Below are positions 1 to 64,000 of a stretch of 64,000 nt of DNA, one piece after another. A program made the translations under genes and the position numbers. Positions within the stretch are counted from its first letter, which is position 1, and every line of letters begins with the position of its first letter. The notes under the pieces are model-generated. The model made no database searches and had not been told where the DNA came from. It saw only the letters and a list, made by a program, of their open reading frames with translations. This DNA comes from Fidelibacterota bacterium. Its GTDB lineage: Bacteria > Fidelibacterota > UBA2242. The stretch is from positions 849 to 64,848 of the forward strand of contig JBAZPZ010000003.1 of assembly GCA_041645495.1 (NCBI GenBank), read 5' to 3'.

Positions 1-503
1 TTCATGTCGGGTAGTCTGGAACATGCTTCAATGATTTTTCCTTCATTGGCTTTGAATTCTTCACGCCATTTTTCATAATAAACATCTAAAGCCCCGTCTT
101 TTGTATGCAGCGCATTTCTCACCTGCGAATCATAGATTAGAACCGGATGTTTGATTTTAATCCAAAGAAACTTTGTCGTAAGCGACAGAAGGTTTTTATT
201 TCCATACTTGACGGATATTCTTCTTTCAATTTCACGTATTTCTTTAACGGGGTCATCCTTAAAGTCGTCTGGTTTTAGAGGATCGATGATGTCCAAAACC
301 GGTTCGTATCGAGCAAGCGCTCTCTTTTCGTCGTATATTGAAGGTAAATTTCTCGCTACTCTATAAAAGCCACCGGCATTCTTTAATGCTTTTAGTTTTT
401 CACTCCTATTTCCATTAGATAATGCCTCACAGTACCCCATGTCATACATGAGCCACTGATTTAGATAAAGTAGCGAGCAATATTCAAAAGTTTTGGTTGC
501 CAC
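1..503 (-). CDS. Partial paralog (C-terminus runs off the window start) of the 207-aa hypothetical protein at 6753-7376; probable GTG start at 503
   Basis: Positions 3-510 align at about 93% nucleotide identity with 6877-7380, with no indels inside the coding part. The reading frame stays open on the minus strand. The ATG of copy B corresponds to GTG here. Not in the ORF track because there is no in-window stop. Confidence 0.5.
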   Translation of the reverse strand, partial: MATKTFEYCSLLYLNQWLMYDMGYCEALSNGNRSEKLKALKNAGGFYRVARNLPSIYDEKRALARYEPVLDIIDPLKPDDFKDDPVKEIREIERRISVKYGNKNLLSLTTKFLWIKIKHPVLIYDSQVRNALHTKDGALDVYYEKWREEFKANEGKIIEACSRLPDM

Positions 504-540
504 ATCTTGCTTCAATTTTTTCTCCTCCGAAATCCCTTAT

Positions 541-630
541 CATAATGCTATGAATTTATTCCCAAACAATTCTTTTATCAAGACACTTTTAACCTTCAGA
601 AGGTTAGAAACCTTCTGAAGGTTTTAACAC
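541..630. repeat. R element copy 1: ~90-bp intergenic repeat with two tandem 15-bp palindromes, AACCTTCAGAAGGTT at 591-605 and AACCTTCTGAAGGTT at 609-623
   Basis: Direct sequence match to 9790-9880 (about 85-90% identity). The two palindromes are mutual reverse complements, forming a perfect 15-bp stem with a 3-nt loop. The element lies in the divergent region between the 207-aa paralog (start 503, minus) and thrA (start 713, plus). Confidence 0.6.
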
Positions 631-712
631 TCTTGGCAGGTTCGGGAAAATATCGTATTTTTCGTCGGATCGATTTTATTGAGCATTTGACACACAGACT
701 GAAAGTTAGAGT

Positions 713-3181
713 ATGAAAGTTCTAAAATTCGGCGGAACCTCAGTAGGCAAGCCGGAAAATCTGAAAACCATTTTTCAGATCGTCGCAAAAGAAATCCAAA
801 GCGGAACCGACGTCATCACGGTCTTTTCGGCGCTCAGCAAAGTCACGGATCAGTTGACGGAAATGAGCCGCTTAGCCGCGAAAAGAGACGTGGCCTATAA
901 AACAGTCTATGACGACCTGCGCAACCGCCATTTCCAGTTCATCGAGAAAGTGATGCCGCCGGTTGAACGGGAATCCGTGATCGCGGAAATCGAATCCATT
1001 CTCTCCGAACTGCAGGACATCGTGCATGGCGTTTACTTGTTGAAGGAATTATCCGGGCAGTCGCTCGACCTGATCCTGAGTTTCGGCGAACGCCTGTCTT
1101 GTACGATCATCGCCGCCTATGGCAAGTCCGCCGGCCATGCGACTCATTACGCGGATGCCCGGCAAATTTTCACGACCAATGACCACTTCGGGGCGGCGCG
1201 GATCATTTCGAATATTACAACTCCCAAAATACAGGCCCTTTTTCAAAATTATACCGGAGTACCTGTCGTAACCGGATTTATTGCGGCGACCGAAGACGGT
1301 GTCACGACGACTCTGGGACGAGGCGGCTCCGACCTGACCGCTTCCCTGATCGGCGCGGCCTTAGATGCCGAAGAAATTCAGATCTGGACGGACGTCAACG
1401 GTTTCATGTCCGCCGATCCGCACAAGGTCAAAGAAGCCTTTTCTCTGCGTGAACTCAGTTACGAAGAAGCAGTTGAACTCAGTCACTTCGGCGCCAAAGT
1501 GCTTTTCCCACCGACTATTCAGCCGGTGATAGATAAAAAGATTCCAGTCCGGATTATGAACACTTTCAATCCGGATTTTCCCGGCACGGTCATCAAGAAA
1601 AATCCTTCTGCCAACGGCGGTTTTATTAAAGGAATCACCTCGATCAGGCATATTTCTCTGCTGACTGTTCAGGGCAGTGGCATGATCGGCGTCAGCGGCA
1701 TTTCGTCCCGCCTGTTCGGCGCGCTCGCCAAAGTCAACGTGAATGTGATCCTGATTTCCCAGGCATCCTCGGAACATTCCATCTGCGTGGCCATTTTGCA
1801 TGATTCCGTCCATAAGGCAAAAACGGCAATCGAAGAGGAATTCTCGATGGAGATCAAAGTCCGCATGGTCGACCCGGTCATCGTGGAAAATGACCTGATC
1901 ATCATCGCCGTGGTCGGTGAACGGATGCGTAAAACCACCGGACTGGCCGGGCGACTCTTCAGTGCTCTCGGCGAAAAAACCATCAATGTCGTGGCTATTG
2001 CACAGGGCTCTTCGGAATTGAACATCTCGATTGTAATCGATCAAAAGGACGAGGATCAGGCACTCAACGCCATCCACAATGCCTTCTTCGCAAAAAAAGT
2101 AAAAGTGAACCTGTTCCTTTTCGGCGTCGGACTGATCGGTTCAGCTCTTATCGAACAGATTAGATCGAATTATATCAATTTGCTGAATAAATATGCCCTA
2201 GATTTGAAAGTCGTCGGGCTGGCCAACAGCCGGAAAATGCTGATCGACAAAGACGGCATCGATTTGAATGACTGGCGAAAATCCCTGAACGATTCCCCGG
2301 TCAAAACCGATATGCAAGTGTTGCTAGCTGAGATAAAGAAACTGAATCTGGATAACAATGTTTTAGTAGATTGTACTGCCAGCGCCGAAATCGTGACGCA
2401 TTATGAACAAGTTTTGACCGGGCGGACCTCCATCGTCACCGCGAATAAAATCGGCAACACCGGTTCGTATTCCCAATATGTCAAATTCCGGGACCTCGCG
2501 AAAAGCAAACACGTCCATTTCCTCTATGAAACCAACGCCGGGGCGGCTCTGCCGATCATCAGCACTCTGCGGGACATGATCAATTCCGGCGACCGGATTA
2601 TCCGGATCGAAGCGATCCTGTCCGGCACAATCAGTTATATACTCAATAATTTCAAGCCGGGGAAAAAGTTCAGCGACATCGTCCGCGAAGCCAAAGATAA
2701 AGGTTTTACCGAACCCGACCCGCGCGATGACCTCAGTGGTCTCGATTTCGCCCGCAAAGTTCTGATCCTCGCCCGGGAGATCGGGAATCCCACTGAACTA
2801 GCCGATATTCAGATCGAACCGATCTTGCCGGAGAATTGCTACAAAGCCCCTTCGATCGAGGCGTTCTTCGAGGAACTTGAAAAATCCAATGCTTACTTCG
2901 ATAAATTGCTACAACAGGCGCACGCCGAAGGCAAAGTCCTACGCTATATCGCGATTTACGAAAACGAAAAAACGTCGATGAAATTAGAAAAAGTGAATTC
3001 CGCCCATCCCTTCTATTCGCTGAGCGGCAGTGACAATATCATTGCCTTTACGACTAATCGTTACGCCGAAAATCCGCTGGTTATCAAAGGAGCGGGCGCC
3101 GGCGCGGAAGTGACGGCCGCGGGCGTCATGGCGGATATTTTCAAGATTGCCAACGCCGTAATGAAGAGTAAGAGTTTCTGA
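713..3181 (+). CDS. thrA: Bifunctional aspartokinase / homoserine dehydrogenase
   Basis: 822 aa. N-terminal aspartokinase (MKVLKFGGTSVG), two ACT regions, and a C-terminal homoserine dehydrogenase domain. thrB follows. Confidence 0.9.
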   Translation: MKVLKFGGTSVGKPENLKTIFQIVAKEIQSGTDVITVFSALSKVTDQLTEMSRLAAKRDVAYKTVYDDLRNRHFQFIEKVMPPVERESVIAEIESILSELQDIVHGVYLLKELSGQSLDLILSFGERLSCTIIAAYGKSAGHATHYADARQIFTTNDHFGAARIISNITTPKIQALFQNYTGVPVVTGFIAATEDGVTTTLGRGGSDLTASLIGAALDAEEIQIWTDVNGFMSADPHKVKEAFSLRELSYEEAVELSHFGAKVLFPPTIQPVIDKKIPVRIMNTFNPDFPGTVIKKNPSANGGFIKGITSIRHISLLTVQGSGMIGVSGISSRLFGALAKVNVNVILISQASSEHSICVAILHDSVHKAKTAIEEEFSMEIKVRMVDPVIVENDLIIIAVVGERMRKTTGLAGRLFSALGEKTINVVAIAQGSSELNISIVIDQKDEDQALNAIHNAFFAKKVKVNLFLFGVGLIGSALIEQIRSNYINLLNKYALDLKVVGLANSRKMLIDKDGIDLNDWRKSLNDSPVKTDMQVLLAEIKKLNLDNNVLVDCTASAEIVTHYEQVLTGRTSIVTANKIGNTGSYSQYVKFRDLAKSKHVHFLYETNAGAALPIISTLRDMINSGDRIIRIEAILSGTISYILNNFKPGKKFSDIVREAKDKGFTEPDPRDDLSGLDFARKVLILAREIGNPTELADIQIEPILPENCYKAPSIEAFFEELEKSNAYFDKLLQQAHAEGKVLRYIAIYENEKTSMKLEKVNSAHPFYSLSGSDNIIAFTTNRYAENPLVIKGAGAGAEVTAAGVMADIFKIANAVMKSKSF

Positions 3182-4119
3182 TGAAGTCCATAACGGTTTT
3201 CGCTCCCGCCACCGTGGCCAATGTCGCCTGCGGTTTCGACGTCTTCGGATTCGCCGTACATGAACCGGGCGACGTCGCTAAGGTCACTCTGCGGGAAACT
3301 CCCGGCGTCGAAATTACCCGCATTACCGGCGACAGCAGACAGTTGCCGAAATCCGCCGAGAAGAATACGGCCGGTTTCGCGGCCATCCGTTATCTCGAAA
3401 CCATCGACTCCAAACAGGGCGTCGAAATCGAATTGCAGAAGAAAATGCCGCTGAATAGCGGCCTGGGTTCGAGCGCTGCCAGCGCGGTTGCCGTCCTTTT
3501 TGCGATCAATGCGCTTTTCGAAAACCGGCTCACGAAACATGAATTGCTCAGTATCGCGATACAGTCGGAGAAATTAGCCTGCGGCGCCGCGCACGCCGAC
3601 AACGTCGCTCCGGCGCTTTTCGGCGGTTTTGTACTTATCCGTGAAAACGATCCGCCGGACATCGTGGAATTGCCGGTTCCGGATAACCTTTACTGTACGA
3701 TCATTCACCCGGAAGTCGAAATTCGCACCGCGGATGCCCGCAATATCCTCACTCCGCAGATTCCCCTGAAGGATGCAGTCAGGCAATGGGCGAACACGGC
3801 GGGATTGGTCGCCGGACTTTTCCGGAAAGACTTTGCGCTCATCGGCCGCTCTTTACACGATCACGTCATCGAACCACAACGGGCTATGCTTATTCCCTAT
3901 TTCTATGAATTGAAACAGGCGGCTTTAGCCAGCGGCGCCCTCGGTTGCAGTATATCCGGTTCGGGACCTTCCGTCTTCGCGCTATCGCAAACGCAAGTCG
4001 TTGCCGCGAAAATCGCCGAGGCCATGCAAACCGTCCTGAATAATCACGGGATCGGCAATCAGATTTACGTCTCTCCCATCAGCACCAAAGGACCGGAAAT
4101 CATCGCTCAAGAGGAATAA
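3181..4119 (+). CDS. thrB: Homoserine kinase
   Basis: 312 aa GHMP kinase with the PLNSGLGSSAASAVA motif. Start overlaps the thrA stop (ATGA). Confidence 0.9.
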   Translation: MKSITVFAPATVANVACGFDVFGFAVHEPGDVAKVTLRETPGVEITRITGDSRQLPKSAEKNTAGFAAIRYLETIDSKQGVEIELQKKMPLNSGLGSSAASAVAVLFAINALFENRLTKHELLSIAIQSEKLACGAAHADNVAPALFGGFVLIRENDPPDIVELPVPDNLYCTIIHPEVEIRTADARNILTPQIPLKDAVRQWANTAGLVAGLFRKDFALIGRSLHDHVIEPQRAMLIPYFYELKQAALASGALGCSISGSGPSVFALSQTQVVAAKIAEAMQTVLNNHGIGNQIYVSPISTKGPEIIAQEE

Positions 4120-4123
4120 AACT

Positions 4124-5440
4124 TTGCGATATTACAGCACTGCCGACCGCACCCATAAAGTTCCCCTGAGAGAGGCCGTTCTGAACGGCATGCCCGCCGA
4201 CGGTGGTCTTTACATGCCCGAATCTCTGCCGGTAATGCCGGATAAATTCTTCCGCGATCTGCCGGAGATGACTTTTCAGTCCTTGTCTTTCGAAGTGGCC
4301 AAAACCCTGATCGGCAATGACGTCCCAGCCGACATCCTGCATAAAATTATAGACGACGCCATCAATTTCGAAACCACGCTGGTAAACATTACGGAAAAGA
4401 TCAAGACCCTCGAACTTTTCCACGGGCCGACCCTCGCTTTTAAAGACGTCGGCGCGCGGTTCATGTCGCGCCTGATGGCCTATTTCGTCCGGGGCAGTGA
4501 TCGTAAACTCAACATTCTGGTCGCGACCTCCGGCGACACCGGCAGCGCCGTCGCCAATGGTTTTTTCCAGATCCCCGGCATCAACGTCATCGTCCTTTAC
4601 CCGGCCGGGAAGATCAGCCTAATCCAGGAAAAGCAAATCGCGACGATGGGCGGGAACGTCATTGCTTTGAAAGTAAAAGGCACGTTCGACGATTGCCAGC
4701 GTTTGGTGAAAGCCGCCTTAGTCGATCCGGATGTTCAAAAAGCCCTGACGGTCAGTTCCGCCAATTCGATCAACATTGCGCGGCTGATTCCGCAAACCTT
4801 TTACTATTTCAATGCCTTCCGGCAGATCCAAGATTTTCACGACAAAAAGATTGCGGTCTGCGTTCCCAGCGGCAACTTCGGTAATCTTACCGCCGGCCTG
4901 ATCGCTAAAAAGATGGGACTGCCGGTTGACCGCTTCATCGCCGCTACCAACATCAACCATATCGTCCCGGATTACCTATCAACCGGGATTTTCCACCCGC
5001 AGGCTTCCATTCAGACCATTTCCAACGCCATGGACGTCGGGAATCCCAGCAATTTTGCCCGCATGCTCGCCCTCTATGACAATTCGTTAGACAACATGCG
5101 CCGGGACATCGACGGTGAATATTTTACCGACGACGAGACCCGCGCCGCGATTGCCGCAGTTTATCGTGAGATTGGCTACATTCTCGATCCGCACGGCGCC
5201 GTCGGTTACCTGGGAATTAAAAACTATCTCGACCGAAATCCGTCAACAGATACCGGTATTTTCCTTGAAACAGCGCACCCGGCGAAGTTCCGGGATGTGG
5301 TGGAACCGATCATCGGAACGACTATCGCGATCCCAGACCGGCTTGCAAAATTCCTTGAACGAAAAGTGTTATCAATAAATATATCCAGCGAGTATGAGGA
5401 ATTCAAAGCCTTCCTGTTGGAAAACAAGATTCTTTATTGA
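4124..5440 (+). CDS. thrC: Threonine synthase
   Basis: 438 aa, PLP enzyme with the FHGPTLAFKDVG lysine motif. Third gene of the thrABC operon. Confidence 0.9.
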   Translation: MRYYSTADRTHKVPLREAVLNGMPADGGLYMPESLPVMPDKFFRDLPEMTFQSLSFEVAKTLIGNDVPADILHKIIDDAINFETTLVNITEKIKTLELFHGPTLAFKDVGARFMSRLMAYFVRGSDRKLNILVATSGDTGSAVANGFFQIPGINVIVLYPAGKISLIQEKQIATMGGNVIALKVKGTFDDCQRLVKAALVDPDVQKALTVSSANSINIARLIPQTFYYFNAFRQIQDFHDKKIAVCVPSGNFGNLTAGLIAKKMGLPVDRFIAATNINHIVPDYLSTGIFHPQASIQTISNAMDVGNPSNFARMLALYDNSLDNMRRDIDGEYFTDDETRAAIAAVYREIGYILDPHGAVGYLGIKNYLDRNPSTDTGIFLETAHPAKFRDVVEPIIGTTIAIPDRLAKFLERKVLSINISSEYEEFKAFLLENKILY

Positions 5441-5462
5441 CCAAACCATCTTCCCGCGTTGA

Positions 5463-5687
5463 CTTACTGAATTGTTATGTGGTGCCGAACCGGAAGTCAT
5501 GACGCTCGCCAAATCTCATGGCAGCGGTGTCCAACTCGGCGCGGAAATCGTCGACAAATGCCGCGCCCAAAACCTGCTGATCAACTGCACGCACCAAACC
5601 GTTCTGCGCCTCATGCCCGCCATCAATGTCACCAAAGAGCAGATCGACCGCGCAGTCGCGATCATCGGCAAGGCGTTGGAAGAATAA
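5463..5687 (+). pseudogene. 3-prime remnant (about 74 codons) of a class-III aminotransferase gene (ArgD / acetylornithine aminotransferase-like)
   Basis: The translation (QLGAEIVDKCRAQNLLINCTHQTVLRLMPAINVTKEQIDRAVAIIGKALEE) matches the extreme C-terminus of ArgD/GabT-type aminotransferases. The frame is closed by TGA at 5460-5462, only 20 nt after the thrC stop, so about 330 N-terminal codons are missing. Confidence 0.6.
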
Positions 5688-5734
5688 AAGTCAACAGAGT
5701 TTCAAAATAGATGAGGATTCTTTTATATTGGATT

Positions 5735-6817
5735 TTACTTTATCTTCGTCAATAGCCAATCTGTCAATCCAAATTCAACTATCATTTTTGCCAGCCGTTT
5801 TGGTAAAATAAGTTCAATGTCTTCGTATTTGGTGTTTTTAAATTCAGCAAGAGTTTTGTCAGGGCTATGAACTACGAAATATAGTTTTCTAAATATACCA
5901 TGTGAAAACTCTTGAGCATATTTTTCAAATTCATCCACAGTTGCTCTGGATTTGACTTGTACCTGATACTTATCCTCTGTTATTGGCTCAACCAATTCCA
6001 TATCGACATATTTCATTACTTCCCCTAAAAGACTGACTCGACGCCAACCAGCATTTCGAAATATCAAATCAACCAAAGTCTCAAAATCTTTCCAGTGTAA
6101 TTGCTCCAATCCCATCGCAACTTCCGTTATCAGTTTTGCTTTATTTCGAGAGATCGATTTGAAAGCATTGCTTGGTTTATCATTTATAAGTCTTCTCAAC
6201 GTTTCAACTTCTGCTATTTCGCAAATTGTCCCTCGAAATCCCTGTACTTTCGCAATATTTCCAGGAATTTGACTAATCAATAAAGGCTTCCCTTTTATAT
6301 CATGATTATGCCATTCCCCCGAAAGCAAACGGTACACTGATATTTCATCCTTAAAGATACCTTTTTTACCAAGACGACACCACCAAAGCTGACATTTATG
6401 GAAAGTTATCCAAATATCGTTTGATGCGGATTGAGTTATTTTTTTTAGGGCATTTATATCCATTGTCGCGACCCCGTCAGTTTTATACTCATGTCTATAT
6501 TTTATTTTGAGTGCGTCCCAATCTCCTCGATTGATTTCTTCGAGCGTCCAATTATTCCACCCAATTCGCGCTTTATTTTCTCTAATGCTAGATGTTTCCC
6601 ATTCTCCTCCTCTACCCAGTTTGATGTAGTAGGCTTTCGTAAATTTTTCCGTTTTCATTTCAGTACCGTCCTTTAAAGATAAGCCTTCTTTTGTCTTTAT
6701 CGCTCGTTTTATATCAGTGGCGTAGCCTTGCAGAATCTGCCGGATGTTATTGTTAAGCACTGTTACCTTTGTTCCAAAGATAAATATCAAAAACTCTTTC
6801 ATGAAACCATGTTTCAT
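5735..6817 (-). CDS. Two-domain protein: unknown N-terminal domain (about 210 aa) fused to a C-terminal Mrr-type PD-(D/E)xK nuclease domain
   Basis: 360 aa. The C-terminal segment WKDFETLVDLIFRNAGW...YVDMELVEP...KYQVQVKS fits the Mrr_cat pattern (FE-LV-L, a D..E block, then a QVK lysine). The N-terminal region (AYYIKLGRGGEWE..ARIGW) was not recognised. The start overlaps the stop of the upstream 207-aa gene by 65 nt, so the two are co-transcribed; the alternative start MKEFLIF at 6802 still overlaps. Confidence 0.55.
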   Translation of the reverse strand: MKHGFMKEFLIFIFGTKVTVLNNNIRQILQGYATDIKRAIKTKEGLSLKDGTEMKTEKFTKAYYIKLGRGGEWETSSIRENKARIGWNNWTLEEINRGDWDALKIKYRHEYKTDGVATMDINALKKITQSASNDIWITFHKCQLWWCRLGKKGIFKDEISVYRLLSGEWHNHDIKGKPLLISQIPGNIAKVQGFRGTICEIAEVETLRRLINDKPSNAFKSISRNKAKLITEVAMGLEQLHWKDFETLVDLIFRNAGWRRVSLLGEVMKYVDMELVEPITEDKYQVQVKSRATVDEFEKYAQEFSHGIFRKLYFVVHSPDKTLAEFKNTKYEDIELILPKRLAKMIVEFGLTDWLLTKIK

Positions 6818-7376
6818 TTGATATCTCCCGAATATATTCTTCTGTTCCGACCTCCTGATTCACCGCATACTTATTCATCTCGGGTAGTCTGGAACATACT
6901 TCAATGATTTTTCCTTCATTGGCTTTGAATTCTTCACGCCATTTTTCATAATAAGCATCTAAAGCCCCGTCTTTTGTATGCAGCGCACTTCTCACCTGTG
7001 AATCATAGATTAGAATCGGATGCTTGATTTTAATCCAAAGAAACTTTGTCGTAAGCGACAGAAGGTTTTTATTTCCATACTTGGCGGATATACTTCTTTC
7101 AATTTCACGTATTTCTTTAACGGGGTCATCCTTAAAGTTGTCTGGTTTTAGAGGGTCGATAATGTCCAAAACCGGTGCGTATCTATCAAGCCCTTTCTTT
7201 TCGTCGTATTCCGAAGGTAAATTTCTCGCTACTCTATAAAAGCCACCGGCATTTTTTAATGCAGTCAGTTTTTCACTCTTGTTGCCATTAGATAATGCCT
7301 GACAGTAACCCATGTCATAGATGAGCCACTGATTTAGATAATAGAGCGAGCAATATTCAAAAGTTTTGATTGCCAT
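6753..7376 (-). CDS. Hypothetical protein (207 aa), first gene of the two-gene module with the Mrr-like nuclease
   Basis: Clean ORF with a Shine-Dalgarno (AAGGAGAGGT) 0-3 nt before the ATG, immediately downstream of the attC1 R-prime core. No transmembrane segment and no recognisable family. A paralog sits at 1-503. Confidence 0.6.
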   Translation of the reverse strand: MAIKTFEYCSLYYLNQWLIYDMGYCQALSNGNKSEKLTALKNAGGFYRVARNLPSEYDEKKGLDRYAPVLDIIDPLKPDNFKDDPVKEIREIERSISAKYGNKNLLSLTTKFLWIKIKHPILIYDSQVRSALHTKDGALDAYYEKWREEFKANEGKIIEVCSRLPEMNKYAVNQEVGTEEYIREISNETWFHERVFDIYLWNKGNSA

Positions 7377-7389
7377 ACCTCTCCTTGAT

Positions 7390-7452
7390 ACCTAACGCAA
7401 CGCCTCTCGGGGCGCGAGGAACGAGCGCTCCTTTTGCAGGCGCTTGTTAGGT
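7390..7452 (-). other. Integron-type attC recombination site (attC1, 63 bp)
   Basis: Read in the cassette (minus) direction: R-double-prime ACCTAAC (fits RYYYAAC and contains the TAA stop of ORF172), L-double-prime AAGCGCC, an imperfect inner palindrome, L-prime GGCGTTGC, and R-prime GTTAGGT (fits GTTRRRY). It is followed by SD + ATG of the next ORF. The complement of R-double-prime equals the TTAGGT found at the 5-prime edge of its own cassette. Confidence 0.6.
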
Positions 7453-7965
7453 GATTTTAAGTTGATAAATCTTGCATCCATACTGAGTGCGGCGAAAAAA
7501 AGCATAAATGGGAGGCAATGCCTTAGGTGTGACAAAGCCACCCTGTGAGAGGTTGATGTTATTGATTTGACTGTGGCGTCCGAATAGGCAAAGGAATGAC
7601 TGTGAATTAGTATACTTTTTCTGGAAAGCGGCTAACTTTTTATAATCAAGATTCACATCAAGCGTATTGATCCGCTTTCTAGGCCATTTAACTTCTAATG
7701 CGAAGTGGTATCGTTCCTTCTTTGCCACGAAATCAATCCTTTTATGGCCAACACTTCCCTCGTTTGGAAGAAAGCCCTTACAAGAAACCTCGCATTTAAC
7801 ATCGTATTTGCGAATCAAGAGTACGCGAAGAATAGACTCATACAATTGGTATTCGGTGAAAGCTATATTCGCGTCGCAAGCAGCAAGATAGCTGATATGC
7901 CCTGCCAAGGCCCGTTGAATGCGAAATAGTGATTCGTATGGTTCGTCGAGTTCACGCTTCCTCAT
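7447..7965 (-). CDS. Hypothetical protein (172 aa), possible PD-(D/E)xK-fold nuclease, alone in its cassette
   Basis: ORF with SD (AAGGAGATTAGATA) + ATG directly after the GTTAGGT core of attC2. The stop codon is embedded in the R-double-prime core of attC1. The segment RIDFVAKKERYHFALEVKW resembles a D..E-x-K nuclease motif. This is a weak inference. Confidence 0.5.
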   Translation of the reverse strand: MRKRELDEPYESLFRIQRALAGHISYLAACDANIAFTEYQLYESILRVLLIRKYDVKCEVSCKGFLPNEGSVGHKRIDFVAKKERYHFALEVKWPRKRINTLDVNLDYKKLAAFQKKYTNSQSFLCLFGRHSQINNINLSQGGFVTPKALPPIYAFFRRTQYGCKIYQLKIT

Positions 7966-7983
7966 TATCTAATCTCCTTAATT

Positions 7984-8041
7984 ACCTAACGCTGCGGCTC
8001 AGCGGCGGCGGAACGCCGTCCGCTGTAGCCGATTGTTGGGG
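7984..8041 (-). other. Integron-type attC recombination site (attC2, 58 bp)
   Basis: Cassette direction: R-double-prime CCCCAAC (8041-8035), inner imperfect palindrome AATCGGCTACAGCGG...CCGCCGCTGAGCCGCAGC, and R-prime GTTAGGT (7990-7984). It lies 9 nt after the HNH gene stop and 18 nt before the ORF172 ATG. Confidence 0.55.
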
Positions 8042-8049
8042 CTTCTCTT

Positions 8050-8772
8050 TCAAAGATTTCGCTCGATGATTTTCTTCACGTAGGCGGGCATTTCCTGCTG
8101 AAGAGCTTCCGTCTTCTTTTTCAATTTGTCATAAACTTCAACTTCAGCACCAGTCCACATGATGTCTAGTCGACGGGCTGAGCGCATGGCAATGTGTGCA
8201 TAATCCTCAGGGTAAGCCCAGTAGCATGAACGACAGATGTTGGAGTCTTTCTGCTCAAGCCAATTTGCACAATGCTCGCAAGACCAGGACTTCGCGCGAT
8301 TTGCCGAACCGCAGAGCAACATGAAGTCTTCTGGCTTCTGCTTTCCCTCGCCCATATCCCCCGCAACCTCAAAAGGGATACGATGGTCAATCTGCAGCTC
8401 ACGTTCGTCGAATGGTTCAAGATAAACAGCGCACCGCGAACCGTGCTTTTCGATTAAGGCTTGTTTCAGTTCCTTTGTGAAAGCCGTGCGCCCGATCAGT
8501 TTTCCGAATCGGGACTTACTTGGATCACCGAAGCGATATGCGGCGATCTTGCGCCCATCTGCGCCTTCCACCCTGTACATCTCAATTGGGATGCCGTTCT
8601 CTTTGACGTCGCGGACGGCACGTGGGGGATGATTGTAGCCGTATTTGTCCTTCAACTCCTGTGTGGTTATGAATCCATGCTTGAGAATGTGGTCAATAAC
8701 AGTCCGAGGACGCTTTGCCGTGACCTTCTTGCACAGCCGTATGAATTCTTTGGGAAGTTGCGGTTTCGTCAT
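8050..8772 (-). CDS. HNH-family restriction endonuclease (type II R-M, R subunit)
   Basis: 240 aa. HNH core LQIDHRIPFEVAGD ... LLCGSANRAKSWSCEHC with flanking Cys/His zinc ligands. The start overlaps the stop of the upstream methyltransferase (ATGA). Confidence 0.75.
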   Translation of the reverse strand: MTKPQLPKEFIRLCKKVTAKRPRTVIDHILKHGFITTQELKDKYGYNHPPRAVRDVKENGIPIEMYRVEGADGRKIAAYRFGDPSKSRFGKLIGRTAFTKELKQALIEKHGSRCAVYLEPFDERELQIDHRIPFEVAGDMGEGKQKPEDFMLLCGSANRAKSWSCEHCANWLEQKDSNICRSCYWAYPEDYAHIAMRSARRLDIMWTGAEVEVYDKLKKKTEALQQEMPAYVKKIIERNL

Positions 8773-9683
8773 GATCTCGTCTCAAAAAGGCACATTTGTT
8801 CGCTTTGCGGTAAGTGGTAGACAGTTTTTGATTCGATGAGTTCATCGGCAAGTGCTGGGGACAGGTAAAGAGATTCAACAGTCGCATCGTCCCTGCCCAG
8901 AAGGGTTGCTTGCGTAGATCGTCCGGCGTTCAACTCCATGTGCGAAAGGTTCAAGTGTTCGGGCAGGCGTACGCCATGAACTTTATTGCCGGTGCGCCCA
9001 TCGTAACTGACAATATATCGGATATGCCTGGCGTTGAGGTGCTCAAGAACTTCAACGAACTCACAAAACTGCACGCTAGCAAGATAACGAGTATCTCTAT
9101 TTCCACAGACGCCTTGATAAGGCGGATCCATATAAACCAAGTCGCCATCGCCTGCTCTCAGCACGGCATCACGGTAATTTGTAGAAGAAAATGATGTCTT
9201 GCCTTTCAGTAAATAGGACGCGCCACAAACCTGTTCGTGCATGGTCGCAGGCGTCGCTCCTCGCCGTCTGTTATCGGGGCTTTGGTTGAACTCGCCATTC
9301 GCGTTATACCGTACTGATGCTTTTACGCATCTGGCTAGAAGGTAGAGGAAGTAGTCTGGCCTTCCGGTAAGATTGAATTCATCCCGTATTTTGCGGTAAT
9401 AGGACTTAGGGTCGGCAAGTTGTTCTTTCCAAAGCGATTCGTACTCCTTGGCCAGTTTATCCGGTGTGTTGACAATAGCCCTCCAAAGGTCCACCAACGG
9501 CTTGTTCAGGTCGTTGATGTGAAATCGCTTGGCACGCCTGTGCGCAGCGGCGGCCAGCGAAATGGCGGCCGACCCAGCAAAAGGCTCATGCAGAGTCTCA
9601 ACACTAGCGGGGAAACATCGCAAGATGTCCCCGGCCAAGTTCCGCTTGCTTCCTTGGTATGGTATAGGATGAGGAACGTTCAT
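8769..9683 (-). CDS. N6-adenine DNA methyltransferase, Dam-like (D12 class)
   Basis: 304 aa. N-terminal PYQGSKR (AdoMet motif I of Dam-type methyltransferases) and catalytic VYMDPPYQG (DPPY motif IV). Paired with the HNH endonuclease. Confidence 0.8.
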   Translation of the reverse strand: MNVPHPIPYQGSKRNLAGDILRCFPASVETLHEPFAGSAAISLAAAAHRRAKRFHINDLNKPLVDLWRAIVNTPDKLAKEYESLWKEQLADPKSYYRKIRDEFNLTGRPDYFLYLLARCVKASVRYNANGEFNQSPDNRRRGATPATMHEQVCGASYLLKGKTSFSSTNYRDAVLRAGDGDLVYMDPPYQGVCGNRDTRYLASVQFCEFVEVLEHLNARHIRYIVSYDGRTGNKVHGVRLPEHLNLSHMELNAGRSTQATLLGRDDATVESLYLSPALADELIESKTVYHLPQSEQMCLFETRS

Positions 9684-9789
9684 ATCAGCACTCTATTCAA
9701 AAACCTGTCTTCTTTTCATGTCCTTCTCGTGCCCCAACATATGTTTATACCGCACACCTGACTCCGTTTTTTTCTCTTTTGAAAGCCCT

Positions 9790-9880
9790 CATCATGACGC
9801 CATCAATTTAGACTTAAACAATTCTTTTGTCAAGATACTCTCAACCTTCAGAAGGTTGAAAACCTTCTGAAGGTTTTACC
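9790..9880. repeat. R element copy 2: same ~90-bp repeat; palindromes at 9843-9857 and 9861-9875
   Basis: Matches 541-630. Lies 2-12 nt after the selB stop (9887) and about 170 nt upstream of the methyltransferase start (9683). Confidence 0.6.
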
Positions 9881-9886
9881 ATTCCT

Positions 9887-11815
9887 TCACTCTTTCAACT
9901 TCCTCACATCTTCTTCCCGCTTCGTGAGTCCGGTTCGGTCGTAATAATTCAGCAAAGGAATCACCCATTTGCGGGAAGTCTGGAGCAGTTCTTTCAGTTC
10001 AGCGACGGTCGCCTCGCCTTTTTTATTGAGATAATCAGCAATCAGTTTGCGCCCCTTTTCGATCGTGTCGGAATGGAACGCGAGATTCCGTTCGGGGATG
10101 ACGATTTTTCCGGCGTCGGTTAAGTAGGCGAACAGCGGCTCGGCTTCGTCTTCCGGCAGGTTTAGTTTTTCCCGGATTTCGGTCAGATCGGGCGGCGCGA
10201 ATCCGCCGGCGATCAGCGCCGACTCGATTTGCAGGATCGATTCCGATTGTTTTCGAGAAAGAACCGGCGAGAAGTCGCCCAGCCGCCATTTATCGCCGGA
10301 AACCACTATTTTATTTTCGTTTTTAAGTTCATTCGTCAGCCAATCCGCCATCCCGAAGCTTCGGGAGAGTTTTACCTCCGCGAGAAGACTCGCTTTCGAT
10401 TGACCGGAGAGAATCGGATTCTTCCGATGGAACTGCAACAGAATTTCGATCAAACGTTCCTTCATTGCCGGGATTTCGGAGACCGAAACGTAACCGGTTT
10501 TGATCAAAACGAGCCTGTTACGGTCGGCAAGTTCCCGCAGAAGCTTCACTGCCGAACTTTCGGAGATCGAAAGTCTCTGCGCAACATCGAGAGGTGAGAA
10601 AAGTGTCCCCGGATGGAGGAAAAAGAGGTTTTCGGCGCAGAAAAGCAGGTCATCGGCGATGAGTTTTCCGATCCGATCCGCTTTTGCGGACTCTTTTTTC
10701 CGGAGCGGTTCGGGGAAAACTTCGAGAACCGTCGCGCCGCCGATCGTCGCCGCCGGAGAATAAGTTCGCAGGATCAGTCGGTCGTGGAATCCGGCCGAAA
10801 TTTCTTCGTCGAAGAGGATTTGCGCGACGCACGACTCGCCCGGCCAGAGTTCGTCTTTGCCGATCGGGCGGATTTTGGCGATGAATTCGCCGGTTCCGAG
10901 GTGAACACGGACGACGGAATTGTATTTCAGCGGCGATGCGGTCGGCAGAAGTCCGATGTGGCAGGTTACCAGCCGCGTCGGGCGGAAATATCCGGGCGTC
11001 GCGAGGAAATAGCCGCGCTTCAGATCGTCCTTATCGACGTTCTGTAGGTTGATTGCGGCGCGATGACCGACGCCAATCCTGTCCGTCTGCTTTCCATGCG
11101 ACTGAATGCCGCGGACTTTCGTCCGAATCTTCAGCGGCGCGATCTCCACTTCATCGCCGATGCGCAATTCTCCCGAAATAATCGAACCTGTGACGACCGT
11201 TCCATAACCTTTGACGATAAAAGCGCGGTCGATCGGCAGACGAAACAGGTCGGTTGTGTTTTCCCGCTCGAACTGTGCCGCTTTTTGTAAGATCGTTTCC
11301 TTTAGTTCGGGAATTCCGGCGCCTGTGACGGCAGAAACGCAAAGAATCGGTTCGTTTTCGAGAAATGTTCCGTAGACAAATTGCCGGACATCTTCCAGAA
11401 TCATCTCCAGCCATACAGAACTGACGAGATCGATCTTGTTGACGACGATCAGTCCCGAGCGGATGCCGAGAAGTTTGAGGATTTCCAGATGTTCGCGGGT
11501 CTGCGGCATGATTCCGTCATCCGCGGCGACGACGAGAAGCGCCAGATCGACGGTATTTGCGCCGGTGACCATGTTCTTGATGAACTTTTCATGCCCGGGA
11601 ACGTCGATGAAGGCGATATTTTCATTCAGAAACGCAAAGCCGATGTCGATGGTCATGCCGCGACGGCGTTCTTCTTCAAGCCGGTCGGGATCGACACCGG
11701 TCAGCGCCTTCAAAAGCGACGATTTGCCGTGATCGATGTGTCCGGCGGTTCCAAAAATGACCGGTCTTTGTCCGCTGACAGGTTCATCGGACAGTTTTTG
11801 GTTTTCTGTTGGCAT
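9887..11815 (-). CDS. selB: Selenocysteine-specific translation elongation factor
   Basis: 642 aa. GTPase motifs (GTAGHIDHGKS, DVPGHEKF, NKID) followed by a long winged-helix C-terminal extension typical of SelB. Adjacent to selA. Confidence 0.85.
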   Translation of the reverse strand: MPTENQKLSDEPVSGQRPVIFGTAGHIDHGKSSLLKALTGVDPDRLEEERRRGMTIDIGFAFLNENIAFIDVPGHEKFIKNMVTGANTVDLALLVVAADDGIMPQTREHLEILKLLGIRSGLIVVNKIDLVSSVWLEMILEDVRQFVYGTFLENEPILCVSAVTGAGIPELKETILQKAAQFERENTTDLFRLPIDRAFIVKGYGTVVTGSIISGELRIGDEVEIAPLKIRTKVRGIQSHGKQTDRIGVGHRAAINLQNVDKDDLKRGYFLATPGYFRPTRLVTCHIGLLPTASPLKYNSVVRVHLGTGEFIAKIRPIGKDELWPGESCVAQILFDEEISAGFHDRLILRTYSPAATIGGATVLEVFPEPLRKKESAKADRIGKLIADDLLFCAENLFFLHPGTLFSPLDVAQRLSISESSAVKLLRELADRNRLVLIKTGYVSVSEIPAMKERLIEILLQFHRKNPILSGQSKASLLAEVKLSRSFGMADWLTNELKNENKIVVSGDKWRLGDFSPVLSRKQSESILQIESALIAGGFAPPDLTEIREKLNLPEDEAEPLFAYLTDAGKIVIPERNLAFHSDTIEKGRKLIADYLNKKGEATVAELKELLQTSRKWVIPLLNYYDRTGLTKREEDVRKLKE

Positions 11816-11826
11816 GAAATGGGAAT

Positions 11827-13260
11827 TTAAAGCGATGCGCCGATGGTTCGGATCGCATCGGAAATCGCCGGAAGATCGGCGGACGGCACGGCTTTCAGAT
11901 CGAGATAAAATTCTTCGGACTTCGTGTATCCGATGATCGGCGGGTGATTCTTCCGGAACAGTTCGGCCAGCCGGACGACAGAGATTTTCTCCGGTGAAAA
12001 GACAATCGCCGCGCTGGGAATCGTCTCCGTCGGCAGTGAGCCGCTTCCCGCCTCAACGACGGTCTCGCGAACCGAGATTCCGAGTTCCTTCACGAGCGTT
12101 ATGGGCAAAGTGCGAACGATCTTTTCCGCTTCGTTGAGCAAGAGATGGCTGTCGCGCGCGAGTAGTTTGTAGGTTTGAATACGTTTCTCCGGCTCCGTCA
12201 ATAAATAACGTTTCAGCGTCGCGCAGAGAAGTGCGAAAGTCGTTTTATCGCACCGGACGACGCGCATCAGCGGGTTTTTCCGGAGAAGGCGAACCGACTC
12301 TTTCTTCCCGACAACGATTCCACACTGCGGCCCGCCGGGAAGTTTATCGCCGCTGAACGTTACCAGATCGACGCCCGCTTCGATAAATTCAGAAACGACG
12401 AGTTCCGCCGGAAGCCCGACTTTCTTGGTGTCTAATAACGCGCCACTGCCGAGGTCGAAGATGACCGGAACGCCGCGCTCATGCGAGAGTCGAACGATTT
12501 TTTCGGGTTCAGGTCGGGTTGAGAATCCCTGAATTTTGTAATTGGATGGATGCGCGAGTATAATTGCGCCGGTTTTTGCGCCGATCACATTCTCATAATC
12601 GCTCAGATGTGTCCGGTTGGTTGTCCCGACTTCGATCATTTTCACGCCGCTTTTTTTCATGATCTCAGGAAGCCGGAACGAACCGCCGATCTCGATCAAT
12701 TCGCCGCGCGAGACAATAACTTCTTTGCGGTTTGCCAGCGAATTCAGCGCCAGAAAGACCGCCGCGGCGTTGTTATTTACAACAGCGGAATATTCCGCGC
12801 CCGTCAGCAACTTCAGGTAATCGTCCGTGAGGTTGAGCCGTTCGCCGCGCTCGCCGGTATTCACGTCGAATTCCAGATTGGAGTATCCCGAAAGTATTTC
12901 AGCCGTTTCCGAAAGGATTTCACTGCCGAACGGCGCGCGTCCCAGACCGGTGTGCAGGACAATTCCGGTCGCATTGATCACTTTTTTCAGCGGCAGAGAC
13001 AGAAGGTCTTCACTTTTCGATCTTATCCGGCGGCAAATCTCTTCGACGGCGCTCTGCCGGTCTTTCAAAGAAATTCGTCTCCGAACGATTTCGGTTCTCA
13101 GCGCTTCTATTTCGGATCGGATCAGTCTTACGAGAATCTCCGGTTTGAATTCAGGCAGTTCGGCGGCAATCAAATCGGCAACTGATTGAACGGATGGCAG
13201 GATTTTCCAGTCGAAAGGCGCTTCGGATTTCGGTTGGGTCATTCGGGCGGTCTCAGTCAT
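11827..13260 (-). CDS. selA: L-seryl-tRNA(Sec) selenium transferase (selenocysteine synthase)
   Basis: 477 aa with the SelA PLP fold (NATGIVLHTGLGRAP, GDKLPGGPQCGIVVG). Located upstream of selB. Confidence 0.85.
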   Translation of the reverse strand: MTETARMTQPKSEAPFDWKILPSVQSVADLIAAELPEFKPEILVRLIRSEIEALRTEIVRRRISLKDRQSAVEEICRRIRSKSEDLLSLPLKKVINATGIVLHTGLGRAPFGSEILSETAEILSGYSNLEFDVNTGERGERLNLTDDYLKLLTGAEYSAVVNNNAAAVFLALNSLANRKEVIVSRGELIEIGGSFRLPEIMKKSGVKMIEVGTTNRTHLSDYENVIGAKTGAIILAHPSNYKIQGFSTRPEPEKIVRLSHERGVPVIFDLGSGALLDTKKVGLPAELVVSEFIEAGVDLVTFSGDKLPGGPQCGIVVGKKESVRLLRKNPLMRVVRCDKTTFALLCATLKRYLLTEPEKRIQTYKLLARDSHLLLNEAEKIVRTLPITLVKELGISVRETVVEAGSGSLPTETIPSAAIVFSPEKISVVRLAELFRKNHPPIIGYTKSEEFYLDLKAVPSADLPAISDAIRTIGASL

Positions 13261-15127
13261 GCAAATGATTGGTCTGATGGTTCATGAACTGCGTTTCGTA
13301 GAAATAACGGTACAGAGAATCCTCTTTTTTCAGCAGTTCTTCGTGCGTGCCGGCCTCGTGAATCTTTCCTTTTTCCAGAACGATGATCTTGTCGGCGTTC
13401 TGGATCGTCGAGAGCCGGTGCGCGATGACCAAAACCGTCCGGTCTTTCATGAGCCGTTCGATAGCGTTCTGAACCTTTTGTTCCGATTCGGAATCGAGCG
13501 AGGAAGTAGCTTCGTCGAGAATGAGGATGGGCGGATTTTTCAGCAAAGCGCGGGCGATCGCGAGACGTTGACGCTCGCCTCCGGAGAGTCGCATGCCTTT
13601 GTCGCCGATCATCGTTTCGAATTTATCCGGGAAAAGGTTGATGAATTCCAACGCATTCGCGGCGTCCGCGGCGGCGGCGACTTTTTTCGGATCGGTATCT
13701 CCGAGTCCGTAAGCGATGTTGTTGAAGATCGAATCATTGAACAGAATTGTCTGCTGGGTGACGATTCCCATCAGCGACCGGAGCGAATCAAAAGTGACGT
13801 CGCGGATGTCGATTCCGTCGATTCGGATGGAACCGCCGACGGGATCGTAGAAGCGCGGCAGAAGATCGACCAGCGTCGATTTCCCGGCGCCGCTATGCCC
13901 GACGATGGCAACGATCTCGCCCTTCCTGATCGTCATATTAACATCGGAAAGCACCTCGTGGGACGTCTGCGGATACATAAAGCGAATGCGGTCGTATCGG
14001 ATTTCCTGATGAAAACCGTCCAATACCAGTGCATTGGGTTTTTCGACGACGTCGGGTTTTTCATCCAGAATCGAAAATATCCGTATAGACGAAGCGATCG
14101 CCTCCTGAATATCCGCGTTGACATTGTTCAGGCTCTTGAGCGGCGTCATCAGCGCAAAAAGCATGATGATAAACCGGACGAAATCCTCCGCTTCGATTCC
14201 ATGTCCCATCAGAACGGCGCTACCGCCAAACCATAGCAAAGAAACGCCGATGGCCACGCTAAAAAACTCGTTGATCGGCGTCGAGACGATCTTCAGTTTC
14301 CGGCGTCTGAAAAGTAATTGAAAATATCTTTCGGTTTCGTGGAAGAAGCGCGCCTTCTCGAATTTTTCCATGCAAAACGCCTTGATGACACGAACTCCGT
14401 GGAGAGTCTCGTCAAGAATCGCCATGATTCCGGCAATCTGCTTGGATGTGCGAATTGACTTACGCCGAATGCTTTGGCCGATCCTGGAAATCGTGATGAA
14501 GGTGAGCGGCAGAATGATAACGGCAAAAAGACTCAGCCGCCACGAGATGATAAAGAGCAGGATCATGAACGAGAGAATGTTGATCGGCTCGACGAGAAGT
14601 TTGTCGAAACTGACTGAAAATGAGTGTTGGACGGTGGAGACGTCGTTCAGCACGATGGACGAGATTTCACCCGCTCGCTTTCGCTGAAAAAATGAGAGCG
14701 AAAGTCGGTGCAAATGTCCGTAGAGTGTGTTCCGCAGGTCGCGTACGAGTTTTAACTGCACATAGCCGATGCATACGTTTTTAATATAAAAGAAGATGTT
14801 TTTGAGTGTAAACATCAAAAGGATCGTCAGACACAGCATCCTCAGGGTTTTTAATGGTTCATCCCGCATGACCAGTTTGTTCGTGATAGCTTTCAATTTG
14901 TCATTGGCGCTGAGTTTGACGGGAAGTGTCGGCTTGACGACGATATTTTCGGGTTTCGCTTGTTGTACGACGGTTGGCGTCTTGGGAAAAAGCACATTGA
15001 CGAACGAAGCGGTCAGCCAGATAGAGGCACTATTAAACAGGACGAATAGGATTGAAGCCAGAAGGCCTGTCGTGAGCGTTTTCCAATATGGTTTGACTAA
15101 CTTCAAAATGCGGAAATAGAGTTTCAT
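13253..15127 (-). CDS. msbA: ABC transporter permease/ATPase, MsbA-like lipid A exporter
   Basis: 624 aa. Six-TM N-terminal domain plus nucleotide-binding domain: Walker A GHSGAGKST, signature LSGGERQRLAIARAL, Walker B ILILDEATSSLD. Confidence 0.8.
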   Translation of the reverse strand: MKLYFRILKLVKPYWKTLTTGLLASILFVLFNSASIWLTASFVNVLFPKTPTVVQQAKPENIVVKPTLPVKLSANDKLKAITNKLVMRDEPLKTLRMLCLTILLMFTLKNIFFYIKNVCIGYVQLKLVRDLRNTLYGHLHRLSLSFFQRKRAGEISSIVLNDVSTVQHSFSVSFDKLLVEPINILSFMILLFIISWRLSLFAVIILPLTFITISRIGQSIRRKSIRTSKQIAGIMAILDETLHGVRVIKAFCMEKFEKARFFHETERYFQLLFRRRKLKIVSTPINEFFSVAIGVSLLWFGGSAVLMGHGIEAEDFVRFIIMLFALMTPLKSLNNVNADIQEAIASSIRIFSILDEKPDVVEKPNALVLDGFHQEIRYDRIRFMYPQTSHEVLSDVNMTIRKGEIVAIVGHSGAGKSTLVDLLPRFYDPVGGSIRIDGIDIRDVTFDSLRSLMGIVTQQTILFNDSIFNNIAYGLGDTDPKKVAAAADAANALEFINLFPDKFETMIGDKGMRLSGGERQRLAIARALLKNPPILILDEATSSLDSESEQKVQNAIERLMKDRTVLVIAHRLSTIQNADKIIVLEKGKIHEAGTHEELLKKEDSLYRYFYETQFMNHQTNHLHD

Positions 15128-15128
15128 T

Positions 15129-15755
15129 TTATGCGCACCTTTGGGCTATTTCGTCGGCGCTCACCGCGCCCTGACGAAGAATCGAAAATCTGTCTGTAAA
15201 AATCTTGACGACCGTCGAAGGAATCCGGCTTGCGGAATCCGAAGACTTCAAAACGATCGGCACCGAGTCACCGAAATACCGGACAACCTCTTCGATGTTT
15301 TCCGCAGGCTTTTTGCCGGACGGATTGGCGCTGGTCGTCGTAATCGGATTCGGAAAACGGCGCAATATTTTGTTCAATAGTCCCGCGTTGATGACACGGA
15401 GACCGATAAATCCATCGTCCACGAATTGTTCGGAAAAATTCCGGTCGCTCTTCGGTAAAACAAGCGTCACACGTCCGGGCAACAACGAACAGACCGCGTT
15501 TCGCTGGTAGTCGTTCAGGTTCGGAAAATCTTTCAGTAATCGTTCCACATCCGAATATAAGACACTTATCGCTTTTGGGGAAGACCTGCCTTTCAGCCGG
15601 ACAAGATTCCCGACGGCGGACGAATTAAAAACATCCACGCCCAGTCCGTAGATCGTGTCCGTCGGATAAGCGATAATCTGCCCGCAGGAGAGCACGGTTA
15701 AAATCGCTTCGGTCTGCGACGCGGAAATCGTATCCAATGAAATGATCTCAGGCAT
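15129..15755 (-). CDS. tsaC: L-threonylcarbamoyladenylate synthase (YrdC/TsaC family)
   Basis: 208 aa with the AYPTDTIYGLGVD motif of YrdC/Sua5. Confidence 0.8.
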   Translation of the reverse strand: MPEIISLDTISASQTEAILTVLSCGQIIAYPTDTIYGLGVDVFNSSAVGNLVRLKGRSSPKAISVLYSDVERLLKDFPNLNDYQRNAVCSLLPGRVTLVLPKSDRNFSEQFVDDGFIGLRVINAGLLNKILRRFPNPITTTSANPSGKKPAENIEEVVRYFGDSVPIVLKSSDSASRIPSTVVKIFTDRFSILRQGAVSADEIAQRCA

Positions 15756-16671
15756 TGTTACCCAACAACTCCTTTGGCGGTTTGGTTTTCCACCGGCGAT
15801 GAAACCAGTAATATTGCTCGGGGCACCGGCGAATTTCTTCCTGAAAATAATCGGTGATAGATTGCGTCACCTGCTGAATCGGATCGCCCGATTCTTGAAT
15901 TGCGTCTTCCACTTGCAGTTCTTTTAACCGAATGGCATATTTGCCATCGGTGTCCATCAAGCAGGTTCCGAGGATCAACGGGCACTTGAGTTTGGTCGCA
16001 AACAGAGCCGGACCGCGAAAGGTTGAAGACCACTGATCGAAGAATCGGACAAAAATCCCGTTCTTCCCGGCATCCTGATCCGCGACCATGTAGAGAATAT
16101 TTCCGTTTTTGACGAATTTCCACATCTTTACGGATTGACGTTTTGTTTTGGGAAACAGACGAGCGCCGTTCCGTGTGCGCGTCCGAAAAATGAGATTATG
16201 CGTGAGTGGATTTTTGAGTTTCTTCGCGATGGCGCCGATCGCATAACCTTTTCTTGCGTACCAATCGGCGAATACTTCCCAATTCCCAAGATGGAACAGA
16301 ACGATGAGCGCTCCTTTCTTTTGTTTCAATACATCGTCGAGAACGGACTGATCGTCGTTCCGAACATACCGGAAAAACCGGGAATCCGAAAGATGAAAGA
16401 CCGGGATCAGGTCGAAATAAACTTTGGTAAAATGGACGTAAGCGCGTCGGGCGATCCGATGTCGCCATTGACGGGTCGATTCGGGGAATGCACGTTTCAG
16501 ATTATTCAGGACGACTTTTTTCCGAAAAGGTAAGAAAAAGTAGGCGAACGTTCCGACAAATTCAGCGAACGTTTGCCGGGAGCGGATCGTCAACGGCGTC
16601 AGAACCCACACGAGCAGGCGAAGACACAGATACTCGAACCAAAATTGCGTCGATAACTTTTTTTTTGACAT
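15748..16671 (-). CDS. Lipid A biosynthesis (Kdo2-lipid IVA) acyltransferase, LpxL/HtrB family
   Basis: 307 aa lysophospholipid-acyltransferase-superfamily member with an N-terminal TM anchor, in an LPS-biosynthesis neighbourhood (msbA, kds genes). Exact specificity is unknown. Confidence 0.6.
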   Translation of the reverse strand: MSKKKLSTQFWFEYLCLRLLVWVLTPLTIRSRQTFAEFVGTFAYFFLPFRKKVVLNNLKRAFPESTRQWRHRIARRAYVHFTKVYFDLIPVFHLSDSRFFRYVRNDDQSVLDDVLKQKKGALIVLFHLGNWEVFADWYARKGYAIGAIAKKLKNPLTHNLIFRTRTRNGARLFPKTKRQSVKMWKFVKNGNILYMVADQDAGKNGIFVRFFDQWSSTFRGPALFATKLKCPLILGTCLMDTDGKYAIRLKELQVEDAIQESGDPIQQVTQSITDYFQEEIRRCPEQYYWFHRRWKTKPPKELLGNNA

Positions 16672-16707
16672 GGGAGACGGTAACGATCGGATTAGCCGCG
16701 TCGGGAT

Positions 16708-17148
16708 TTATTCGTACACTTGCTTGAAGACGTCGAGAAGCGATCGTTTTTTCGTCTCGTGTTTTCCGGCGGCATAAATCAGCGCGTCGAATAACGGCTT
16801 TTCACGATTGAACTCGTTCTGATAGAAGATATCGATCCAAGAAATGAACTCTTCCTTTTGCGTTTCGTCCATCCCGCTGAACAAATCGAATAATGGATCG
16901 GTGAACTTTTTCTTGAATTGATCGGAATATTCTTTCTCTTTTTTGGACTCTTCGAGACGGCACTGGATTTCATAAGTCCGATAGAGATAAGCATGAAGGA
17001 ACACTTTTTTTTCAGAGAGATTGAGCGTGTGCCAATAGAGGCTCTGACCCCAGGCAGTATAGTCCATATCGGGCGTTTTCAGCGTATCTTGTCCGGGCAG
17101 GAAACTGCAAAACAGTAACAGAAAAAATATAACCTGGATTTTTTTCAT
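16708..17148 (-). CDS. Hypothetical secreted protein (about 146 aa)
   Basis: The ORF track gives a 242-aa ORF with an Arg-rich N-terminus, likely spurious. An internal ATG at 17148, preceded by GGAG, gives MKKIQVIFFLLLFCSFLPGQD, a signal peptide. Confidence 0.45.
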   Translation of the reverse strand: MKKIQVIFFLLLFCSFLPGQDTLKTPDMDYTAWGQSLYWHTLNLSEKKVFLHAYLYRTYEIQCRLEESKKEKEYSDQFKKKFTDPLFDLFSGMDETQKEEFISWIDIFYQNEFNREKPLFDALIYAAGKHETKKRSLLDVFKQVYE

Positions 17149-17150
17149 GG

Positions 17151-18236
17151 CTAATTCTCCTCGGTAGTTTCCGGAATGAATTGTTCGATTTCCTCCATCA
17201 GACGATCGACGGCGGAAGATTCCGGGATTTTCTCGACGATCTCGCCCTTGCGGAACAGGAGCGCCTCGCCTTTTCCCGATGCGATTCCGACATCGGCCGT
17301 TCTGGCTTCGCCGGGTCCGTTGACAACGCAACCCATCACGGCAACGGTGATATTTTTCCGGATATTTTTGGTACGTTCTTCGACTTCCCGGACGATTTCC
17401 ATCAGATTCACTTCCGTCCGTCCGCACGTCGGACACGAAATGATATTCACACCGCGACGGATGATGGAAAGCGACTTCAGAATCTGAAAACCGACGCGTA
17501 CTTCTTCCACCGGTTTAGCGGTAAGTGACACTCTCAGTGTATCGCCGATCCCTTCGGAGAGAAGCGTTCCGATACCGATGGCGGATTTAATCGTTCCCTG
17601 CCACAGCGGCCCGGCTTCCGTGACGCCCAGATGAAGCGGAAAGTCATATTTCTCGGAAAATAACCGGTTGGCCTGAATCATGAGCCGAACATCCGACGAC
17701 TTGAGCGCGACAACGATGTCCTGAAAGTCGTTTTCCAGACAGATGTCGATATGCCGTTTTGCGCTTTCGAGCATGGCTTCCGGTGTCGGATAACCGTATT
17801 TTTCCAGCAAGTCTTTTTCCAATGAACCGGAGTTGACGCCGAACCGGATCGGTATGTGTGCGGCTTTGGCTTTTTTCAGAACTTCGGTTACACGTTCTTT
17901 TCCGCCGATATTGCCGGGATTGATCCGAACTTTATCGACGCCCGCGTCGATCGCGCCCAGCGCGAGCCGGTAATTGAAGTGAATATCCGCCACAAGCGGA
18001 ATCGTCATGTGCTTTTTGATCTCCGGAAGCGCAGCGACCGCGCGTTCATCCGGGATGGTGATTCGCAAAATCTGACAACCGGCCGCCTGAAGTTCCTCGA
18101 TTTCCGGCAGAATCGACCGGAGATCGTGCGTTTTGGACGTGGTCATGGATTGAACGGTAATCGGTGCGCCGCCGCCAATCGGAATATTTCCGGCAAGAAC
18201 CCGACGTGTTATTTTTCTCGGATATGAAGTCATCAC
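17151..18236 (-). CDS. ispG: 4-hydroxy-3-methylbut-2-en-1-yl diphosphate synthase (flavodoxin)
   Basis: 361 aa GcpE with a TIM-barrel N-terminus and a C-terminal 4Fe-4S Cys cluster (CPTCGR ... GCVVNGPGE). Confidence 0.9.
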   Translation of the reverse strand: MMTSYPRKITRRVLAGNIPIGGGAPITVQSMTTSKTHDLRSILPEIEELQAAGCQILRITIPDERAVAALPEIKKHMTIPLVADIHFNYRLALGAIDAGVDKVRINPGNIGGKERVTEVLKKAKAAHIPIRFGVNSGSLEKDLLEKYGYPTPEAMLESAKRHIDICLENDFQDIVVALKSSDVRLMIQANRLFSEKYDFPLHLGVTEAGPLWQGTIKSAIGIGTLLSEGIGDTLRVSLTAKPVEEVRVGFQILKSLSIIRRGVNIISCPTCGRTEVNLMEIVREVEERTKNIRKNITVAVMGCVVNGPGEARTADVGIASGKGEALLFRKGEIVEKIPESSAVDRLMEEIEQFIPETTEEN

Positions 18237-18340
18237 GCGCTCAAGTTAATATCCGGCAGTTTCTTACACAAATAAAAGTTCCGCATATGGAAAAAGCCCC
18301 TTGGTCAAGGGGCTTTTCACGTTCTTTTGGAAAGAAATAT

Positions 18341-19273
18341 TTATTCGATGAAGTCGGCATCCATAAAATCTTCGAGTTTGAAGCGCCCTTCCTTTTCCAG
18401 TTCGCGCGCTTTATCGACGATCTTTTTCTGTGCGGCTTCGACTTTTCTTCTCGGTTGAGGTCCTTCCAGCAACTGCATTTCGTCCTGAAGGATGATCTGC
18501 GTTCTCTGCGGAAGTGAGTTTATGAAAAACTCCTTGATGTCGTCCGGCTGACCTTTCAGCGCGTAGGCGACTTCCGAGGCTTCGACGGATTTCAGTACGT
18601 CGCCGACAACTGTCTGCGGCAGTTTGGTCATATCGTCGAACGTAAAATAGAAATGCTTGACCTGCTGAACGAGTTCCGGCGCTTCTTTCTCCAGATGTTC
18701 GAGAAACCGCCTTTCATCTTTCGGAGCCATCTGGCTCAGAATGCCGGCGACGTTCTCGCCACCGCCCCGTGAATATTCGGAAGCGCGCGGCAGAAACGCG
18801 GCTTTCTCCTTCAGTTCGTTTGCGATGCTGACGACGCCTTCCAGCGGAATGTCGCCGATGTGCCCGATTTCCGCCATCACTCTCGGCTGTGCCGTAGGCG
18901 GAAGATTTTGCAGGACGATCACCTGTCTGTCCACGCTCAATTGAGCGACCGTCAGCGCCATGATGACGGGCGATTCGGCGGCAATCAGCGAAATGATCTG
19001 ATTGTCGCTCAAATCGTTCAGGTACTCGAACGGTTTTTTCGTCTCTTCCCCGGCCGGTGTGAATTTTTCCGTAACAAAACTGAAGTAAAATTCCTCAAGA
19101 ACCGCTTTTTTAACCTCAAACGGTACACTGGCAGTGGAAGACATGTGTTGCCGAATTTTCTGGAGTTGGTTCTTGTTCAATCCCTTGAACATCTGAAGAG
19201 CCAGATTCGCGCCAAGCGTCTTGAACAGTATCGCGGCTTTATCCAGTCCGGTCAGGTCTTTATATTCCGTCAT
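18341..19273 (-). CDS. fliG: Flagellar motor switch protein FliG
   Basis: 310 aa. N-terminal LDKAAILFKTLG; C-terminal torque helix region with charged residues (ALKGQPDDIKEFFINSLPQRTQIILQDEMQ). Confidence 0.8.
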   Translation of the reverse strand: MTEYKDLTGLDKAAILFKTLGANLALQMFKGLNKNQLQKIRQHMSSTASVPFEVKKAVLEEFYFSFVTEKFTPAGEETKKPFEYLNDLSDNQIISLIAAESPVIMALTVAQLSVDRQVIVLQNLPPTAQPRVMAEIGHIGDIPLEGVVSIANELKEKAAFLPRASEYSRGGGENVAGILSQMAPKDERRFLEHLEKEAPELVQQVKHFYFTFDDMTKLPQTVVGDVLKSVEASEVAYALKGQPDDIKEFFINSLPQRTQIILQDEMQLLEGPQPRRKVEAAQKKIVDKARELEKEGRFKLEDFMDADFIE

Positions 19274-19289
19274 GAATTCATTCCTCCTT

Positions 19290-20789
19290 CTATTCGGCTT
19301 CCGTCTGTTCCGGTTTTACGTCGCCGCTCAACCAGTCGTTGATAATGCGTGAAGCCGTGTCGGGTTGACCGACGCTCATTGAAATGACAGACTGTTTGAT
19401 TCCCTTCATTTCCTCTTTCTGAGCCTCCATGTCGACGGGTTCCGCCGCGACTTTCGGCTCGGGAACGGGAATTGCCGGCGGAACGGCAGCCGGTTGCGAA
19501 GAGGTCGGTGCGGCTACGATTTCCGGAGCCGGTTTTTCAATGGGTTGCGGCGCCGGCGGAACCGGACGGGGACCCATCGGAATTTTCGTGCCGTATCCCC
19601 ATTCTATTTCCTGTCGCCTTGCCTGATTTCTACGCGTAATGAGGATGATGAAAAGAAGGATCAGGATAAGCAATGCCGCGATTCCAGCGGCGATCAGAAC
19701 GCCCATATTTTTGAGGCGCGACATGATGGGCGGCGTCGTTTCCAATGCGCCCAGTTCGATTTCCTGCAGACGGCGGTTGCTGTCGCGTAGTTGATCTTTT
19801 AAATTGGCGAGTTCCTGTTCGCGGACTGTTGTTGCTTTCTCGGTTTCCTGCCGCTGTTCGTCGGTGAGTTGCGGTGTCTGCAACTGCGCTCTCAGGTCGG
19901 TGATCTCTTTTTTCAAATCTTCCATGCGAAGCGAATCGCGGACGACAACCTGCTTCTCGGCGCGCCGCTGTTGATCGATGCGGCCGGAACGTTCGGTTTC
20001 CGTTTGTCTTCTGTCGATGTCGTCGATTTTTTCCGCGATATTTTTCAGGATGATCGCCTGAGCGCCGTCGGTCTCTTTTTTCTTCTTGAAATTCGCTGTC
20101 ATAACGCTGATGATGTCACCACGCGACCGATCAAAGTGCGAGGCGATGTTGACGACCTGTCGGATATTTTCGATCATGTCCGGAGTCACGCCGTCTTCGA
20201 CGATAATGCTGATCTGTTGCCGCTTGATGGTAAGAACAGGAATAAACTGTTTATTGACAGTTGTCGGTACCATTTTGGATTCCGGTGTTTCCTGACTTTC
20301 GGAAGTGTCCCCGATGTTTTCGGCCGTATCGGACATCAACTCCTGCGCCGGTTGATTCCTGGGTGTTTCGGTGAACGCTTCCTGCGGAATTTCAAAACCG
20401 GGCAATGGCAGAGAATAGGTTTGTTTGGCCGGTTTTTTCGATGTTGCACTCATATCTGCAGGCGTTTGCACACTCCGGGCGCTCGTTTTTGGCTTCCCTT
20501 TGGCGACAGTTTCCCCGGACCTGGCATCCGACGGTGACTGCCTAACCGTCTGTGTCTGTTCGATCGGTGTGAATTCGATATCCACGTTCACATCGACCAC
20601 GAACTTCATGTCGTCAAGGAGTTTATTCAGCGCGTCGCTGATCCTTTCCCGGAGACTGTTTTCGACGAGTAGTTTTTGAGATAGATAGGAAACCTGATTA
20701 TCCTGCGCGAACAGAAAGGTCAGCAACAGACATAGACATGCCATTGCAAAAAATGCTTTTTTTATCGTCAGGTTATCATTTCTGGCCAT
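19290..20789 (-). CDS. fliF: Flagellar M-ring protein FliF (short form, 499 aa)
   Basis: N-terminal TM; periplasmic region containing the FliF-type block IKRQQISIIVEDGVTPDMIENIRQVVNIASHFDRSRGDIISVMTANF (conserved RGD); second TM; Pro-rich cytoplasmic tail ending RIINDWLS (FliG-binding-type motif). The periplasmic middle is S/T/P-rich low complexity. Confidence 0.55.
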   Translation of the reverse strand: MARNDNLTIKKAFFAMACLCLLLTFLFAQDNQVSYLSQKLLVENSLRERISDALNKLLDDMKFVVDVNVDIEFTPIEQTQTVRQSPSDARSGETVAKGKPKTSARSVQTPADMSATSKKPAKQTYSLPLPGFEIPQEAFTETPRNQPAQELMSDTAENIGDTSESQETPESKMVPTTVNKQFIPVLTIKRQQISIIVEDGVTPDMIENIRQVVNIASHFDRSRGDIISVMTANFKKKKETDGAQAIILKNIAEKIDDIDRRQTETERSGRIDQQRRAEKQVVVRDSLRMEDLKKEITDLRAQLQTPQLTDEQRQETEKATTVREQELANLKDQLRDSNRRLQEIELGALETTPPIMSRLKNMGVLIAAGIAALLILILLFIILITRRNQARRQEIEWGYGTKIPMGPRPVPPAPQPIEKPAPEIVAAPTSSQPAAVPPAIPVPEPKVAAEPVDMEAQKEEMKGIKQSVISMSVGQPDTASRIINDWLSGDVKPEQTEAE

Positions 20790-20805
20790 AACCTTTTCCC
20801 CTTAT

Positions 20806-21492
20806 TTATCCTATGGTTAGAAAAAAAATCTCGACCCGTCGGTTTTGAGATTTTTTCTCATTGGTTGAATTTGCATCTTCGATCGTTTTCCCGGCGGAAC
20901 GCGGTCGGGTGTCGGCGTATCCGACTGCCTGAAACCGGTTGGACGGGATGCCGCGACTCGAGAAATAGCGAACGACCTGCGACGCTCTTGCCGACGAAAG
21001 TTCCCAATTGGAGGGATATAATTGCGATTTGATCGGATCGCTGTCCGTATGTCCTTCGATTGCGATTGGAAAGACGGATTTTCGGATCATGATGTCTAAT
21101 TTATCGAGAATCGGAAAGATGTTCGGGTTCAAGTCGGCGCTACCAGATTGGAAAGAGATTTCGCTCGGAATTTTAATGCAGACGCCGCGCGCGCTCGTTT
21201 CCACCTGAATGACGTCTTTCAGTTTTTCCTCTTCGATGACCTTCACAACTTCCTTGAAAACCTCGGTGAGCGTGTACGTCTTGGCCTTACCGCCGGGGCC
21301 GCCCCCAAGCGCATCGCCGACGGAACTGCCAAACTGTTCCAGTTTCACCGGATCGAGTTTGGACATCGAGAACAGAAGCACAAAAAAAGTCATTAGCAGA
21401 GTCATCATATCTGCATAGGTTGTCAACCAAGGCTCTTCTTCGTCTTTTCCGCCTAACGATTTGATCTTTTTTCTTTTCTTTTCTTCAGCCAT
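20806..21492 (-). CDS. motB: Flagellar motor stator protein MotB (OmpA-like C-terminus)
   Basis: 228 aa with a single TM carrying the conserved Asp (TYADMMTLLM) and a C-terminal OmpA/peptidoglycan-binding domain. Confidence 0.8.
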   Translation of the reverse strand: MAEEKKRKKIKSLGGKDEEEPWLTTYADMMTLLMTFFVLLFSMSKLDPVKLEQFGSSVGDALGGGPGGKAKTYTLTEVFKEVVKVIEEEKLKDVIQVETSARGVCIKIPSEISFQSGSADLNPNIFPILDKLDIMIRKSVFPIAIEGHTDSDPIKSQLYPSNWELSSARASQVVRYFSSRGIPSNRFQAVGYADTRPRSAGKTIEDANSTNEKKSQNRRVEIFFLTIG

Positions 21493-21495
21493 CGA

Positions 21496-22290
21496 TTATT
21501 TCTTTTCTTCCGGTCGTTTCCAATCGCGCGGTCTTAAATAGGAATTCAGTTTTTCACGGACTATCAGCGGATGTTTCCGGGCTTGTAGCAGAAGCGCTCC
21601 TTCGATCAACATGCTTTGCATGAGATTATGCCTCTCGATGCGGGTTTCAAATTTGACTGCCATCGGATTGAAAATTAGATTGGCAAGAATCGTGCCGTAA
21701 AACGTCGTGATGATGGCGGCGCCCATTCCGGCGCCCAGCACCTTCATCGGGTCGGCTCCGGACGAAGAAATCTCGGCCATCCCGTACAGCATCACGACTA
21801 AGCCGATGAGCGTTCCGACCATTCCGAACGCCGGTGAATATTTACCCATCGTTCTCAGTACGTTAGCTTCGCCTTTTTCACGCATTGTCCTGTTTTCGAT
21901 GCGGGTCTCGAGAATATCGCGCATTTCGTCGGGATTATAACCGTCGATGACCATTTGAAGCGCATCTCGAAGGAACGGATCGTGAATGCCGGACAGCGAC
22001 TTTTCGAGGTCCTGCATGCTTTTCCGTGCAATGGGTGCGAGATTGACGATCGTTTCCACCTCTTCCGGTAGATTAATCTTCTCTTTCTTAAAAACCATCA
22101 GGATGGATTTACTCAGGCTGAGCACGTCATTTAGCGAGAAACTGATCAGCGTCGCCGCGAACGAACCGCCGCCGACGATGAGCAAACTCGGCAAATCGGC
22201 GAACATGCTGAAATTCGGCGTCAGCAGATAAATCCCCCAAACGATGAGTCCGGTGCCGGTGATAACTCCCAGTATTGTGGCTATATCCAT
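21496..22290 (-). CDS. motA: Flagellar motor stator protein MotA
   Basis: 264 aa. Four TM helices with a ~100-aa cytoplasmic loop between TM2 and TM3, which is the MotA topology rather than TolQ/ExbB. Confidence 0.8.
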   Translation of the reverse strand: MDIATILGVITGTGLIVWGIYLLTPNFSMFADLPSLLIVGGGSFAATLISFSLNDVLSLSKSILMVFKKEKINLPEEVETIVNLAPIARKSMQDLEKSLSGIHDPFLRDALQMVIDGYNPDEMRDILETRIENRTMREKGEANVLRTMGKYSPAFGMVGTLIGLVVMLYGMAEISSSGADPMKVLGAGMGAAIITTFYGTILANLIFNPMAVKFETRIERHNLMQSMLIEGALLLQARKHPLIVREKLNSYLRPRDWKRPEEKK

Positions 22291-22300
22291 AGTTTAAACC

Positions 22301-23668
22301 TTACTCCTTTACGTTTTGTTCGCCGGCGCTCCGCAGCCTGTTCTCATTCATCGCCCGCAAAATGTTTCGCACATCGTCGTATTCCGGATCGATGCGAAGC
22401 GCCAGATTCCAGTTGATCGTCGCCCGATCGATATCGCCAAGTTTGTAGTAAATCGATCCGCGCCGCGCATATGCCAGCGCCAGATTCGGATTGAGTTCAA
22501 TCGCATTTTCCACTTCGACCAGCGCTTCTCTGTAATCGCCGGTATAAAAATATTGGAGAGACTTCGATAGGTGTTTTAACGCCAGATTGATATTTTGCTT
22601 CATCGCATGTTTGGCGAGTTTAACGGTCCGAACAGAATCTTCCAGCATATTGGTTTTCTGACGAAGATTGGCGACCTGACTGGTCAGATACTTGATCTCG
22701 GTTTCATAAACATTCAGCGAGTCCCGCAATTTGGCGATCTCAAAATCCGCGGCCTTGAGCGTCGAATCGAGGCGCGCCGCGAATTGTTCTTCCAGATCGA
22801 GCACCATTTTCGAACCTTCATTGACCATTCCTTCGAGCATTTTTTTTCGTGTCTGTTCCGGCTTGATGCGCGGAATCCGGAAGTCGAGGCCGACGCTAAT
22901 GCTGGGTGCTTCCCGTATGTTGGAGGCGTCGAAATTCTTCGCTCCAAAATTATACAGGTAAGTCACGTTGCTTATGCCAAGATTCAGATGGTAATCTTGC
23001 GTGATGGGAATTCGGACGCCGAGATTCACGCTACCGCCATCGAATTCACCAATCAGATCGACACCGCCTTGCTTCGCCATCATATTCGTGTGCATCAAAA
23101 TCCCAGCGAACACGCCGGCAGTGGTGCTGGAATCATCGCCGAACGCTGTCGCTAATCCGCCGGTTCCAAATCCCATGTAGGTGAAAAGGCTGTTCTTTCC
23201 GAACTGCTTCTCGTTGGCGATGACGCCGAAGATGGAAAGCGTTTGGGTATCCATGTTCAGTTTTTTCTCGCCCTGTCTGAGCACCAGATCGTGAATGCCC
23301 GCCGAAAAACTGATATCACCGTAAGTAAAAAGCCGCTGTTGCAGGTGAAATCCGAACTCGACCGGCTTATCACCGATAATTCCCTGCACAGAGGTGAATC
23401 CGATCTTGAACGAATTGGTCAGGTCGGTCTCGAAAAAGACACCTTTGGTGAACAAGGAGTCGGCAAAGCCGTAAACGTCCGTGCTGAAACCGGTCCGGAA
23501 AATGTAAGGAGTGCGATAGATACTGCTGGTCGGTATCTTGATCATGTAGCCGGGATGGGAAAATCCGACGCGCGTGACCTGCGCGCTGGAAACCTCGACG
23601 GCCAGAAGGATGACCAGACCTATTGATTTTGATCGTCTTATCATTTGACTCAACTCCGTTTGTCTCAC
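22301..23668 (-). CDS. Hypothetical envelope protein: signal peptide, beta-rich region, coiled coil, C-terminal TPR repeats
   Basis: 455 aa. Signal peptide, Gly/aromatic-rich beta-strand-like N-terminal half, a heptad coiled coil (KLRDSLNVYETEIKYL..), then TPR repeats (ALAYARRGSIYYKLGD..). Confidence 0.5.
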   Translation of the reverse strand: MRQTELSQMIRRSKSIGLVILLAVEVSSAQVTRVGFSHPGYMIKIPTSSIYRTPYIFRTGFSTDVYGFADSLFTKGVFFETDLTNSFKIGFTSVQGIIGDKPVEFGFHLQQRLFTYGDISFSAGIHDLVLRQGEKKLNMDTQTLSIFGVIANEKQFGKNSLFTYMGFGTGGLATAFGDDSSTTAGVFAGILMHTNMMAKQGGVDLIGEFDGGSVNLGVRIPITQDYHLNLGISNVTYLYNFGAKNFDASNIREAPSISVGLDFRIPRIKPEQTRKKMLEGMVNEGSKMVLDLEEQFAARLDSTLKAADFEIAKLRDSLNVYETEIKYLTSQVANLRQKTNMLEDSVRTVKLAKHAMKQNINLALKHLSKSLQYFYTGDYREALVEVENAIELNPNLALAYARRGSIYYKLGDIDRATINWNLALRIDPEYDDVRNILRAMNENRLRSAGEQNVKE

Positions 23669-24402
23669 TCTTTCTGTTTTAACCGTTTCAGTTCGAGTTC
23701 GGATAATTTGGCTCGCGGACTGCTGGGAAACCGTTTCAGCAGTCTGGTGAAAAACGCCTCCGCCAGTTTCGTCTCGCCCGTTTTTTGATAGATCACCGCC
23801 GAAGCAAACAGCGCATCATCCAGCCACTCAGATAACGGATATTCTACCACTTTTTTAAAATACTCCAGCGCGAGATAATCATCACCTAATTCAACGTAAC
23901 AATTCCCGATCCAGTAATAAGTATCGCCAATCATCTCGGAAGAAACGTCCGCGGACATCGTTTTTTGAAAGTAATCGACGGCAACCAGAAAATTTTGATG
24001 ATTGAAAGCATCCAATCCTTTCTGAAAGTATTTCTGGCCGTCTTTTCGTGAATATATTTTCGCCGGATTCGAAAGCGGCGCATACGGCGATTGAAACAAC
24101 CGGTTTTGCAACGCGACGACCAATTTTTTCAACGAATCCTGTTCCGCTTTCAAACTGTCCGTATCTGCTCGGAATCGTGAAAAAGCCAACGAAAGGGAGT
24201 CTAATTGGTTCTGTAGATGAACCAAACTGAGGTTAGCAACGCCTTTCCCGAAGAAGGGGGTAGACTCCCTCGCTGGCTCTATAGTGATTCCGAGATCGTA
24301 CAACTGCGTCGCTTTGCGCGCGGTTCCCGTTGTATCGGGTTCAATCGGAAGCAAAGTAATGGGTATGGCTATCATCAGTAGAATAATTTTCGGTAATCTC
24401 AA
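23665..24402 (-). CDS. CpoB/YbgF-like periplasmic protein (coiled coil + TPR)
   Basis: 245 aa. Signal peptide, coiled coil, and a C-terminal TPR block (YYWIGNCYVELGDDYLALEYF) like the Tol-Pal-associated CpoB. Confidence 0.5.
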   Translation of the reverse strand: MRLPKIILLMIAIPITLLPIEPDTTGTARKATQLYDLGITIEPARESTPFFGKGVANLSLVHLQNQLDSLSLAFSRFRADTDSLKAEQDSLKKLVVALQNRLFQSPYAPLSNPAKIYSRKDGQKYFQKGLDAFNHQNFLVAVDYFQKTMSADVSSEMIGDTYYWIGNCYVELGDDYLALEYFKKVVEYPLSEWLDDALFASAVIYQKTGETKLAEAFFTRLLKRFPSSPRAKLSELELKRLKQKE

Positions 24403-25193
24403 AATTTTTCCTGAGTCGTCAAATACTGTTTGGCTTTCGGTACGAGTTCGCTGGACGGAAAATTTTTCTCGAGTAGTTTGAAGGAAGCGACCGCCTTGTC
24501 CTTCTTCCCCATCTTGAGATAACTCATGCCGATTTTAAAAAGCGCAGCATCGGATTTATTGCCGTCACCGAGCCCGGACACTTTTTGAAACGCGGCGATC
24601 GCCGCGGAATAATTGTCAAGGGAATAGTAACTCTCGCCGATCCAATACTGACAATTATCGGCAAGCGTGTGCGTTGTGCTGATCGACAAAAGGTTCATAA
24701 AGCCTTTGATCGCGCCTTTGTAATCGCGGTCGAAATACAAATTCAGAGCGGTGTTGTAGTCTTCCCTGTAATCCGTATCGTCGAGCGGCAACGGTGTCGC
24801 TTCCGAGGAATCGACTGGCGTATCCAAATCCTGAATCGTTTTAACAACTTCCTGAGACACCTTTTTCTCGTCTTCGTACGCTTTCAGAATGGTTTTTAGA
24901 TTCGCGATTTCGTCCTGTTTGGCTTTCATGGAATCGGCTAAACTCTGATTGTGAGATTTGATGTCTTCCATTTCCGTTTGTAAATTGTTCAATTCGGCTT
25001 CCTGAATAGTCATTGCCGACCGGAGTTCGAGTACTTCGACGGATTTCTGTTCGACTTCCGAGCGTTTTTGCTGGAGTTCCTTATTCACGTCCGTTTTCGC
25101 CTGCGGTTGTTGTGCCCGAAGCGCAACCATCGACGTCAACAGAACAAAACAGAGCGCTAAAACAAATCGATTTCTCACTTGTACTGCTCCCAC
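24399..25193 (-). CDS. CpoB/YbgF-like periplasmic protein (second tandem paralog)
   Basis: 264 aa. Signal peptide, long coiled coil, and the CpoB-type C-terminal TPR block (QYWIGESYYSLDNYSAAIAAFQKV ... ALFKIGMSYLKMGKKDKAVASFK). Confidence 0.55.
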   Translation of the reverse strand: MGAVQVRNRFVLALCFVLLTSMVALRAQQPQAKTDVNKELQQKRSEVEQKSVEVLELRSAMTIQEAELNNLQTEMEDIKSHNQSLADSMKAKQDEIANLKTILKAYEDEKKVSQEVVKTIQDLDTPVDSSEATPLPLDDTDYREDYNTALNLYFDRDYKGAIKGFMNLLSISTTHTLADNCQYWIGESYYSLDNYSAAIAAFQKVSGLGDGNKSDAALFKIGMSYLKMGKKDKAVASFKLLEKNFPSSELVPKAKQYLTTQEKF

Positions 25194-26134
25194 TCGATGG
25201 AATAGGAATATCCGATGAAAGCGCCGAATGCTTTGGGAACGATGAGTTGAAAAGTTCCGGATGCTCCCGGCAGAAGCGAATTGTTCGTCGTGATTCCCGA
25301 ACCTTCAAAAGTATAGTAACTGCCTTCGACAAAAGCCGTTTTGGTTTCCGTTTCGCCGCTCCAGTTCTTCCGAAAAATGAAATTGATTTTTACAAAATCG
25401 GCGCGCCGGCTACCGATGTTCTTCACTTCGCCCGTAAAAATCGTGTTCCCTGTACGATCTTTGCTTTCCTTGACGTTTCCAACCAACACGCAGTTGGCAA
25501 CTCTGGAAGGCGAATCGGTCAACTTGGACGGTGCGCCAGATTGCGCGGTATAGGTCGGAGGAACGACCTGAGGAACAGGCGAACTGGATTTGATGTCCAC
25601 GGCGACTTCATCGGGCAGATATTGATCGGCCGGTTTTTCCGGAACGTTCGTGATAACGCGGACGATATTTGGTTTAGCCAGAACGATATATCCGATGACC
25701 GTCTCGATCTTGACGATTTTTTCGTCCTGATAAATTATTTTTCCGAAAAATGACGAACCGTTGTCCATCACGATTTCTTTATCGTACATGGAAAGCGGGT
25801 TCATCCACATCTGACTTTTGGATTGGATTTCCTGAAGTCCGTTCTGAAGGTGTTTCACCTCCGCGGCGAGTTTCTTCACCTCAAATGTCAGTTCGTTGAT
25901 GATATAATTTTGATCGGTTGGCGTTGTCTGAGTCGATGCCATCGCGGTCCGCTTCTGCGTCTCTCCGCTCGGTAGCGGGACGGTAATATTCGAAATATCG
26001 GACCTGGCGGAAGAGGATTCTACCTTATCCTGCGCCGCCGCCTTTTCTTTGGCATCCTTTTTGGCTTGAGACGAACCGCATCCGGTCAGAAATGCCAAAA
26101 GCACTAAAAAGACGAGAGAAATTTTTGCTTTCAT
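25175..26134 (-). CDS. Hypothetical lipoprotein
   Basis: Internal start MKAKISLVFLVLLAFLTGC has a lipobox, followed by a coiled coil and beta-rich domains. The longer N-terminal extension in the ORF track is probably spurious. Confidence 0.5.
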   Translation of the reverse strand: MKAKISLVFLVLLAFLTGCGSSQAKKDAKEKAAAQDKVESSSARSDISNITVPLPSGETQKRTAMASTQTTPTDQNYIINELTFEVKKLAAEVKHLQNGLQEIQSKSQMWMNPLSMYDKEIVMDNGSSFFGKIIYQDEKIVKIETVIGYIVLAKPNIVRVITNVPEKPADQYLPDEVAVDIKSSSPVPQVVPPTYTAQSGAPSKLTDSPSRVANCVLVGNVKESKDRTGNTIFTGEVKNIGSRRADFVKINFIFRKNWSGETETKTAFVEGSYYTFEGSGITTNNSLLPGASGTFQLIVPKAFGAFIGYSYSIEWEQYK

Positions 26135-26352
26135 AGTCCCGCACCTTCGGGTAAATGGTGTCCATCCGTTCAATCAAATCGTTTTATTACAATTTGGCGT
26201 TGCATTCGTGAAAAATATATATTTTCTCCGACTATAATGTCAAGGAAAAAATTAAGAGAATCCGCCAGTTACGCCGATGACTTAAATGATTAATTGAAGT
26301 CAGCCTCCTTTTTTCACCTTGTTTCAACCTGTTTCATCGTCCGAATATCCGG

Positions 26353-27492
26353 TTATCCGGTGATCGAAAATCTCAACGTCGCCACGATTTCTCCCCAGGA
26401 ATCCATCGGACTTTTAACATATTGCACATTGACGCCCTGAGATAAGGCGATATGTAGTAACTGCTCCACGATGTCGTTGGTTCGTTCCAGCGGACTGCCG
26501 TCCATCGGACATTTTTCGACGACATCCAGACCCAGATAATTGTCATTCCGGCAAAAAACGCCTTTATGCACGAAGTTTTCTTGAATGATAAGCGCATCGA
26601 CCCAGTTTTCTACGATTTTGGAAAGAACCGCCTGAATTCCTTCGACCGCCTGATTCTTTTGCTTTTTCGCGACAAAATCCTCCAGCAGTTTTTTCTCGTA
26701 TTCTTCGCGCGCTTCTTTTTCCGTCTGTTGCGCTTTCATGAGGACTTCATTCAGCGGCGCCGTCGATTCGACCTCTATGACGCCTGCAATTTTCGCGGCA
26801 ACGTAACCGTGTAAATATTTCCGAAACTCGTTGATCGCTTCGCGTCTTCCACCCAGAATAATCCAGTCGAAATCCTTCTTTTGATTCAAATCGAAAACCT
26901 GTTGGGCGATCTGTTTGTAATGCTGAAGCACCGTTTGCTGGATGTTTCGCTCGGCCTTCCGTTCCAGATTTCCCTGAAAACCGGCACCGCGAACCGGCTC
27001 GGGCGCGGCGTTTTCGATTGCGAATTGCTCGGTAAATTCTCCGATTTGAGATTCAAATATTTTTGCCTTGGTTCGGTCGATCAAGACCAGTGCATAGTTC
27101 CGGTGAATACTAAAAAAATGTGAGAGCGGACGAATGTACGGCTTAGGTTGAATGACTAATTCATTCGCCAGCGGGCGCTTCAAATTCAATGTCTTCCAGA
27201 GCCCGGAGCCCGACGATGCGAAGCAGATCGAACTGAGCGCCTTCGTGGTGTCGAGTTCCTCGTTAAACCAGTTCAAAATGCGATCGAAATCAGCCAGCAC
27301 GGAACTCTGTTCGTTCTCGGATAGCTGTTTAAAATAGGTCGTGCTTTTTTTATACTTGATCATCTTTTTGAGTTCGACGATATGACTCTTCCGGTTACCC
27401 GTCGAAATCCCAAGGGTCAGGTAAGCGCTGGTAACTGGATATTCTCTCTTTTCGTCTCGGATCAATTCTTTTACGAGTTGTTCTCTGATCAT
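26353..27492 (-). CDS. Hypothetical protein, possibly eRF1/Pelota-like (baeRF-type) fold
   Basis: 379 aa. A central block NYALVLIDRTKAKIFESQIGEF resembles the start of eRF1/Pelota domain 2. No GGQ motif is present. Weak assignment. Confidence 0.35.
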   Translation of the reverse strand: MIREQLVKELIRDEKREYPVTSAYLTLGISTGNRKSHIVELKKMIKYKKSTTYFKQLSENEQSSVLADFDRILNWFNEELDTTKALSSICFASSGSGLWKTLNLKRPLANELVIQPKPYIRPLSHFFSIHRNYALVLIDRTKAKIFESQIGEFTEQFAIENAAPEPVRGAGFQGNLERKAERNIQQTVLQHYKQIAQQVFDLNQKKDFDWIILGGRREAINEFRKYLHGYVAAKIAGVIEVESTAPLNEVLMKAQQTEKEAREEYEKKLLEDFVAKKQKNQAVEGIQAVLSKIVENWVDALIIQENFVHKGVFCRNDNYLGLDVVEKCPMDGSPLERTNDIVEQLLHIALSQGVNVQYVKSPMDSWGEIVATLRFSITG

Positions 27493-27747
27493 GATGACTC
27501 CCGTGGTTTATGGTTCAAGTATTTGGATAATAAAATGCGTTCCGTGGCCGAATTTCTGCGTTATTATGTGAATGGCCAAAGGAGAAGCGGATCTCAATTG
27601 GCGGATTCCCGACGCTGTGCAATTCGGTCTCTTCTTCATTTCGTATCCACAGTGATATTAATAATGAAATTTTCAGACATTATCAACAACAAAATTGATA
27701 ATCTGTTTTTAAATGTCCGAGCCTCTTAAAAAGGTCCCGATAATCCC

Positions 27748-28998
27748 TTAGGCTTTTGCTTCCATATCGATTTCGTCGAGCCAGGTGACCGGTTTCGACG
27801 ATTTGGCAATCAATTCATACGGATCGTTGCACTTTTCTCCGTCCGCTTCCAGCACGCAACACTTCGCGGTCTTGCCGGTCTCCAGGCTACCGACCTCTTT
27901 ATGAAATCCAATGGCGTAAGCGCCGTTCAGTGTGGCGCATTTGATGGCGGTTTCCGGTGATAATCCGAGTTCTTCGACACAGAAAGCGATCTCTTTTCTA
28001 ATGTCGAGATCGGATACAACGGACAAACCTTCGGTTCCGAGACAAACGTTGACGCCTTTTTCCTGAAACATCAGAACGGGAGGACGTCCCAGGTTCAAAT
28101 CGCGGCTCATTCGCGGGCAGATACAAATATTGACTTTGGCAGGGAATGTTTTCAGAGCCTCGATGTCGGCTTCATCGGCATAATTCATGTGGACGAGAAT
28201 GTTGTGTTTGGCATAAAAATGGTAATTGAAAAAATACTTCAGCGCGTTCATGCCGGGCGCTTGCCAACCGTAGTCGAAGTCTTCGATCGAGAGAAGGAAC
28301 TGTTTGATCTTACCGGAACCGCCAAGAATGAACGCGTTTTCATCTTCCGTCATGTTCATATGAACGGCGATGTGCCGCTCGCAGATGCCGATCTCTTTAA
28401 GAAGATTTTGCGACAACGCCCAAGGCGATGATGGCGCCAGATGTTTCGTAACGCGTTTGTTGACGACTCCTTCTTTGATCAGATTCTGGTATTTCCGAAA
28501 AATCGACATAGCATCAGCGTCCTTGAAGCCGGTGATTTCATAAAAGATTCGCGCGAAAAGCGGACTGGCGAGCAACGGTTCGAATGACGCACCATCCGTT
28601 GAAAAATCAGCTAACGCGATGGTCCCGAATCGGTGGCTGGCTTCGATATTTTGCTTCGCCGTTTCAATCTTCGCGGCCGATTCCGCATCCCGGTTAAAGT
28701 CTCTGATGTATCGCAGGTAGGAATAATAATCGGTCGGTTTCGTCGGTTGACTTACATGTTCCAAATGCGTGTGGACATTTACAAATCCGGGAAAAATCAC
28801 CGCATTCCCCAGATCGATCGTCTCCGACGCTTCCCGCCGGATGTTTTCGACCTGATCGACTTCGAGTATCTTATCCTGATTGATGATGATAATGCCGTCT
28901 TGGATGGGCGGACGGGAAATCGGCACGATCCAGCGTGCCCGGAACGCACGAGTTAGTCCGTTTTCTTTCGATTCCGTCAACTGATTATTTTCTTCCAT
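27748..28998 (-). CDS. Amidohydrolase-family metal-dependent hydrolase (nucleoside/aminofutalosine deaminase-like)
   Basis: 416 aa with the metal-binding VNVHTHLEH motif and later His/Asp ligands. Substrate is unknown. Confidence 0.6.
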   Translation of the reverse strand: MEENNQLTESKENGLTRAFRARWIVPISRPPIQDGIIIINQDKILEVDQVENIRREASETIDLGNAVIFPGFVNVHTHLEHVSQPTKPTDYYSYLRYIRDFNRDAESAAKIETAKQNIEASHRFGTIALADFSTDGASFEPLLASPLFARIFYEITGFKDADAMSIFRKYQNLIKEGVVNKRVTKHLAPSSPWALSQNLLKEIGICERHIAVHMNMTEDENAFILGGSGKIKQFLLSIEDFDYGWQAPGMNALKYFFNYHFYAKHNILVHMNYADEADIEALKTFPAKVNICICPRMSRDLNLGRPPVLMFQEKGVNVCLGTEGLSVVSDLDIRKEIAFCVEELGLSPETAIKCATLNGAYAIGFHKEVGSLETGKTAKCCVLEADGEKCNDPYELIAKSSKPVTWLDEIDMEAKA

Positions 28999-29194
28999 TC
29001 TTCCTCGGTTTTCCAGATTTATTCAACTTTCACCGACGGAATTTAACAGCCTCGCTATGTAAAAACAACACGAATGACTTGGTATTGTCCGGTATTTTCT
29101 TTAAGATCTGGCGTTTCTTTATAACGCTTGAACGACAGAATTCGGCTACAAAACGGGCAATTCAACCCGATCGAAGAAAACTCCAGAAGAAATA

Positions 29195-30145
29195 ATGATA
29201 CGATTCGACAGGAAATTTTATTTACGAAAACGCCTCTGGCTCTATGGCGCGATGCTCGTCATGGCCGCAATTTTCGTCCGGGCGTCCTTCGACTTCGTTC
29301 AATATCGAGTCTCTATAAACCGGCTGAGTAACTATGAAAATTTGATCACGGATTTGGAAAACAGCGGATTCGATCGAGTGGATCTGATCCCGATTTTTAC
29401 CGACCCGCGCGTCGAATTCTATCCGGAAATCTCGACCAAGGAATTTACGCCGCCGGAATTAGACGACACATCCGATTTCATCCAGTCAAAGATGCACCGC
29501 TACGATACACAGCGGTTTTTAGAAAAGTACAAGCGGTATCTCGAACTTGCCGAAAAACAATTTCAGGTTGAAAAAGAAGCCATCGTCGCCGTTCTGATAA
29601 TCGAAACCAAACTTGGAAACGACATCGGCAAATATTCCGTCTTCAATGTTCTGAGCTCGATGTCACTGGCAGACAATAAAAAATCGCAGTATGCCATCGT
29701 CAAATTCGTTGAAAAAAATTATCACCGTTTATCGGAGAATCAGCGAAAACAGATGGTCGAACGTCTTCAGCGACGCGCCCGATCCCGTTCGATTTGGGCA
29801 AAGACCGAACTGGCGACTCTCATCCGGTTTCATCTGGAAAAAGACCTTGACATCCTCAATTTGCCCGGTTCGCATGCCGGCGCTTTCGGTTACCCGCAGT
29901 TTCTGCCGTCCAGCGCAAAATTGTACGGCATCGATGCAAATCACGATGGTACCATCGATATGTACAATTTTCCGGACGCCATTATGAGCATTGCAAATTT
30001 TTTACACAAAAAGGGTTGGGACAAGGATCAGCAAAATCAAAAAGACGCGCTCCGTTCTTACAACAACAACCATCAATACGTCAATCACGTCATTTCCATC
30101 GCAAACTCCATCAAGACCACTTCCGGAACAGGATCCGATTACTAA
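29195..30145 (+). CDS. Lytic murein transglycosylase, MltB-like
   Basis: 316 aa with an N-terminal TM/signal and the MltB-type block AGAFGYPQFLPSSAKLYGIDANHDGTIDMYNFPDAIMSIANFLHKKGW. Confidence 0.65.
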   Translation: MIRFDRKFYLRKRLWLYGAMLVMAAIFVRASFDFVQYRVSINRLSNYENLITDLENSGFDRVDLIPIFTDPRVEFYPEISTKEFTPPELDDTSDFIQSKMHRYDTQRFLEKYKRYLELAEKQFQVEKEAIVAVLIIETKLGNDIGKYSVFNVLSSMSLADNKKSQYAIVKFVEKNYHRLSENQRKQMVERLQRRARSRSIWAKTELATLIRFHLEKDLDILNLPGSHAGAFGYPQFLPSSAKLYGIDANHDGTIDMYNFPDAIMSIANFLHKKGWDKDQQNQKDALRSYNNNHQYVNHVISIANSIKTTSGTGSDY

Positions 30146-30172
30146 AATGGAATTTTCCGAAACTACAGACAG

Positions 30173-31498
30173 TTACGGATGCTGAATGACCGGCGAATCG
30201 CCTTTGAGCATCTCTTCCTCTTTCCAGAGATCGTTTAGCGATTCATTGAGATAATCCGAGTAAGTTTCTTTCGCCTTTACAACGTTGCCCATACCGGCGT
30301 ACGCTTTCGCCAGAACCAGCCGATACCGCCGTATTTCCGGGTTGAGTTCGACCGCTTTAAGGAGGTAACCGACAGCCTTTTCATATTCCTTTTTCTCGTA
30401 TAACAACTTTCCGTGGTAATAAAACGAGTGCGGTTTGTCGGGCGACAATTCGATCTCTCTCAGAGAATAAGCGAGCGCTTTGTCGAGGTTGCCCTGTTTT
30501 CTGGCAATTTCTGAAAGCAAGTACAACGCATCGACCGAATTCGGATCGATCTGCAGAACCGATCGGCAATAAAATCCGGCTTTTTTCGAATCGTTCAGAT
30601 TGAAGTGGTTCAGACGCGCGAGCATCAGCAGGTTGGGAATTGTGTAATCCTTGTTCAGCGCTTTCCGGTAATGAAGTTCCGCATTCCGAAAATTTCCCTG
30701 CTTGTATTCGAGAAATCCCCACGCTTCATAAGTATGGGCCGATCGCGGTGAAATGTCCGATAATTTTTCGCAGACCTTCGCCGCGTCGAGAAAGTAGCCG
30801 TTATTGGTCAAAATATAGACGAGCAATTTGAGGTGAAACGGGTCTTCTGCCAATCGGCTCGCTTTTTGGGCGACCACAACGGCTTCCGCGTTTCGTTCCA
30901 TTTCCATCAGATAAGTTGCATAAAAGACTGCGGCGTTCGGCCGGTCGGGAAATTTGGCCGCGAGATCGCTCAGTTTTTCTACACATTTTTCCGGGCATTT
31001 GAATTGCTTGGCGGATTCGACGAGCAGATACAGCGCTTCATCCGTTCGTGTGCGCTTGTAAAGGATGGTCGCAACTTGTGCGACGAGATCCCAACTTCTG
31101 AACTCGTTTCGGGCAAAAGCAGAAAAGTCGTTCAGAAACGCTTCGCTGGAATCGTTGAGAGACAAGGCGCGAAGATATTCTTTCTTCGCCGTCCGAACAT
31201 CTTTTTGTTGGGCTAACGTCCACGCAAGCCCCCAGACTGCATAGAAGTTTTCCTCTTTTTTCAGGATTTCAGCATACTCAGTTCCCGCGCTCTTCAAATT
31301 GCCCAATTCGACCGCTTTTTCCGCTTTTCGGTAGGCGGACGCAAAGCTCTTGGGAATCTCCTTCTTGATCTGTTTGTACCGAAGTCCGTCGGGCAACCGT
31401 GGCTTTTCGCCTGCAAATCCGACCGTTGCGCAAAGAAGAAGAATCGGTAAAATTTTCATACATATTTTCATCGGCTGGGAATATGTAAAATTCGTCAC
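30173..31498 (-). CDS. TPR-repeat protein with signal peptide
   Basis: 441 aa with multiple TPR repeats. The likely true start is MKICMKILPILLLCATVG at 31471. Confidence 0.6.
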   Translation of the reverse strand: MTNFTYSQPMKICMKILPILLLCATVGFAGEKPRLPDGLRYKQIKKEIPKSFASAYRKAEKAVELGNLKSAGTEYAEILKKEENFYAVWGLAWTLAQQKDVRTAKKEYLRALSLNDSSEAFLNDFSAFARNEFRSWDLVAQVATILYKRTRTDEALYLLVESAKQFKCPEKCVEKLSDLAAKFPDRPNAAVFYATYLMEMERNAEAVVVAQKASRLAEDPFHLKLLVYILTNNGYFLDAAKVCEKLSDISPRSAHTYEAWGFLEYKQGNFRNAELHYRKALNKDYTIPNLLMLARLNHFNLNDSKKAGFYCRSVLQIDPNSVDALYLLSEIARKQGNLDKALAYSLREIELSPDKPHSFYYHGKLLYEKKEYEKAVGYLLKAVELNPEIRRYRLVLAKAYAGMGNVVKAKETYSDYLNESLNDLWKEEEMLKGDSPVIQHP

Positions 31499-31821
31499 GA
31501 ATTTTCAAGGGAATATTCGTTGTGATGAAAAAAAATCCCTATTGTTTCCGCACCGAACCGGCCGTTTATGCTTTGGAATCGCCGTCTTTGCCTCTTAGAT
31601 TAAACGGCGAGATGAAGTGCCGGATTATCGAAATCAGAAAAACAGACGAGACAGGTTCGTTACCAATCGAGAATAAGGAGCGGCTCGCTTGTTCGTACTC
31701 AGATATGCTTTTGAAAATGGAGAACGCTTGATTAATTTTTTATCAACGATGAAAGTGAAAAACACCCATTTGAATGTAAACGACTCACTTCCCACTTTTA
31801 CCAACAAACTGAGGAGCGACG

Positions 31822-32796
31822 ATGAAGTTGATCAATGATCTTTTAAAACCATTTCCACGAGAAAAAGTGTCCGTTCTTCCGACGCCTTTTTACCGAATGG
31901 ACGACATTTCCGATCTGCTGGAATGCAACGTTTACGTCAAACGCGACGATCTGACCGGATTCGCATTCGGAGGAAACAAGACGCGGAAATTCGATTTCCT
32001 CGTCGGAGACGCTTTGGCAAAAGGATGCAATACGATCGTCGGAATCGGCGCAAATCAATCCAATTTTTGCCGGATTCTATCGGGCGTGGGTGCTAAGTAC
32101 GGCCTGAGTGTTCATCTGGTTCTGAGCGGAGCCAAGCCCAAAACGCCGACGGGAAATTTGCTGATCGACCATATTTTCGGAGCCGTCGTTCATCATGTCG
32201 ATACCGCCGATCCGATCGAGCGAATGGAGGAAGCGCTTCAGGTTAAAAATCAACTGGAATATCAGGGGAAAAAAGTCTATTTCCTGCCGCCCGGTGGCTC
32301 CATTCCACGCGGCGCGCTCGGCTATGTACTCGGCTGGGGCGAGTTGATGGACGATTTCGAAGCGCATCATCTGGAAGTCAGCACGATCATCCACGCATCT
32401 TCATCGGCGGGAACTCAGGCGGGATTGGTCGTCGGGCAGGCGATCACCGACTGGCCGGGCCAGATCATCGGAATCAGCGTGGACGTTCCCCGGCAAGCAC
32501 TGGAAAAGGATGTCTTTACATTGGCGCAGGCGACCGGTAACCTTGTCAACATCAACGTCGATAGAGAACTGGTTCACGTCGATGACTCGTACATCGGGAA
32601 AGGGTACGGAATCCGAACCGCCGAATGTGAAGAAGCGATGACGATTTTTTCCCGCCGGGAAGGAATTTTTCTCGATTATGTCTATACCGGAAAAGCCGCG
32701 GCAGGCTTGCTTGATTACGGGAATACCGGTAAATTTGCGCCCGATGAAAATGTCGTTTTCCTCCACACCGGTGGAAATATCGAACTGTTTGAATAA
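31822..32796 (+). CDS. PLP-dependent ACC deaminase / D-cysteine desulfhydrase family protein
   Basis: 324 aa with the fold-type II PLP lysine block (FAFGGNKTRK) typical of this family. Confidence 0.7.
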   Translation: MKLINDLLKPFPREKVSVLPTPFYRMDDISDLLECNVYVKRDDLTGFAFGGNKTRKFDFLVGDALAKGCNTIVGIGANQSNFCRILSGVGAKYGLSVHLVLSGAKPKTPTGNLLIDHIFGAVVHHVDTADPIERMEEALQVKNQLEYQGKKVYFLPPGGSIPRGALGYVLGWGELMDDFEAHHLEVSTIIHASSSAGTQAGLVVGQAITDWPGQIIGISVDVPRQALEKDVFTLAQATGNLVNINVDRELVHVDDSYIGKGYGIRTAECEEAMTIFSRREGIFLDYVYTGKAAAGLLDYGNTGKFAPDENVVFLHTGGNIELFE

Positions 32797-32839
32797 AATC
32801 GATTTTGTCAGAAACGTAGAAGCATAAAAAACCAGATCG

Positions 32840-33421
32840 ATGGAAAGCCAATTTTTAAATTCGTCTCTTTTTTCATGGGTCATCATGCCTCTGCTCATCT
32901 TTTGTGCGCGGATCATGGATGTCTCGATCGGAACCATTCGCATCATTTTTATATCGAAAGGCAGTAAAGTCCTCGCCTCCTTTCTGGGCTTTTTCGAAGT
33001 TTCGATCTGGTTGCTCGCTATTTCGGAGGTGATGAAACATATCTCCGATCCCGCTTGCTTTTTCGCCTACGGACTCGGGTTCGGTTCGGGAAATTACATT
33101 GGCATTACGCTGGAGGAAAAAATGGCGCTCGGTCTTCAAGCGGTACGAATCGTCACGCACGACACCATCGATGTCCTGACGATGGCGCTTCGTGATGCCG
33201 GATATGGCGCAACCGTGATGAAAGCGAACGGCGCGAAGGGCGAAGTCAACATCATTCTCAGTATCGTGCCCAGAAAGAAAGTACGCGAGGTTCTGGATCT
33301 GGCGCGCGGCATCGATCCGAACGTCTTCGTTTCCGTGCAGGATATCCGGTCGGTTAATTCCGGCTGGATTCCCGGAAGAAACTCGCTTTCCCGGTGGAAA
33401 TTCTGGGCAAAGAACAAATAA
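32840..33421 (+). CDS. UPF0316 / DUF2179-family membrane protein
   Basis: 193 aa. N-terminal TM helices (RIMDVSIGTIRIIF, GFFEVSIWLLAI) and a C-terminal DUF2179-like soluble domain. Confidence 0.5.
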   Translation: MESQFLNSSLFSWVIMPLLIFCARIMDVSIGTIRIIFISKGSKVLASFLGFFEVSIWLLAISEVMKHISDPACFFAYGLGFGSGNYIGITLEEKMALGLQAVRIVTHDTIDVLTMALRDAGYGATVMKANGAKGEVNIILSIVPRKKVREVLDLARGIDPNVFVSVQDIRSVNSGWIPGRNSLSRWKFWAKNK

Positions 33422-33439
33422 GGAATTATTCAAAAACCG

Positions 33440-33961
33440 ATGAAACCAAAAAATAAACTTGCCTATGTCTATCCGGTTTTCGGCGGGATCGGATTATTGG
33501 TGATCGATTTTATCGTCAAAAGCATCGCCAATCGACTGCTCCCTTTTCAGACTCGCGTCGAAACATGGATTCCTTTTCTTGATTTTTTCAGAACTTACAA
33601 CACCGGCTATCACTTCATATTCGGGGAAATCGGAAACCAGCGACTCTGGGCGTACAGCGGCATCGTTCTGGTCATTTTACTGATCTTCACGCTTTACCGT
33701 TCGCTTATCAAAGAGACACACGACCGGAGCGGTTTCGTAATCTTTTCGATCATTTTAAGTCTCACGATCGGAGCCACCGGAAATGTTCTGGAGATCCTTT
33801 TCTTTCATCACGCGACGGATTTCTTTATCTTTGACCCGTTCAAGTGGCCGAGCAATCTCTGCGATCAATACATCAACGCGATCATCTTCATCATGTTGCC
33901 GATCATTTTCATCAAATCCTTTCGGGATAAAAAACGGAGAATTCCCGCTTCGACTGAATAA
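33440..33961 (+). CDS. lspA: Lipoprotein signal peptidase (signal peptidase II)
   Basis: 173 aa with four TM segments, the conserved NTG block (FRTYNTGYHF), and the Asp-containing block ATDFFIFDPFKWPSNLCDQYIN. Confidence 0.6.
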   Translation: MKPKNKLAYVYPVFGGIGLLVIDFIVKSIANRLLPFQTRVETWIPFLDFFRTYNTGYHFIFGEIGNQRLWAYSGIVLVILLIFTLYRSLIKETHDRSGFVIFSIILSLTIGATGNVLEILFFHHATDFFIFDPFKWPSNLCDQYINAIIFIMLPIIFIKSFRDKKRRIPASTE

Positions 33962-34042
33962 TCCGCGATCAGAAAAATAACTGAAAACGCCCGACGAAAA
34001 TTCCCGGCGGGCGTTTCTATTTTCAAACGATCGAATGACAAA

Positions 34043-34957
34043 TTATCCGAGCATGACTTTCAATACGATCGCTTTCTGAATATGCATCCGATTTTCCGCT
34101 TCGTCAAAAACGATGGAATTTTCGCTGTCGATGACCTCGTCGGTGATTTCATCGCCGCGATGCGCTGGCAGACAGTGCATGATCAGGCAGTCGGATTTAG
34201 CGTGTTTGACCAATTCCGCGTTGACCTGATACGGCATAAAATCTTTTTTCCGTTTTTCAGATTCCGCTTCCTGCCCCATGCTTGCCCACACGTCGGTATA
34301 AATCACATCGGCGTTCCGAACGGCTTCGATCGGATTTCGAGTAATCTCCACGCGGCTGATTCCTGTTTTTCTGGCATTTTCGACGATCGCCGCATTCGGA
34401 TCGTATCCGGTTGGCGACGCCAGAACGAAGTACATCGGAATTCGCGCCGATAAATTGATCCACGAATTCGCCACGTTGTTTCCGTCGCCGATGAAGGCAA
34501 CTTTCAGATTGTCCAGATTTCCGCGGTGTTCCAGAACGGTAAAAATATCCGCCATGACCTGACACGGATGATTGAGGTCGGTCAATCCGTTGATGACCGG
34601 CACGCTTGAATATTTTGCGAGTTCAAGAATATGAGCGTGATCGAATAACCGCGCCATGATGACGTCGTCGTAGCGGGAAATCACGCGCGCGATGTCTCTG
34701 ACGGCTTCGCGTTTGCCGATTCCGATGTCGTTGGGACCGAGATAGATCGCGTGACCGCCCAGTTGCGTCATTCCCGTCTCAAACGAGATGCGGGTGCGGG
34801 CGGACGGTTTGGCGAAAATCATCGCCATCGTTTTTCCTTTCAGCGGCGTATATTCGATGCCTTCCCGGACGAATTTTTTCAGTTTCGCCGCCAGCTGAAA
34901 TGTCTCGTGAATTTCATCGGTAGAAAAATCGGTGATGTATAAAAAATCCCGTTTCAT
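34043..34957 (-). CDS. argF: Ornithine carbamoyltransferase
   Basis: 304 aa with the STRTRISFE carbamoyl-phosphate motif and the HCLPAHRGDE ornithine-binding motif. Confidence 0.9.
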   Translation of the reverse strand: MKRDFLYITDFSTDEIHETFQLAAKLKKFVREGIEYTPLKGKTMAMIFAKPSARTRISFETGMTQLGGHAIYLGPNDIGIGKREAVRDIARVISRYDDVIMARLFDHAHILELAKYSSVPVINGLTDLNHPCQVMADIFTVLEHRGNLDNLKVAFIGDGNNVANSWINLSARIPMYFVLASPTGYDPNAAIVENARKTGISRVEITRNPIEAVRNADVIYTDVWASMGQEAESEKRKKDFMPYQVNAELVKHAKSDCLIMHCLPAHRGDEITDEVIDSENSIVFDEAENRMHIQKAIVLKVMLG

Positions 34958-35010
34958 TGAGTTCTCCCTGTATTGATATTTTCCAAATGAATCGATCTGT
35001 CAGTAAACGA

Positions 35011-36369
35011 TTAAAGGATGTACCGGCTCAAATCCCGATCTTTGACGATGTCCGCAAGCCGGGAAATCACCATGTCGCGCGTGATGCGCACTTCGCGGAT
35101 GTTGTCGTCGGGAACGTTGAATAAAATGTCCTCCAACAGCATCGTGAGAATCGTATGCAGACGTCTGGCGCCGATATTTTCCATTTTTTCATTCACTTCA
35201 GCGGCGATCTGAGCGATCTCTTCAACCGCATCGTCCTCGAAAATCAGATTAACCTTTTCTGTTTCGAGCAATGCCGAATACTGTTTCAGCAGGGCGTTCC
35301 GCGGATTTTTCAATATCTGAACGAACTCATCCTTGCCGAGACTGTCCATTTCCACGCGGATCGGAAATCTGCCCTGAAGTTCCGGAATCAGGTCGCTGGG
35401 TTTCGTCATGTGAAAAGCGCCGGCTGAAATGAACAGCACATGGTCGGTATTAACAACGCCGAACTTCGTCTGGACACTGGAGCCTTCGACAATTGGTAAA
35501 ATATCGCGCTGAACGCCTTCGCGCGAAATGTCCGGTCCGTGCGACGACTCGCCGCTTTTCGACGCGATTTTGTCAATTTCATCCAGGAAAACGATGCCGG
35601 TTTCCTCGACGCGCCGGATCGCTTCCTTAACGACAAAATCCATATCGATCAGCTTCTGCGCCTCTTCCTGCGAGAAGATGTTGCGCGATTCCGCGACGGT
35701 CGCTTTCTGGAGTTTTTTCTTCTGCGGAAAAGCGCTTCCCAGCATTTCCGTCAAGTTGACGCCCATTTCTTCCAATCCGGCCGGACCGAAAACCTGCATC
35801 ATCGGCATCGATGCCTGCGAGACGGAGATTTCGATGACGCGATTTTCCATCGAGCCGTTTTCCAGCATTTCCCGGAATTTTTCCCGTGTTCGTGAAAATT
35901 GATCGTCTTTCTCAAAAGTCTCATCAATGATCGCATGCGCTTTCTTCTGCGGCGGTAATAAAATATCCAGAATCCGTTCGTTCGCCATGCGATGCGCTTG
36001 TTCGTCGACCTCCACCATCCGTTCCGCTTTGACCAAATTGACCGATATGCCTGTCAAATCACGGATTATGGATTCGACATCCCGACCGACATAGCCGACT
36101 TCGGTGAATTTCGACGCTTCAACTTTGATGAATGGCGCATTCGACAGATTCGAAAGACGCCGGGCAATTTCCGTTTTTCCGACGCCGGTTGGCCCGATCA
36201 AAATGATGTTGTTTGGTAGAATATCCTCTTTGATCGGCCCTTTCACCCGCTGACGACGCCACCGATTTCTTAAAGCGATGGCGACCGCTTTTTTAGCCTT
36301 CGCCTGACCGATGATGTAGGCGTCGAGTTCCTGAACGATTTCCCGCGGAGTCAATTCTTTTTTTCTCAT
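35011..36369 (-). CDS. hslU: ATP-dependent protease ATPase subunit HslU
   Basis: 452 aa AAA+ protein ([36 protein letters not shown]) with an I-domain. hslV is upstream. Confidence 0.9.
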
Positions 36370-36935
36370 AAATCGATGACCGTAAAACAGTTGTTCGTGT
36401 AAATGCAGATTTCGGAAGCGACCCGGAGCGATTCTTCGACGATTTCGTGCGCCGAAAGGTCGCTGTGTTTCATCAGAGCGCGTGCGGCGGCCGTCGCAAA
36501 TGCCCCGCCGCTCCCGATGGCGATGATGTCGTCGTCCGGCTCGATCACATCGCCCGTGCCGGAAATGATGAGAAGCGTTTCCTTGCTCATTACCGTCAGG
36601 AGCGCCTCCAGTTGACGCAAATATTTATCCGTCCGCCATAACTTGGCCAATTCGACGGCAGATCGGTTCAGATTACCTTTATATTTTTCGAGCATCGGCT
36701 CGAATTTTTCAAACAACGTAAACGCATCGGCTGAAGCGCCGGCAAAACCAACCAGAATCGTGTCGTTGTACATTTTCCGCACTTTTTTCGTGTGGTGCTT
36801 CATGATCGTTTGGCCGATAGTCACCTGACCATCGCTACCCATGGAAATCAAACCGTTCCGACGCACGCCGATCACCGTCGTCGAACGGATTTCCTCGCGG
36901 TGTACAAATTCCTGTTTTTCCATTTTGCCTTCCAA
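36366..36935 (-). CDS. hslV: ATP-dependent protease subunit HslV
   Basis: 189 aa. [10 protein letters not shown] with catalytic Thr after a short N-terminal extension. The stop overlaps the hslU start. Confidence 0.85.
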
Positions 36936-36993
36936 ATGTTCTATCAGACAGTTTATTCTTGTCGGAAATCCCGGCAGAAATGATCCGGCGTTT

Positions 36994-38379
36994 TTAGATA
37001 TTCCGGCGCAAACGCGCGACGGATATTTTGTGTTGCTCGCGGTACTTCGCCACAGTGCGCCGGGCGACTGAAAAACCCTCCTTTTTCAGGAGTTTCGCCA
37101 ATTGATCGTCGCTGTAAGGTCGTTGTTTGTTTTCCGCCTCGACGATTTCTTTCAGTTTTTCTTTGACGATTCGGGTCGAGATTTCCTCACCGTCCTCGTC
37201 TTTCATGCCTTCGTTGAAAAAGAATTTCAATTCGTAGATGCCGGAAGTCAACTGCACATATTTTCCGCTCGTTACGCGGCTGATCGTCGAAATGTCCATA
37301 TTGATTTCTTCGGCGATGTCTTTGAGGATCATCGGCTTCAGCGGCTTCTGTGTATCCTCGAAAAAGTTCCGCTGTTTGGCGATGATGGCTTTCACGACGC
37401 GGATCATGGTCATCCGGCGTTGTTGAATTGCCTGAATGAACCACTTCGCCGAGTCGATTTTCTTTTTCAAATATGCTTTAGCCTCAGCGGTTGTCGATGA
37501 ACCGTTGGCGACCATATCCATATAGCTGGAACTGATGCGCAGTTCCGGAACCCGAGAATCATTCACCTCGACGATAAATTCTCCGTCGATTTTTTCGACG
37601 ATCAAATCCGGAACGATATAACGCGGTTCGGGGCTGGTCAAAGAGGCGCCCGGTTTCGGATTCAGCCGGACGATCAATTCACTCGCCGTGTGCATCCGTT
37701 CCTGATTCCAGCCGAGCGTTTTCATAATGACCGCAAACCGTTTATTGGCAAAATCGTCGAAGAAATCGCGAACGATCACCGCCGCGTCCTCCGAATTCGG
37801 GATTTGTTTCAATTGGATAAGAAGACATTCGTTCAGGTCGCGCGCGCCGATTCCCGGCGGATCGAATCGCTGAACCTGTTTGAGGACATTTAATGCTTTC
37901 TGCTCGGGCGTACCCAAGCCATAGGCGATATTTTCGATCGGAACCATCAAATAGCCGCGGTCGTCGATATTCCAGATGATCTCAGAAGCGATTTTTTGAT
38001 CAATTTCGTCGAAGTTCATCAACTTGATTTGTTCGAAAAGATGATCGACCAATCCACGCGGAGATGGCTGAACATAGCGGCCTTGTTTGACATTGTGATC
38101 GTATTCTTGCTTCGGCTCATAATCGTCGTTCTGAGGCAGAATATCTTCCCAGTTGATCTCGTCCTTTTCGTTGGGTTCCTTATCGGACACCGGCTCGGTG
38201 GATTCTTCGGGATATTCTGGCTCGACTTCTTCCAGCACTGGATTCTGTTCCAATTCCTGCGTGACTCTGGCTTCGAGTGCCAGCGTTGTCAGTTGCAGGA
38301 TCGTTGATTGAAGAATCTGCTGGGGCGTGAGCCGAAGTTCCTGAGAGAGTCTCTGAATTTGTGATTGACTCAGTTGCAT
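36994..38379 (-). CDS. rpoN: RNA polymerase sigma-54 factor
   Basis: 461 aa. Gln/Leu-rich region I and a C-terminal RpoN box (ARRTVAKYRE). Confidence 0.9.
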   Translation of the reverse strand: MQLSQSQIQRLSQELRLTPQQILQSTILQLTTLALEARVTQELEQNPVLEEVEPEYPEESTEPVSDKEPNEKDEINWEDILPQNDDYEPKQEYDHNVKQGRYVQPSPRGLVDHLFEQIKLMNFDEIDQKIASEIIWNIDDRGYLMVPIENIAYGLGTPEQKALNVLKQVQRFDPPGIGARDLNECLLIQLKQIPNSEDAAVIVRDFFDDFANKRFAVIMKTLGWNQERMHTASELIVRLNPKPGASLTSPEPRYIVPDLIVEKIDGEFIVEVNDSRVPELRISSSYMDMVANGSSTTAEAKAYLKKKIDSAKWFIQAIQQRRMTMIRVVKAIIAKQRNFFEDTQKPLKPMILKDIAEEINMDISTISRVTSGKYVQLTSGIYELKFFFNEGMKDEDGEEISTRIVKEKLKEIVEAENKQRPYSDDQLAKLLKKEGFSVARRTVAKYREQHKISVARLRRNI

Positions 38380-39101
38380 TATCTGTCCAGTTTAAAACTG
38401 TCGCCTAAGTAGAGTCGTTTCGCGTCCTCGTCATTCGCCAGGAAGCCGGACGTCCCGGACTTCAGGATGTTGCCTTCGAACATGAGATACGATCGGTCGG
38501 TGATCGATAGTGTTTCGTGCACGTTGTGGTCTGTAATGAGAACGCCGATATTGCGGGATCTCAGATTGATGACGATTTTCTGAATATCTTCCACAGCGAT
38601 CGGATCGACACCGACAAACGGTTCATCGAGAAGAATAAAATCGGGATTGGTCACCAAAGCGCGGGTAATTTCCGTCCGGCGCCTTTCGCCGCCCGATAGC
38701 GTGTAGGCTTTGCTTTTCCGGAATTTCCGGATGTTCAGCTCGTCTAACAGCGATTCCAGCCGATCCGTTCGCTCCTGTTTTGAAATATCCAGCGTCTGCA
38801 AAACCAGCATCAGGTTTTGCTCGACGGTCAGTTTTCGGAAGACCGAAGGCTCTTGCGCAAGATAACCGACGCCGAGTTGCGCCCGACGATACATCGGCAG
38901 TTTCGTGATTTCCATGTCGTCGATAAATACTTTTCCGGCGATCGGTTTGATCATTCCGGTAAACATGTGAAAAGTAGTGGTTTTCCCGGCGCCGTTCGGG
39001 CCCAGCAGACCGACGATTTCGCCTTTGGCGACCTGAATCGAAACGCCGTTGACCACTTTTCGTTTACCGTACGTTTTGCAGAGCGCTTCGCCGCGAAGCA
39101 C
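38379..39101 (-). CDS. lptB: LPS export ABC transporter ATP-binding protein
   Basis: 240 aa nucleotide-binding domain (GPNGAGKTT, LSGGERRRTEITRAL, ILLDEP). Sits in the conserved position between lptC and rpoN. Confidence 0.85.
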   Translation of the reverse strand: MLRGEALCKTYGKRKVVNGVSIQVAKGEIVGLLGPNGAGKTTTFHMFTGMIKPIAGKVFIDDMEITKLPMYRRAQLGVGYLAQEPSVFRKLTVEQNLMLVLQTLDISKQERTDRLESLLDELNIRKFRKSKAYTLSGGERRRTEITRALVTNPDFILLDEPFVGVDPIAVEDIQKIVINLRSRNIGVLITDHNVHETLSITDRSYLMFEGNILKSGTSGFLANDEDAKRLYLGDSFKLDR

Positions 39102-39138
39102 TTTGTTCTCAACCAGGACAGGTGATGTTGTTTCCGTG

Positions 39139-39672
39139 CTAATCGTTGAACTCCCTTTCCGTTACGCCGGTCGGCTTGCGGATGATCCAGTTTTTGAGGT
39201 CCGAATCGGACTCGAAGCCGACGCCATTCAGCGTATCCTGTTCGGTGACAAATGTGATGAATCCGTCAGATAGAATCCGTTCTCTCTCATGATTCCATTT
39301 GAGTTCCTGAGTATAGAGCGTCACGCCGCTGTCCGACACGACAACGACATTTCCCTTGGCGATCAGATCGTTGGTGCTTTCATAGACGATCGCCGTTTTG
39401 GCTTTCAAATGCGAGAGATGTCGTTCTTCGTTGTTGAAAAAATCGATCTCGACGTTTTCGTCCATCGAAACATAGGCCATGTTGTTGTATTTCGTCAGAT
39501 GTCCGGCATCGACGAGCGCACGTTTCTGTCCATCTTTCGTCAGCGTAATCTGAGATGACCAGCTTTCCTGATCCGGATATTGTCTTTCCGGTTCGTTCAA
39601 TTGTTCTTCGGTCATTTTCGAGCAACCGGCCAACCAAAGAAAAATCATGGACAGGATGAGTAATTTCTTCAA
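39139..39672 (-). CDS. lptC: LptC/LptA-family (OstA-like) LPS export protein
   Basis: About 177 aa starting at TTG 39672 (MKKLLILSMIFLWLAGCS signal/anchor) or ATG 39648. The 369-aa ORF in the track carries a spurious Arg/Gly-rich N-terminal extension that overlaps kdsD. Conserved position between kdsD and lptB. Confidence 0.55.
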   Translation of the reverse strand: MKKLLILSMIFLWLAGCSKMTEEQLNEPERQYPDQESWSSQITLTKDGQKRALVDAGHLTKYNNMAYVSMDENVEIDFFNNEERHLSHLKAKTAIVYESTNDLIAKGNVVVVSDSGVTLYTQELKWNHERERILSDGFITFVTEQDTLNGVGFESDSDLKNWIIRKPTGVTEREFND

Positions 39673-40649
39673 GATAAAATCCCGTATCGTAAAATATCGT
39701 GAATATGAATGATGCCGATCGGTCTGCCCGCCTTCACTTCGGAATAAACGAACAGATTGGTGATCGCATATTCTTCCATCAGGTGAAGCGCGTCGATTGC
39801 GAGGCAATTCGATTCGATCCATTTGGGATTCTTTGACATGATATCTTTGGCGACCTTGTTCAGGAAATTGCTCCGTTTTTCCAAACCGCGCCGCAAATCG
39901 CCATCCGTGATGACGCCGATCAGGTTTTCGTCCTTGTCCAAAACGCCGACGATTCCGAATCCCTTTTTCGTCATGATGAAAAGTGATTGTTTGATGTCGT
40001 CGCTGGCGGAAACTAACGGAATCTGTTCGCCTTCGTGCATGAGGTCTTCGACGGTCGTCAGCAGTCTTCGTCCCAGCGAACCGCCCGGATGAAAAGCCGC
40101 AAAGTCGTTTTGGTCGATTTTTTTCCTGGTCATCAGCGCGATGGCCAGCGCGTCGCCCATCGCCAATGTGACGACGGTACTCGCCGTCGGGACCATATTC
40201 AACGGATCTGCTTCCGTCGTGACCTGCGTGTTCAGGACGATGTTGCATTTTTTTGCGAGCGTCGAGTTGGTTCTGCCGAGCAAACCGATGATCGGAACGG
40301 CATTTTTTTTCAAAAAAGGAACGAGGTGAATGACTTCGTCGGTCTCGCCGCTGTTGGAAATGAGAATCACCGTGTCGTTTTTGGAAATACCGCCGAGATC
40401 GCCGTGTCCCGCTTCGTAGGCGTGAATGAAGAAACTCGGCGTTCCGGCGCTCGAAAGCGTCGCCGCAATTTTACCTCCGATATGCCCGGATTTCCCGACA
40501 CCGGTTACGATGATCTTTCCCTTTGTTTTTTGGATCAGTTCGACGGCTTTTTCGAAGTTTTCGTCGATTCTTTCTTCCAGTGCGGCAACCGCCGACGCTT
40601 CGATCCGGATCAGGTCAATCGCTTTTCCGATGTAATCTTTTGCCGTCAT
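39669..40649 (-). CDS. kdsD: Arabinose-5-phosphate isomerase (SIS + tandem CBS domains)
   Basis: 326 aa. SIS-domain block GKIIVTGVGKSGHIG and a C-terminal CBS pair. Confidence 0.85.
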   Translation of the reverse strand: MTAKDYIGKAIDLIRIEASAVAALEERIDENFEKAVELIQKTKGKIIVTGVGKSGHIGGKIAATLSSAGTPSFFIHAYEAGHGDLGGISKNDTVILISNSGETDEVIHLVPFLKKNAVPIIGLLGRTNSTLAKKCNIVLNTQVTTEADPLNMVPTASTVVTLAMGDALAIALMTRKKIDQNDFAAFHPGGSLGRRLLTTVEDLMHEGEQIPLVSASDDIKQSLFIMTKKGFGIVGVLDKDENLIGVITDGDLRRGLEKRSNFLNKVAKDIMSKNPKWIESNCLAIDALHLMEEYAITNLFVYSEVKAGRPIGIIHIHDILRYGILS

Positions 40650-40650
40650 T

Positions 40651-41195
40651 TTAGATGTCCTTATAGGTGTCCTTTGTCAGGATTTCCAGCGCCGGAACGA
40701 ATTTCTCCTGCGCCTTTAAAATCAATTCGATCGCCTCGCGAAGCGCTCCGTCACCGCCGTTTCTTTGTGTCACGTAAATGGCGCATTTTTTGACTTCGGG
40801 AAGCGCATTGGCGACGGAAATCGGGACGCCGACGCGTTTGAGAATGGGAATATCAATGAGATCGTCGCCAATATAGGCAACTTCATCGTCGGAAACCTGA
40901 AATTTTTTCTTGATCTCGGCGTACGGCTCCAGTTTGGCCAAATTTCCCTGAAACAGATTTTCCTCCAGATGCAGTTCTTTCATCCGATACGCAGTGACGC
41001 CCGAATGCCGCCCGGAAATGATGGCCAGCGGAAATTTCACCGCGCGAAGCAAAGCGACACCGGCGCCGTCGAACACATGAAAGCGCTTGAATTCCATGCC
41101 GTTCTCACCGATAAACAGCGAACCGTCGGTAAAAACGCCATCGACGTCGGCGACGAGAATTTTAAGTTTTTTCAGTCGATCTATGAGTTCGTTCG

Positions 41196-41199
<4 letters not shown>
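40651..41199 (-). CDS. kdsC: 3-deoxy-D-manno-octulosonate 8-phosphate phosphatase
   Basis: 182 aa HAD phosphatase with VADVDGVFTDG. Confidence 0.85.
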
Positions 41200-44407
<3,208 letters not shown>

Positions 44408-44411
<4 letters not shown>

Positions 44412-44719
44412 GAATTAATGTCCTTGATGACTTGGGGAACGCGGAAATAATCGCCGAGGCGTTCGGGTGCATTTCTAAAAACATCTTCCTTGGCGAGCGA
44501 TTCGGCGGGCGAATCGTCCCGAAATACGTTGGTCATTTCATGGACGTGAGAAAGGGGCTGAACGGATGAAGTATCAACCTGAGAAAGTTGATGAACATAG
44601 TCTAAGATTTGTTCGAGTTGCGCGGCGTATTTTAGTTTTTCCGCGTCGGTCAGGGTCAACTTGGCAAGTTCAGCGATCTTCCCGACGATTTTTTCATCAA
44701 TTTCCATATAACCTTTCAA
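44408..44719 (-). CDS. gatC: Asp/Glu-tRNA amidotransferase subunit C
   Basis: About 95-103 aa, a GatC-like small helical protein (LAKLTLTDAEKLKYAAQLEQILDYVHQLSQVDT). The true start is probably MEIDEK at 44707. Confidence 0.75.
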
Positions 44720-44830
44720 ACGATAACGACGGGCAATTTAAAGATTTTGAATATCTGAATCAAGCAGACCGATTGGACTGCGGCATTTTTTTGCCGGATT
44801 TGCATGGTTTTTGCTCGGAGGCGCGGAGTC

Positions 44831-46465
44831 TTACATTTTTTCCGGAGCGGAAATTCCGATGAAACTCAATCCGCTGCCCAGCACACTCCGAACGACCTGA
44901 ATAAGCGCGATTCTGGCAACCGACAGGTTCCTGTCGCTCGTCAGGACGCGATGATCGGTATAAAACTTGTGGAACACGGCTGCCAATTTTTGCAAATAGG
45001 TCGTCATGTGTTGCGGTTCGAGCGTGTCGTGGCAAATCCCGACGACTTCCGGAAACTCGCTGAGGACGTTCAGAAGCGACAACGCTTCCGCTTCCCGCAA
45101 AAGACCGGCATCGAACGGTTCGTTCAGACCGATTCCCTGCGTTTTGGCGTTTCGCAGGATGCTGCAAATTCTGGCGTGCGCATACTGAAGATAGAAAACC
45201 GGATTTTCCTCGCCTTCCGTTTTGGCGAGCGCCAGATCGAAATTCAACTGGCTGTTCATCCCACGCATGATGAAGAAATAGCGGACGACGTCTTTTCCGA
45301 CCTCATCGACGAGTTCGTCAACCGTCACGTAATTCGCCTTTCGCGTGGACATTTTCACTTTCTCGGCGCCGCGCGTCAATGTGACGAATTGATGGATCAG
45401 AACTTTGATCCGGCTGGTGTCGTAACCGAGCGCCTTCAGTCCGGCGAGAACATCGGGATAAGTCGCGTGGTGATCGGCGCCGAAAATATCGACGACGATG
45501 TCGAATCCGCGTTTGAACTTCGTCATGTGGTATGCGATGTCGGGCAAGCGGTAAGTCGCCTCGTCCATTACACTTTTCCAGAGAACGCGGTCGTCACTGC
45601 CGCCGTATTGGCTGGCCTTGAACCAGATGGCGCCGTCTTTTTCATAACTTGCGCCGATTTCCTCGAATTTTTTCAGCACCGCATCCACATCACCGTTTTC
45701 GTACAGGCTTTTCTCGTTATAAAAGCAGTCGAATTCGATGTCGATTCGCTTGAGTGTTGCCTTGATGTCTTCAAAGACTGCGTACTCAGCTGAATTTTTA
45801 AAAATCTCGTTTTCGGGATCGTCCTTGAACCGATCGCCGTATTTCTCGACAATGGTTTTTGCGATGTCGCTGATGTATTCACCCTGATAATGGTCTTCGG
45901 GAAATTCGTCATCGAATCCGAGCGCCTGCCGGTAGCGGACGAACGTCGAATGGCCGAGGATTCGCATCTGCCGTCCGGCGTCATTGTAGTAATATTCCCG
46001 CTCGACATCGTAGCCGTTCCATTCCAGAATTCTGGCAACGGTATCGCCAAGAACAGCCTGCCTTCCGTGACCGACGGTCAGCGGCCCGGTCGGATTGGCA
46101 CTGACAAATTCAACCTGCGCCTTTTTGCCTTTTCCGCGAGATGAGCGACCGTAATCCGAGCCGGATTTTAAAATTTCACCGACAACGGTCTGCAATTCCT
46201 GAGGCGCCAGAAAGAAATTGATGAAGCCGGGCGCCTTGACCTCGACTTTTTCGACAACTTCCGGGCGTTTCGGTAATGCGGCGACGATTTCATTGGCAAT
46301 CGCCATCGGCGGGCGCTTGAGCGTTTTCGTCAGCGTCATCGCCAGATTCGTCGAAAAATGGCCGTAATCCGGATGTTTCGTGCGTTCGATCTGGATTTGC
46401 AGCGGTTGCGGTATTTGAAGCGCTTCCAGCGCCTCGATCAACATATCTTGTATTTTCACAGTCAT
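44831..46465 (-). CDS. argS: Arginine--tRNA ligase
   Basis: 544 aa class I aaRS. The HIGH-like motif VSANPTGPLTVGHGR, the add-1 N-terminal domain, and the DALR anticodon-binding C-terminus. Confidence 0.9.
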   Translation of the reverse strand: MTVKIQDMLIEALEALQIPQPLQIQIERTKHPDYGHFSTNLAMTLTKTLKRPPMAIANEIVAALPKRPEVVEKVEVKAPGFINFFLAPQELQTVVGEILKSGSDYGRSSRGKGKKAQVEFVSANPTGPLTVGHGRQAVLGDTVARILEWNGYDVEREYYYNDAGRQMRILGHSTFVRYRQALGFDDEFPEDHYQGEYISDIAKTIVEKYGDRFKDDPENEIFKNSAEYAVFEDIKATLKRIDIEFDCFYNEKSLYENGDVDAVLKKFEEIGASYEKDGAIWFKASQYGGSDDRVLWKSVMDEATYRLPDIAYHMTKFKRGFDIVVDIFGADHHATYPDVLAGLKALGYDTSRIKVLIHQFVTLTRGAEKVKMSTRKANYVTVDELVDEVGKDVVRYFFIMRGMNSQLNFDLALAKTEGEENPVFYLQYAHARICSILRNAKTQGIGLNEPFDAGLLREAEALSLLNVLSEFPEVVGICHDTLEPQHMTTYLQKLAAVFHKFYTDHRVLTSDRNLSVARIALIQVVRSVLGSGLSFIGISAPEKM

Positions 46466-46570
46466 CGGTTCCTTAAAAAAACGCGGGTAATTTAACGGTC
46501 ACTCGATTTTATCGCAACAATCTTGACCGCTAAATAGTTTGGGAAAATTGGATTATTGGAGATGCCGGTT

Positions 46571-46951
46571 CTATTCGTCCGCCGACTCGATTTTCTCGAC
46601 GGGAGCGTCCGCCCACAATCGTTCGATATTATAATAGTCGCGTGTCTCCCGTGTAAAAACATGCACAACAAAATCGACATAATCCATCAGAACCCATTTC
46701 AGATTCTGGTAACCTTCAATATGCCACGGTTTTTCTACGGGAAGCATTTTCATCTCGATTTCATCGACAATCGCTTTGGCATGAGCATCCGCTTCGGCGG
46801 TGCAAATGATGAAATAGTCGGTCAGCGAGGTCAATCCGCGCATATCTAGAATAACTATGTCTGTCGCTTTTTTTTCAAAAGCGATCTTGGCCGCTTTGAC
46901 CGCCGATTCGTGTGCGGACGCCGCGGGTTTTTCTTCATGCTTTTTTATCAT
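46571..46951 (-). CDS. rsfS: Ribosome silencing factor RsfS (Iojap)
   Basis: 126 aa with a DYFIICTA block and WVLMDYVDFVVHVF. Confidence 0.8.
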   Translation of the reverse strand: MIKKHEEKPAASAHESAVKAAKIAFEKKATDIVILDMRGLTSLTDYFIICTAEADAHAKAIVDEIEMKMLPVEKPWHIEGYQNLKWVLMDYVDFVVHVFTRETRDYYNIERLWADAPVEKIESADE

Positions 46952-46960
46952 CAGGTCTGG

Positions 46961-47488
46961 TCAGTTTTCCTTAATCGATTGGATTTTTGAATAAACGGGA
47001 AGCGTATCGTAATCTTTCCCGATAATGAGCGTCATATCGACTTGTAAAGAAGGGTCTTTCTCGTCGTACAATCTTCCGGAATCCAGCGAAAGGGTCGCAT
47101 TGACGGTGTTCAGTTTTTCCGGAACGTCGGCTCGCTGGATCAGGATCGTCTGAGGAACATCCGTCCGGGAGGCATTTCCCGAAGCGATCACGTCGAATCC
47201 CTGTTGCCGGAGATAATTCGTGAATTCCAGCGCCAATCCGGGTTTTTCGGTGCCGTTCAATACTTCGATGACGATATTGGAGAACGGATTTTCAGGAGAA
47301 GATATCGTTTCGGTTGTGCTCAGCATAACCTTTTGCGGATTGTCATTCATGCGTTTGCCCGTCGAATAGATGAATCCGACGATGATCACGGCCAAACAGA
47401 AAATCGCTACATTCAGAAACCACTTCTGAACATCGCCGCGCTTTGACTGTCTTTTTCGGTTGTGTTTGGCTCGACCCTTACGCTTCAC
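46961..47488 (-). CDS. LytR_C-domain protein (cell-envelope-related, membrane-anchored)
   Basis: 175 aa. Basic N-terminus, one TM, and a C-terminal block VIEVLNGTEKPGLALEFTNYLRQQGFDVIASGNA typical of the LytR C-terminal domain. Confidence 0.5.
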   Translation of the reverse strand: MKRKGRAKHNRKRQSKRGDVQKWFLNVAIFCLAVIIVGFIYSTGKRMNDNPQKVMLSTTETISSPENPFSNIVIEVLNGTEKPGLALEFTNYLRQQGFDVIASGNASRTDVPQTILIQRADVPEKLNTVNATLSLDSGRLYDEKDPSLQVDMTLIIGKDYDTLPVYSKIQSIKEN

Positions 47489-47498
47489 TATTTGTCAC

Positions 47499-47996
47499 CT
47501 AATACGGAAAATACCGATAAGAATATGGACCGTATCCGTATTGGTAAGTCGCCGGAGCACGATCGAAACTAAAATTCAGCAAGACGTTTTCTTTCGGACG
47601 ATAAATGATGTCGGCTCCGTAGGAAATGTTATCCATCAGATTCTGGCTTAACTGCGTGTTGCCAATCTTAAGTGGATCGTGATAAAAGCCGACCCGACCG
47701 TTCATCATCAGTTTATCCGAAAAGAGATAAGAAAAGTTGTTCTGATACACACCCATCCCGCAACTGCGGGACTGTTTCCCGAACGTCGCAAATGAAAGCG
47801 AGTAGGATTGTCTCATCGAAAACCGGCTTTTATCCAGGAATCCAAGCCCCAATAGCGACGATCCGATGCCGGGTATTTTGATATTCTGTTCGACGGAGGC
47901 TGTCTCTCTTATTTGACTTTTGAGCTGACCGCGTACCAATCCAAAGGGTAAAAACAAAACGATCGAAATCCATGCCACAATTGCTTTCCGTTTCAT
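47499..47996 (-). CDS. Hypothetical outer-membrane / secreted protein
   Basis: Signal peptide from the internal start MKRKAIVAWISIVLFLPF. Gly/Tyr-rich beta-like C-terminus ending in aromatic residues. Confidence 0.45.
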   Translation of the reverse strand: MKRKAIVAWISIVLFLPFGLVRGQLKSQIRETASVEQNIKIPGIGSSLLGLGFLDKSRFSMRQSYSLSFATFGKQSRSCGMGVYQNNFSYLFSDKLMMNGRVGFYHDPLKIGNTQLSQNLMDNISYGADIIYRPKENVLLNFSFDRAPATYQYGYGPYSYRYFPY

Positions 47997-48144
47997 CTTT
48001 TCACCTTGTTTATGGAATTCATAATTCACGTCTCATTTTAAAAGTTTTGCACGAGTTTGTCAAGTGGATTCTCGACTAATTTTTCATTCTGTTAAAAAAA
48101 CTGAAACAGTCTTACAACATCTGTTTCGCGGGATTTGTTCCGGT

Positions 48145-48990
48145 TCAATCGCGCAAAATCATGTTATCGATCAGCCGGGTTTTCCCGAAGCGAACGGCGA
48201 CGGCGACGAACGTTCCCGGTTCGATATTTTGGACATTCTCCAGCGTGATCGAATTGACAATTTCGACATACTCGATTTCCGCGAGCGGTGATTCACCGAT
48301 CGTCCGCCGGATCAATTCTGCGACGGTGAAAGCGTCCTGATTGCCATTCGATACGAACTCTTTTACCAACATTAAAGCGCGGAAAATGACCGGCGCTTGC
48401 CGACGTTCTTCCGGAGAGAGATAGACGTTCCGCGAACTCATCGCCAATCCGTCCGCTTCCCGAACGATCGGAGCGACGACGATTTGTACCGGAAAGTTGA
48501 GATCGGTAACCATCCGCTTGATAATGATCGCCTGCTGAGCGTCTTTCTGCCCGAAAACCGCAACGTCCGGCTGAACGATGTTGAACAGCTTCGATACGAC
48601 CGTCGTCACGCCCCGGAAATGGATCGGTCGCGACGCGCCGCACAGCGTTTTGGAAAGTTGTTCGGTAACGACATAAGTAAAATAGGGTTTGGGATACATT
48701 TCCGCCACGTCGGGATAAAAGATCAGATCGACGCCGTGTTCCCGTGCCAATTTTTCATCGCGTTCGAAATCGCGCGGATATTTATCCAGATCTTCAGTCG
48801 GCCCGAATTGCGTCGGATTGACGAAAATACTCATGACGACAAAATCACATCGTTTCTTCGCTTCATCGACGAGCGAAAGATGTCCCGCATGCAAATATCC
48901 CATCGTCGGAACCAGACCGACGGTTTTCCCGGCGAGACGAATTTTCCGGAGGATTTCCCGCGTCTCCGCAATACTACTAACGACTCTCAT
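48145..48990 (-). CDS. panC: Pantoate--beta-alanine ligase
   Basis: Likely start at ATG 48990 with SD AGGAGAG (MRVVSSIAETRE...). HIGH-type motif PTMGYLHAGHLSL. The longer ORF in the track overlaps panB. Confidence 0.85.
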   Translation of the reverse strand: MRVVSSIAETREILRKIRLAGKTVGLVPTMGYLHAGHLSLVDEAKKRCDFVVMSIFVNPTQFGPTEDLDKYPRDFERDEKLAREHGVDLIFYPDVAEMYPKPYFTYVVTEQLSKTLCGASRPIHFRGVTTVVSKLFNIVQPDVAVFGQKDAQQAIIIKRMVTDLNFPVQIVVAPIVREADGLAMSSRNVYLSPEERRQAPVIFRALMLVKEFVSNGNQDAFTVAELIRRTIGESPLAEIEYVEIVNSITLENVQNIEPGTFVAVAVRFGKTRLIDNMILRD

Positions 48991-48994
48991 TTTT

Positions 48995-49795
48995 TTAGTA
49001 ACTCTCCTCTTTGGAAGGAAATTTCCCGGTCTGAACGTCCGAACAATAGTCCGACACGCCTTTCCGGATGGACGCGCCGAGGTCGTCATAGCGCCGCGCA
49101 AACCGGAGATGCATCTTGTCAAACAGTCCAAGCAGGTCGTAGGTAACGAGGATTTGTCCGTCGCAATCGATGCCCGCGCCGATTCCGATCGTCGGTATTT
49201 TCAACGATTCCGAAACTGTTTTCGCCAATTGTGCAGGCACTTTTTCCAGCACGATCGAGAACACGCCCGCAGATTCCAGCGCCAGAGCGTCCTTGCGAAT
49301 CCGTTCCGCTTCGATCTCGCTCGCGCCGCGGACGCCATAGCCGCCGAATTCGTGAACGCTTTGCGGCGTAAATCCCAAATGTCCCATGACGGGAATCCCG
49401 ATCTCCACCAATTTTCGAATCGTCGGACAAACCGGTTCGCCGCCTTCGAGTTTGACGGCTTCGACGCCGCCCTCTTTCATGAACCGGCCGGCGTTATGAA
49501 TCGCCAATTCGATGCTTTCCTGATACGACATAAACGGCATATCGCCGACTAAAAGCGCGTGTTGAACGCCGCGACGAACGGATTTGATGTGATACAGCAT
49601 TTCGTCCATCGTCACCGGCAAGGTCGTTTCGTATCCGGCGCAAACGTTTCCGCACGAGTCGCCGACCAGAATCAGATCGACGCCCGACTCGTCCAGCAAA
49701 TAGGCAAATGTGTAATCATACGCCGTCAGCGCCGTAATCTTCTGTTTTTCGGATTTCATTTTCAGGATCGTCGATATTCTAACTTTTTTCATCAT
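48995..49795 (-). CDS. panB: 3-methyl-2-oxobutanoate hydroxymethyltransferase
   Basis: 266 aa with the TIM-barrel block LTAYDYTFAYLLDESGVDLILVGDS. Confidence 0.9.
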   Translation of the reverse strand: MMKKVRISTILKMKSEKQKITALTAYDYTFAYLLDESGVDLILVGDSCGNVCAGYETTLPVTMDEMLYHIKSVRRGVQHALLVGDMPFMSYQESIELAIHNAGRFMKEGGVEAVKLEGGEPVCPTIRKLVEIGIPVMGHLGFTPQSVHEFGGYGVRGASEIEAERIRKDALALESAGVFSIVLEKVPAQLAKTVSESLKIPTIGIGAGIDCDGQILVTYDLLGLFDKMHLRFARRYDDLGASIRKGVSDYCSDVQTGKFPSKEESY

Positions 49796-49798
49796 CGT

Positions 49799-50344
49799 TT
49801 AACAGCCTTTTATTTTCCCGACGACCCATCCCGATTCGTTCGATTCTTTTTCCGAAAGCCATCTTTTCAGAAGCTGTTCATGAATCGAAAAAATCAGTTG
49901 CGGTCGTTCGTCGATTTTAAAAAAATGTGCGTCCTGATCCCGCACATGCGGGACGGGCAGGATTTCGAAGCTCTGCAAAATCATCCGATAAACGACGATC
50001 AGGATGTCGCCGAAATATCCATTCAGATGAATTTTGACGTCGAATAAAGTCGGCTGAATTCCGGTTAATCCGGTTTCTTCTTTCAGTTCGCGAATCGCGC
50101 CACTCTCCGGCGTTTCGCCCATTTCAAGAAATCCGCCGGCCAGCGACCAGCCGCCTTTTCCCGGTTCCGTGTTTCGTTTCACCAGCAGAATTTCGTTCCG
50201 GGCGTTCTCGGCGAGAATGGCCACCGACGGGACCGGATTTTCATACAGAACCGTCTTGCAGGCGGGACAAAAAGTTCTATTTCTGCCTTCAATGTTGGCC
50301 TGCTCCGCCGGATGTCCGCATTGATAACAAAACCGGTATTTCAT
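49799..50344 (-). CDS. NUDIX hydrolase with N-terminal zinc ribbon
   Basis: 181 aa. A CxxC...CxxC zinc ribbon, then the Nudix box GGFLEMGETPESGAIRELKEETGL. Confidence 0.8.
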   Translation of the reverse strand: MKYRFCYQCGHPAEQANIEGRNRTFCPACKTVLYENPVPSVAILAENARNEILLVKRNTEPGKGGWSLAGGFLEMGETPESGAIRELKEETGLTGIQPTLFDVKIHLNGYFGDILIVVYRMILQSFEILPVPHVRDQDAHFFKIDERPQLIFSIHEQLLKRWLSEKESNESGWVVGKIKGC

Positions 50345-50466
50345 GTCTGGAAAATAAACAGTTTTACACGGAATCGCAACGCATTTTTCCGGCGATGATG
50401 TTGAAAACGTCGGACGGATTTTGTATCTTCTGATGCAAATTGAAATGTGTAACTGAGGAATTTTTC

Positions 50467-51372
50467 ATGTCAAATTCGGTACTGGTCGTCGGCTCGGTTG
50501 CCTTCGACGATGTCGAAACGCCTTTCGGAAAGCGCGTCGATGCGATTGGCGGCTCGGCGGTTTACTTCTCGGTTGCGGCTTCACATTTTTCCGACGTTCG
50601 GCTCGTCGGTGTTGCCGGAAACGATTTCCCGAAAGAAACCGTCGCGCTTCTGAAAAAACACCGCGTCGATCTGGAAGGATTGGAAATCGCCGACGGAAAA
50701 ACCTTCCGGTGGGGCGGAAAATATTATTCCGACGTCAATAAACGCGACACGCTCTACACCGATTTAAACGTGTTTGCCTCGTTCGAGCCGAAGATTCCCG
50801 AAACCTACTGCCAGACGCCGTTCGTCTTCCTCGGAAACATTCAGCCTGCGCTTCAGGCAGATGTTTTGAATAAAATACAAAAACCGAAATTTGTCGCATT
50901 GGACACCATGAATCTTTGGATTCACACAACCCGCGACGATCTGATGAAAGTCATTCGCCGCGTCGATCTGTTATTCATCAACGACACCGAACTCGCCGAA
51001 CTGACCGGCGAAAACAATCCTTATTCAGGCTTGCGGAAACTCCACGAACTCGGTTTGACCTACATCGTTTTGAAAAAAGGCGAACACGGCGCGATGATCA
51101 GCAACGGAAGATCACTTTTCTTTTCACCGGCTTTTCCTGTCTTTCAGCCGACCGATCCAACCGGCGCGGGCGATTCGTTCGCCGGCGGCTTCATGGGATT
51201 TCTGACCGCTAACGGCGGCGCCAACTGGCGCGTTCTGAAAAAAGCGCTTATCTACGGCTCTGTGATGGGTTCACTCTGCGTCGAGCAGTTTAGTGTCGAT
51301 GGACTCCTGAACCTCCGGCACGAGGCGATTCAGGCGCGATTCGATTACCTCCGAAAACTTGTAACCTTGTAA
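50467..51372 (+). CDS. PfkB-family sugar/nucleoside kinase (ribokinase-like)
   Basis: Start MSNSVLVVGS. The C-terminal PfkB signature DPTGAGDSFAGGF is present. Confidence 0.75.
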   Translation: MSNSVLVVGSVAFDDVETPFGKRVDAIGGSAVYFSVAASHFSDVRLVGVAGNDFPKETVALLKKHRVDLEGLEIADGKTFRWGGKYYSDVNKRDTLYTDLNVFASFEPKIPETYCQTPFVFLGNIQPALQADVLNKIQKPKFVALDTMNLWIHTTRDDLMKVIRRVDLLFINDTELAELTGENNPYSGLRKLHELGLTYIVLKKGEHGAMISNGRSLFFSPAFPVFQPTDPTGAGDSFAGGFMGFLTANGGANWRVLKKALIYGSVMGSLCVEQFSVDGLLNLRHEAIQARFDYLRKLVTL

Positions 51373-51376
51373 ACCG

Positions 51377-52390
51377 ATGATCCGACCGATATTCTGGGAA
51401 GACGAACGACTCTACATTATCGACCAAACGCTGTTGCCGATCGAATATCGCGTCGTCGAAATCCACGATCATTTCGAAATGGCAGACGCCATCCGGCGAT
51501 TGGCTATCCGCGGCGCGCCTGCGATCGGAATTGCCAGCGCTTACGGACTCATTCTTGGACTTCGTCCACTCATTTATTCGTCGAATAAATCCTTCTTCTT
51601 CTCATTAAATCAAATTTCCGAATTGTTACTGGACACACGACCGACCGCCGTCAACATTCGCTGGGCGTTGAAACGCATGAAAGACCACGCATTGTCGATC
51701 CGGAATCAACCGTTACCGGAATTATGGCGCTCTCTGCTTCATGAAGCGCGGAAAATTCAGGACGAAGACATCGCCAATTGCCATAAAATCGCCAAATACG
51801 GCGCCGAACTTCTGCCGGAAGACGCAACCGTCCTGACGCACTGCAACGCGGGCGGTTTGGCGACCGGCGGCTTTGGAACCGCACTGGGAATCATCATTCA
51901 CGGATTTCAAATAGGAAAAATACTGCACGTTTTTGTCGATGAAACACGTCCTCTGCTTCAGGGCGCCCGGCTCACCGCGTGGGAATTGACGGAGGAAAAC
52001 GTTCCATTCACGTTGATCACCGACAACATGGCGGCATCGATCATGAAAACGAAGAAGATCGACGCCATCATCGTCGGCGCCGACCGGATCGCCGCCAATT
52101 ACGATACGGCAAACAAGATCGGCACGCTCAGTCTCGCGATCTCAGCGAAGTATTTTAAAATTCCTTTCTATGTCGCCGCACCGTTTTCGACTTTTGACGA
52201 CAAAATTGCCGACGGCAGTTCCATCGTTGTCGAAGAACGCAACGGCGACGAAGTGCGTAATGTCTTTGGGCATCGAGTTGTCCCCGATTCTTATCCGGCG
52301 ATTTCGCCCGCCTTCGATGTCACGCCGCACGAACTCATTACCGCGGTCGTCACGGAGAGAGGCGTCTTTCGACCGGCGAAAAGTAAGTAG
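51377..52390 (+). CDS. mtnA: S-methyl-5-thioribose-1-phosphate isomerase (eIF2B-like family)
   Basis: 337 aa, typical MtnA/eIF-2B alpha-like sequence (HCNAGGLATGGFGTALG). Confidence 0.75.
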   Translation: MIRPIFWEDERLYIIDQTLLPIEYRVVEIHDHFEMADAIRRLAIRGAPAIGIASAYGLILGLRPLIYSSNKSFFFSLNQISELLLDTRPTAVNIRWALKRMKDHALSIRNQPLPELWRSLLHEARKIQDEDIANCHKIAKYGAELLPEDATVLTHCNAGGLATGGFGTALGIIIHGFQIGKILHVFVDETRPLLQGARLTAWELTEENVPFTLITDNMAASIMKTKKIDAIIVGADRIAANYDTANKIGTLSLAISAKYFKIPFYVAAPFSTFDDKIADGSSIVVEERNGDEVRNVFGHRVVPDSYPAISPAFDVTPHELITAVVTERGVFRPAKSK

Positions 52391-52441
52391 GTTGATTCAG
52401 TAGAATAGGTTGGATTCGGTTGATTGTGGTAAGTATTCTGT

Positions 52442-52467
52442 TCCGTCAGGTTCTCAAACCTGACGGA
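52442..52467 (+). terminator. Perfect hairpin TCCGTCAGGTT-ctca-AACCTGACGGA downstream of mtnA
   Basis: 11-bp stem with a 4-nt loop, 50 nt after the mtnA stop. It is paired with a related inverted copy at 52499-52518. Confidence 0.45.
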
Positions 52468-52498
52468 TTCAAGGGTGCTGTGCCGGACAGCGCTCTGC

Positions 52499-52518
52499 GT
52501 CAGATTTGAGAATCTGAC
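52499..52518. terminator. Second hairpin GTCAGATT-tgag-AATCTGAC, near reverse complement of the first
   Basis: 8-bp stem. Its sequence is about the reverse complement of hairpin 1. Likely the partner of a bidirectional terminator between originally convergent mtnA and tyrA. Confidence 0.35.
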
Positions 52519-52593
52519 ACAACGGAGAATTTTGTCTTAAACTACTTCCATAATCTTAGAATATAATTTAGGTCGAGCGTTTTGACGTAATCT

Positions 52594-53635
52594 GGGTTAA
52601 TGGAACATTTTAGCTGCTAAATATTTTTTAATTCGCTGATTTATACCAAGTTACCGGAAAAATATTTTTAAGGAAAAATAATATGGCAAAAAAAATGTCC
52701 GTTTTGTGGTCACCAAAGAGTAAAAAAATGCGGTAAAAATAGCACTGGAAAACAACGATATTACTGTTTGGATTGCCATAAATATTTTCAACGTCATAAA
52801 TCCAAAAAGACCATCCCGACCAGTCGGGATCAAATCTGGCACAAATATGTATGGGAACGACAGACCTTATCAGATCTGACATGTGAGTATAATCGCAGTA
52901 ATAAATGGCTCAGGAAGCAGATATTCGGAATAAAAGTAAGACGCCCTAAGATCAACCCTTGCACAGTCGTAGTTGAAGCAGATAAGACCTTTTTCAACAG
53001 GCGTGAAGGTCTCTGCCTATTTCACGCTCCCGCTTTAAAAAGAACCATTGCTTATGCCTTCATTGAAACCGAAACAGCCTCCATTTACAGGCGTTTGAGA
53101 GAAACGATTCAAGGTTTTGGATTTACTCTGTTGGCAGCTGTCGTCGACGGCAGAAAGGGTATCAAGGAAGTGTTTGATGATGTTCCTGTTCAGATGTGTC
53201 AATTTCACCAATTGATGATACTTAGACGGTATTTGACGATGAATCCGCGTTTAGAAGCCGGGAGGGAATTAAGAGAAATAAGCAGGGATTTGTGTAAAGT
53301 TGAGCGATTAGAATTTGAACAACGTTTCATAAAGTGGAATGAAAAATGGGATGATTTTTTGAAAGAAAAAACCGTTATCGAAGATGTTAAGTGGCATTAT
53401 ACTCATAAACGTTTGCGATCAGCCAGACGTAGTCTAATGACCAATTTACCTTACCTTTTTTCGTACCAGGATTATCCGGAACTTTCCATTCCTAACACAA
53501 TAAATTATGCCGAAAGTTTTAATGCCCGACTTAAAGAATTGCTCAGAGTCCACCGCGGTTTTAGTAGACCGTTAAAACGTAAGATTATAAGTGAAATTTT
53601 GGCGATTTAGCAGCTAAAAAGTTCCATTAACCCCC
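52594..53635 (+). mobile_element. Insertion sequence (about 1.04 kb), IS1/IS1595-like, with imperfect terminal inverted repeats
   Basis: Left inverted repeat GGGTTAATGGAACATTTTAGCTGCTAAAT (52594-52622). Right end 53605-53635 is its reverse complement (GGGGGTTAATGGAACTTTTTAGCTGCTAAAT), about 27 of 29 matching. It encloses a single transposase gene. No clear target-site duplication was seen. Confidence 0.75.
52683..53610 (+). pseudogene. IS1/IS1595-family transposase, interrupted by a +1 frameshift in an A8 homopolymer (52688-52695)
   Basis: ATG at 52683 opens MAKK, then the frame is lost. With A7 the product would read MAKKCPFCGHQRVKKCGKNSTGKQRYYCLDCHKYF (N-terminal zinc ribbon) continuous with the 280-aa ORF at 52768-53610. 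The C-terminal block NTINYAESFNARLKELLRVHRGFSRPLKRKI resembles the IS1 InsB / IS1595 terminal motif. The ORF ends inside the right inverted repeat. Confidence 0.65.
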
Positions 53636-53653
53636 AAATTTATAGAGTGAGAT

Positions 53654-54427
53654 TTATCGAATATTTTCTCGCAAACCGTCGAGGAATTTCTTCATCTCTT
53701 CGTAATCTCGTCCGCGGATGATGTGCGTCAGATAGGCGAGTTGCGAATTGATCCGCTCGATCTGTTTGAGCGTCTTGGGATTGAACAGCACTTCCGATAG
53801 CAGAAAATCATCCTCGGAAAGCAGACCGCGCGCGATGTCCATGTGCTTTTTAAAAGTCGTTCCCGGCGCCTTCTGATTCTTCAAACACGCGGCAAAGACC
53901 AACGACGACGAGAACGGCGTTCCCAGCGAATAAGCAGTCGTCTCGTCATGTTCTTCAAATGAATATTCGAAAATGTTCAGTTTGAGATTTTGGTAGAAAT
54001 TCCGGAAGAAGGCTTTCCCGTCTTCATCCGACTCGCTGATGATAATAGCGTTTTCGTTGCGCAAATCACGAATATTTGCGAATGTCGGGCCGAACATCGG
54101 ATGCGTGGAGACAAATCGTCTGCCGGATCGTTGGTAATATTGATAAATGCCGTTTTTTACCGACGTGATGTCCGAGAGCATGCAATTCGCCGGAAGAAAC
54201 GGAAGCGCGGCGTCAAACGCCTCGATTGTATTTTTCAGCGTCACCGCATTGATAAGCAGTTCCGGCTGAAACGCCTCGATTTCCGACAATTCCAGAAACC
54301 GGGTGACATTGATAAAATATTTCAATTTTTTCGGATCGGTATCGAAAACCGCAACGTCATGATCGTGACAGAATTCCTCGACCAACCATGCGCCCATGCG
54401 ACCGGCGCCCATAATGACAATTCTCAT
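53654..54427 (-). CDS. tyrA: Prephenate dehydrogenase
   Basis: Start MRIVIMGAGRMGAWL (Rossmann fold), with the VSTHPMFGP motif. Confidence 0.8.
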   Translation of the reverse strand: MRIVIMGAGRMGAWLVEEFCHDHDVAVFDTDPKKLKYFINVTRFLELSEIEAFQPELLINAVTLKNTIEAFDAALPFLPANCMLSDITSVKNGIYQYYQRSGRRFVSTHPMFGPTFANIRDLRNENAIIISESDEDGKAFFRNFYQNLKLNIFEYSFEEHDETTAYSLGTPFSSSLVFAACLKNQKAPGTTFKKHMDIARGLLSEDDFLLSEVLFNPKTLKQIERINSQLAYLTHIIRGRDYEEMKKFLDGLRENIR

Positions 54428-55479
54428 GCAATTTTCCTTTCTTTGTAACACCCGATCAACCGCAGACTGCCGGTCATCTCGCCGACTTTTTTCAGCGCCG
54501 CTTCTACTTTCTCGTCATGTTCCGAGCCGACGAAATCCAGAAAGAACGAATACTCGCCCAACTGTCCGGGAATGGATTCGATTCGCGTCAGATTGATGCC
54601 CGCTTTGGCAAAAATCTCGAGAACGTTAAACAGCGTTCCCGCCTTGTGTTCAGTTGAAAAAATGATACTGCACTTTTCGCCCTCTCCGTCGAATTTCTCG
54701 CGGGAAAGAATGAGAAAACGCGTACGGTTCGTGCTGAGGTCTTCAACACTTTCCTTGATGATCTCGAGGTTGTAAAGTTCTGCCGCGAGTTTACTGGCAA
54801 TGACCGCATAGCCTTTCAGATTTTTTTCAGCCAGCATGCGCGCCGCGCCGGCTGTGTCGTAATACGAAATCGGTTCGAGTTTATTCCTCGCGAGAAAATG
54901 TTTGCACTGCGAAAGCGCCTGCGAATGCGAATAGACGCTCCTAATTTCCCGGTGATCGGCTCCGGGAACGATCATCAGGCAATGCGAAACCGGCATTTCG
55001 ATCGCGCCGACGACGAACAGATCGGTCTGCAGAAGAAGATCGTTGACAGGACCGACGACTCCGCCCAGCGTATTTTCAACCGGAACGATCCCAAAATCAT
55101 ACCAGCCGGATGCTACGCCATCAAATACATCTGTAAATTCCTTGCAGGGAATTCCGACATATTTTTCATTCCAAAAAAGTGCCGCCAACTCACTGTACGC
55201 ACCATGTTCGCCCTGAAATCCGATGAGTTTGTGATCGATTTTCTGTAAACGCTTGCTCTCGCCAATGATCTCGGAAAAGATTTGCTTCAGCAACTCTACC
55301 TGAAAAAGATGCTTGGTGCGGTTGGAAATTTTATCCAATATTTCCTTCTCGCGCTGTGGATCTTCGATTTCAGTTTTGAAGCGTTTGGCGAGGATCGCCA
55401 TTTCCATTCGATCGTTCAAATTCTGGATGATTTTCCCGTCGAGGATATCGATCTGTTTTCTGATTTCCTTTAATTCCAT
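54424..55479 (-). CDS. pheA: Bifunctional chorismate mutase / prephenate dehydratase (P-protein)
   Basis: 351 aa. N-terminal chorismate mutase helix, then prephenate dehydratase (VAFQGEHGAYSE) and an ACT domain with ESRP-like ending. Confidence 0.85.
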   Translation of the reverse strand: MELKEIRKQIDILDGKIIQNLNDRMEMAILAKRFKTEIEDPQREKEILDKISNRTKHLFQVELLKQIFSEIIGESKRLQKIDHKLIGFQGEHGAYSELAALFWNEKYVGIPCKEFTDVFDGVASGWYDFGIVPVENTLGGVVGPVNDLLLQTDLFVVGAIEMPVSHCLMIVPGADHREIRSVYSHSQALSQCKHFLARNKLEPISYYDTAGAARMLAEKNLKGYAVIASKLAAELYNLEIIKESVEDLSTNRTRFLILSREKFDGEGEKCSIIFSTEHKAGTLFNVLEIFAKAGINLTRIESIPGQLGEYSFFLDFVGSEHDEKVEAALKKVGEMTGSLRLIGCYKERKIA

Positions 55480-55481
55480 CT

Positions 55482-56474
55482 CTACTCCAATCGTCTTGCT
55501 ATTTTCTGTTCCAACAAAAAGAGGTCGGTCAAAACGATCGCCGCGGCGGCTTCGATAATGACCGGCATTCTGAGCGCAATACAGGCGTCATGCCGTCCCG
55601 AAATCGACAAATCCACCATTTCGCCGGTTGCAAAATTCAGCGTGCGTTGGGATTTGGAAATGCTCGATGTCGGCTTGACCGCCACCCGAAAAATGATGTC
55701 GTTTCCGTTCGTGATGCCGCCGTTGATTCCGCCTGCATAATTGGTCGATGTCGTTCCGTTTTTGTCGATAAACGGATCATTGTGCGCCGATCCGCACATG
55801 TTGGCGGCTTGAAATCCTGAACCGAATTCGATCGCTTTGATCCCGGGAATCGAAAAGACGATGTGCGAAATGAGCGATTCCACCGAATCAAAAAACGGCT
55901 CGCCCAATCTAATTGGAACGCCTTGAATCCGGCACTCTATCAATCCGCCGACCGAATCGCCGTCCACTCTCACTTTTTCAATAATTTCTTCAAAATCCGT
56001 CTCACCACCAATCTCTAAAATTTGTGCGTTAATCGTTGTCGGCAAAATCAGTTTCTTCGCGATGGCGCCCGCGGCGACAAGTCCCAATGTCAGTCGTCCG
56101 GAAAAATGTCCTCCGCCGCGAACATCGTTGAATCCGCCGAATTTCCAGTCTGCCGTGAAATCGGCATGTCCGGGACGGGGAATCTCGCGAAACGCCTGAT
56201 AACTTTCCGGGTGAACATCCTGATTTTTAAAAACAATGGTAATCGGACTGCCGGTCGTGCGGCCGTTCAGAACGCCGCTGGTTATTTCCGGAAAATCGGA
56301 TTCAGCGCGTGCCGTCGTCCCAACACCGCCGCTTTTTCGGCGGCTGATTTCCAACATCAAATCGTTTTCCGTGATGCGTAAACCCGCCGGACAGCCGTCG
56401 ATAATCACGCCGACTCCCGCGCCGTGCGATTCCCCAAAAACCTGAATTCTAAAAAGCCGACCAAAACTATTCAT
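55482..56474 (-). CDS. aroC: Chorismate synthase
   Basis: 330 aa with FGESHG at the N-terminus and the signature block GRSSARET-like / RPGHAD. Confidence 0.85.
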   Translation of the reverse strand: MNSFGRLFRIQVFGESHGAGVGVIIDGCPAGLRITENDLMLEISRRKSGGVGTTARAESDFPEITSGVLNGRTTGSPITIVFKNQDVHPESYQAFREIPRPGHADFTADWKFGGFNDVRGGGHFSGRLTLGLVAAGAIAKKLILPTTINAQILEIGGETDFEEIIEKVRVDGDSVGGLIECRIQGVPIRLGEPFFDSVESLISHIVFSIPGIKAIEFGSGFQAANMCGSAHNDPFIDKNGTTSTNYAGGINGGITNGNDIIFRVAVKPTSSISKSQRTLNFATGEMVDLSISGRHDACIALRMPVIIEAAAAIVLTDLFLLEQKIARRLE

Positions 56475-57714
56475 CGATCTGTCCTCCGATGGATTTTAAA
56501 TCTTCAAAAAAAGCCGGATAAGATTTTGCAACGCATTCTGCCGCCTCAACCGTCACTGTTGATTCCGCCGTCAAACCGGCAATCGCCGCCGACATCGCGA
56601 TCCGGTGATCGCCGTGCGAAAAAACGCGACCGCCGGCAATTTTTCCGCCTGAAATGATCATTTCGTCTTTCTGAATCGTGACCGAAACACCGAGCGAACC
56701 GAACACACTTTTCAGCGCCTCCGCGCGATCGCTCTCTTTATGTATCAACCGGCTCACGCCGTGAATGACCGAGCATCCGTCGCAATTCGCCGCCAACGCA
56801 ACCAGCGGTGGAAAAAGATCGGGACAGTCCGTCGCGTCGAATTCAAATGCCGCAAGCCGATTTTTCCGAACCGTCACGGAATTTTCACCAAATTTTATTT
56901 TTGCGCCAACCGACCGCAGAACGTCGATAATCATACGATCCGGTTGTTTGGAAACGCTGGAAATGCCTTCGACTGTCACCGAACCGGCGATCGCGCCCGC
57001 AACCAGCAAAAACGCGGCTCCGCTCCAGTCGCCCTCGACAAAATAATCGCACGCCCGATAGCGCTGATTTCCCGGAATTAAAAACCGATCTTCACGTCGG
57101 TTGACATCTATTTGAAAAGCACGAAGAACTTCCAGCGTCAGATCGATGTAGGCCTTACTTTTCAGATTTGTCACATGGATTTCGGAATCGTTCTGCGCCA
57201 ACGGAAGCGCCATCAGCAAGCCGGTTAAAAATTGCGAACTGAGCGAACCATCGACTTCGGTTTTACCGCCGCGAATTGGTCCGCGAATCCGAACCGGCAA
57301 ATAGCCATTTTCAGTTGAGCAAAACGCACCCAAATCCGCAAGCGGCGATTCCATATTTGGTAACGGACGCCGTTTGAGTGAATCTTCGCCGGTCAACGTC
57401 AATTCGTCCGATTCTAACGCGCAGATCGGCGTGAACATTCTGAGGCAAAGTCCCGACTCGCCGCAATTCAGCGTTTTTTCTATCGGAGAAATTCCACCGC
57501 GAATTGTTAGACGGTCGGCCGATTGAGCTACAGACGCGCCCAATCCGCGAATGACAGACAACGCCGCCAGCGAATCCGCGCAAAACGTCGGATTGCGCAA
57601 AGTCGTCTCGCCGTCGGTCAGCAAGGCCGCGGCGATGGCTCTCTGCATCAGACTTTTCGATGCAGGCGCGCGCAGTTTTCCATTAATGACTGAATGTCGA
57701 ACCGACTTCTTCAT
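56467..57714 (-). CDS. aroA: 3-phosphoshikimate 1-carboxyvinyltransferase (EPSP synthase)
   Basis: 415 aa EPSP-synthase fold (LPASKSLMQRAIAAALL, GGISPIEKTLNCGESGLCLRMF). Confidence 0.85.
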   Translation of the reverse strand: MKKSVRHSVINGKLRAPASKSLMQRAIAAALLTDGETTLRNPTFCADSLAALSVIRGLGASVAQSADRLTIRGGISPIEKTLNCGESGLCLRMFTPICALESDELTLTGEDSLKRRPLPNMESPLADLGAFCSTENGYLPVRIRGPIRGGKTEVDGSLSSQFLTGLLMALPLAQNDSEIHVTNLKSKAYIDLTLEVLRAFQIDVNRREDRFLIPGNQRYRACDYFVEGDWSGAAFLLVAGAIAGSVTVEGISSVSKQPDRMIIDVLRSVGAKIKFGENSVTVRKNRLAAFEFDATDCPDLFPPLVALAANCDGCSVIHGVSRLIHKESDRAEALKSVFGSLGVSVTIQKDEMIISGGKIAGGRVFSHGDHRIAMSAAIAGLTAESTVTVEAAECVAKSYPAFFEDLKSIGGQIDE

Positions 57715-58987
57715 AAATCATTTCCGCCGTTTTTTGGAACGAACGATGGTCGTTAATCACGACGAGATCGGCGCACCCGGCGTACCATTCTTTTCGCATT
57801 TGAAATATTTTTTCCGCTTCGGCCGTCGCATCCGGCACGTTCAGCGACAAGAGCGGACGGCTCGTCAAATCGATTCTCGATAGCGCGGTTTCAACCGGCG
57901 CATAAATCCAGACGGCCAGACAATTATCGGCAAGTTGACTACGATTTTCCGGGCTGAGAACGACACCGCCGCCGCAGGAAATGACCGAGTGCTTTTTCCG
58001 GACGACCGATTGAATCGTCTTTTGCTCGATTTTCCGAAAAGCGGACTCGCCGAGTTCTGAGAAAATCTGCGGAATGGATTTGCCGGTTTTCGACACGACT
58101 TCTTCGTCGGTGTCAACATATTCCCACTCCAGTAATTTTGCCAGAGCCGTTCCGACCGCGCTTTTACCGGCGCCCATAAATCCGATAAGCGCAATATTTT
58201 TCACAGAAAATGTAGAATCGTCGATTTTCGGTAATTCGATTGCCCGTTGCGAACCGGTAAAATGGCGATAAGCGGGAATTGCCTGATACATCAACCAGGT
58301 TTCACCGCCGATAAAAGTCGCGCCGCGTTTCCCGGCTTTGTTTTTTAAAATTTCCGAATGATAGTTCGCATCAAACAAAACCTGATCCGGATTCAGCCAC
58401 TCGTCGGCTATGACGTCAATTCCGGTAGGAAGCGTCGAGACGATGATTTTCGCATTTTTCACTAAATCCACAAGATTTTCCATCGGTGCAAATTGACAGC
58501 CGAAAGATTTTGCGATTTCCTCCGCCTTTTCGACGGAACGATTGACCAGCGTAACATTCGCGCCGGATTTCACAAGTCCGAAAGTCGCGGCTCGACCCGC
58601 TCCGCCCGCTCCGATCACGATGGCAGAAATTCCCGACAATTCGATTTCCTGAGACCGCAAAGCGCCGGTCACGCCGTCGATGTCGGTGTTGAAACCGACC
58701 AATTTTCCGTCTCTCCGAACAACGGTATTCACCGCGTCCATTTTCCGGGCCGGTTCGGAAACCTCGTTCAGATAACGTAAAACGCTTTTTTTAAATGGCG
58801 CGGTGACGTTGTAACCGGAAATTCCAAGATCGTCCATGACCGAAATTGCTTCCGAAATTTTCCGGACCGCTAATCGCGTGTAGATCGATTCGCGGTTTTC
58901 CGATCGAAATAACTGCCGATAAATTTGCGGACTGCGACTATGCAAAACCGGATGTCCGACGATGGCGTAGATCGGTCTTTTAGACAC
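57683..58987 (-). CDS. aroE: Bifunctional shikimate dehydrogenase / shikimate kinase (AroE-AroK fusion)
   Basis: N-terminal YAIVGHPVLHSRSPQIYRQLF (AroE), Rossmann GAGGAGRA, and a C-terminal shikimate kinase P-loop IALIGFMGAGKSAVG. Proposed GTG start at 58987 overlaps the aroD stop. The ATG at 59071 would add an Arg/Lys-rich 28-aa extension overlapping aroD. Confidence 0.7.
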   Translation of the reverse strand: MSKRPIYAIVGHPVLHSRSPQIYRQLFRSENRESIYTRLAVRKISEAISVMDDLGISGYNVTAPFKKSVLRYLNEVSEPARKMDAVNTVVRRDGKLVGFNTDIDGVTGALRSQEIELSGISAIVIGAGGAGRAATFGLVKSGANVTLVNRSVEKAEEIAKSFGCQFAPMENLVDLVKNAKIIVSTLPTGIDVIADEWLNPDQVLFDANYHSEILKNKAGKRGATFIGGETWLMYQAIPAYRHFTGSQRAIELPKIDDSTFSVKNIALIGFMGAGKSAVGTALAKLLEWEYVDTDEEVVSKTGKSIPQIFSELGESAFRKIEQKTIQSVVRKKHSVISCGGGVVLSPENRSQLADNCLAVWIYAPVETALSRIDLTSRPLLSLNVPDATAEAEKIFQMRKEWYAGCADLVVINDHRSFQKTAEMIYEEVGSTFSH

Positions 58988-59621
58988 CGGCGATTTTCTC
59001 CATGATCGCGAGCATCTGCTTTTTTTCAAATTGTCCTTCGGCCGTCTCTTTTCCGACCGCTTTGGCGACATAGATGAACGGAGCGCCGAGAAACACTGCC
59101 GCTATCCGGGTAAACGCCCCGATCGAGCCCATCGCAAAGGCAATGATCGGATTCGCTCTTTGGTACAACGCCAAAATTCTGGCACAATCGGCTTTGTTCT
59201 GAGCGCGGCAGACGATTTTCGCAACATCGGCGCCCGACGAAAAACACCAATCTACGATTTGATCCAGTTCGGCGGAACTCGGCGTTTTTTCAAAATGATG
59301 ATAAGAAACGATGACCCGCGTTCCGTTTTCGCGTGCCGTCTTGACGACTTCGCTGACAAAATCTTCCGGAGAATCGACCTCGACATCGACGAATGCGGCG
59401 CCTGACCGAATCGCCTCGATTAAAAATGCTTTCCGCTGTTCATCGGTGTAAACTCCAAACCGACAGGTGGCGATGAGTTTGCACCGAATAGAAAAAATGC
59501 GACGGATATCATCAAGTCGAAGATTTTCAATGGCGTCGAGACGAATCTCGGCAAATTCTTCGTCCTTCAGACTTTTGGCAACAAGGTCGGGCGTCTGCTC
59601 GGCAATGCTAACGCAGATCAT
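58980..59621 (-). CDS. aroD: 3-dehydroquinate dehydratase, type I
   Basis: 213 aa, type I DHQase fold with the Schiff-base lysine region. Confidence 0.8.
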   Translation of the reverse strand: MICVSIAEQTPDLVAKSLKDEEFAEIRLDAIENLRLDDIRRIFSIRCKLIATCRFGVYTDEQRKAFLIEAIRSGAAFVDVEVDSPEDFVSEVVKTARENGTRVIVSYHHFEKTPSSAELDQIVDWCFSSGADVAKIVCRAQNKADCARILALYQRANPIIAFAMGSIGAFTRIAAVFLGAPFIYVAKAVGKETAEGQFEKKQMLAIMEKIAGV

Positions 59622-60636
59622 CGAGAAATTCCTCCAATTCAGCCAATCTCACAGGTTCAGTTCGGGCTTCGCCAATGTCATGCAAAAAGACAAAATGCAG
59701 GTTTTCGTTCTCGCGTTTTTTGTCTTTTCGCATCGCCTGAACAATGGCGTCTCTTTGTAACGAGATGTCAGTCGGTAAACCGATCTTTGTCAGGAGATTT
59801 TTTAACCGCGTCGATTGTTCCGGCTGAAGATAGCGGCGCTTTGCTGACAAGTCAGCCGCCAAACACATGCCGATACTGACCGATTCGCCGTGCGTCAGCC
59901 CCGCAACTTTTTCGATCGCATGACCAAATGTATGACCGAAATTAAGCAGACGGCGCTGACCAGATTCTTTCTCGTCGTGAGTGACAATTTCCGTCTTGAT
60001 CCGGACACAATCGGCGACGATTTTTTCCATCACATCGGAATCGAGCGACAAGGCTTTTTCGAGATTTTTTTCCAAAAATGCAAACAAACCGGCGTCGCGG
60101 ATCGCCGCCGTCTTGACGATCTCGGCAAAACCGCTTTTCACTTCCTCCACCGATAAAGTTCGCAACATTTCCAAATCGCAAATGACGAATCGCGGCTGGC
60201 GAATTGTCCCGACGAGGTTTTTGTATCCGGAAAAATTGACGCCGTTCTTGCCGCCGATTGCCGCGTCAACCTGCGCCAAAACCGTTGAAGCAACAAATCC
60301 GTAATCGATGCCGCGCAGAAAAGTCGAGCCGACAAAACCGGTCACGTCGGTCACGATTCCGCCGCCGATTCCAAGTAAATAAGTTGAACGATCCGCCTCC
60401 AAATCAATCAATTCACGATAAACACGGTTGACCGTCTCTAAATTTTTATTCGCCTCGCCGGTTTCGATCTCGATGACCGAAAAATCCGGAAATTGTCCGC
60501 GATAAAACGAAGCGACGCGTCGATCGGTCAGAATGATCGTCCGCTTTGCCGGGAGATAATTCCGGACATTTTTCAAAGACTCCGCGATGAAGATTTCGCA
60601 GGAACCGCCGGTCGTTTTAAGCGTCAGTCGTTTCAT
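59608..60636 (-). CDS. aroB: 3-dehydroquinate synthase
   Basis: 342 aa with the NAD/metal motifs (GGGIVTDVTGFVGSTFLRGI, HTFGHAIE). Confidence 0.85.
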   Translation of the reverse strand: MKRLTLKTTGGSCEIFIAESLKNVRNYLPAKRTIILTDRRVASFYRGQFPDFSVIEIETGEANKNLETVNRVYRELIDLEADRSTYLLGIGGGIVTDVTGFVGSTFLRGIDYGFVASTVLAQVDAAIGGKNGVNFSGYKNLVGTIRQPRFVICDLEMLRTLSVEEVKSGFAEIVKTAAIRDAGLFAFLEKNLEKALSLDSDVMEKIVADCVRIKTEIVTHDEKESGQRRLLNFGHTFGHAIEKVAGLTHGESVSIGMCLAADLSAKRRYLQPEQSTRLKNLLTKIGLPTDISLQRDAIVQAMRKDKKRENENLHFVFLHDIGEARTEPVRLAELEEFLDDLR

Positions 60637-60647
60637 CTTTTTTCAAG

Positions 60648-61460
60648 TTAAAGTTCGGCCATACAGTTTCGCACTTTTTTCACTTTCGTCATCAGCGATT
60701 GAAACATCTCCGGTGTCAACTGCTGGTCTTTGTCGCTCAGCGCTTCGGCGGGATTGAAATGTACTTCGATGACGAGGCCGTCCACGCCGGCCGCAACCGC
60801 CGCAAGACTCATAGGTTCAATCAGGCTGAGTTTGCCGGTTCCGTGCGACGGATCGACAAAAATCGGCAGGTGCGTCGTCTCTTTGACGGACGGAACGATG
60901 CTGAGATCGAGCGTGTTTCGCGTATAGGTTTCAAACGTCCGGATGCCGCGTTCGCAGAGAATGACGTTCGGATTTCCTTCGGATAAAATATATTCGGCAC
61001 AGTTCAACCATTCCTCGAGCGTCGAATACATCCCGCGTTTCAAAAGCACCGGTTTGTTGGATTTGCCGACTTCCTTCAGAAGCGAGAAATTCTGCATGTT
61101 GCGCGCGCCGATCTGGAGAACATCGATATATTCGCATATCCAGGAAACGTCCCGCGAATCGAGCACTTCGGTCACAACGGGCAGACCGGTTTCCTTTTTC
61201 GCTTTTTCTAAAATTTTCAACCCTTTCAGCCCAAGTCCCTGAAAAGCGTACGGAGATGTTCGCGGTTTGAATGCGCCGCCCCGTAACATATTTCCGCCTG
61301 CCGCTTTGACCGCCAGCGCCGTTTTGATCGTCTGCATTTCGCTTTCGACCGCGCACGGCCCGGCGATGACGACAAAATCTTCTCCGATTCGAATATCTCC
61401 GACCGGAATGATGGTTTTTCGATGCGTTTCGCTTAACGCCGTTAATTTTAAATTTTTCAT
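60648..61460 (-). CDS. 3-deoxy-7-phosphoheptulonate (DAHP) synthase, short class I-beta / KDO8PS-like type
   Basis: 270 aa of the same family as KdsA (IAGPCAVESEMQT). First gene of the aro operon. Confidence 0.8.
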   Translation of the reverse strand: MKNLKLTALSETHRKTIIPVGDIRIGEDFVVIAGPCAVESEMQTIKTALAVKAAGGNMLRGGAFKPRTSPYAFQGLGLKGLKILEKAKKETGLPVVTEVLDSRDVSWICEYIDVLQIGARNMQNFSLLKEVGKSNKPVLLKRGMYSTLEEWLNCAEYILSEGNPNVILCERGIRTFETYTRNTLDLSIVPSVKETTHLPIFVDPSHGTGKLSLIEPMSLAAVAAGVDGLVIEVHFNPAEALSDKDQQLTPEMFQSLMTKVKKVRNCMAEL

Positions 61461-61668
61461 CCTGTAAAATTAATCTCCCTGAATGCCGACACCCGCAGAG
61501 TCCGACGATTTATCGTCCTATACTTTGCTTTGTCAACAATTCTTCCCAATACCTATAAATCGAAATGAAAATGAACTACCAAAACCCGATTGGGAATTTA
61601 AGTGCGAAGTCCAATAATTGCAACGCCCTTTAAATATCTTCTCCGATCGGCGATCGAGTGTCAGTTTT

Positions 61669-63531
61669 TTAGTTCGGAGAATATTTAAGAAGAACGATTT
61701 TTCCATCCATAATAGAAGCGACGACTTCGGTTCGGCTTAACGGAATGACATTATTGACCAAACCGAAACCGATCCGACATTTCCAAAGAACAGCGCCCGT
61801 TTTAGCATCCATCGCATAGACAAATCCGTCCTTCGTTCCAAAAAACAGCGTCCCGTCTTTCTCGACCGGCAGAGATGGATCGATGTCATAGCCGTATGTT
61901 CCGGAAGTCGCCCATTTAATCTTCATCGTTGGAGAACCGCCCTCGATTGCGAAAACCGAGTCCTGAATCGTTCGCGCAAAAACCGTTGCGCCGTCTTCGG
62001 AAATCCCAACGTTTTCACGAACCTGAAACCGTTTTGAGCGCCAAATCGTCTTTCCGGTTTTCGCTTCGATGCATGATAAAAAACGATCCGGCGCCGCGAT
62101 GTAAACTTTATCGCCGGAAGCGACCGGAATACATGCCGCAGGCGAATACAAGACGCCCGGACGACCATCTTGCCACTTCCATTCGAGTTTGCCGGTTTGC
62201 GAATTCAGGGCGTAGAGACAACCGTCCCACGCTCCAAAAATCACTCGCTCTTCATGAACGAGCGGCTGTGTCTCGACAAAACCAACGACGTCCGAAAATT
62301 TCCACTTGATTTCCCCGGTTTTCAGATCGATTGCCCGAAAAATACCATCGCTCGATCCGATATAAACAACATCCTGAAAAATGACCGGAACAGCCACAGC
62401 CGGTGCGTTTGTGCGAACTTTCCAATTCAATTTTCCGGTCGATGTGTTCAGACAATAAATCGACGAGTCCGTCGAACCGACGACCGTTATATTTCCAGAA
62501 ACGGCGGCGGAAGAAAAAACGGGATCGCCGGTCTGGAACCGCCAGACTTCCTTACCGGTTTTCAGCGAAATCGCTCGAACAACTCCGTCGCCAGAGCCGA
62601 TAATCACTTTTCCATCTGCGACTGTCGGAGATGATGCCAACGTGTACTTTGTGTCGAACTCCCAAATCTTCCGGACATTCAGACTACTGCTGTCCGGTGA
62701 AGAGTAAAGTCTGCAAGACCGCCGATCATTGGTTTCGGTTTTTTGATTTTTCAGTAAAATTCTCCCCCACACTTCCGATGTTCGGATTCCGGGCGTCCGT
62801 TCGCAGAAAGTCATCGAATCCGGATACGCGTTTACTATCGTGAAACCGCCAATTTCCTGGTTTCCACGCAGGTTTGAACGGCTCATCACGCCGGGAATTC
62901 CTTCATATTCGGTGATTCGATTCGAATGTCCGTGACCATGCAAAATTGCCTGAACGTTATTGGCTTTTGCCAAATCGGCCACTTCGAACCAATTGCTGAC
63001 GGAATTATCCAGCGGATAGTGCATGATAAAAATCGTCTTTAGGTTTGATTTTTTATGTTTTTTTAGCGTTTTCTCAATCCACCGAACGTCTTCCGGGGAA
63101 ACGTATCCGTCGCCCATCCGCATCAGCGGTCCCTGATGGAAACCGAGAAATTGAAAACCTTTATACTCAAACCAAAACTCGTCGTCGCCCCACAATTTTC
63201 GGAATTTAGTTCCGCCTGAAGACGACCATTTGAGTTCATGGTTGCCCGGAATGATGTGATATGGTTTGATCAGTTTATCCAGAATCGCTTTGGCTGTATC
63301 CAGATTTCCGTTGACGTCCATTTCAGTAACATCGCCGGAGATGATTGTAAAATCGATTCCCTCAAGAGAATTGATGTCCGAAACCGATCTCCGTAAGTCA
63401 ACCGCCGCCGACTCCGAACCAACGTGCGTGTCCGAAAGCCATGCAAATCGAAACAACGGTTCGGTAGAAAACGCCTCCGATATGAAAACTGACAGAAAAA
63501 GTAAATAAATCACACAACGACGATACTTCAT
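61669..63531 (-). CDS. Secreted metallophosphoesterase fused to a PQQ-like beta-propeller
   Basis: Signal peptide from MKYRRCVIYLLFL. Calcineurin-like phosphoesterase motifs (WLSDTHVG, GDVTE, GNHE, GHGH), then repeated beta-propeller blades (GKLNWK, GEIKWKF, GKLEWKW). Confidence 0.7.
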   Translation of the reverse strand: MKYRRCVIYLLFLSVFISEAFSTEPLFRFAWLSDTHVGSESAAVDLRRSVSDINSLEGIDFTIISGDVTEMDVNGNLDTAKAILDKLIKPYHIIPGNHELKWSSSGGTKFRKLWGDDEFWFEYKGFQFLGFHQGPLMRMGDGYVSPEDVRWIEKTLKKHKKSNLKTIFIMHYPLDNSVSNWFEVADLAKANNVQAILHGHGHSNRITEYEGIPGVMSRSNLRGNQEIGGFTIVNAYPDSMTFCERTPGIRTSEVWGRILLKNQKTETNDRRSCRLYSSPDSSSLNVRKIWEFDTKYTLASSPTVADGKVIIGSGDGVVRAISLKTGKEVWRFQTGDPVFSSAAVSGNITVVGSTDSSIYCLNTSTGKLNWKVRTNAPAVAVPVIFQDVVYIGSSDGIFRAIDLKTGEIKWKFSDVVGFVETQPLVHEERVIFGAWDGCLYALNSQTGKLEWKWQDGRPGVLYSPAACIPVASGDKVYIAAPDRFLSCIEAKTGKTIWRSKRFQVRENVGISEDGATVFARTIQDSVFAIEGGSPTMKIKWATSGTYGYDIDPSLPVEKDGTLFFGTKDGFVYAMDAKTGAVLWKCRIGFGLVNNVIPLSRTEVVASIMDGKIVLLKYSPN

Positions 63532-63626
63532 TCCACACCTTCCTGATTCTGACTTAGCCAATAAGCGTAAGTAATTTGAACGATTCGACTGGAATTTCCA
63601 ATATTGACCCTAATAACTATAAATGA

Positions 63627-63652
63627 AAAATCCCGTCTGTGCGGGATTTTTT
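63627..63652 (-). terminator. Rho-independent terminator hairpin AAAAATCCCG-tctgtg-CGGGATTTTTT (bidirectional form)
   Basis: GC-rich stem flanked by an A-run and a T-run, downstream of the minus-strand GIY-YIG gene. Confidence 0.55.
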
Positions 63653-63708
63653 GTAGCGGGGAGAGGATTTCCGCCTGTGGCGGATAAACTCCCCCCTGAC
63701 CTTTGGGT

Positions 63709-63770
63709 CGGAGCGAAGCGGAGATTCGCCGTGGTGAACCGGAGCGAAGCGGAGATTCGCCTTGGTGAAT
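63709..63770. repeat. Two tandem 31-bp direct repeats, CGGAGCGAAGCGGAGATTCGCC(G/T)TGGTGAA(C/T)
   Basis: Units at 63709-63739 and 63740-63770, immediately 3-prime of the GIY-YIG gene stop. Each unit contains a small GCGAA...TTCGC stem. Confidence 0.5.
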
Positions 63771-64000
63771 TATGAGCCCAACTTACTCACCATCTCCTGA
63801 ATCCATTTCCTACCAACGCCGGTTTTAAGCCACCTTTCCCGTCTGACCGCTTCAGTTCGCGTCTCGTGGTTTTCCTGATAAAGCAACACCCAATTATTTC
63901 CACGCTTCGTCCAGCGTGAATGCGCGGAATTGTGCTCTTTCAGACGACGATTGAAGTCGTTCGTCTGACCGATATAAATGTATCCTTCCTCGCTCCGTAT
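63770..64000 (-). CDS. GIY-YIG nuclease-domain protein (partial; N-terminus beyond window end)
   Basis: The minus-strand translation reads ...EEGYIYIGQTNDFNRRLKEHNSAHSRWTKRGNNWVLLYQENHETRTEAVRREKWLKTGVGRKWIQEMVSKLGS, the canonical small GIY-YIG module (GIY / YIG, R, E, N). Confidence 0.7.
   Translation of the reverse strand: MRSEEGYIYIGQTNDFNRRLKEHNSAHSRWTKRGNNWVLLYQENHETRTEAVRRERWLKTGVGRKWIQEMVSKLGS

Follow-up and report, generated by a model that had tools for sequence, protein, structure and literature searches.

Sedentary chromosomal integrons, of which the superintegron of Vibrio is an example, hold paralogous cassettes within one genome. Cassettes are also said, in work by Loot et al. 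from 2024, to insert at non-classical genomic sites (attG). A cluster of attC sites lacking an integron-integrase is termed a CALIN (Cury et al. 2016, PMC4889954; IntegronFinder 2.0, PMC9024848), and such clusters can originate through intI loss, rearrangement or insertion at secondary sites (PMC4889954). Cassette reservoirs and their shuffling have been described (PMC11023631, PMC12614218), and many chromosomal cassettes encode defence systems (bioRxiv 10.1101/2024.07.02.601686).

We analysed a stretch of 64,000 nucleotides, here called the window, from a Candidatus Neomarinimicrobiota MAG. It contains two copies of a gene for a 207-aa protein: copy A stands alone as a cassette upstream of thrA, outside any array, and copy B is the third unit of an array near selB (Table 1). 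The explanation that we prefer, with a probability of roughly 0.8, is that these are a paralogous pair of one integron-type cassette, with copy B in a CALIN, copy A alone behind a leader sequence named R, and the 3' parts of both subjected to gene conversion. A pair of this sort is a known kind of thing and an ordinary outcome of integron biology.

As in described CALINs, co-oriented promoterless ORFs are found here between imperfect palindromes of 58-63 nt with cores of the RYYYAAC / GTTRRRY type, the start of a cassette is the inverse of the R'' of its own attC, the stop codon falls within R'', the attC is shared by orthologous cassettes of other phyla, there is no nearby integrase and the cargo is of the accessory or defence type (RM and nuclease genes). 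The locus differs from them in that just two attC are intact, the attC of the 207-aa cassette being decayed in both copies and the last unit having none, in that copy A stands outside the array without a canonical 5' junction, and in that the head is formed by the repeated hairpin/promoter module R, with no recognisable intI, attI or Pc. With the Vibrio superintegron it shares the repetition of the same cassette in one genome, diverged yet intact, and position in relation to a promoter would be expected to set expression. Unlike there, copy A is 6.9 kb off, across the thrABC operon, fused to a duplicated promoter module and not re-inserted at attI or attC, and the divergence pattern indicates gene conversion. 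Insertion at attG sites is called to mind by a single cassette outside any integron, next to core genes and expressed from a local promoter (putative in the case of copy A), but the 5' junction of copy A lacks the G|TT crossover signature and the leader is missing. Two-gene nuclease defence modules, of the kind listed as PADLOC candidates, are resembled by copy B beside an Mrr_cat gene in an RM-bearing island; this adjacency is, however, unique to the locus, and the two genes are separate cassette-like units. No PADLOC model matched convincingly, the best being PDC-S02 (E = 0.0018), to the nuclease only.

Results

Two copies of the gene and their assembly context

By BLASTN, positions 1-502 of the window match 6874-7375 with 93.2% identity and no gaps. 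Codon by codon, 35 of 501 nt and 20 of 167 aa differ between copy A and copy B, 12 codons have a silent change only, and neither stops nor frameshifts are present. The match is beyond what chance can give. A previous inspection of the window, made without database searches and referred to below as the sequence-only reading, had recognised a second, diverged copy with an intact frame at about 93% identity, and both comparisons bear this out; the bounds it gave, 3-510 against 6877-7380, belong to a real match but are wrong by a few bases. The homology was also thought to stop exactly at the start codon, and it does end near it, within a few bases upstream.

The replacement of ATG by GTG reported for copy A is correct as an alignment, with ATG at 7376..7374 in copy B corresponding to GTG at 503..501. 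A better start for copy A is nevertheless an in-frame TTG (515..513), four codons 5' of the GTG and 6 nt after GGAGGAG (522-528). Since this GGAGGAG is correctly spaced 5' of it, the TTG, giving 211 aa, is more likely to be the start than the GTG, giving 207 aa; the NCBI annotation (MFA4838002.1, 211 aa) takes the TTG as well.

Through an exact look-up of the ThrA protein, three other assemblies of the same locus were obtained. Two of them extend to the left of the window, by 848 nt (JGI, L002) and by 574 nt (ENA, L001), and these two agree exactly with one another and with the window. The gene of copy A extends 120 nt beyond the left edge of the window and is whole in L002 (728..1363), where 37 of 624 nt differ from copy B over the entire gene. 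It is complete, with the same C-terminus as copy B, in two independent metagenome assemblies and in the NCBI record. The upstream extension that the sequence-only reading had proposed as a check found the frame complete and copy A not truncated. In L001, an independent contig of 8.8 kb, copy A, thrABC and copy B follow one another without a break and are identical to the window, so that the two copies share one molecule. Contigs from JGI and Logan independently connect R and thrA with copy A, or with its 5' end. Beyond copy A there are a 59-aa ORF and a 75-aa ORF, neither with a family match in Pfam, NCBIfam or PHROG, and all assemblies then break, within about 1 kb upstream. The 75/98-aa ORF was considered as the N-terminus of a transposase, for which Pfam, NCBIfam and PHROG gave no support.

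Table 1. Features around the two copies, with positions counted in the window
Feature	Position	Strand	Remarks
Copy A, 207-aa cassette gene	1..515	-	167 codons from GTG or 171 from TTG inside the window
R module before copy A	516..640	-	Shine-Dalgarno GGAGGAG 522-528; TTGATA 581..576, TAAATT 558..553, 17-nt spacer; hairpin 591-623
Class-III aminotransferase fragment	5472..5687	-	last ~46 codons alone match
Mrr_cat-domain gene	5735..6658	-	307 aa; last array unit; no attC after it
Decayed attC of cassette B	6699..6758	-	60 nt; R'' GCTTAAC over TAA stop; core R' GAGCGAT
Copy B, 207-aa cassette gene	6753..7376	-	MFA4838008.1
Copy B 5' leader	7377..7395	-	TTAGGT-ATCAAGGAGAGGT before ATG; absent from copy A
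attC1, of 172-aa cassette	7390..7452	-	63 nt, ACCTAAC...GTTAGGT
172-aa cassette ORF	7447..7965	-	preceded by G|TTAGGT; no assigned function
attC2, of RM cassette	7984..8041	-	R'' CCCCAAC; R' core GTTAGGT
HNH endonuclease, type II RM cassette	8050..8772	-	PADLOC REase_II 3e-60
D12/Dam methyltransferase, type II RM cassette	8769..9683	-	PADLOC MTase_II 2e-85
RM cassette start G|TTGGGG	9738..9732	-	GTTGGGG
R' module, second R copy	9753..9884	-	array head; ends 2 nt before selB stop codon

The repeated unit

Beyond the stop codon the copies stay similar for another 55-60 nt or so, as far as the 3' end of a decayed attC, where the similarity is lost. The remnant of copy A has GCTTAAC over the stop, as that of copy B does, and a core R' of GTTAGAT. 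Both remnants share about 75% identity with the intact attC sites that orthologous cassettes carry (L005, L006 and L079 among them), both have lost the inner stem, and as DNA they fold no better than shuffles; the 60-nt tail common to A and B is homologous to an attC but probably no longer functional. Behind close homologs, at the same position, an intact attC is present, GCCTAAC...GTTAGGC, 59-61 nt long and folding with -17 to -25 kcal/mol; the homologs concerned are those of Contendobacter (L005), Competibacteraceae (L006), Thiotrichales (L012) and a metagenome contig (L079, with homolog P0002). At the 5' end, the leader of copy B, G|TTAGGT-ATCAAGGAGAGGT-ATG, has the same layout as the P0002 leader, G|TTAGGC-ATCGAGGAGAGGC-ATG (compared in full, G|TTAGGTATCAAGGAGAGGT-ATG and G|TTAGGCATCGAGGAGAGGC-ATG). 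This promoterless leader, starting at a G|TTRRRY crossover, is present in copy B and replaced by R sequence in copy A. Because the repeat ends at the attC remnant and the leader of copy B corresponds to that of P0002, the repeated unit can be read as one integron gene cassette of about 690 nt, which would consist of the TTAGGT leader, a promoterless 207-aa ORF and a 60-nt attC over the stop codon.

The same organisation was seen at other loci of the family, often among its closer members. In L079 the 3' end of an attC (core R' GTTAGGC) precedes the gene and a 60-nt attC follows it. An attC over the stop codon was found in L005, L006, L012 and L032, the last with IntI fragments 120 nt upstream. 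L010 and L048 have attC both upstream and downstream of the gene, as does L011, where four more follow downstream; five attC of L011 lie on the same strand. Taken over all full-length genomic homologs, an attC at the stop codon occurs in about 8 of 55 (four by scan, the others being L010, L011, L012 and a cut attC in L007 recognised by eye), against 6 of 544 neighbouring ORFs. The remaining loci, about 47 of the 55 and mostly those of distant members, have no attC at the stop, and the 207-aa family is not exclusively cassette-borne. These sites were called by hand-made rules and not by the IntegronFinder covariance model, the rules being inverse cores R'' RYYYAAC and R' GTTRRRY around an imperfect palindrome of about 55-140 nt. 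A loosened version of the scanner returned 35 matches in the window, mostly in coding regions, and was dropped as non-specific.

The array around copy B

The R'' of attC2, CCCCAAC, is the exact inverse of the start of its own cassette (TTGGGG). In the same way the R'' of attC1, ACCTAAC, is the inverse of the start of the 172-aa cassette (TTAGGT), and the 172-aa ORF has its stop codon within it. The sequence-only reading had put attC1 before copy B, and an attC-like site is indeed there, at 7390-7452. As minus-strand DNA attC1 folds marginally better than shuffles (z = -1.3); the plus strand gave -28.8 kcal/mol with RNA parameters and without a shuffle control. The two sites are on the same strand, 0.5 kb apart, and the CALIN rule asks for at least two attC within 4 kb. 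With tblastn and an IntI1 query no integron-integrase was detected in the 64-kb window (best E = 8), and the same query detects IntI-like sequences in L032 and L034, which served as a positive control. Nor does the head of the array make a complete integron: intI is absent there, as from the whole 64-kb window, and the R' module, a hairpin followed by TTGACA-17-TAAATT, is found in its place, abutting selB. By the usual definition (PMC4889954, PMC9024848) we class the array as a CALIN; it comprises four units, with copy B third, between the truncated aminotransferase gene and selB. The GC content of the 207-aa and Mrr-like units is 37-39%, against 50-57% in adjoining core genes, and the cassette DNA appears to be of foreign origin.

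The R module

That copy A is preceded by R, as had been reported, was confirmed: positions 516-632 match 9768-9884, in the R' module, with 82% identity. The hairpin of R measures 33 nt with a perfect 15-bp stem, and that of R' is at 9843-9875. The hairpin arms, 15 nt each, are perfectly conserved between R and R', with z of -7.7 and -4.8 in comparison with shuffles. In both modules sigma70-like hexamers lie 3' of the hairpin on the minus strand, TTGATA or TTGACA, then 17 nt, then TAAATT; the promoter match of R' (TTGACA-17-TAAATT, 9833..9805) is among the top scorers (10 of 12) in the first 10 kb. Since promoter-like matches in the region are not enriched (15 found, 12 expected from shuffles), the one argument for a promoter in R is that both hexamers are kept in R and R'. 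The R' module is within about 15 nt of the first cassette of the array; R directly adjoins the start codon of copy A and gives it its Shine-Dalgarno sequence. We infer that R is a shared promoter/boundary module of 120-130 nt in which a hairpin, a sigma70-like promoter and a Shine-Dalgarno sequence are combined; it might instead be an operator, a terminator or what is left of an attI site. R was also considered as an attC and this was rejected, its core sites not being attC-like. Nothing matched the exact hairpin pattern in two scans of the metagenome collection or in the viral collection, and no Rfam family was found in the first 10 kb.

No canonical G|TT crossover marks the 5' junction of copy A, and the leader is missing. 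Its insertion at R may therefore not be the work of an integrase, and an integrase may not have made the copy at all, since neither attC remnant folds stably.

Divergence of the copies

Over the whole gene, copies A and B have dN = 0.045 and dS = 0.125, hence dN/dS = 0.36. The sequence-only reading had taken the copies for diversifying paralogs and named dN/dS as a check; the value obtained and the position of the substitutions, which fall at columns variable in the family, speak against diversification. The mean column entropy of the 20 changed residues is 2.01 vs 1.22 (p = 2e-4), and all 23 invariant columns are kept in both copies, the start Met excepted. The contrast that had been pointed out on the antisense frame (SYRASALF against AYLSSPFF) has a real counterpart on the sense strand, five changes in residues 56-67, without being a sign of diversification: this is a variable surface loop, in a loop-rich stretch that includes the block of second-lowest model confidence. 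Both copies are intact and under purifying selection.

The clustering of the divergence is real, with 26 differences in the first 238 nt and 11 in the other 386 (p = 7e-5), and we agree with the earlier view that copy A is not a very recent duplicate. By segment, the identity of A and B is 88.9, 90.0, 97.5, 95.8 and 97.9%. For codons 2-80 dS is 0.247 and for codons 81-207 it is 0.054, the corresponding dN/dS being 0.33 and 0.43. When sites were polarised against five other alleles, the ratio of private to shared-derived sites was 26:12 in the first 240 nt and 11:41 in the rest (Fisher p = 1e-5). These patterns point to a mosaic history rather than to selection, because the clustering affects synonymous sites as well and because stronger constraint would reduce the private and the shared-derived classes together. 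The unevenness would most likely stem from gene conversion that followed an older duplication and made the copies alike in the 3' two-thirds and in the attC remnant.

The neighbouring Mrr-like gene

The sequence-only reading had suggested that a second complete module, perhaps with a nuclease of its own, may lie just upstream of the window. The extension, as far as the assemblies reach, shows copy A without an Mrr-like gene beside it, and the homology of A and B ends at the attC remnant. Proteins homologous to the Mrr-like one usually measure 307 aa, cover 85% of the annotated 360-aa ORF and begin at M54 (window 6658). With the start at M54 the Mrr-like gene does not overlap copy B, and the annotated overlap is an artefact of an over-extended gene model. 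A 38-codon 'stub' beside copy A, resembling the start of the 360-aa ORF, proved to be the end of the 207-aa gene, with the attC remnant, read in another frame. A tblastn search with the 360-aa ORF over all fetched loci found the Mrr-like gene adjoining 0 of 59 other homolog loci, with only out-of-frame echoes, and all-against-all clustering of 606 neighbouring ORFs from the 59 loci yielded no conserved neighbour. To judge from these comparisons, the Mrr-like gene is a stand-alone unit and not a partner of the 207-aa gene.

Discussion

Several other histories could be proposed for the two copies. They could be two alleles of the same cassette acquired independently from the environmental pool, recombination possibly taking place later, a scenario that would suit the wide circulation of the family as a cassette, the roughly 10% divergence of the 5' third, the unlike junction contexts (attC1 and R) and the fact that in its first 120 nt copy B is closer to P0002 (92.3%) than to copy A (88.9%). 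This last difference, however, amounts to just 9 against 13 differences in 117 nt. In the 3' two-thirds the identity of the two copies is about 97%, against at most 84% with the other compared alleles, except for P0002, which reaches 89% in the final segment; 53 states shared by A and B, 12 of them in the 5' third, are unanimously absent from the five other alleles, and a stem-breaking attC change, GGCAG for AGCGG, is common to both. Because of these 53 derived sites and the shared stem-breaking attC changes, independent acquisition, like replacement of the 5' segment, is less likely than gene conversion as the cause of the mosaic, and we regard it as unlikely also as an account of the pair. 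Somewhat less probable again is that a rearrangement left copy A behind as a functionless, decaying pseudogene. Neither the ATG nor the cassette leader is left in it, the attC is dead, its lineage-specific changes number 16 against 8 in copy B (9 against 4 of them non-synonymous), and its residues L12, K38, I56, A62 and V98 are never seen at those positions in 42 relatives. The asymmetry of 16 to 8 is nevertheless not significant (chi-square about 2.7), the ORF is open across all 207-211 codons with every invariant family residue but the start Met in place, dN/dS is below 1 in both halves of the gene, and a strong Shine-Dalgarno sequence, a correctly spaced TTG and a conserved promoter-like module precede it.

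Very improbable, in our estimate, are diversifying paralogs that each belong to a two-gene module with a nuclease, the second module lying just upstream, as the sequence-only reading would have it. What made this attractive is an Mrr_cat-domain gene directly after copy B, an annotated 360-aa ORF overlapping the 3' end of that copy with a 38-codon look-alike beside copy A, and several amino acid changes clustered in residues 56-67. But the overlap and the look-alike are frame artefacts once the nuclease starts at M54, the homology of the copies stops at the attC remnant, beyond copy A only the 59-aa and 75-aa ORFs without family match were found, the two families are paired in none of the 59 other loci, which have no conserved neighbour either, and the low dN/dS with changes at variable columns leaves little room for diversification. 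That two strain variants of one locus were joined into one contig by the assembly is a possibility so slight as to be negligible: copy A does lie near a contig end, with every assembly breaking within about 1 kb upstream, but the flanks of the two copies differ on both sides, the independent ENA contig holds both copies with thrABC between them in a sequence identical to the window, and the JGI and Logan contigs connect copy A or its 5' end with R and thrA independently.

Under the preferred reading, a paralogous pair of one cassette, an ancestral cassette whose attC was already weakened would have been copied within this lineage, and gene conversion would later have homogenised the 3' two-thirds of A and B. 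In copy A the leader has been replaced by a copy of R and the attC has decayed. Standing directly behind the R promoter, copy A would probably be the better expressed of the two; copy B would depend on read-through from the R' module, 2.4 kb upstream, in the manner of later integron cassettes. What appeared to be a nuclease-partner module can in this way be resolved as a duplicated integron cassette. The locus offers a clear case of attC-bounded cassettes (RM, nucleases and orphans) in the uncultured marine phylum Neomarinimicrobiota with no local integrase, and it may serve as a worked example of how cassette paralogs could persist past the decay of their attC, by joining a duplicated promoter module and through partial gene conversion. 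What remains of interest is the protein family, which is widely transferred, and the R module.

The 207-aa protein family

A word-index search gave 185 relatives of the 207-aa protein, and an exhaustive profile search 710 representatives at E <= 0.001 (clusters at 50% identity), nearly all of 200-220 aa and single-domain. Genomic matches come from many bacterial phyla and from MAGs labelled Halobacteria, Bathyarchaeia and Methanophagales. The AlphaFold model is all-alpha, with twelve helices (pLDDT 95, pTM 0.91). Foldseek found no structural match to it (best E = 0.6 in PDB and 1.1 in BFVD), the query, 44 members and distant relatives had no profile match in Pfam, NCBIfam, PHROGs or PADLOC, and a profile search against PDB sequences produced only spurious coiled-coil-like matches (E >= 0.004). 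A possible resemblance of the SxxSKFLW...P..IYD motif to proteins of the OGG fold received no support from NCBIfam and was dropped. N-terminal fusions occur in the family, to DUF6508 and to PriA 3'BD, the latter probably a gene-call fusion, and are uninformative.

The neighbours of family members vary and include ParDE and BrnT/CopG toxin-antitoxin pairs, an SLFN/AlbA_2 ATPase, an SduA_C-domain (Shedu-type) protein, a serine recombinase with ParA, and transposases. Because the family moves as a single gene through cassette arrays and through islands where RM, toxin-antitoxin and nuclease genes abound, and in view of the reports of defence genes in cassettes, a stand-alone accessory role of the defence or addiction type might be proposed, as a guess held with low confidence. 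It is doubtful, though conceivable, that the protein founds an undescribed single-gene accessory function with a novel fold, spread by cassettes in Bacteria and Archaea, and that R is a new type of integrase-independent 'expression head' by which cassettes are captured or driven in Neomarinimicrobiota. Compact, well conserved and orphan, the family is in any case a reasonable candidate for functional screening among cassette-borne genes. The sole neighbour to recur around its members was Bax1/DUF790, in four archaeal-type loci.

Gene models and possible control elements of the array

Public databases list the Mrr_cat protein at 360 aa (NCBI) or 355 aa (JGI/ENA). These gene models are 48-53 codons too long and overlap the 207-aa gene. 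Homologs, numbering more than 100, measure about 307 aa, and their alignment begins at M54 (window 6658). No family match was obtained for the 172-aa cassette protein. By eye only, it contains IDFVAKKERYHFALEVKW, which resembles the PD-(D/E)XK nuclease motif (D...E-x-K).

A 20-codon ORF, VRYKHMLGHEKDMKRRQVFE, occupies the interval separating R' from the methyltransferase gene; GGAG stands 6 nt upstream of it, and its stop lies 9 nt ahead of the methyltransferase ATG. Such an arrangement may provide a leader peptide, or translational coupling for the RM cassette. In the hairpins of the two repeated modules R and R' the arms are perfectly conserved, being AACCTTCAGAAGGTT and AACCTTCTGAAGGTT separated by 3 nt, and each arm is in itself a 7-1-7 palindrome. 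These arms could equally serve as two operators to which a dimeric regulator binds. Nothing matching the hairpin was found in the metagenome collection, the viral collection or Rfam.

Locations of the features discussed
Feature	Location	Strand	Remark
Hairpin of R	window 591-623
Hairpin of R'	window 9843-9875
Class-III aminotransferase fragment	window 5472-5687	+	Pfam Aminotran_3 positions 358-403 of 403
Mrr_cat protein, public gene model	window 5735-6817	-
172-aa cassette protein	window 7447-7965	-
20-codon ORF, GTG...TAG	window 9686-9749	-
Stretch beyond copy A	L002 (JGI contig) 1-370		window -848 to about -480
attC of the shared cassette	L006 8619-8678; L007 about 8619-8670
IntI1-like fragments	L032 3991-4122 and 7718-7882	same as cassette
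207-aa homolog + DUF790/Bax1-like gene	L031 7625-10191; L033 7562-10249; L044 1182-1472; L045 76-2132

Boundaries of the array and of the copy A locus

Immediately past thrC a class-III aminotransferase gene is reduced to its last ~46 codons; its truncation is the trace of a rearrangement where the cassette array ends on this side. To the left of the window, the copy A locus breaks off within about 0.6-1 kb in all three independent assemblies, just past a 75-aa ORF without a family assignment. The breakpoints probably coincide with a repeat, either an IS or further cassettes.

Homolog loci in other genomes

Two genomes carrying homologs of the 207-aa gene, L006 and L007, share one cassette with its attC as far as ...GATGTAAGGC and diverge completely beyond it, which indicates that one cassette was caught in two different downstream junctions; the L007 attC is cut at R'. 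In another locus, L032, two IntI1-like fragments (57% and 67% identity) lie about 3.6 kb apart. The one closer to the 207-aa homolog ends 120 nt ahead of it, and a 96-nt attC that folds very stably comes after the homolog. These fragments may represent an interrupted intI sharing the orientation of its cassettes.

Four archaeal-type loci associate the 207-aa homolog with a DUF790/Bax1-like gene, and the complete form of this gene (513-531 aa) is convergent with the homolog. Two of them, L031 and L033, also carry a 96-107-aa duplicate of the DUF790/Bax1-like C-terminus, which flanks the homolog on the side opposite the complete gene (67% nucleotide identity in L031; 81% over 198 nt in L033). 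Because the contigs end, L044 shows only the C-terminal fragment of the DUF790/Bax1-like gene and L045 only the full gene. The arrangement has the appearance of an insertion event in which the 3' end of the target gene was either duplicated or replaced.

Follow-up and report, generated by a model that had tools for sequence, protein, structure and literature searches.

A paired palindrome repeated beside thrA and selB in a Candidatus Neomarinimicrobiota genome is probably a RAYT-associated REPIN

In the window, as we call the whole 64,000-nt stretch of a Candidatus Neomarinimicrobiota MAG that was analysed, one pair of short palindromes occurs twice in 64 kb, both times beside defence-like genes. 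What kind of element is it? An earlier note on this DNA had offered several readings: one hairpin or two dyad-symmetric sites, an attI-like or regulatory site tied to two defence loci, direct repeats open to recombination, or a small mobile repeat. Comparison with other genomes leads us to think it quite probable that the 33-nt core is a REPIN of a RAYT-associated family, and that the repeated unit of the window (R) consists of such a REPIN and about 90 nt of duplicated promoter-like leader. The option of a small mobile repeat forming a hairpin was thus essentially right.

Structure and setting of the repeat

As first described, two 15-mers 3 nt apart are found in two places. The pattern AACCTTCAGAAGGTT-NNN-AACCTTCTGAAGGTT occupies 591-623 (15-mers at 591-605 and 609-623) and 9843-9875 (9843-9857 and 9861-9875); with up to two mismatches allowed, the 64 kb contain four matches to the 15-mer, against 0.07 expected from shuffles. 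AACCTTCTGAAGGTT is the reverse complement of AACCTTCAGAAGGTT, so that the pair gives a perfect 15-bp stem with a 3-nt loop, 33 nt in total. As DNA this core folds at -15.3 kcal/mol (z about -7), and as RNA, in 70-nt contexts, at -22 to -28 kcal/mol (z = -4 to -6).

The context of the palindromes is indeed repeated, over a longer stretch than the roughly 90 bp originally given: R is a direct repeat of 132 nt (501-632 against 9753-9884) in which 105 of 132 positions are identical (80%). All 30 stem positions agree between the copies, the loop being AGA in copy 1 and GAA in copy 2, whereas outside the core only 74 of 99 positions match (24/29 in a promoter-like block, 37/52 in the leader), and the longest identical run is 19 nt. 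Neutral decay following a duplication would not leave the stems intact between flanks that are about 25% diverged; constraint, gene conversion or a local function is needed, and the alignment of the two copies suggests constraint or gene conversion. The features of the region are as follows.

1-503, minus strand: 5' part of a 207-aa paralogue (P0001), which extends past the left edge of the window
501-632, minus strand: R copy 1 (hairpin, then promoter-like site, then leader), up to the GTG at which the 207-aa paralogue starts
553-581, minus strand: sigma-70-like match TTGATA-17-TAAATT, directed toward the 207-aa paralogue (consensus match only)
591-623, no strand assigned: putative REPIN core, copy 1; inverted 15-nt REP arms, A-centred then T-centred, loop AGA
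713-5440, plus strand: thrA, thrB and thrC, the operon between the R copies (Pfam; colinear with loci L188 and L189)
5488-5685, plus strand: 3'-end fragment of argD (acetylornithine aminotransferase), the far border of a variable island
5735-7965, minus strand: three operon genes of unassigned function (172, 207 and 360 aa); the 360-aa product has a weak Mrr_cat match and its gene ends at 5735
8050-8772, minus strand: Type II restriction enzyme (Pfam; PADLOC REase_II, 201.6 bits)
8769-9683, minus strand: Dam-like D12 methyltransferase (Pfam; PADLOC MTase_II, 285 bits)
9753-9884, minus strand: R copy 2 (132 nt), starting 2 nt past the selB stop; about 14 nt beyond it the methyltransferase module segment begins
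9805-9833, minus strand: sigma-70-like match TTGACA-17-TAAATT, directed toward the restriction-modification (R-M) operon (consensus match only)
9843-9875, no strand assigned: putative REPIN core, copy 2; arms as in copy 1, loop GAA, 11 nt past the selB stop
9887-11815, minus strand: selB (Pfam, NCBI name), whose transcript would end with the copy-2 hairpin

The reported sites were confirmed: copy 1 lies between the minus-strand 207-aa paralogue and thrA, which are divergent, and copy 2 between the selB stop and the R-M genes. On the minus strand the order is selB, R copy 2, methyltransferase, restriction enzyme and the genes for the 172-, 207- and 360-aa proteins; the hairpin does not recur between these operon genes. 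In both copies the promoter-like match lies on the minus strand directly past the hairpin and follows the sigma-70 consensus, which may not be this phylum's own. A possible short ORF in the leader of R, inspected by eye, showed no conservation beyond that of the DNA itself.

The paralogue at the left edge and the gene at 6753-7376 encode proteins that are 88% identical, and their DNA is 95-97% identical over 1-300. No Pfam or PADLOC family matches this 207-aa protein (6753-7376 and 1-503; P0001-P0120). Its 185 homologues are spread over many phyla (Desulfobaccales, Limnobacter, Thiotrichales, Cloacimonetes and others) and adjoin genes of mobile or defence type, such as a KAP NTPase (L130/L131) or a serine recombinase with ParA (L122).

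One hairpin in many genomes

How far the core is confined to these two sites was judged by scanning a single genome for each species; the motif was allowed any centre base and 1-8 nt of spacer (more than 120 stretches). The core family has at least 134 copies in at least 54 assemblies, that is, species-level genomes, three of which have at least 19, 10 and 9. The assemblies are labelled Kapaibacteria, Ignavibacteria, Neomarinimicrobiota, Fidelibacterota, Saprospiraceae and other Bacteroidota, as well as Chloroherpeton, Chloroflexi and Anaerolineales, Zixibacteria and one Desulfobulbaceae; some labels are doubtful, as bins named "Hyphomicrobiales" carry type IX secretion sorting domains. Copies stand in unrelated intergenic and coding contexts, an outcome that the earlier note had itself named as refuting its reading, and the specificity for the two loci that the earlier note had seen in the window is not borne out when they are counted across genomes. 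Only 14 solo 15-mers were seen, most of them doublets that have decayed. Viral contigs gave no match to the core, and a full-text search of one library of papers for the 15-mers and the peptides they encode found no paper.

The flanks of the core are unrelated between genomes, although certain genomes embed it in longer repeats of their own. Such embedding, together with the MITE-like size of R and its presence in two copies, would be expected if the whole 132 nt were a MITE-like unit moved by a DDE transposase. Against this, neither terminal inverted repeats at the ends of R nor a target-site duplication were found, one end of R coincides with the start codon of a gene, and the R flank is absent from all the other loci fetched and from viral contigs (0 matches), so that we consider a MITE extremely unlikely. 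In E. coli, the REP clusters known as BIMEs likewise combine REP hairpins with other conserved intergenic sequence, and they affect mRNA stability and transcription read-through; R differs in that its additional 90 nt occur only in its two copies and bear no similarity to the REPIN spacers of relatives.

We then asked whether the family maintains one hairpin or two adjacent dyads. In 123 of the 134 copies listed, the centre base of one arm is the complement of that of the other (C..G in 104, G..C in 18, A..T in 1; Fisher p = 7e-15), and the spacer sequence is free. In imperfect neighbouring pairs, taken from all loci fetched, 50 arm positions have changed on both arms and are still complementary, against two that have changed on both arms with loss of complementarity; a further 42 have changed on one arm only. 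The variants AACCTTCGGAAGTAT / ATACTTCCGAAGGTT and AGCCTTGCGAAGGTT ... AACCTTCGCAAGGCT have lost the symmetry of the single 15-mer and kept the pairing between arms. As pairing is kept and the dyad symmetry of a single arm is not, the conserved object is the inverted pair, one long hairpin. The bases directly before and after the element are complementary in 12 of the 134 listed copies, where base frequencies predict about 38, which indicates that the ends of the hairpin are sharply defined.

These data decide between the two structures proposed at the outset, in favour of the hairpin and against the dimer-of-dimers operator. If the dyads were a double operator, a dimer-of-dimers regulator, for example one resembling a C protein, would control both defence-like loci from them. 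The layout in the window is what such control would use, as in both copies adjacent dyad sites stand just upstream of a promoter-like site facing defence genes and the stems are perfectly conserved between diverged flanks; two adjacent palindromic sites upstream of an R-M operon are also the arrangement of C-box operators. The variants just described do not behave as single-arm sites, however, and the core is spread over at least 54 genomes, in unrelated and even coding contexts and in genomes without any R-M system. The operon contains no C gene or other small HTH controller (a weak HTH_39 match belongs to the restriction enzyme), and the R-M module is found elsewhere without R. We therefore regard the operator as very unlikely.

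The placement of the hairpin relative to genes is also informative. Among the 134 listed copies, 40 are intergenic between tandem genes, 24 between convergent and 6 between divergent genes, and 21 lie at locus edges; the intergenic copies cluster 7-15 nt past stop codons. Copy 2, 11 nt past the selB stop, has the typical placement and copy 1 belongs to the rare divergent class. REPs are likewise known mostly from between unidirectional and convergent ORFs, less than 20 bp from 3' ends (Di Nocera et al., PMC3733652).

A position so close to stop codons, in selB and in many members of the family, and the predicted RNA stability given above would both suit a plain terminator of selB transcription, immobile and with no link to a transposase. 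Yet an intrinsic (Rho-independent) terminator carries a T/U tract after its stem and neither copy of R does: read along the selB strand, the sequence after the stem is GAGAGUAU. The terminator scan reported no terminator-like site at either copy, and a T-rich tail accompanies only 47 of the 134 listed members of the family. A terminator does not require a fixed sequence, whereas these arms are identical across phyla; copy 1, between divergent genes, has nothing to terminate; and RAYT genes are flanked by the same hairpin. A plain terminator is in our judgement highly improbable. An Rfam search at a permissive threshold, covering 1-12000 of the window, gave no match.

About one third of the listed copies (43/134) lie inside genes, in long ORFs. 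In 37 of 42 copies in long ORFs the element is read in the frame that encodes (K/Q/E)PSEG-x-x-PSEG(S/Y/F), against an expectation of one third (p = 3e-13). Because the element is palindromic, the same peptide results from either orientation. Intragenic copies occur in L004, L005, L009, L016, L019, L025, L074, L099, L106, L119 and other loci. About half of the in-frame copies fall within type IX secretion sorting domains, in the first loop; other hosts are ATPase domains of histidine kinases, a methyltransferase-like protein, the RAYT itself and an ABC-F ATPase, in which the copy has the same position in two Chloroflexi-labelled bins. The copies in the window are non-coding, since their loops create stop codons in the PSEG frame.

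Intragenic REPs and the RPEs of Rickettsia are known precedents (PMC3733652). Like the in-frame copies seen here, they are palindromic, lie in frame within functional genes and add a short peptide to a surface loop; RPEs are 100-150 nt long and restricted to Rickettsia, whereas the present core is 33 nt and encodes PSEG-x-x-PSEG in both orientations. The REPIN family described here appears unusually tolerant of in-frame insertion, in one reading frame.

RAYT genes beside the hairpins

A REPIN family should have a transposase, and one accompanies the core in several genomes. In a Kapaibacterium locus (L006), a 204-aa ORF (286-900) scores 25.3 bits against Pfam Y1_Tnp (cut-off 23) and 56.5 bits against NCBIfam REP_Tyr_transpos (cut-off 80); the element stands just upstream of this ORF, at its 3' end and once inside it. 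A second RAYT, at 3069-3629 of L095, is 41% identical to the first and has a variant hairpin on one side (3018-3050) and a canonical copy on the other (3655-3688). The L095 gene is without the internal insertion, so that the two genes can be compared cleanly as an occupied and an unoccupied site. An in-frame element inside its own RAYT, right after the HUH motif, is seen in L006 (485-517) and also in L189 (2526-2594), from the Marinimicrobia relatives described below.

With the L006 and L095 RAYTs as queries, 49 homologous loci were fetched from metagenomes. The closest three of the 49 (55-58% identity) have variants of the element on both sides; many of the more distant homologues have hairpins of their own, often AAACC...GGTTT. 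In all, RAYTs flanked by hairpins of the core family were found in L006, L095, L135/L136, L137, L188 and L189. Members of this clade score 56-78 bits against NCBIfam REP_Tyr_transpos, under the curated cut-off of 80. A tblastn search of the window with five RAYTs detected no RAYT or remnant; its matches were at chance level or came from the core where it encodes PSEG.

A RAYT gene flanked by its cognate REPs is the defining arrangement of these systems, and insertions of REPs inside the transposase gene have been reported for subclass 2.4 (PMC6006769). The family agrees with REP/REPIN-RAYT systems (TnpA_REP, class 2 Y1 HUH) in having a short palindromic unit whose inverted pair forms a hairpin, with 33 nt falling in the 20-40 nt range; in its many dispersed copies in other genomes, mostly just past genes and rarely between divergent ones; and in a cognate RAYT flanked, even interrupted, by the same hairpins. 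It differs in several respects. No classic GTAG or CGTC tag is conserved in the 12 nt flanking each side of the core, although RAYT subclasses whose REPs also lack this tag exist (PMC6006769), and each of the 15-nt arms is close to a palindrome on its own. Arms of identical sequence are found under several phylum labels, whereas the REPIN families described so far are mostly lineage-specific; some one third of copies are inside genes; and the RAYTs score just under the NCBIfam cut-off. The analysis documents a REP/REPIN family and a RAYT clade in Neomarinimicrobiota, Ignavibacteria/Kapaibacteria, Bacteroidota and Chloroflexi-labelled genomes, groups that REPIN studies hardly cover.

Relatives of the thr and selB regions and the origin of the two copies

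RAYTs of this clade are also encoded in relatives of the window's thr region. In L188 and L189, thrA is 82-84% identical to that of the window at the protein level, and RAYTs of 75 and 73.7 bits (REP_Tyr_transpos), 39-45% identical to the L095 enzyme, are flanked by A/T-centred REPINs such as AACCTTCAGAAGGTC - 39 nt - GACCTTCTGAAGGTT; one of these RAYTs lies immediately upstream of thrA. A metagenome scan for A/T-centred doublets with a 1-8 nt spacer gave no matches; spacers in the relatives are 37-39 nt, so that the doublets there are not matched by this pattern.

Positions 610-5406 of the window are colinear with L189 7905-12694. Homology begins in the right arm of copy 1 (610 corresponds to L189 7905), and the right arm is separated from the start codon of thrA by 89 nt in the window, against 82 nt in L189. 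As the homology upstream of thrA starts in this arm, copy 1 stands at a REPIN site common to L189, whose hairpin there is likewise A/T-centred, and on this alignment it was probably inherited. We also considered whether the left flank of R derives from the REPIN spacers of the relatives and rejected it, the alignment scores lying within those of shuffled controls.

A second, different RAYT lies just downstream of thrC on the minus strand of both relatives (L189 12925-13491, L188 12951-13517); it scores 101 bits against REP_Tyr_transpos, above the cut-off, and its flanks (L188 12740-12950 and 13520-13800) contain other palindromes, for example GCGCCAATATTATTGGCGC and CTGCGTTAACAGTGTTAACGCA. At the matching position the window has the defence island instead.

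The argD fragment of the window is 81-87% identical to L188 3246-3701 and L189 1612-2060, and is matched also by L184 15702-15850. In the window it lies downstream of thrC, whereas in the relatives argD is upstream of thrABC, which shows that the thr region has been rearranged in the window genome.

On the other side, the selB relatives L184 and L186 (85-87% protein identity) have the upstream gene order in common with the window, and their homology to it ends at the selB stop, at window position 9887 for L186 and 9889 for L184. Past selB, neither contains the hairpin or R. L186 carries an EcoRV-like enzyme and a D12 methylase there (11903-13880), and L184 an N6_N4 methylase and a 265-aa partner (11924-15864). 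Three related genomes thus have three different R-M systems past selB, which marks the site as a hotspot of R-M turnover; as the relatives gain such systems without R, R is not needed there. The region that varies in the window extends from the selB stop at 9887 to about 5685, and its far border is the argD 3' fragment in both the window and L184. A 12-mer, TCTTGACAAAAG (window 9823-9834, including the -35-like hexamer of R), recurs at about 11945-11956 in the selB/R-M intergenic region of L186, which is otherwise unrelated to R.

The two gene modules next to R also occur without it. In L123-L126, which carry homologues of the R-M module, similarity to the window is confined to the module and the 55 nt before the methyltransferase ATG (to about 9738), and R is absent upstream. 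It is likewise absent upstream of the homologues of the 207-aa gene in L122 and L129-L134, which have other upstream sequences; a conserved ribosome-binding stretch precedes these genes and is present also at the second copy of the gene in the window (7376). Neither the proposed link of an attI-like or regulatory site with the two defence loci nor the narrower one with R-M genes past selB agrees with these loci, since both modules stand elsewhere without R and the close relatives hold other R-M systems at the selB site.

The same comparison bears on a role of R as a recombination site, either for attI-like capture of cassettes or as direct repeats driving duplication, deletion or rearrangement of the 9.2 kb that hold thr and the island. 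At each copy, R ends at a junction with an imported module, and the two modules differ; the post-selB hotspot is occupied by three different R-M systems in three relatives; and thrABC beside the argD 3' fragment, in an order unlike that of the relatives, is evidence of a past rearrangement. However, no gene from 1 to 15127 contains a recombinase domain, an IntI-type integrase included, and, unlike the imperfect attC hairpins of integrons, this hairpin is perfect and missing between the operon genes. Relatives take up R-M systems at the site without R. The copies are direct repeats, as had been noted, but recombination between them is a weak proposition: a longest identity of 19 nt within 80% makes a poor substrate for homologous recombination, and a deletion between the copies would lose thrABC. 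We judge a recombination site improbable.

How, then, did a REPIN come to stand at both places? Both window copies combine an A/T centre, which is rare (1 of the 134 listed elsewhere), with a 3-nt spacer and 132 nt of shared flank, from which we infer a local duplication rather than two independent insertions. The thrA-side hairpin is common to L189 and the selB-side one is missing in L184 and L186, which points to copy 2 as probably the derived one, as far as the alignments indicate. Turnover of the island in L184 and L186 could also have removed a selB-side copy. After its duplication R would have come to adjoin two imported gene modules of different kinds: copy 1 meets the 207-aa paralogue at its GTG start, and copy 2 lies 14 nt from the R-M module boundary.

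REP hairpins form in single-stranded DNA, where RAYT binds and cuts them and so spreads and maintains them; once transcribed they give stable RNA stem-loops, and REPs lying no more than about 15 nt past a stop codon are reported to lower translation of the upstream gene. By analogy, the two inverted 15-nt REP units of the window would pair into a single 15-bp hairpin that, as single-stranded DNA, would be the substrate of a RAYT (a Y1 HUH enzyme) such as the presumed cognate one that is encoded, between hairpins of this kind, in related genomes. Past selB, the hairpin would stabilise and protect the selB transcript or end it, and it may limit read-through into the R-M operon, shielding the downstream promoter-like site as an insulator. 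Copy 1, upstream of thrA, would mainly be a passenger. R is on this account an ordinary genomic repeat and no dedicated switch for defence genes; as the palindromes are neither a defence-specific operator nor an integron-like site, they should not be used for defining a regulon or a cassette system.

A more far-reaching proposal joins two claims: that R is a portable promoter/insulator module set before new defence cassettes by recombination at the hairpin, and that the family is a single REPIN lineage across phyla. Taken together we find these improbable. If the first were true, REPINs would help to build and rearrange the post-selB defence hotspot and the thr neighbourhood; if the second were true, the symmetric PSEG-x-x-PSEG sequence would let a REPIN colonise protein-coding genes.

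Two further repeats were noticed elsewhere in the window. At 52594-53633, 29-nt terminal inverted repeats (97% complementary) enclose about 1 kb with a 280-aa ORF (52768-53610) that matches no Pfam family; the structure resembles an insertion sequence of unrecognised type. At 63709-63769 there are two units of a tandem 30-31 nt repeat, CGGAGCGAAGCGGAGATTCGCC(G/T)TGGTGAA, and similar strings occur in the intergenic region past selB of L184 (GGAGCGAAGCG) and in L101 (GAGCGAAGCGAAG).

What the first reader, a model, noticed from the sequence alone, without database searches (positions are those of the whole stretch)
5735..7376. Candidate undescribed two-gene defence or toxin-immunity module: 207-aa unknown protein plus a 360-aa protein with an unknown N-terminal domain fused to an Mrr-type nuclease
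The two ORFs overlap by 65 nt, so they are probably translationally coupled.

The downstream 360-aa protein has a C-terminal segment that fits the Mrr catalytic PD-(D/E)xK pattern (FETLVDLIF ... VDMELVEP ... QVQVKS). Its roughly 210-aa N-terminal domain (AYYIKLGRGGEWE...ARIGW) matches nothing I recognise: not Mrr_N, not Shedu DUF4263 as far as I can recall, not a McrB-like domain. The upstream 207-aa partner has no recognisable domain or TM segment.

The pair sits at the distal end of an integron-like cassette array, next to an R-M cassette. That is a typical position for defence cargo. A second diverged copy of the 207-aa gene exists at the window start. Diversified small partners with an orphan copy is the pattern of an immunity, antitoxin or specificity component.
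Basis: partly seen in the sequence, partly recalled or inferred. Interest (0 to 1): 0.8.

Follow-up and report, generated by a model that had tools for sequence, protein, structure and literature searches.

The report
Two unrelated defence cassettes, not a pair
The two neighbouring genes are not a coupled toxin-immunity or two-part system: each is a stand-alone, horizontally moving gene, one a predicted restriction enzyme that cuts chemically modified DNA and the other an unannotated protein that looks like a DNA-base-removing enzyme, and they merely sit side by side in a small island of mobile defence genes.

Summary
Both ORFs are real, but the pairing is not. More than 100 homologues put the nuclease start at ATG 6658 (307 aa). 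The "65-nt overlap" therefore comes from taking the longest ORF; the genes are 94 nt apart.

None of 80 nuclease-centred genome loci holds a 207-family gene, and none of 80 207-centred metagenome loci holds the nuclease. The closest relatives (73-80% identity) also lack the partner. Neither family has any recurrent neighbour.

The nuclease's "unknown" N-terminal domain is predicted to be a YTH/EVE (PUA-like) modified-base reader, fused to an Mrr-type PD-(D/E)xK domain. This is the known architecture of type IV, modification-dependent restriction enzymes. Most family members match the PADLOC candidate PDC-S02.

The 207-aa protein belongs to a widespread family with no Pfam, NCBIfam, PADLOC or PHROG match. 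Its confident all-alpha model weakly resembles HhH DNA glycosylases. Its conserved K111/D125/D197/W201 have the same spacing as the catalytic residues of the recently described integron-borne defence glycosylase Dag1. No Dag sequence was available, so this is not confirmed.

Both families occur elsewhere as single integron cassettes. Here they lie in a low-GC, degenerate cassette array with a type II R-M pair.

Verdict: ordinary defence cargo, new members of known kinds.

The parts
5735..6658 (-). Nuclease gene, corrected CDS (307 aa, ATG 6658, stop 5735-5737). Predicted single-chain type IV (modification-dependent) restriction endonuclease.
   Evidence: More than 1,100 homologues, nearly all about 305-310 aa, start at this Met. 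AlphaFold2 model has pLDDT 91.4.
6164..6658 (-). N-terminal domain (residues about 1-165): predicted PUA-like (YTH/EVE) modified-base reader. It carries invariant or near-invariant W34, W47, W83, W92, W93 and W116.
5738..6106 (-). C-terminal Mrr-type PD-(D/E)xK nuclease domain (residues 185-307). Putative catalytic residues are E193 (6080-6082), D219 (6002-6004), Q234 (5957-5959) and K236 (5951-5953).
6659..6817 (-). Spurious 5' extension of the longest ORF (53 codons). This is the source of the apparent 65-nt overlap. 6659-6752 is the real 94-nt spacer.
   Evidence: The extension is absent from or unconserved in homologues. The ATGs at 6817 and 6802 lie inside conserved coding sequence of the 207-aa gene, and the same sequence occurs in copy A, which has no nuclease downstream.
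6690..6705 (-). Boundary between two separately acquired units (the 207 unit and the nuclease unit).
   Evidence: Homology with the paralogous copy A stops at ...AAGACG|TTAGAT. Copy A has a GTTRRRY-type core there; the main copy has the degenerate GAGCGAT. Homology with the upstream region of the 78%-identical nuclease P0002 (L168/L170) begins about 35-45 nt before the ATG. This spacer does not fold like a canonical attC.
6753..7376 (-). 207-aa gene: stand-alone all-alpha protein of an unannotated family, with a predicted HhH-glycosylase-like fold. Conserved K111 (7044-7046), D125 (7002-7004), D197 (6786-6788) and W201 (6774-6776).
7390..7452 (-). attC-like recombination site (ACCTAAC...GTTAGGT) between the 172-aa and 207-aa genes. 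The stop codon of the 172-aa gene lies inside its 5' core.
   Evidence: Sequence. Found by the RYYYAAC...GTTRRRY plus pairing filter. DNA fold -13.3 kcal/mol, z -1.7. Homology with the 80%-identical 207 locus L172 starts at this GTTA(A/G)GT core.
7447..7965 (-). 172-aa ORF of unknown function in its own cassette. It contains a D...ExK-like motif (RIDFV...ALEVKW).
   Evidence: no significant family or PDB match. Found only in the sister contigs L001 and L002 among the loci examined.
7983..8046 (-). Second attC-like site (…CCCCAAC…GCGTTAGGTA) between the restriction enzyme gene and the 172-aa gene.
   Evidence: DNA fold -19.9 kcal/mol, z -3.9. It shares GCGTTAGGTA with the first site.
8050..9683 (-). 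Type II R-M pair: D12-class (Dam-like) N6-adenine methyltransferase (8769-9683) overlapping by 4 nt a wHTH/HNH restriction endonuclease (8050-8772).
   Evidence: Pfam MethyltransfD12 1.4e-35 and TIGR00571 dam 3.8e-34. PADLOC MTase_II 1.7e-85 and REase_II 3.3e-60.
9805..9875 (-). Perfect 15-bp hairpin (9843-9875) after selB, followed by the only strong sigma-70-like promoter facing the array (TTGACA-17-TAAATT, 9833-9805).
   Evidence: A promoter function is inferred, not shown.
1..632 (-). Paralogous copy A of the 207-aa gene (1-503, running off the window), preceded by a second copy of the hairpin plus promoter-like block (501-632).
   Evidence: Copy A is full-length in L002, and its downstream DNA is unrelated to the nuclease. 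dN/dS 0.36.

Best explanation
The locus is a small, low-GC island between selB and thrC. It is built like a degenerate integron cassette array with no integrase. It carries at least four independent cargo units: a type II R-M pair, a 172-aa unknown, the 207-aa gene and the nuclease gene.

(1) The 207-aa gene and the nuclease gene are neighbours by accident of insertion. They are not a functional pair. This is shown comparatively.

(2) The 307-aa protein is a single-chain type IV restriction endonuclease. An N-terminal YTH/EVE-like domain would flip out and read a modified base in invading DNA. A long helix tethers it to a C-terminal Mrr-type PD-(D/E)xK domain (E193, D219, Q234-x-K236) that would cut nearby. 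The architecture is predicted with high confidence. Modification dependence, and the identity of the modification, are inferred.

(3) The 207-aa protein is a stand-alone enzyme with a helix-hairpin-helix DNA-glycosylase-like fold. It most likely excises a modified base from phage DNA, in the manner of the integron-borne Dag glycosylases. K111 and D197 would be the catalytic pair and W201 would stack on the base. The fold similarity is weak, and the residue match is a resemblance to published numbering, not a tested homology.

The whole array may be read from the single promoter-like site after selB. This is inferred.

My sub-confidences are 0.9 for (1), about 0.75 for the architecture in (2), about 0.55 for modification-dependent restriction in (2), and about 0.45 for (3).
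For: Independence of the two genes:
- 0 of 80 nuclease-centred loci from GTDB species genomes contain a 207-family ORF. 68 of these loci have at least 700 nt upstream and 69 have at least 1 kb downstream.
- 0 of 80 207-centred metagenome loci contain the nuclease. 60 of these have at least 700 nt upstream and 50 have at least 1 kb downstream.
- The positive controls L001 and L002 (sister contigs of the window) score for both families.
- The closest relatives also lack the partner. These are nucleases at 78, 76 and 73% identity and 207 homologues at 80%.
- Neither family has a recurrent neighbour by sequence clustering or by Pfam.
- The nuclease occurs alone on 116 plasmids, 101 of them from Klebsiella.
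- The paralogous copy A has no nuclease downstream.
- Homology breakpoints fall between the two genes.

Mobility:
- GC is 37-38% across both genes against 50-55% in the flanks.
- attC-like sites lie at 7390-7452 and 7983-8046.
- IntI-type integrases sit next to 207 homologues in L151, L117 and L118, and next to a nuclease homologue in L007. In L007 the nuclease sits in a long attC array, with an attC-like site immediately upstream (7842-7945) and attC-repeat-like sequence immediately after its stop; it appears to be a single cassette.

Nuclease:
- The model has pLDDT 91.4.
- Mrr_cat matches 93 of 105 family members.
- PADLOC PDC-S02 models match 57, 17 and 8 of 105 members, with a best E of 5e-13.
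- EVE- and YTH-like PD(D/E)XK fusions are described as predicted type IV enzymes (PMC7641849).

207-aa protein:
- The model has pLDDT 94.8.
- K111, D125, D197 and W201 are invariant or at least 90% conserved. Their spacings, K+14=D and D+4=W, are those of Dag1 K118/D132/D184/W188 (bioRxiv 10.1101/2025.10.29.685425).
Against: - The two genes are adjacent, co-oriented and 94 nt apart, with no predicted terminator between them. No canonical attC folds in the spacer. Co-transcription and a local functional interplay therefore cannot be excluded.
- For the nuclease, the window protein itself is only borderline for Mrr_cat (21.0 bits, exactly at the cut-off of 21) and for PDC-S02 (E=1.2e-3).
- A Dam-type methyltransferase is encoded two genes away.
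- One PDC-S02 representative tested by others did not protect E. coli B against T4, T5 or T7 (bioRxiv 10.1101/2024.09.26.614923).
- No Dag sequence was available for comparison.
- The K111-D197 distance (86 residues) differs from Dag1 K118-D184 (66 residues).
Confidence: 0.65

Rival explanations
1. A lineage-specific two-gene system. In this organism only, the glycosylase-like protein and the modified-DNA nuclease were brought together and now cooperate. For example, the first makes abasic sites or marks modified DNA and the second cleaves. They would be co-transcribed as one fused cassette.
For: The genes are on the same strand, 94 nt apart, with no terminator-like site and no foldable attC between them. 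The R'-type core at the junction is degenerate in this copy (GAGCGAT against GTTAGAT in copy A), which would lock the two genes together. Both proteins plausibly act on modified DNA. The arrangement is kept in two further sister contigs.
Against: There is no co-occurrence in 160 independent loci or in the closest relatives. Each protein is highly conserved and evidently functional alone, on plasmids and as a single cassette in integrons. The sister contigs are the same species, so they add no independent support.
Confidence: 0.08
2. A toxin-immunity or toxin-antitoxin pair. The 207-aa protein neutralises the nuclease, and the extra copy at the window start is an orphan immunity gene.
For: The layout is a small upstream gene followed by a nuclease. 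A second copy of the small gene exists without the nuclease.
Against: Nuclease homologues stand alone in 80 of 80 genome loci and on 116 plasmids, with no conserved small neighbour. The 207 family is highly conserved (50-90% identity across phyla; 19 invariant columns that include plausible catalytic residues), which is unlike fast-diversifying immunity proteins. The paralogues are 90% identical rather than diversified. The supposed overlap is an artefact.
Confidence: 0.03
3. The 207-aa protein uses the HhH-like fold for something other than base excision in defence. It could be a DNA-base-modifying transferase (as in the PUGT / aGPT-Pplase enzymes), a nucleotide or queuosine-type salvage enzyme (as in DUF2419), or a non-catalytic DNA-binding protein.
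Against: The protein stands alone, with no accompanying modification-pathway genes in 80 loci. It has integron and mobile-element contexts like the Dag proteins. Its conserved Lys/Asp/Asp/Trp set has Dag1-like spacing.
Confidence: 0.3
4. The nuclease is not modification-dependent. The PUA-like domain would bind RNA (as eukaryotic YTH and some EVE proteins do) or an unmodified DNA structure, and the enzyme would act as an RNA-guided or abortive-infection effector.
For: YTH domains are chiefly RNA m6A readers (hits). Some type IV-like systems are predicted to target RNA (PMC11090510, listed). The tested PDC-S02 member did not restrict T4, T5 or T7.
Against: All characterised PUA-like plus nuclease single-chain fusions that appear among the structural hits are modified-DNA endonucleases: VcaM4I, AspBHI, MspJI and McrB (PMC6765204, PMC7897488). 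Mrr-type domains are DNA nucleases. Lack of protection against three coliphages is expected if the cognate modification is absent.
Confidence: 0.15

Closest known systems
PADLOC phage-defence candidate PDC-S02 (models PDLC04806, PDLC04816, PDLC04815)
   Same: It is a single-gene candidate of about 324 profile positions. 57, 17 and 8 of 105 members of the nuclease family match its models, with a best E of 5e-13. The match covers the N-terminal reader domain and the linker.
   Different: The window protein itself scores only E=1.2e-3 (16 bits). PDC-S02 is an unvalidated candidate with no described mechanism. The one representative tested elsewhere gave no protection against T4, T5 or T7.
PUA-superfamily modification-dependent restriction endonucleases (MspJI/AspBHI SRA-PD-(D/E)xK; VcaM4I/TspA15I EVE-HNH; the EVE- and YTH-like-PD(D/E)XK fusions catalogued by Bell, Wolf and Koonin 2020)
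   Different: There is no detectable sequence similarity to Pfam EVE, YTH or SRA. The nuclease is Mrr_cat type with a QxK variant, not the MspJI-type or HNH. Specificity is unknown. The gene lies two genes from a Dam-like methyltransferase, whereas PUA-type MDRE genes are reported to be rarely near methyltransferase genes (PMC6765204).
E. coli Mrr
   Same: It has the same catalytic domain family (Mrr_cat) at the C-terminus and is a type IV enzyme.
   Different: Mrr uses an N-terminal winged-helix Mrr_N domain, which is absent here (no Pfam hit). A canonical Mrr_N plus Mrr_cat gene is a separate neighbour in L171.
Dag defence-associated DNA glycosylases (Dag1/VP1840, Dag2 and others; Getz et al., bioRxiv 10.1101/2025.10.29.685425)
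   Same: These are stand-alone proteins with an HhH-superfamily fold predicted only by structure and carried in integron cassettes or mobile contexts (Dag1 catalytic residues lie at 118-188). Dag1 has a catalytic Lys, two Asp and a stacking Trp at K118/D132/D184/W188. The 207 family has conserved K111/D125/D197/W201 with identical K-to-D and D-to-W spacings.
Integron cassette arrays lacking an integrase (CALIN-type clusters) and sedentary chromosomal integrons as defence gene stores
   Same: The locus has co-oriented, mostly single-gene units separated by attC-like sites with GTTRRRY cores. One promoter-like site lies at the head. Cargo is low in GC. Relatives of both genes lie in true integrons next to IntI (bioRxiv 10.1101/2024.07.02.601686 listed).
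   Different: Only two convincing attC-like sites were found. None folds between the 207-aa gene and the nuclease gene or after the nuclease gene. There is no integrase in 64 kb. No dedicated attC model (IntegronFinder) was available to run.

Membership tests
   0 of 80 and 0 of 80 loci; the closest relatives also lack the partner; the positive controls are detected.
   The homologue-supported start at 6658 leaves a 94-nt gap. The 5' extension is not conserved.
Type IV (modification-dependent) restriction endonuclease of the PUA-reader + nuclease class | A nuclease domain with intact catalytic residues. | tested here: met
Type IV (modification-dependent) restriction endonuclease of the PUA-reader + nuclease class | A PUA-superfamily (SRA/EVE/YTH/ASCH) domain fused in the same chain. 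| tested here: met
Type IV (modification-dependent) restriction endonuclease of the PUA-reader + nuclease class | No cognate methyltransferase is required; the enzyme stands alone. | tested here: met
   There is no conserved neighbour of any kind in 80 loci, and the gene is alone on plasmids. In this window a Dam-like methyltransferase is nearby, but it belongs to a separate R-M unit.
Type IV (modification-dependent) restriction endonuclease of the PUA-reader + nuclease class | Cleavage depends on a modified base. | not testable with these tools
   This needs biochemistry or phage assays.
PADLOC PDC-S02 | A significant match to the PDC-S02 profile HMMs. | tested here: inconclusive
   Most of the family matches (57, 17 and 8 of 105; best E 5e-13), but the window protein scores only E=1.2e-3 over profile positions 5-213 of 324.
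Shedu (DUF4263) / McrBC / Mrr_N-type Mrr | Presence of DUF4263, a McrB GTPase or the Mrr_N winged helix. | tested here: not met
HhH(-GPD) DNA glycosylase superfamily / Dag defence glycosylases | An HhH-type all-alpha glycosylase fold. | tested here: inconclusive
HhH(-GPD) DNA glycosylase superfamily / Dag defence glycosylases | A conserved catalytic Lys/Asp pair and a base-stacking aromatic residue. | tested here: inconclusive
   K111 and D197 are invariant; D125 and W201 are at least 90% conserved. Their spacing matches Dag1 K118/D132/D184/W188. Positions in the pocket could not be checked because no coordinates or Dag sequences were available.
HhH(-GPD) DNA glycosylase superfamily / Dag defence glycosylases | Sequence or structural homology to a named Dag family (Dag1-17). 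| not testable with these tools
   The paper's supplements hold locus tags and accession lists only. Five accessions of 207-family members were not found in the (truncated) table.
HhH(-GPD) DNA glycosylase superfamily / Dag defence glycosylases | Integron or mobile-element context; a single-gene unit. | tested here: met
   IntI lies next to homologues in L117, L118 and L151. attC-like sites lie within 350 nt in 19 of 80 loci by a crude filter. There is no conserved partner.
Integron cassette array | attC sites (RYYYAAC...GTTRRRY imperfect hairpins) delimiting co-oriented ORFs. | tested here: met
   Met for two sites, 7390-7452 and 7983-8046. Not met for the 207-nuclease spacer or downstream of the nuclease.
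Integron cassette array | An IntI integrase and attI at the head of the array. | tested here: not met
   tblastn with an IntI-type integrase finds nothing in the 64-kb window.

The most novel reading that the evidence does not exclude
The 207-aa protein may found a widespread enzyme family that is not one of the described Dag families. The family has 714 clusters at 50% identity across many bacterial phyla and no Pfam, NCBIfam, PADLOC or PHROG model. It would be a new HhH-like, single-gene antiphage effector with its own modified-base specificity or chemistry. In this lineage it has become locked next to a modified-DNA endonuclease through decay of the intervening recombination site.
Probability: 0.25. 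Interest if true: 0.5.

Novelty: new member of a known kind. Interest (0 to 1): 0.3.

Why it matters
As a claimed new two-gene system it does not stand, which saves cloning the pair as a unit.

What remains is useful but incremental.
- The analysis gives a corrected gene model and a structural assignment (YTH/EVE-like reader plus Mrr nuclease) for a large family. That family has more than 1,100 sequence clusters, includes about 100 Klebsiella plasmids, and is annotated everywhere as hypothetical or only as the PADLOC candidate PDC-S02.
- It flags a second large unannotated family as a probable HhH-type defence glycosylase.

Both genes are cheap to test singly against phages with modified DNA. 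If active, they would add specificities to the toolbox of modification-dependent enzymes. They would also support the view that integron cassettes store anti-phage genes well outside Vibrio.

Tried and rejected
- Translational coupling through a 65-nt overlap is rejected. Homologue N-termini fix the start at 6658.
- A canonical attC between the 207-aa stop and the nuclease start was considered, because the spacer has a GCTTAAC...GTTAGAT-like pattern. Neither copy folds better than shuffled sequence. I kept only the weaker statement that homology breakpoints fall there.
- Sequence-level annotation of the 207-aa protein gave nothing. I searched Pfam, NCBIfam, PADLOC and PHROGs, both with the single sequence and with all 103 aligned members, and ran a profile search of PDB sequences. 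The PDB hits were chance coiled-coil matches to haemagglutinin.
- Foldseek of the 207 model against viral models gave nothing. The afdb50 library was unavailable.
- No phage in the INPHARED collection encodes either protein.
- N-terminally extended 207-family proteins were examined as fusion clues. The dnaE-finger and PriA fragments look like chimeric or read-through ORFs. Only DUF6508+207 looks like a real fusion, and it is uninformative.
- A 271-276-aa ORF downstream of three distant nuclease homologues carries an HhH-like motif. It could have been an analogous partner, but hhalign against the 207 family was negative.
- Looking up the copy-A protein P0121 on its contig failed because there was no exact record. 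The sister contig L002 was used instead.
- An Rfam scan of 1-12000 gave no match, and the window holds no tRNA gene.
- Searching the Dag paper's supplements for sequences or accessions of this family found nothing usable.
Full report
**What is in the sequence**

The minus strand between thrC (4124-5440, plus strand) and selB (9887-11815, minus strand) carries five co-oriented ORFs:
- a D12/Dam-class N6-adenine methyltransferase (8769-9683);
- a wHTH/HNH type II restriction enzyme that overlaps it by 4 nt (8050-8772);
- a 172-aa unknown (7447-7965);
- the 207-aa ORF (6753-7376);
- the long ORF at 5735-6817.

GC drops to 37-38% across the last two genes, against 50-55% in the flanking housekeeping genes. 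A C-terminal fragment of an aminotransferase gene (5472-5687, plus strand) abuts the 3' end of the island.

**Gene model**

The 360-aa reading is the longest possible ORF, not the gene. Of more than 1,100 homologues, almost all are 305-310 aa. They begin at the methionine that corresponds to ATG 6658 (MKTEKFTKAYYIKLG...). The few longer ones have unrelated extensions.

The ATGs at 6817 and 6802 lie inside conserved coding sequence of the 207-aa gene. The identical sequence is present at the end of the paralogous copy, which has no nuclease behind it. The two genes are therefore separated by 94 nt (6659-6752). The proposed translational coupling has no basis.

**Are they a module?**

I fetched 80 loci centred on nuclease homologues from one-genome-per-species bacterial and archaeal assemblies. 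I also fetched 80 loci centred on 207-family homologues from metagenome contigs. I searched all six-frame ORFs with profile HMMs of both families.
- Every central gene was recovered.
- No nuclease locus held a 207-family ORF. 68 of these loci had at least 700 nt upstream and 69 had at least 1 kb downstream.
- No 207 locus held the nuclease. 60 had at least 700 nt upstream and 50 had at least 1 kb downstream.
- The sister contigs of the window (L001, L002) served as positive controls and scored for both families.

The closest relatives behave the same way.
- The 78%-identical nuclease follows a GNAT acetyltransferase.
- The 76%-identical one follows an unrelated 243-aa ORF and precedes a canonical Mrr.
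- The 73%-identical one sits between an RND pump and dnaE.
- The two 80%-identical 207 homologues have no nuclease nearby.

Clustering of all neighbours, and Pfam scans of same-strand neighbours within 250 nt, found no recurrent partner for either family. Nuclease homologues are carried on 116 plasmids in PLSDB, 101 of them from Klebsiella. They are annotated as hypothetical, and in the three plasmid regions inspected they sit among unrelated genes, including (in the Novosphingobium plasmid) HEPN, DUF4238 and restriction genes.

**Unit boundaries**

Two attC-like sites with GTTAGGT cores flank the 172-aa gene, at 7390-7452 and 7983-8046. Both fold, and the second folds much better than shuffled sequence.

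Homology between the window and the 80%-identical 207 locus L172 begins exactly at the GTTA(A/G)GT core in front of the start codon. It ends at the stop codon.

The window's second copy of the gene lies at 1-503 and is full-length in L002. It is homologous from the start codon to about 50 nt past the stop. There copy A reads AAGACG|TTAGAT, a GTTRRRY-type core, while the main copy reads the degenerate GAGCGAT. After that point the sequences are unrelated.

Homology between the window and the upstream region of the 78%-identical nuclease begins only about 35-45 nt before ATG 6658. A boundary between two separately acquired units therefore lies at about 6690-6705, between the genes. The spacer does not fold like a canonical attC, however.

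No IntI-type integrase is encoded in the window. Relatives of both genes do lie in true integrons.
- IntI sits next to 207 homologues in L117, L118 and L151.
- IntI sits next to a nuclease homologue in L007, a Pyrinomonadaceae chromosome. There the nuclease sits within a long array of 104-110-nt attC repeats: one lies just upstream (7842-7945) and attC-repeat-like sequence follows its stop, so it appears to be a single cassette.

The only strong promoter-like site facing the array is TTGACA-17-TAAATT at 9833-9805, just after a perfect 15-bp hairpin downstream of selB.

**The nuclease**

Pfam Mrr_cat matches 93 of 105 family members and reaches the cut-off exactly for the window protein. E193, D219 and K236 are invariant and Q234 is at least 90% conserved, which gives the Mrr-like D...QxK motif. 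The N-terminal domain has six invariant or near-invariant tryptophans. That fits an aromatic base pocket, but I could not inspect coordinates.

PADLOC's unvalidated single-gene candidate PDC-S02 matches most family members (best E 5e-13) but matches the window protein only weakly. The literature describes EVE-PD(D/E)XK and YTH-like-PD(D/E)XK fusions as predicted type IV restriction enzymes (PMC7641849). It has also characterised PUA-type modification-dependent enzymes (PMC6765204 and PMC7897488).

I therefore read the protein as a single-chain modification-dependent endonuclease. Which modification it reads is unknown. The Dam-type methyltransferase two genes away argues against indiscriminate m6A recognition. 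One PDC-S02 representative tested by others did not restrict T4, T5 or T7.

**The 207-aa protein**

The family is large. There are 185 close sequence clusters and 714 clusters at 50% identity with E at or below 1e-3. Almost all members are stand-alone proteins of 200-220 aa, spread across many bacterial phyla. The family has no Pfam, NCBIfam, PADLOC or PHROG model and no PDB sequence relative.

The segment LSLTTKFLWLKIKxPILIYDS forms a helix, a loop and a helix (H106-117, H126-132).

[quoted passage not shown] They defend against phages with 7-deazaguanine DNA. In Dag1, K118, D184 and W188 are essential and D132 contributes (10.1101/2025.10.29.685425).

In the 207 family, K111 and D197 are invariant and D125 and W201 are at least 90% conserved. 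The Lys-to-Asp (+14) and Asp-to-Trp (+4) spacings are the same as in Dag1. This is a suggestive resemblance, not a test. I had no Dag sequence or model, and the supplementary tables hold only locus tags and accessions.

The two paralogues in this genome are both intact and differ mostly at synonymous sites (dN/dS 0.36). Such strong conservation, with catalytic-looking invariant residues, is the opposite of what is expected for a diversifying immunity protein.

**Verdict**

It is partly wrong: the overlap, the "unknown" domain and the "diverged orphan" do not hold.

The interpretation as a new two-gene defence or toxin-immunity module is not supported. The best reading is two independent single-gene defence cargos that happen to be neighbours in a decayed cassette array.
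- One is a PUA-reader/Mrr type IV restriction enzyme, a known kind that overlaps PDC-S02.
- The other is a probable HhH-type, Dag-like glycosylase of an unannotated family.

A purely local cooperation between the two genes cannot be excluded, but nothing comparative supports it.

Noticed in passing
window 501-632 and 9753-9884: A 130-nt block is present twice at 80% identity. It consists of a perfect 15-bp hairpin (AACCTTCAGAAGGTT-ttc-AACCTTCTGAAGGTT) followed by TTGACA-17-TAAATT. One copy lies between selB and the methyltransferase gene; the other lies between thrA and the second copy of the 207-aa gene. Homology ends exactly at the GTG/ATG of the 207 gene copy. There are only these two copies in 64 kb (4 palindrome hits against 0.07 expected). 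Its nature is unresolved: it could be a mobile promoter, an attI-like head of an array, or the scar of a rearrangement that placed thrABC between two cassette sites.
   Followed up: partly
window 1-503 (minus strand; full gene in L002 7733-8356): A second, intact paralogue of the 207-aa gene (90% aa identity, dN/dS 0.36) has a GTG or upstream TTG start. It is followed by unrelated DNA, not by a nuclease gene.
   Followed up: yes
window 7447-7965 (minus strand): The 172-aa ORF forms its own cassette between two attC-like sites. It contains a D...ExK-like motif (RIDFV...FALEVKW) that suggests a small PD-(D/E)xK nuclease. It has no significant Pfam, NCBIfam, PADLOC or PDB-sequence match. Among the fetched loci it has homologues only in the sister contigs.
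   Followed up: partly
window 5472-5687 (plus strand): A 71-aa ORF looks like the C-terminal fragment of a class III (acetylornithine-type) aminotransferase. It directly abuts the 3' end of the nuclease gene and may be a remnant of a gene truncated when the island was inserted. The identification is by eye only.
   Followed up: no
window 52768-53610 (plus strand): A 280-aa ORF lies in a second low-GC patch (43% GC at 52-54 kb). By eye it resembles an IS-type transposase. Not tested.
   Followed up: no
L007 4000-16600 (Pyrinomonadaceae chromosome OY970389.1): A long sedentary chromosomal integron. An IntI-type integrase lies at 2295-3179, and at least 13 attC repeats of 104-110 nt follow. The nuclease homologue (62% identity) appears to be one single-gene cassette among them.
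   Followed up: partly
L052, L055, L056 (e.g. L056 6086-6907): In three loci of a distant nuclease subfamily (about 35% identity), the nuclease gene is followed about 80 nt later by a 271-276-aa ORF. That ORF carries an HhH-like motif (GFALACDFLKEIGYEGFGKPDVHI). It has no Pfam match, and hhalign against the 207 family was negative. It may be another glycosylase-like neighbour, or coincidence.
   Followed up: partly
L042 8534-9124 and two other nuclease loci: Nmad2 (nucleotide-modification-associated domain 2) proteins are same-strand neighbours of nuclease homologues in 3 of 80 loci (best E 9e-61).
   Followed up: no
proteins P0186, P0251, P0266, P0246: Some 207-family proteins have N-terminal additions. 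Fragments of the DnaE finger (P0186) and of the PriA 3'-binding domain (P0251) look like chimeric or read-through ORFs. DUF6508+207 (P0266) and an unknown 195-aa N-terminal region (P0246) look like genuine fusions.
   Followed up: partly
L165 (Klebsiella pneumoniae plasmid pTMTA63631, NZ_AP019666.1 140881-141798): A 33%-identical full-length nuclease homologue is carried on about 100 Klebsiella IncF-type plasmids and is annotated as a hypothetical protein. This may be relevant to phage or plasmid exclusion in clinical strains.
   Followed up: partly

What the first reader, a model, noticed from the sequence alone, without database searches (positions are those of the whole stretch)
7376..9740. 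Integron-like gene cassette array with two well-formed attC sites and no integrase in view (CALIN-like)
attC1 (7390-7452) and attC2 (7984-8041) have RYYYAAC and GTTRRRY cores (ACCTAAC...GTTAGGT and CCCCAAC...GTTAGGT in the cassette direction), imperfect internal palindromes, and lengths of 63 and 58 bp.

Each sits between a stop codon and the Shine-Dalgarno plus ATG of the next ORF. The stop codon of ORF172 lies inside the R-double-prime core, a classic cassette feature.

Boundary bookkeeping also works. ORF172's cassette begins TTAGGT, which is the complement of its own R-double-prime (ACCTAAC). Upstream of the M-R cassette there is GTTGGGG (plus-strand CCCCAAC at 9732-9738), matching the complement of attC2's R-double-prime (CCCCAAC).

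All cassettes are co-oriented. No intI or attI is visible; selB abuts the array.
Basis: seen in the sequence. Interest (0 to 1): 0.75.

Follow-up and report, generated by a model that had tools for sequence, protein, structure and literature searches.

The report
Integrase-less integron cassette array (CALIN)

Summary
Confirmed.

**attC tests.** A covariance model built only from 12 attC sites of clinical class 1 integrons ranks attC2 (7984-8041) first in the 64-kb window (42.9 bits, E 3e-8). It scores attC1 (7390-7452) only at noise level (E 0.42). A second model, built from 25 environmental attCs, ranks the two sites first and second (E 6e-14 and 1.7e-4; next best 0.22).

**Homologous cassettes.** Homologues of the R-M pair, ORF172 and ORF207 sit in other metagenomic cassette arrays. 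There the 5' end (G|TTRRRY) co-varies with each cassette's own R'' core. One such array has the R-M cassette first, next to a frameshifted intI.

**Structure.** The array has three cassettes: M-R, ORF172, and ORF207A with a decayed attC. It follows a hairpin-plus-promoter-like leader. No integrase or integrase remnant lies in the window.

**Paralogous copy.** A second leader+ORF207 copy (1-632) lacks the 2.38-kb cassette block, most simply by deletion.

**Verdict.** A new member of a known kind, of modest interest. How it arose is unresolved: intI lost, array split off, or insertion in trans.

The parts
9841..9884 (-). Double palindrome (AACCTTCAGAAGGTT, 3 nt, AACCTTCTGAAGGTT) that begins 3 nt after the selB stop (9887). 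It is the first element of the leader.
   Evidence: The motif occurs only here and at 591-623 in the window (expected 0.07), and in no other fetched locus apart from copies of this genome.
9739..9884 (-). Non-cassette leader in front of the first cassette. The stretch 9884-9753 is 80% identical to 632-501. The last 14 nt (CGGTATAAACATAT) plus G abut the cassette.
   Evidence: No attC model hit better than E 3.5 here.
9805..9833 (-). Promoter-like site TTGACA-17-TAAATT pointing into the array. Copy B keeps it at 581-553 as TTGATA-17-TAAATT.
   Evidence: The number of such sites is not above the shuffle expectation, so this is a lead only.
9732..9738 (-). GTTGGGG, the 5' boundary (G|TTGGGG) of the M-R cassette. 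It is the complement of the CCCCAAC core of attC2.
   Evidence: The same boundary precedes M-R homologues in L160, L146, L163 and L164, and GTTGGGA does so in L159 and L168.
7990..9737 (-). Cassette 1 (1,748 nt): methyltransferase, restriction endonuclease and attC2.
   Evidence: Boundaries taken from the G|TT crossover points.
8769..9683 (-). M: Dam-family (D12 class) N6-adenine DNA methyltransferase, 304 aa.
   Evidence: Pfam PF02086, 1.4e-35. PADLOC MTase_II, 1.7e-85. TIGR00571 above its cut-off.
8050..8772 (-). R: type II restriction endonuclease, 240 aa. It overlaps M by 4 nt.
   Evidence: PADLOC REase_II PDLC03566, 3.3e-60.
7984..8041 (-). attC2, 58 nt, well formed.
   Evidence: Class 1 model 42.9 bits, E 3e-8. 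Environmental model 59.2 bits, E 6e-14. Fold z -5.2. 44 of 58 positions match the dfrB1 attC.
7396..7989 (-). Cassette 2 (594 nt): ORF172 and attC1. It is the only cassette flanked by two recognisable attC sites.
7447..7965 (-). ORF172: no named family. Predicted restriction-endonuclease-like (PD-(D/E)xK, Hjc-like) fold.
   Evidence: No Pfam, NCBIfam or PADLOC hit. AF2 pLDDT 88.8. Foldseek matches Hjc at E 1.7e-3. K75 and D78 are invariant, E91 and K93 nearly so.
7390..7452 (-). attC1, 63 nt, atypical and weaker.
   Evidence: Class 1 model 14.4 bits, E 0.42. Environmental model 24.9 bits, E 1.7e-4. Fold z -2.1. The consensus fold with its L006 and L007 homologues has 5 compensated pairs among 20.
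6753..7395 (-). Start of cassette 3 (TTAGGTATCAAGGAGAGGT, then ATG) and ORF207A (7376-6753), of unknown function.
   Evidence: The 5' end is homologous to the cassette start GTTAAGTATCAATGATGAGACATG in L016, where attCs flank the gene. 185 homologues.
6699..6758 (-). Decayed attC of ORF207A. The GCTTAAC core holds the stop codon, the stems are mutated, and the R' core was lost through a 15-nt deletion.
   Evidence: Alignment with the attC after copy B (L001 8351-8410, 24.5 bits, E 0.0013) and with the intact L016 site (45.2 bits). No model hit in the window at this place.
5735..6817 (-). ORF360, a weak Mrr-type restriction-endonuclease match. The likely true start is the ATG at 6657. It follows ORF207A and no attC follows it.
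   Evidence: Pfam Mrr_cat, 4.9e-4, just below the cut-off.. GC is 0.36-0.39 against about 0.53 in the flanks.
1..632 (-). Copy B: leader (632-501) fused directly to ORF207B (GTG at 503-501), which runs off the window start. It has no cassette block.
   Evidence: Its attC lies just outside the window (L001 8351-8410).

Best explanation
The region is a cluster of integron gene cassettes with no integron integrase nearby (a CALIN). It lies in the chromosome of a 'Candidatus Neomarinimicrobiota' (Fidelibacterota) MAG.

**Layout, read on the minus strand after selB.**
- A 146-nt leader: a hairpin followed by a promoter-like site.
- Cassette 1: a type II restriction-modification pair plus attC2.
- Cassette 2: ORF172, with a restriction-endonuclease-like fold, plus attC1.
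- Cassette 3: ORF207A with a decayed attC.
- Then an Mrr-like gene.

**How the cassettes arrived (inferred from what is known of integrons, not tested here).** Each cassette was once a circle. An integron integrase inserted it by recombining the folded bottom strand of its attC at G|TT. That leaves TTRRRY at the cassette's 5' end, complementary to its own R'' core.

**Present state (inferred).** With no integrase in cis the array is now static. The cassettes are probably transcribed from the leader and translated from their own Shine-Dalgarno sites. Cassette 2, flanked by attC2 and attC1, could still be excised by an integrase supplied in trans. Cassette 3 probably could not.
For: **Shown.**
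- The organism name comes from the NCBI record of ORF172.
- attC2 is the top hit in the window for a model built only from clinical class 1 attCs (E 3e-8).
- attC2 and attC1 are the top two hits for a model built from 25 environmental attCs, none from this window (E 6e-14 and 1.7e-4; next best 0.22).
- The attC2 bottom strand folds with extrahelical bases on the expected 3' arm.
- All occurrences of the two core heptamers in the window lie at cassette boundaries.
- All 29 model hits (E < 1) in 80 loci carrying R homologues are on the gene strand. In 14 loci an attC starts 4-26 nt after the R stop.
- L168 has a frameshifted intI (43% identical to IntI1) divergent from an M-R homologue as first cassette, followed by three more attCs. 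L189 has intI fragments in the same position.
- ORF172 homologues (L006, L007, L008-L015) and an ORF207 homologue (L016) are flanked by attCs, with 5' ends that co-vary with their R'' cores.
- GC falls from about 0.53 to 0.37-0.43 across ORF360 to ORF172.
- The two attCs are 532 nt apart on one strand. That meets the published CALIN rule of at least 2 attCs less than 4 kb apart with no intI (PMC4889954, read).
Against: - attC1 is at noise level for the class 1 model (E 0.42; equally strong chance hits lie inside aroA). Its fold is only modestly better than shuffles.
- The R'' core of attC2 departs from RYYYAAC at its first base.
- What precedes cassette 1 is neither an attC nor a known attI.
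- Nothing shows that the sites recombine or that the leader is a promoter.
- An intI elsewhere in the genome cannot be excluded, because only this contig could be read.
- The closest R homologues (74-89%: L111-L113, L116-L126) are not in a cassette context, so the R-M module also travels by other routes.
Confidence: 0.9

Rival explanations
1. Origin A: the array is the remnant of a complete integron that once sat here. The intI gene and most of attI were deleted, and the leader (hairpin, promoter-like site, ...ACATATG|TT) is what remains of the attI/Pc platform.
For: - The first cassette keeps an exact G|TTGGGG boundary against non-attC sequence, as at an attI junction.
- The same R-M cassette is the first cassette next to a decaying intI in L168 and L189.
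- A promoter-like site conserved in both leader copies points into the array.
Against: - No intI remnant was found by tblastn at E <= 10.
- selB ends only 3 nt before the hairpin, which leaves no room for a divergent intI.
- The leader shows no similarity to the L168 junction region beyond the core.
- In published surveys 95% of CALINs have no intI pseudogene nearby (PMC4889954).
Confidence: 0.25
2. Origin B: the cassettes were inserted in trans at a secondary, genome-type (attG-like, G|WT) site downstream of selB. The integrase was encoded elsewhere in the genome or on a transient element.
For: - The left junction is a bare G|TT in otherwise unremarkable sequence.
- Experiments show efficient integrase-driven insertion at 5'-GWT-3' sites, and the authors propose that many small CALINs arise this way (10.1101/2022.09.11.507474).
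- No IS or integrase is nearby.
Against: - It needs either three successive insertions or the transfer of a pre-assembled array.
- The paralogous copy B is not an empty site. Its junction is at the ORF207 start codon, not at the G|TT.
- No genome without the insertion is available for comparison.
Confidence: 0.3
3. Origin C: the array was split from an integron located elsewhere in this genome by a rearrangement. The duplicated leader+ORF207 units that flank thrABC are traces of that rearrangement.
For: - Direct repeats 9884-9753 / 632-501 and 7375-6705 / 502 to beyond the window start bracket ORF360, a truncated aminotransferase gene (5472-5687) and thrCBA.
- Published CALIN origins include such splits.
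Against: - No intI within 54 kb on one side or about 8 kb on the other.
- No IS elements lie at the junctions.
- The rest of the genome could not be read.
Confidence: 0.2
4. The two sites are ordinary intergenic hairpins (terminators or REP-like repeats) that resemble attC by chance. The genes are then a plain defence island.
For: - attC1 alone is weak (E 0.42, z -2.1).
- No integrase is present.
Against: - attC2 scores like clinical attCs and matches the dfrB1 attC at 44 of 58 positions.
- Both sites are the top two hits of an independent model.
- There is no T-tract terminator at either site.
- Homologous genes elsewhere carry attCs with co-varying boundaries.
Confidence: 0.02

Closest known systems
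CALIN (cluster of attC sites lacking an integron integrase; Cury et al. 2016, PMC4889954)
   Same: - Two recognisable attC sites 532 nt apart on one strand.
- Cassettes co-oriented.
- No intI or intI pseudogene nearby.
- A small array of non-resistance cassettes, as in most published CALINs.
   Different: - It has a third cassette whose attC has decayed.
- It is preceded by a leader that is duplicated elsewhere on the contig.
- The host phylum (Fidelibacterota/Marinimicrobia) does not appear together with integrons in any substantive way in the held literature. That is absence from a limited library, not proof.
attC of the dfrB1 and aadA1 cassettes of class 1 mobile integrons
   Same: - attC2 has the same architecture as these sites: 7-bp R box, unpaired spacer, 3 bp, bulge, 6 bp, bulged A, short stem, TTC loop.
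- It is 58 nt, against 57 nt (dfrB1) and 60 nt (aadA1).
- 44 of 58 positions match dfrB1.
   Different: - Both bulged bases are A on the top strand (T on the bottom strand), rather than the usual C and A.
- The first core base is C, not a purine.
- The cargo is an R-M system in an environmental chromosome, not a resistance gene on a plasmid.
Integron cassettes that encode anti-phage defence (10.1101/2024.07.02.601719, Mobile Integrons Encode Phage Defense Systems)
   Same: - Compact defence-type genes packaged as cassettes: type II R-M, a restriction-endonuclease-fold protein, and an Mrr-like neighbour.
   Different: - No defence phenotype was tested here.
- The array lacks an integrase.
- ORF172 and ORF207 match no PADLOC family.
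Complete integron in metagenome contig LSQX01316376.1 (locus L168)
   Same: - An M-R cassette with R 68% identical as first cassette, with boundary G|TTGGGA and attC core TCCCAAC.
- Further attCs follow downstream.
   Different: - L168 keeps a (frameshifted) intI divergent from the array. The window has selB and a hairpin leader in that position.

Membership tests
attC recombination site | Inverse core sites R'' (RYYYAAC) and R' (GTTRRRY), with AAC/GTT conserved | tested here: met
   attC1 has ACCTAAC...GTTAGGT. attC2 has CCCCAAC...GTTAGGT, whose first base is C rather than R.
attC recombination site | Imperfect palindrome (L''/L' boxes) that folds as single-stranded DNA, with extrahelical bases on the R''-L'' arm of the bottom strand | tested here: met
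   - attC2 meets it: -21.9 kcal/mol, z -5.2, and two extrahelical T on the 3' arm of the plus (bottom) strand.
- attC1 is only partial: z -2.1, with an asymmetric 7 x 4 internal loop on the expected side.
attC recombination site | Recognised by an attC covariance model built from independent sites | tested here: met
   - attC2: E 3e-8 (class 1 model) and 6e-14 (environmental model).
- attC1: E 0.42 (class 1 model, not significant) and 1.7e-4 (environmental model).
-. IntegronFinder's own model was not available.
attC recombination site | Recombined by an integron integrase as a folded bottom strand | not testable with these tools
   Needs a conjugation-based or in vitro recombination assay.
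Integron gene cassette | A compact unit of ORF(s) with a short 5' UTR and an attC at the 3' end. The 5' end TTRRRY is complementary to the unit's own R'' core. | tested here: met
   - M-R: TTGGGG / CCCCAAC.
- ORF172: TTAGGT / ACCTAAC.
- Gaps of 8-18 nt between ORFs and sites.
- Not met for ORF207A: it begins TTAGGT, but its decayed attC has the core GCTTAAC.
Integron gene cassette | The same gene-plus-attC unit is found in different arrays (mobility) | tested here: met
   - M-R in 14 of 80 loci with an attC directly downstream, with varied neighbours.
- ORF172 family in L006, L007 and L008-L015.
- ORF207 in L016.
CALIN | [quoted passage not shown] | tested here: met
   attC2 and attC1 are 532 nt apart, both on the minus strand. 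Definition read.
CALIN | No integron integrase in the neighbourhood | tested here: met
   No tyrosine-recombinase motif. No tblastn match to IntI1 at E <= 10 in the window or in L001, which extends 574 nt further. The rest of the genome could not be searched.
Complete integron | intI gene with an adjacent attI and Pc | tested here: not met
   intI is absent. attI cannot be recognised by sequence. A promoter-like site exists in the leader but is not statistically distinctive.
attC x attG (genome-site) insertion | A cassette joined to ordinary genomic DNA at a 5'-GWT-3' site, shown by comparison with an empty site | tested here: inconclusive
   The left junction ...CATATG|TTGGGG is compatible. 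No empty site is available. Copy B is a deletion-type derivative, and relatives are too distant.

The most novel reading that the evidence does not exclude
The roughly 146-nt hairpin-plus-promoter-like leader precedes cassettes at both loci of this contig. It may not be an accidental neighbour. It could be an integrase-independent or orphan attI-type docking and expression platform that was copied together with its cassettes. On that reading this lineage maintains small integrase-less cassette platforms, here stocked with DNA-targeting genes. These include ORF207, a widespread cassette family conserved across phyla, whose confident all-alpha fold resembles HhH-GPD DNA glycosylases only faintly.
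Probability: 0.1. Interest if true: 0.55.

Novelty: new member of a known kind. Interest (0 to 1): 0.3.

Why it matters
- It shows that a reader working from raw sequence alone can recognise a genuine integron cassette array.
- It adds an example from a poorly studied, mostly uncultivated phylum.
- It supports the emerging view that integron cassettes move compact defence genes, here a complete type II R-M system found in at least 14 other arrays, among distant bacteria.
- It does not change the understanding of integrons.
- Two follow-ups are modest but concrete. ORF172 and ORF207 are cassette-borne families of unknown function. The locus, with its paralogous cassette-free copy, could show how integrase-less arrays form and decay.

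Tried and rejected
- **Rfam scan of the window:** no hit. No attC family matched in that library.
- **tRNA scan:** none, so no tRNA-linked island.
- **Strict RYYYAAC...GTTRRRY plus hairpin scan:** found only attC1. It missed attC2 because of the C at its first core base, so the rule is too strict.
- **Class 1 model hits at 57412-57608:** examined and rejected. They lie inside aroA (EPSP synthase) coding sequence and are at chance level.
- **Strain comparison through SelB in the species-representative genomes:** the best relatives are 46-48% identical and share no synteny downstream of selB.
- **Hairpin as an attC or a genome-wide repeat:** no model hit, and no copy outside this genome.
- **Copy B as the empty site of the insertion:** rejected. 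Its junction lies at the ORF207 start codon between 7-nt imperfect repeats. This fits a deletion, not an attC crossover.
- **Two ORF172-homologue contigs:** could not be read because no DNA was available.
- **Sequence-profile search of solved structures for ORF207:** only coiled-coil noise.
- **Foldseek against the PDB for ORF207:** nothing.


Full report
**What is in the sequence.**

All genes of the finding lie on the minus strand. After selA and selB (stop at 9887) the order is:
- A double palindrome, 9884-9841.
- About 100 nt of non-coding leader.
- GTTGGGG at 9738-9732.
- A Dam-family methyltransferase M (9683-8769), overlapping by 4 nt a restriction endonuclease R (8772-8050).
- attC2 (8041-7984).
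- ORF172 (7965-7447).
- attC1 (7452-7390).
- ORF207A (7376-6753).
- ORF360 (to 5735).
- A 71-aa C-terminal fragment of a class III aminotransferase on the plus strand (5472-5687).
- thrC, thrB and thrA.

The one exception is that CCCCAAC departs from RYYYAAC at its first base. GC falls from about 0.53 in the flanks to 0.36-0.43 over ORF360 to ORF172. According to the NCBI name attached to ORF172, the source is a 'Candidatus Neomarinimicrobiota' MAG with a 64,983-nt contig.

**Is it more than chance?**

- On both strands of the window CCCCAAC occurs twice and ACCTAAC three times. All five occurrences are at the predicted cassette boundaries.
- As single-stranded DNA the plus strand of attC2 folds at -21.9 kcal/mol (z -5.2, 0 of 200 shuffles as good). 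It has two extrahelical T on its 3' arm. From established knowledge of attC, that is the arm where bottom-strand extrahelical bases lie. So the plus strand is the bottom strand and the cassettes read on the minus strand, like the genes.
- attC1 folds less convincingly (z -2.1).

**Covariance-model test.**

Rfam gave no hit. I therefore fetched class 1 integrons from clinical and environmental plasmids using IntI1. I extracted 12 attC sites (aadA1, aadA2, psp, qacL, cmlA1, estX, aacA4, dfrB1, lnuF, ereA2, dfrA14, dfrA27). I aligned them and built a model of the R box and L box with its bulges.

With filters off, this model gave:
- attC2 as the best hit in the window: full length, minus strand, 42.9 bits, E 3e-8.
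- attC1 third, at 14.4 bits and E 0.42. That is no better than two chance hits inside aroA.

attC2 shares 44 of 58 positions with the dfrB1 attC.

A second model was built from 25 environmental attCs found next to R homologues in other metagenomes, none of them from this window. It gave 59.2 bits (E 6e-14) for attC2 and 24.9 bits (E 1.7e-4) for attC1. The next best hit scored 13.6 bits, E 0.22. The attC2 score with this second model is partly due to homology with the training sites. The attC1 score is not.

**Related cassettes elsewhere.**

*ORF172.* It has 29 homologues and no named family.
- In L006 and L007 (78-80% identical) the gene is preceded by GTTAAGC, and its TAA stop lies in GCTTAAC.
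- In L008-L015 (42% identical) the pair is GTTAGCC and GGCTAAC, within an array HNH_5 - DUF1780 - ORF171 - DUF429 in which every gene is followed by an attC.
- In the window the pair is GTTAGGT and ACCTAAC.
- So the two ends of the cassette co-vary, as expected of a unit that circularises.
- The consensus fold of attC1 with its L006 and L007 homologues has 5 compensated pairs among 20.

*R.* It has many homologues; 80 metagenome loci at 67-89% identity were fetched.
- All 29 model hits in them are on the gene strand.
- In 14 loci an attC begins 4-26 nt after the R stop, with core CCCCAAC or TCCCAAC.
- Where the upstream side is present, M is preceded by an attC that ends GTTGGGG (L160, L146, L163, L164) or GTTGGGA (L159).
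- L168 carries a frameshifted intI (43% identical to IntI1) divergent from the M-R cassette as first cassette (junction ...ACTTG|TTGGGA), followed by three more attCs. L189 has intI fragments in the same position.
- The closest R homologues (L111-L113, L116-L126) are not in a cassette context, so the R-M module also moves by other means.

**A third cassette and a second copy.**

Window 1-502 is 94% identical to 6874-7375, and 501-632 is 80% identical to 9753-9884. So the leader plus ORF207 occurs twice in direct orientation.

- Copy B has its own attC immediately after the gene (L001 8351-8410, just outside the window): GCTTAAC...GTTAGAT, 24.5 bits, E 0.0013.
- In L016 an 80% identical ORF207 homologue with a partner gene is flanked by attCs (E 0.001 and 8e-9).
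- In L016 the gene begins GTTAAGTATCAATGATGAGACATG, against GTTAGGTATCAAGGAGAGGTATG in the window.
- ORF207A is therefore a third cassette. Its attC (6758-6699) has mutated stems and lost its R' core through a 15-nt deletion.

Copy B lacks the 2.38-kb block 9752-7374. The junctions are AGGTGTG|CGG (A, left), AGGTATG|GCA (A, right) and AGATGTG|GCA (B). This is what a deletion between 7-nt imperfect direct repeats would leave. It also explains why ORF207B starts with GTG. I infer that B is a deletion derivative of an A-like arrangement, not an empty site.

**Cargo.**

- M is a type II Dam-family methyltransferase.
- R is a type II restriction endonuclease (PADLOC 3.3e-60).
- ORF172 gives a confident model (pLDDT 88.8). 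It has a weak but consistent match to Hjc-type restriction-endonuclease-fold nucleases, and conserved K, D, E and K residues.
- ORF360 has a sub-threshold Mrr_cat match.
- The array therefore looks like a small defence island assembled from cassettes. This is consistent with published work that integron cassettes encode phage defence (10.1101/2024.07.02.601719). The defence role here is inferred.

**What it is and how it works.**

By the published rule it is a CALIN: at least two attCs less than 4 kb apart on one strand and no intI (PMC4889954). No tyrosine-recombinase motif or IntI1-like sequence occurs in the window or in the 574 nt beyond it.

- *Shown:* the sites, their model scores, their fold, the boundary bookkeeping, and the presence of the same cassettes in other arrays, including one next to an intI.
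- *Inferred:* past insertion by integrase-mediated bottom-strand recombination at G|TT. Also present transcription from the leader, where TTGACA-17-TAAATT at 9833-9805 is conserved in copy B but is not statistically distinctive. Also residual excisability of the ORF172 cassette in trans.

**Origin.**

What precedes the first cassette (...CGGTATAAACATATG|TTGGGG) is neither an attC nor next to an intI. Three origins remain open and are listed as rivals:
- Loss of intI from a resident integron.
- Insertion in trans at a genome-type G|WT site (10.1101/2022.09.11.507474).
- Separation from a distant integron by rearrangement.

The relatives available are too distant to decide.

**Unexplained.**

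- The reason for the duplicated leader-ORF207 units around thrABC.
- The truncated aminotransferase gene.
- The recurrent contig ends in independent assemblies: 9951 (L002, L191), 8235 (L001, L003, L004) and 7996 inside attC2 (L191). These may reflect population heterogeneity of the array.

**Verdict.**

The element is a new member of a known kind. It is of modest interest, mainly for the phylum, the widely shared R-M cassette, and two cassette-borne protein families of unknown function.

Noticed in passing
window 1-632 (continues in L001 7605-8410): A second copy of the hairpin+leader (80% identical) is fused directly to an ORF207 paralogue (94% nt, 90% aa; 14 synonymous and 20 nonsynonymous codon differences). 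Its own attC lies just beyond the window start. Together with copy A it brackets ORF360, the aminotransferase fragment and thrCBA as direct repeats.
   Followed up: partly
window 5472-5687 (+): A 71-aa C-terminal fragment of a class III aminotransferase (ArgD-like; Pfam PF00202, positions 358-403 of 403) sits 31 nt after thrC and converges on ORF360. It is a truncated gene marking an old rearrangement or deletion at the far edge of the low-GC block.
   Followed up: no
[not shown]
   Followed up: partly
window 9951, 8235, 7996 (ends of contigs L002, L191, L001, L003, L004): Independent assemblies of this same locus, all 100% identical to the window, end at the same few positions. These are inside the selB 3' end, inside R, and 6 nt before the attC2 crossover. 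This hints at variant arrangements in the population.
   Followed up: partly
window 9684-9731 (-): Homologous M genes (L160, L163, L189) start at an upstream ATG (MKTRTVPHP...). In the window that ATG opens an 8-codon mini-ORF (ATGAAAAGAAGACAGGTTTTTGAATAG), and M restarts at 9683 after about 25 extra bases. So the 5' end of the M gene has been remodelled.
   Followed up: partly
L168 (LSQX01316376.1) 1970-7169: A nearly complete integron: a frameshifted intI (43% identical to IntI1), an M-R cassette as first cassette, then attCs at 4725, 6072, 6584 and 7102 with boundaries that fit one another (AGCTAAC after GTTAGCT, TCATAAC after GTTATGA).
   Followed up: partly
window 57412-57608 (-): Two adjacent weak attC-model hits, one reading GTCTAACAATTC...GCGTTAGAA, fall inside the aroA (EPSP synthase) coding sequence. 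They are chance matches and a useful gauge of the noise level of the class 1 model.
   Followed up: yes
window 52594-52622 and 53605-53633: A 29-nt inverted repeat, 97% complementary, with arms 982 nt apart, brackets a 280-aa ORF (52768-53610, +). It could be a small mobile element or a regulated unit.
   Followed up: no
window 63709-63769 (+): Two tandem copies of a 30-nt unit (CGGAGCGAAGCGGAGATTCGCCGTGGTGAA, 97% identical, spacing 31 nt) lie near the end of the window.
   Followed up: no
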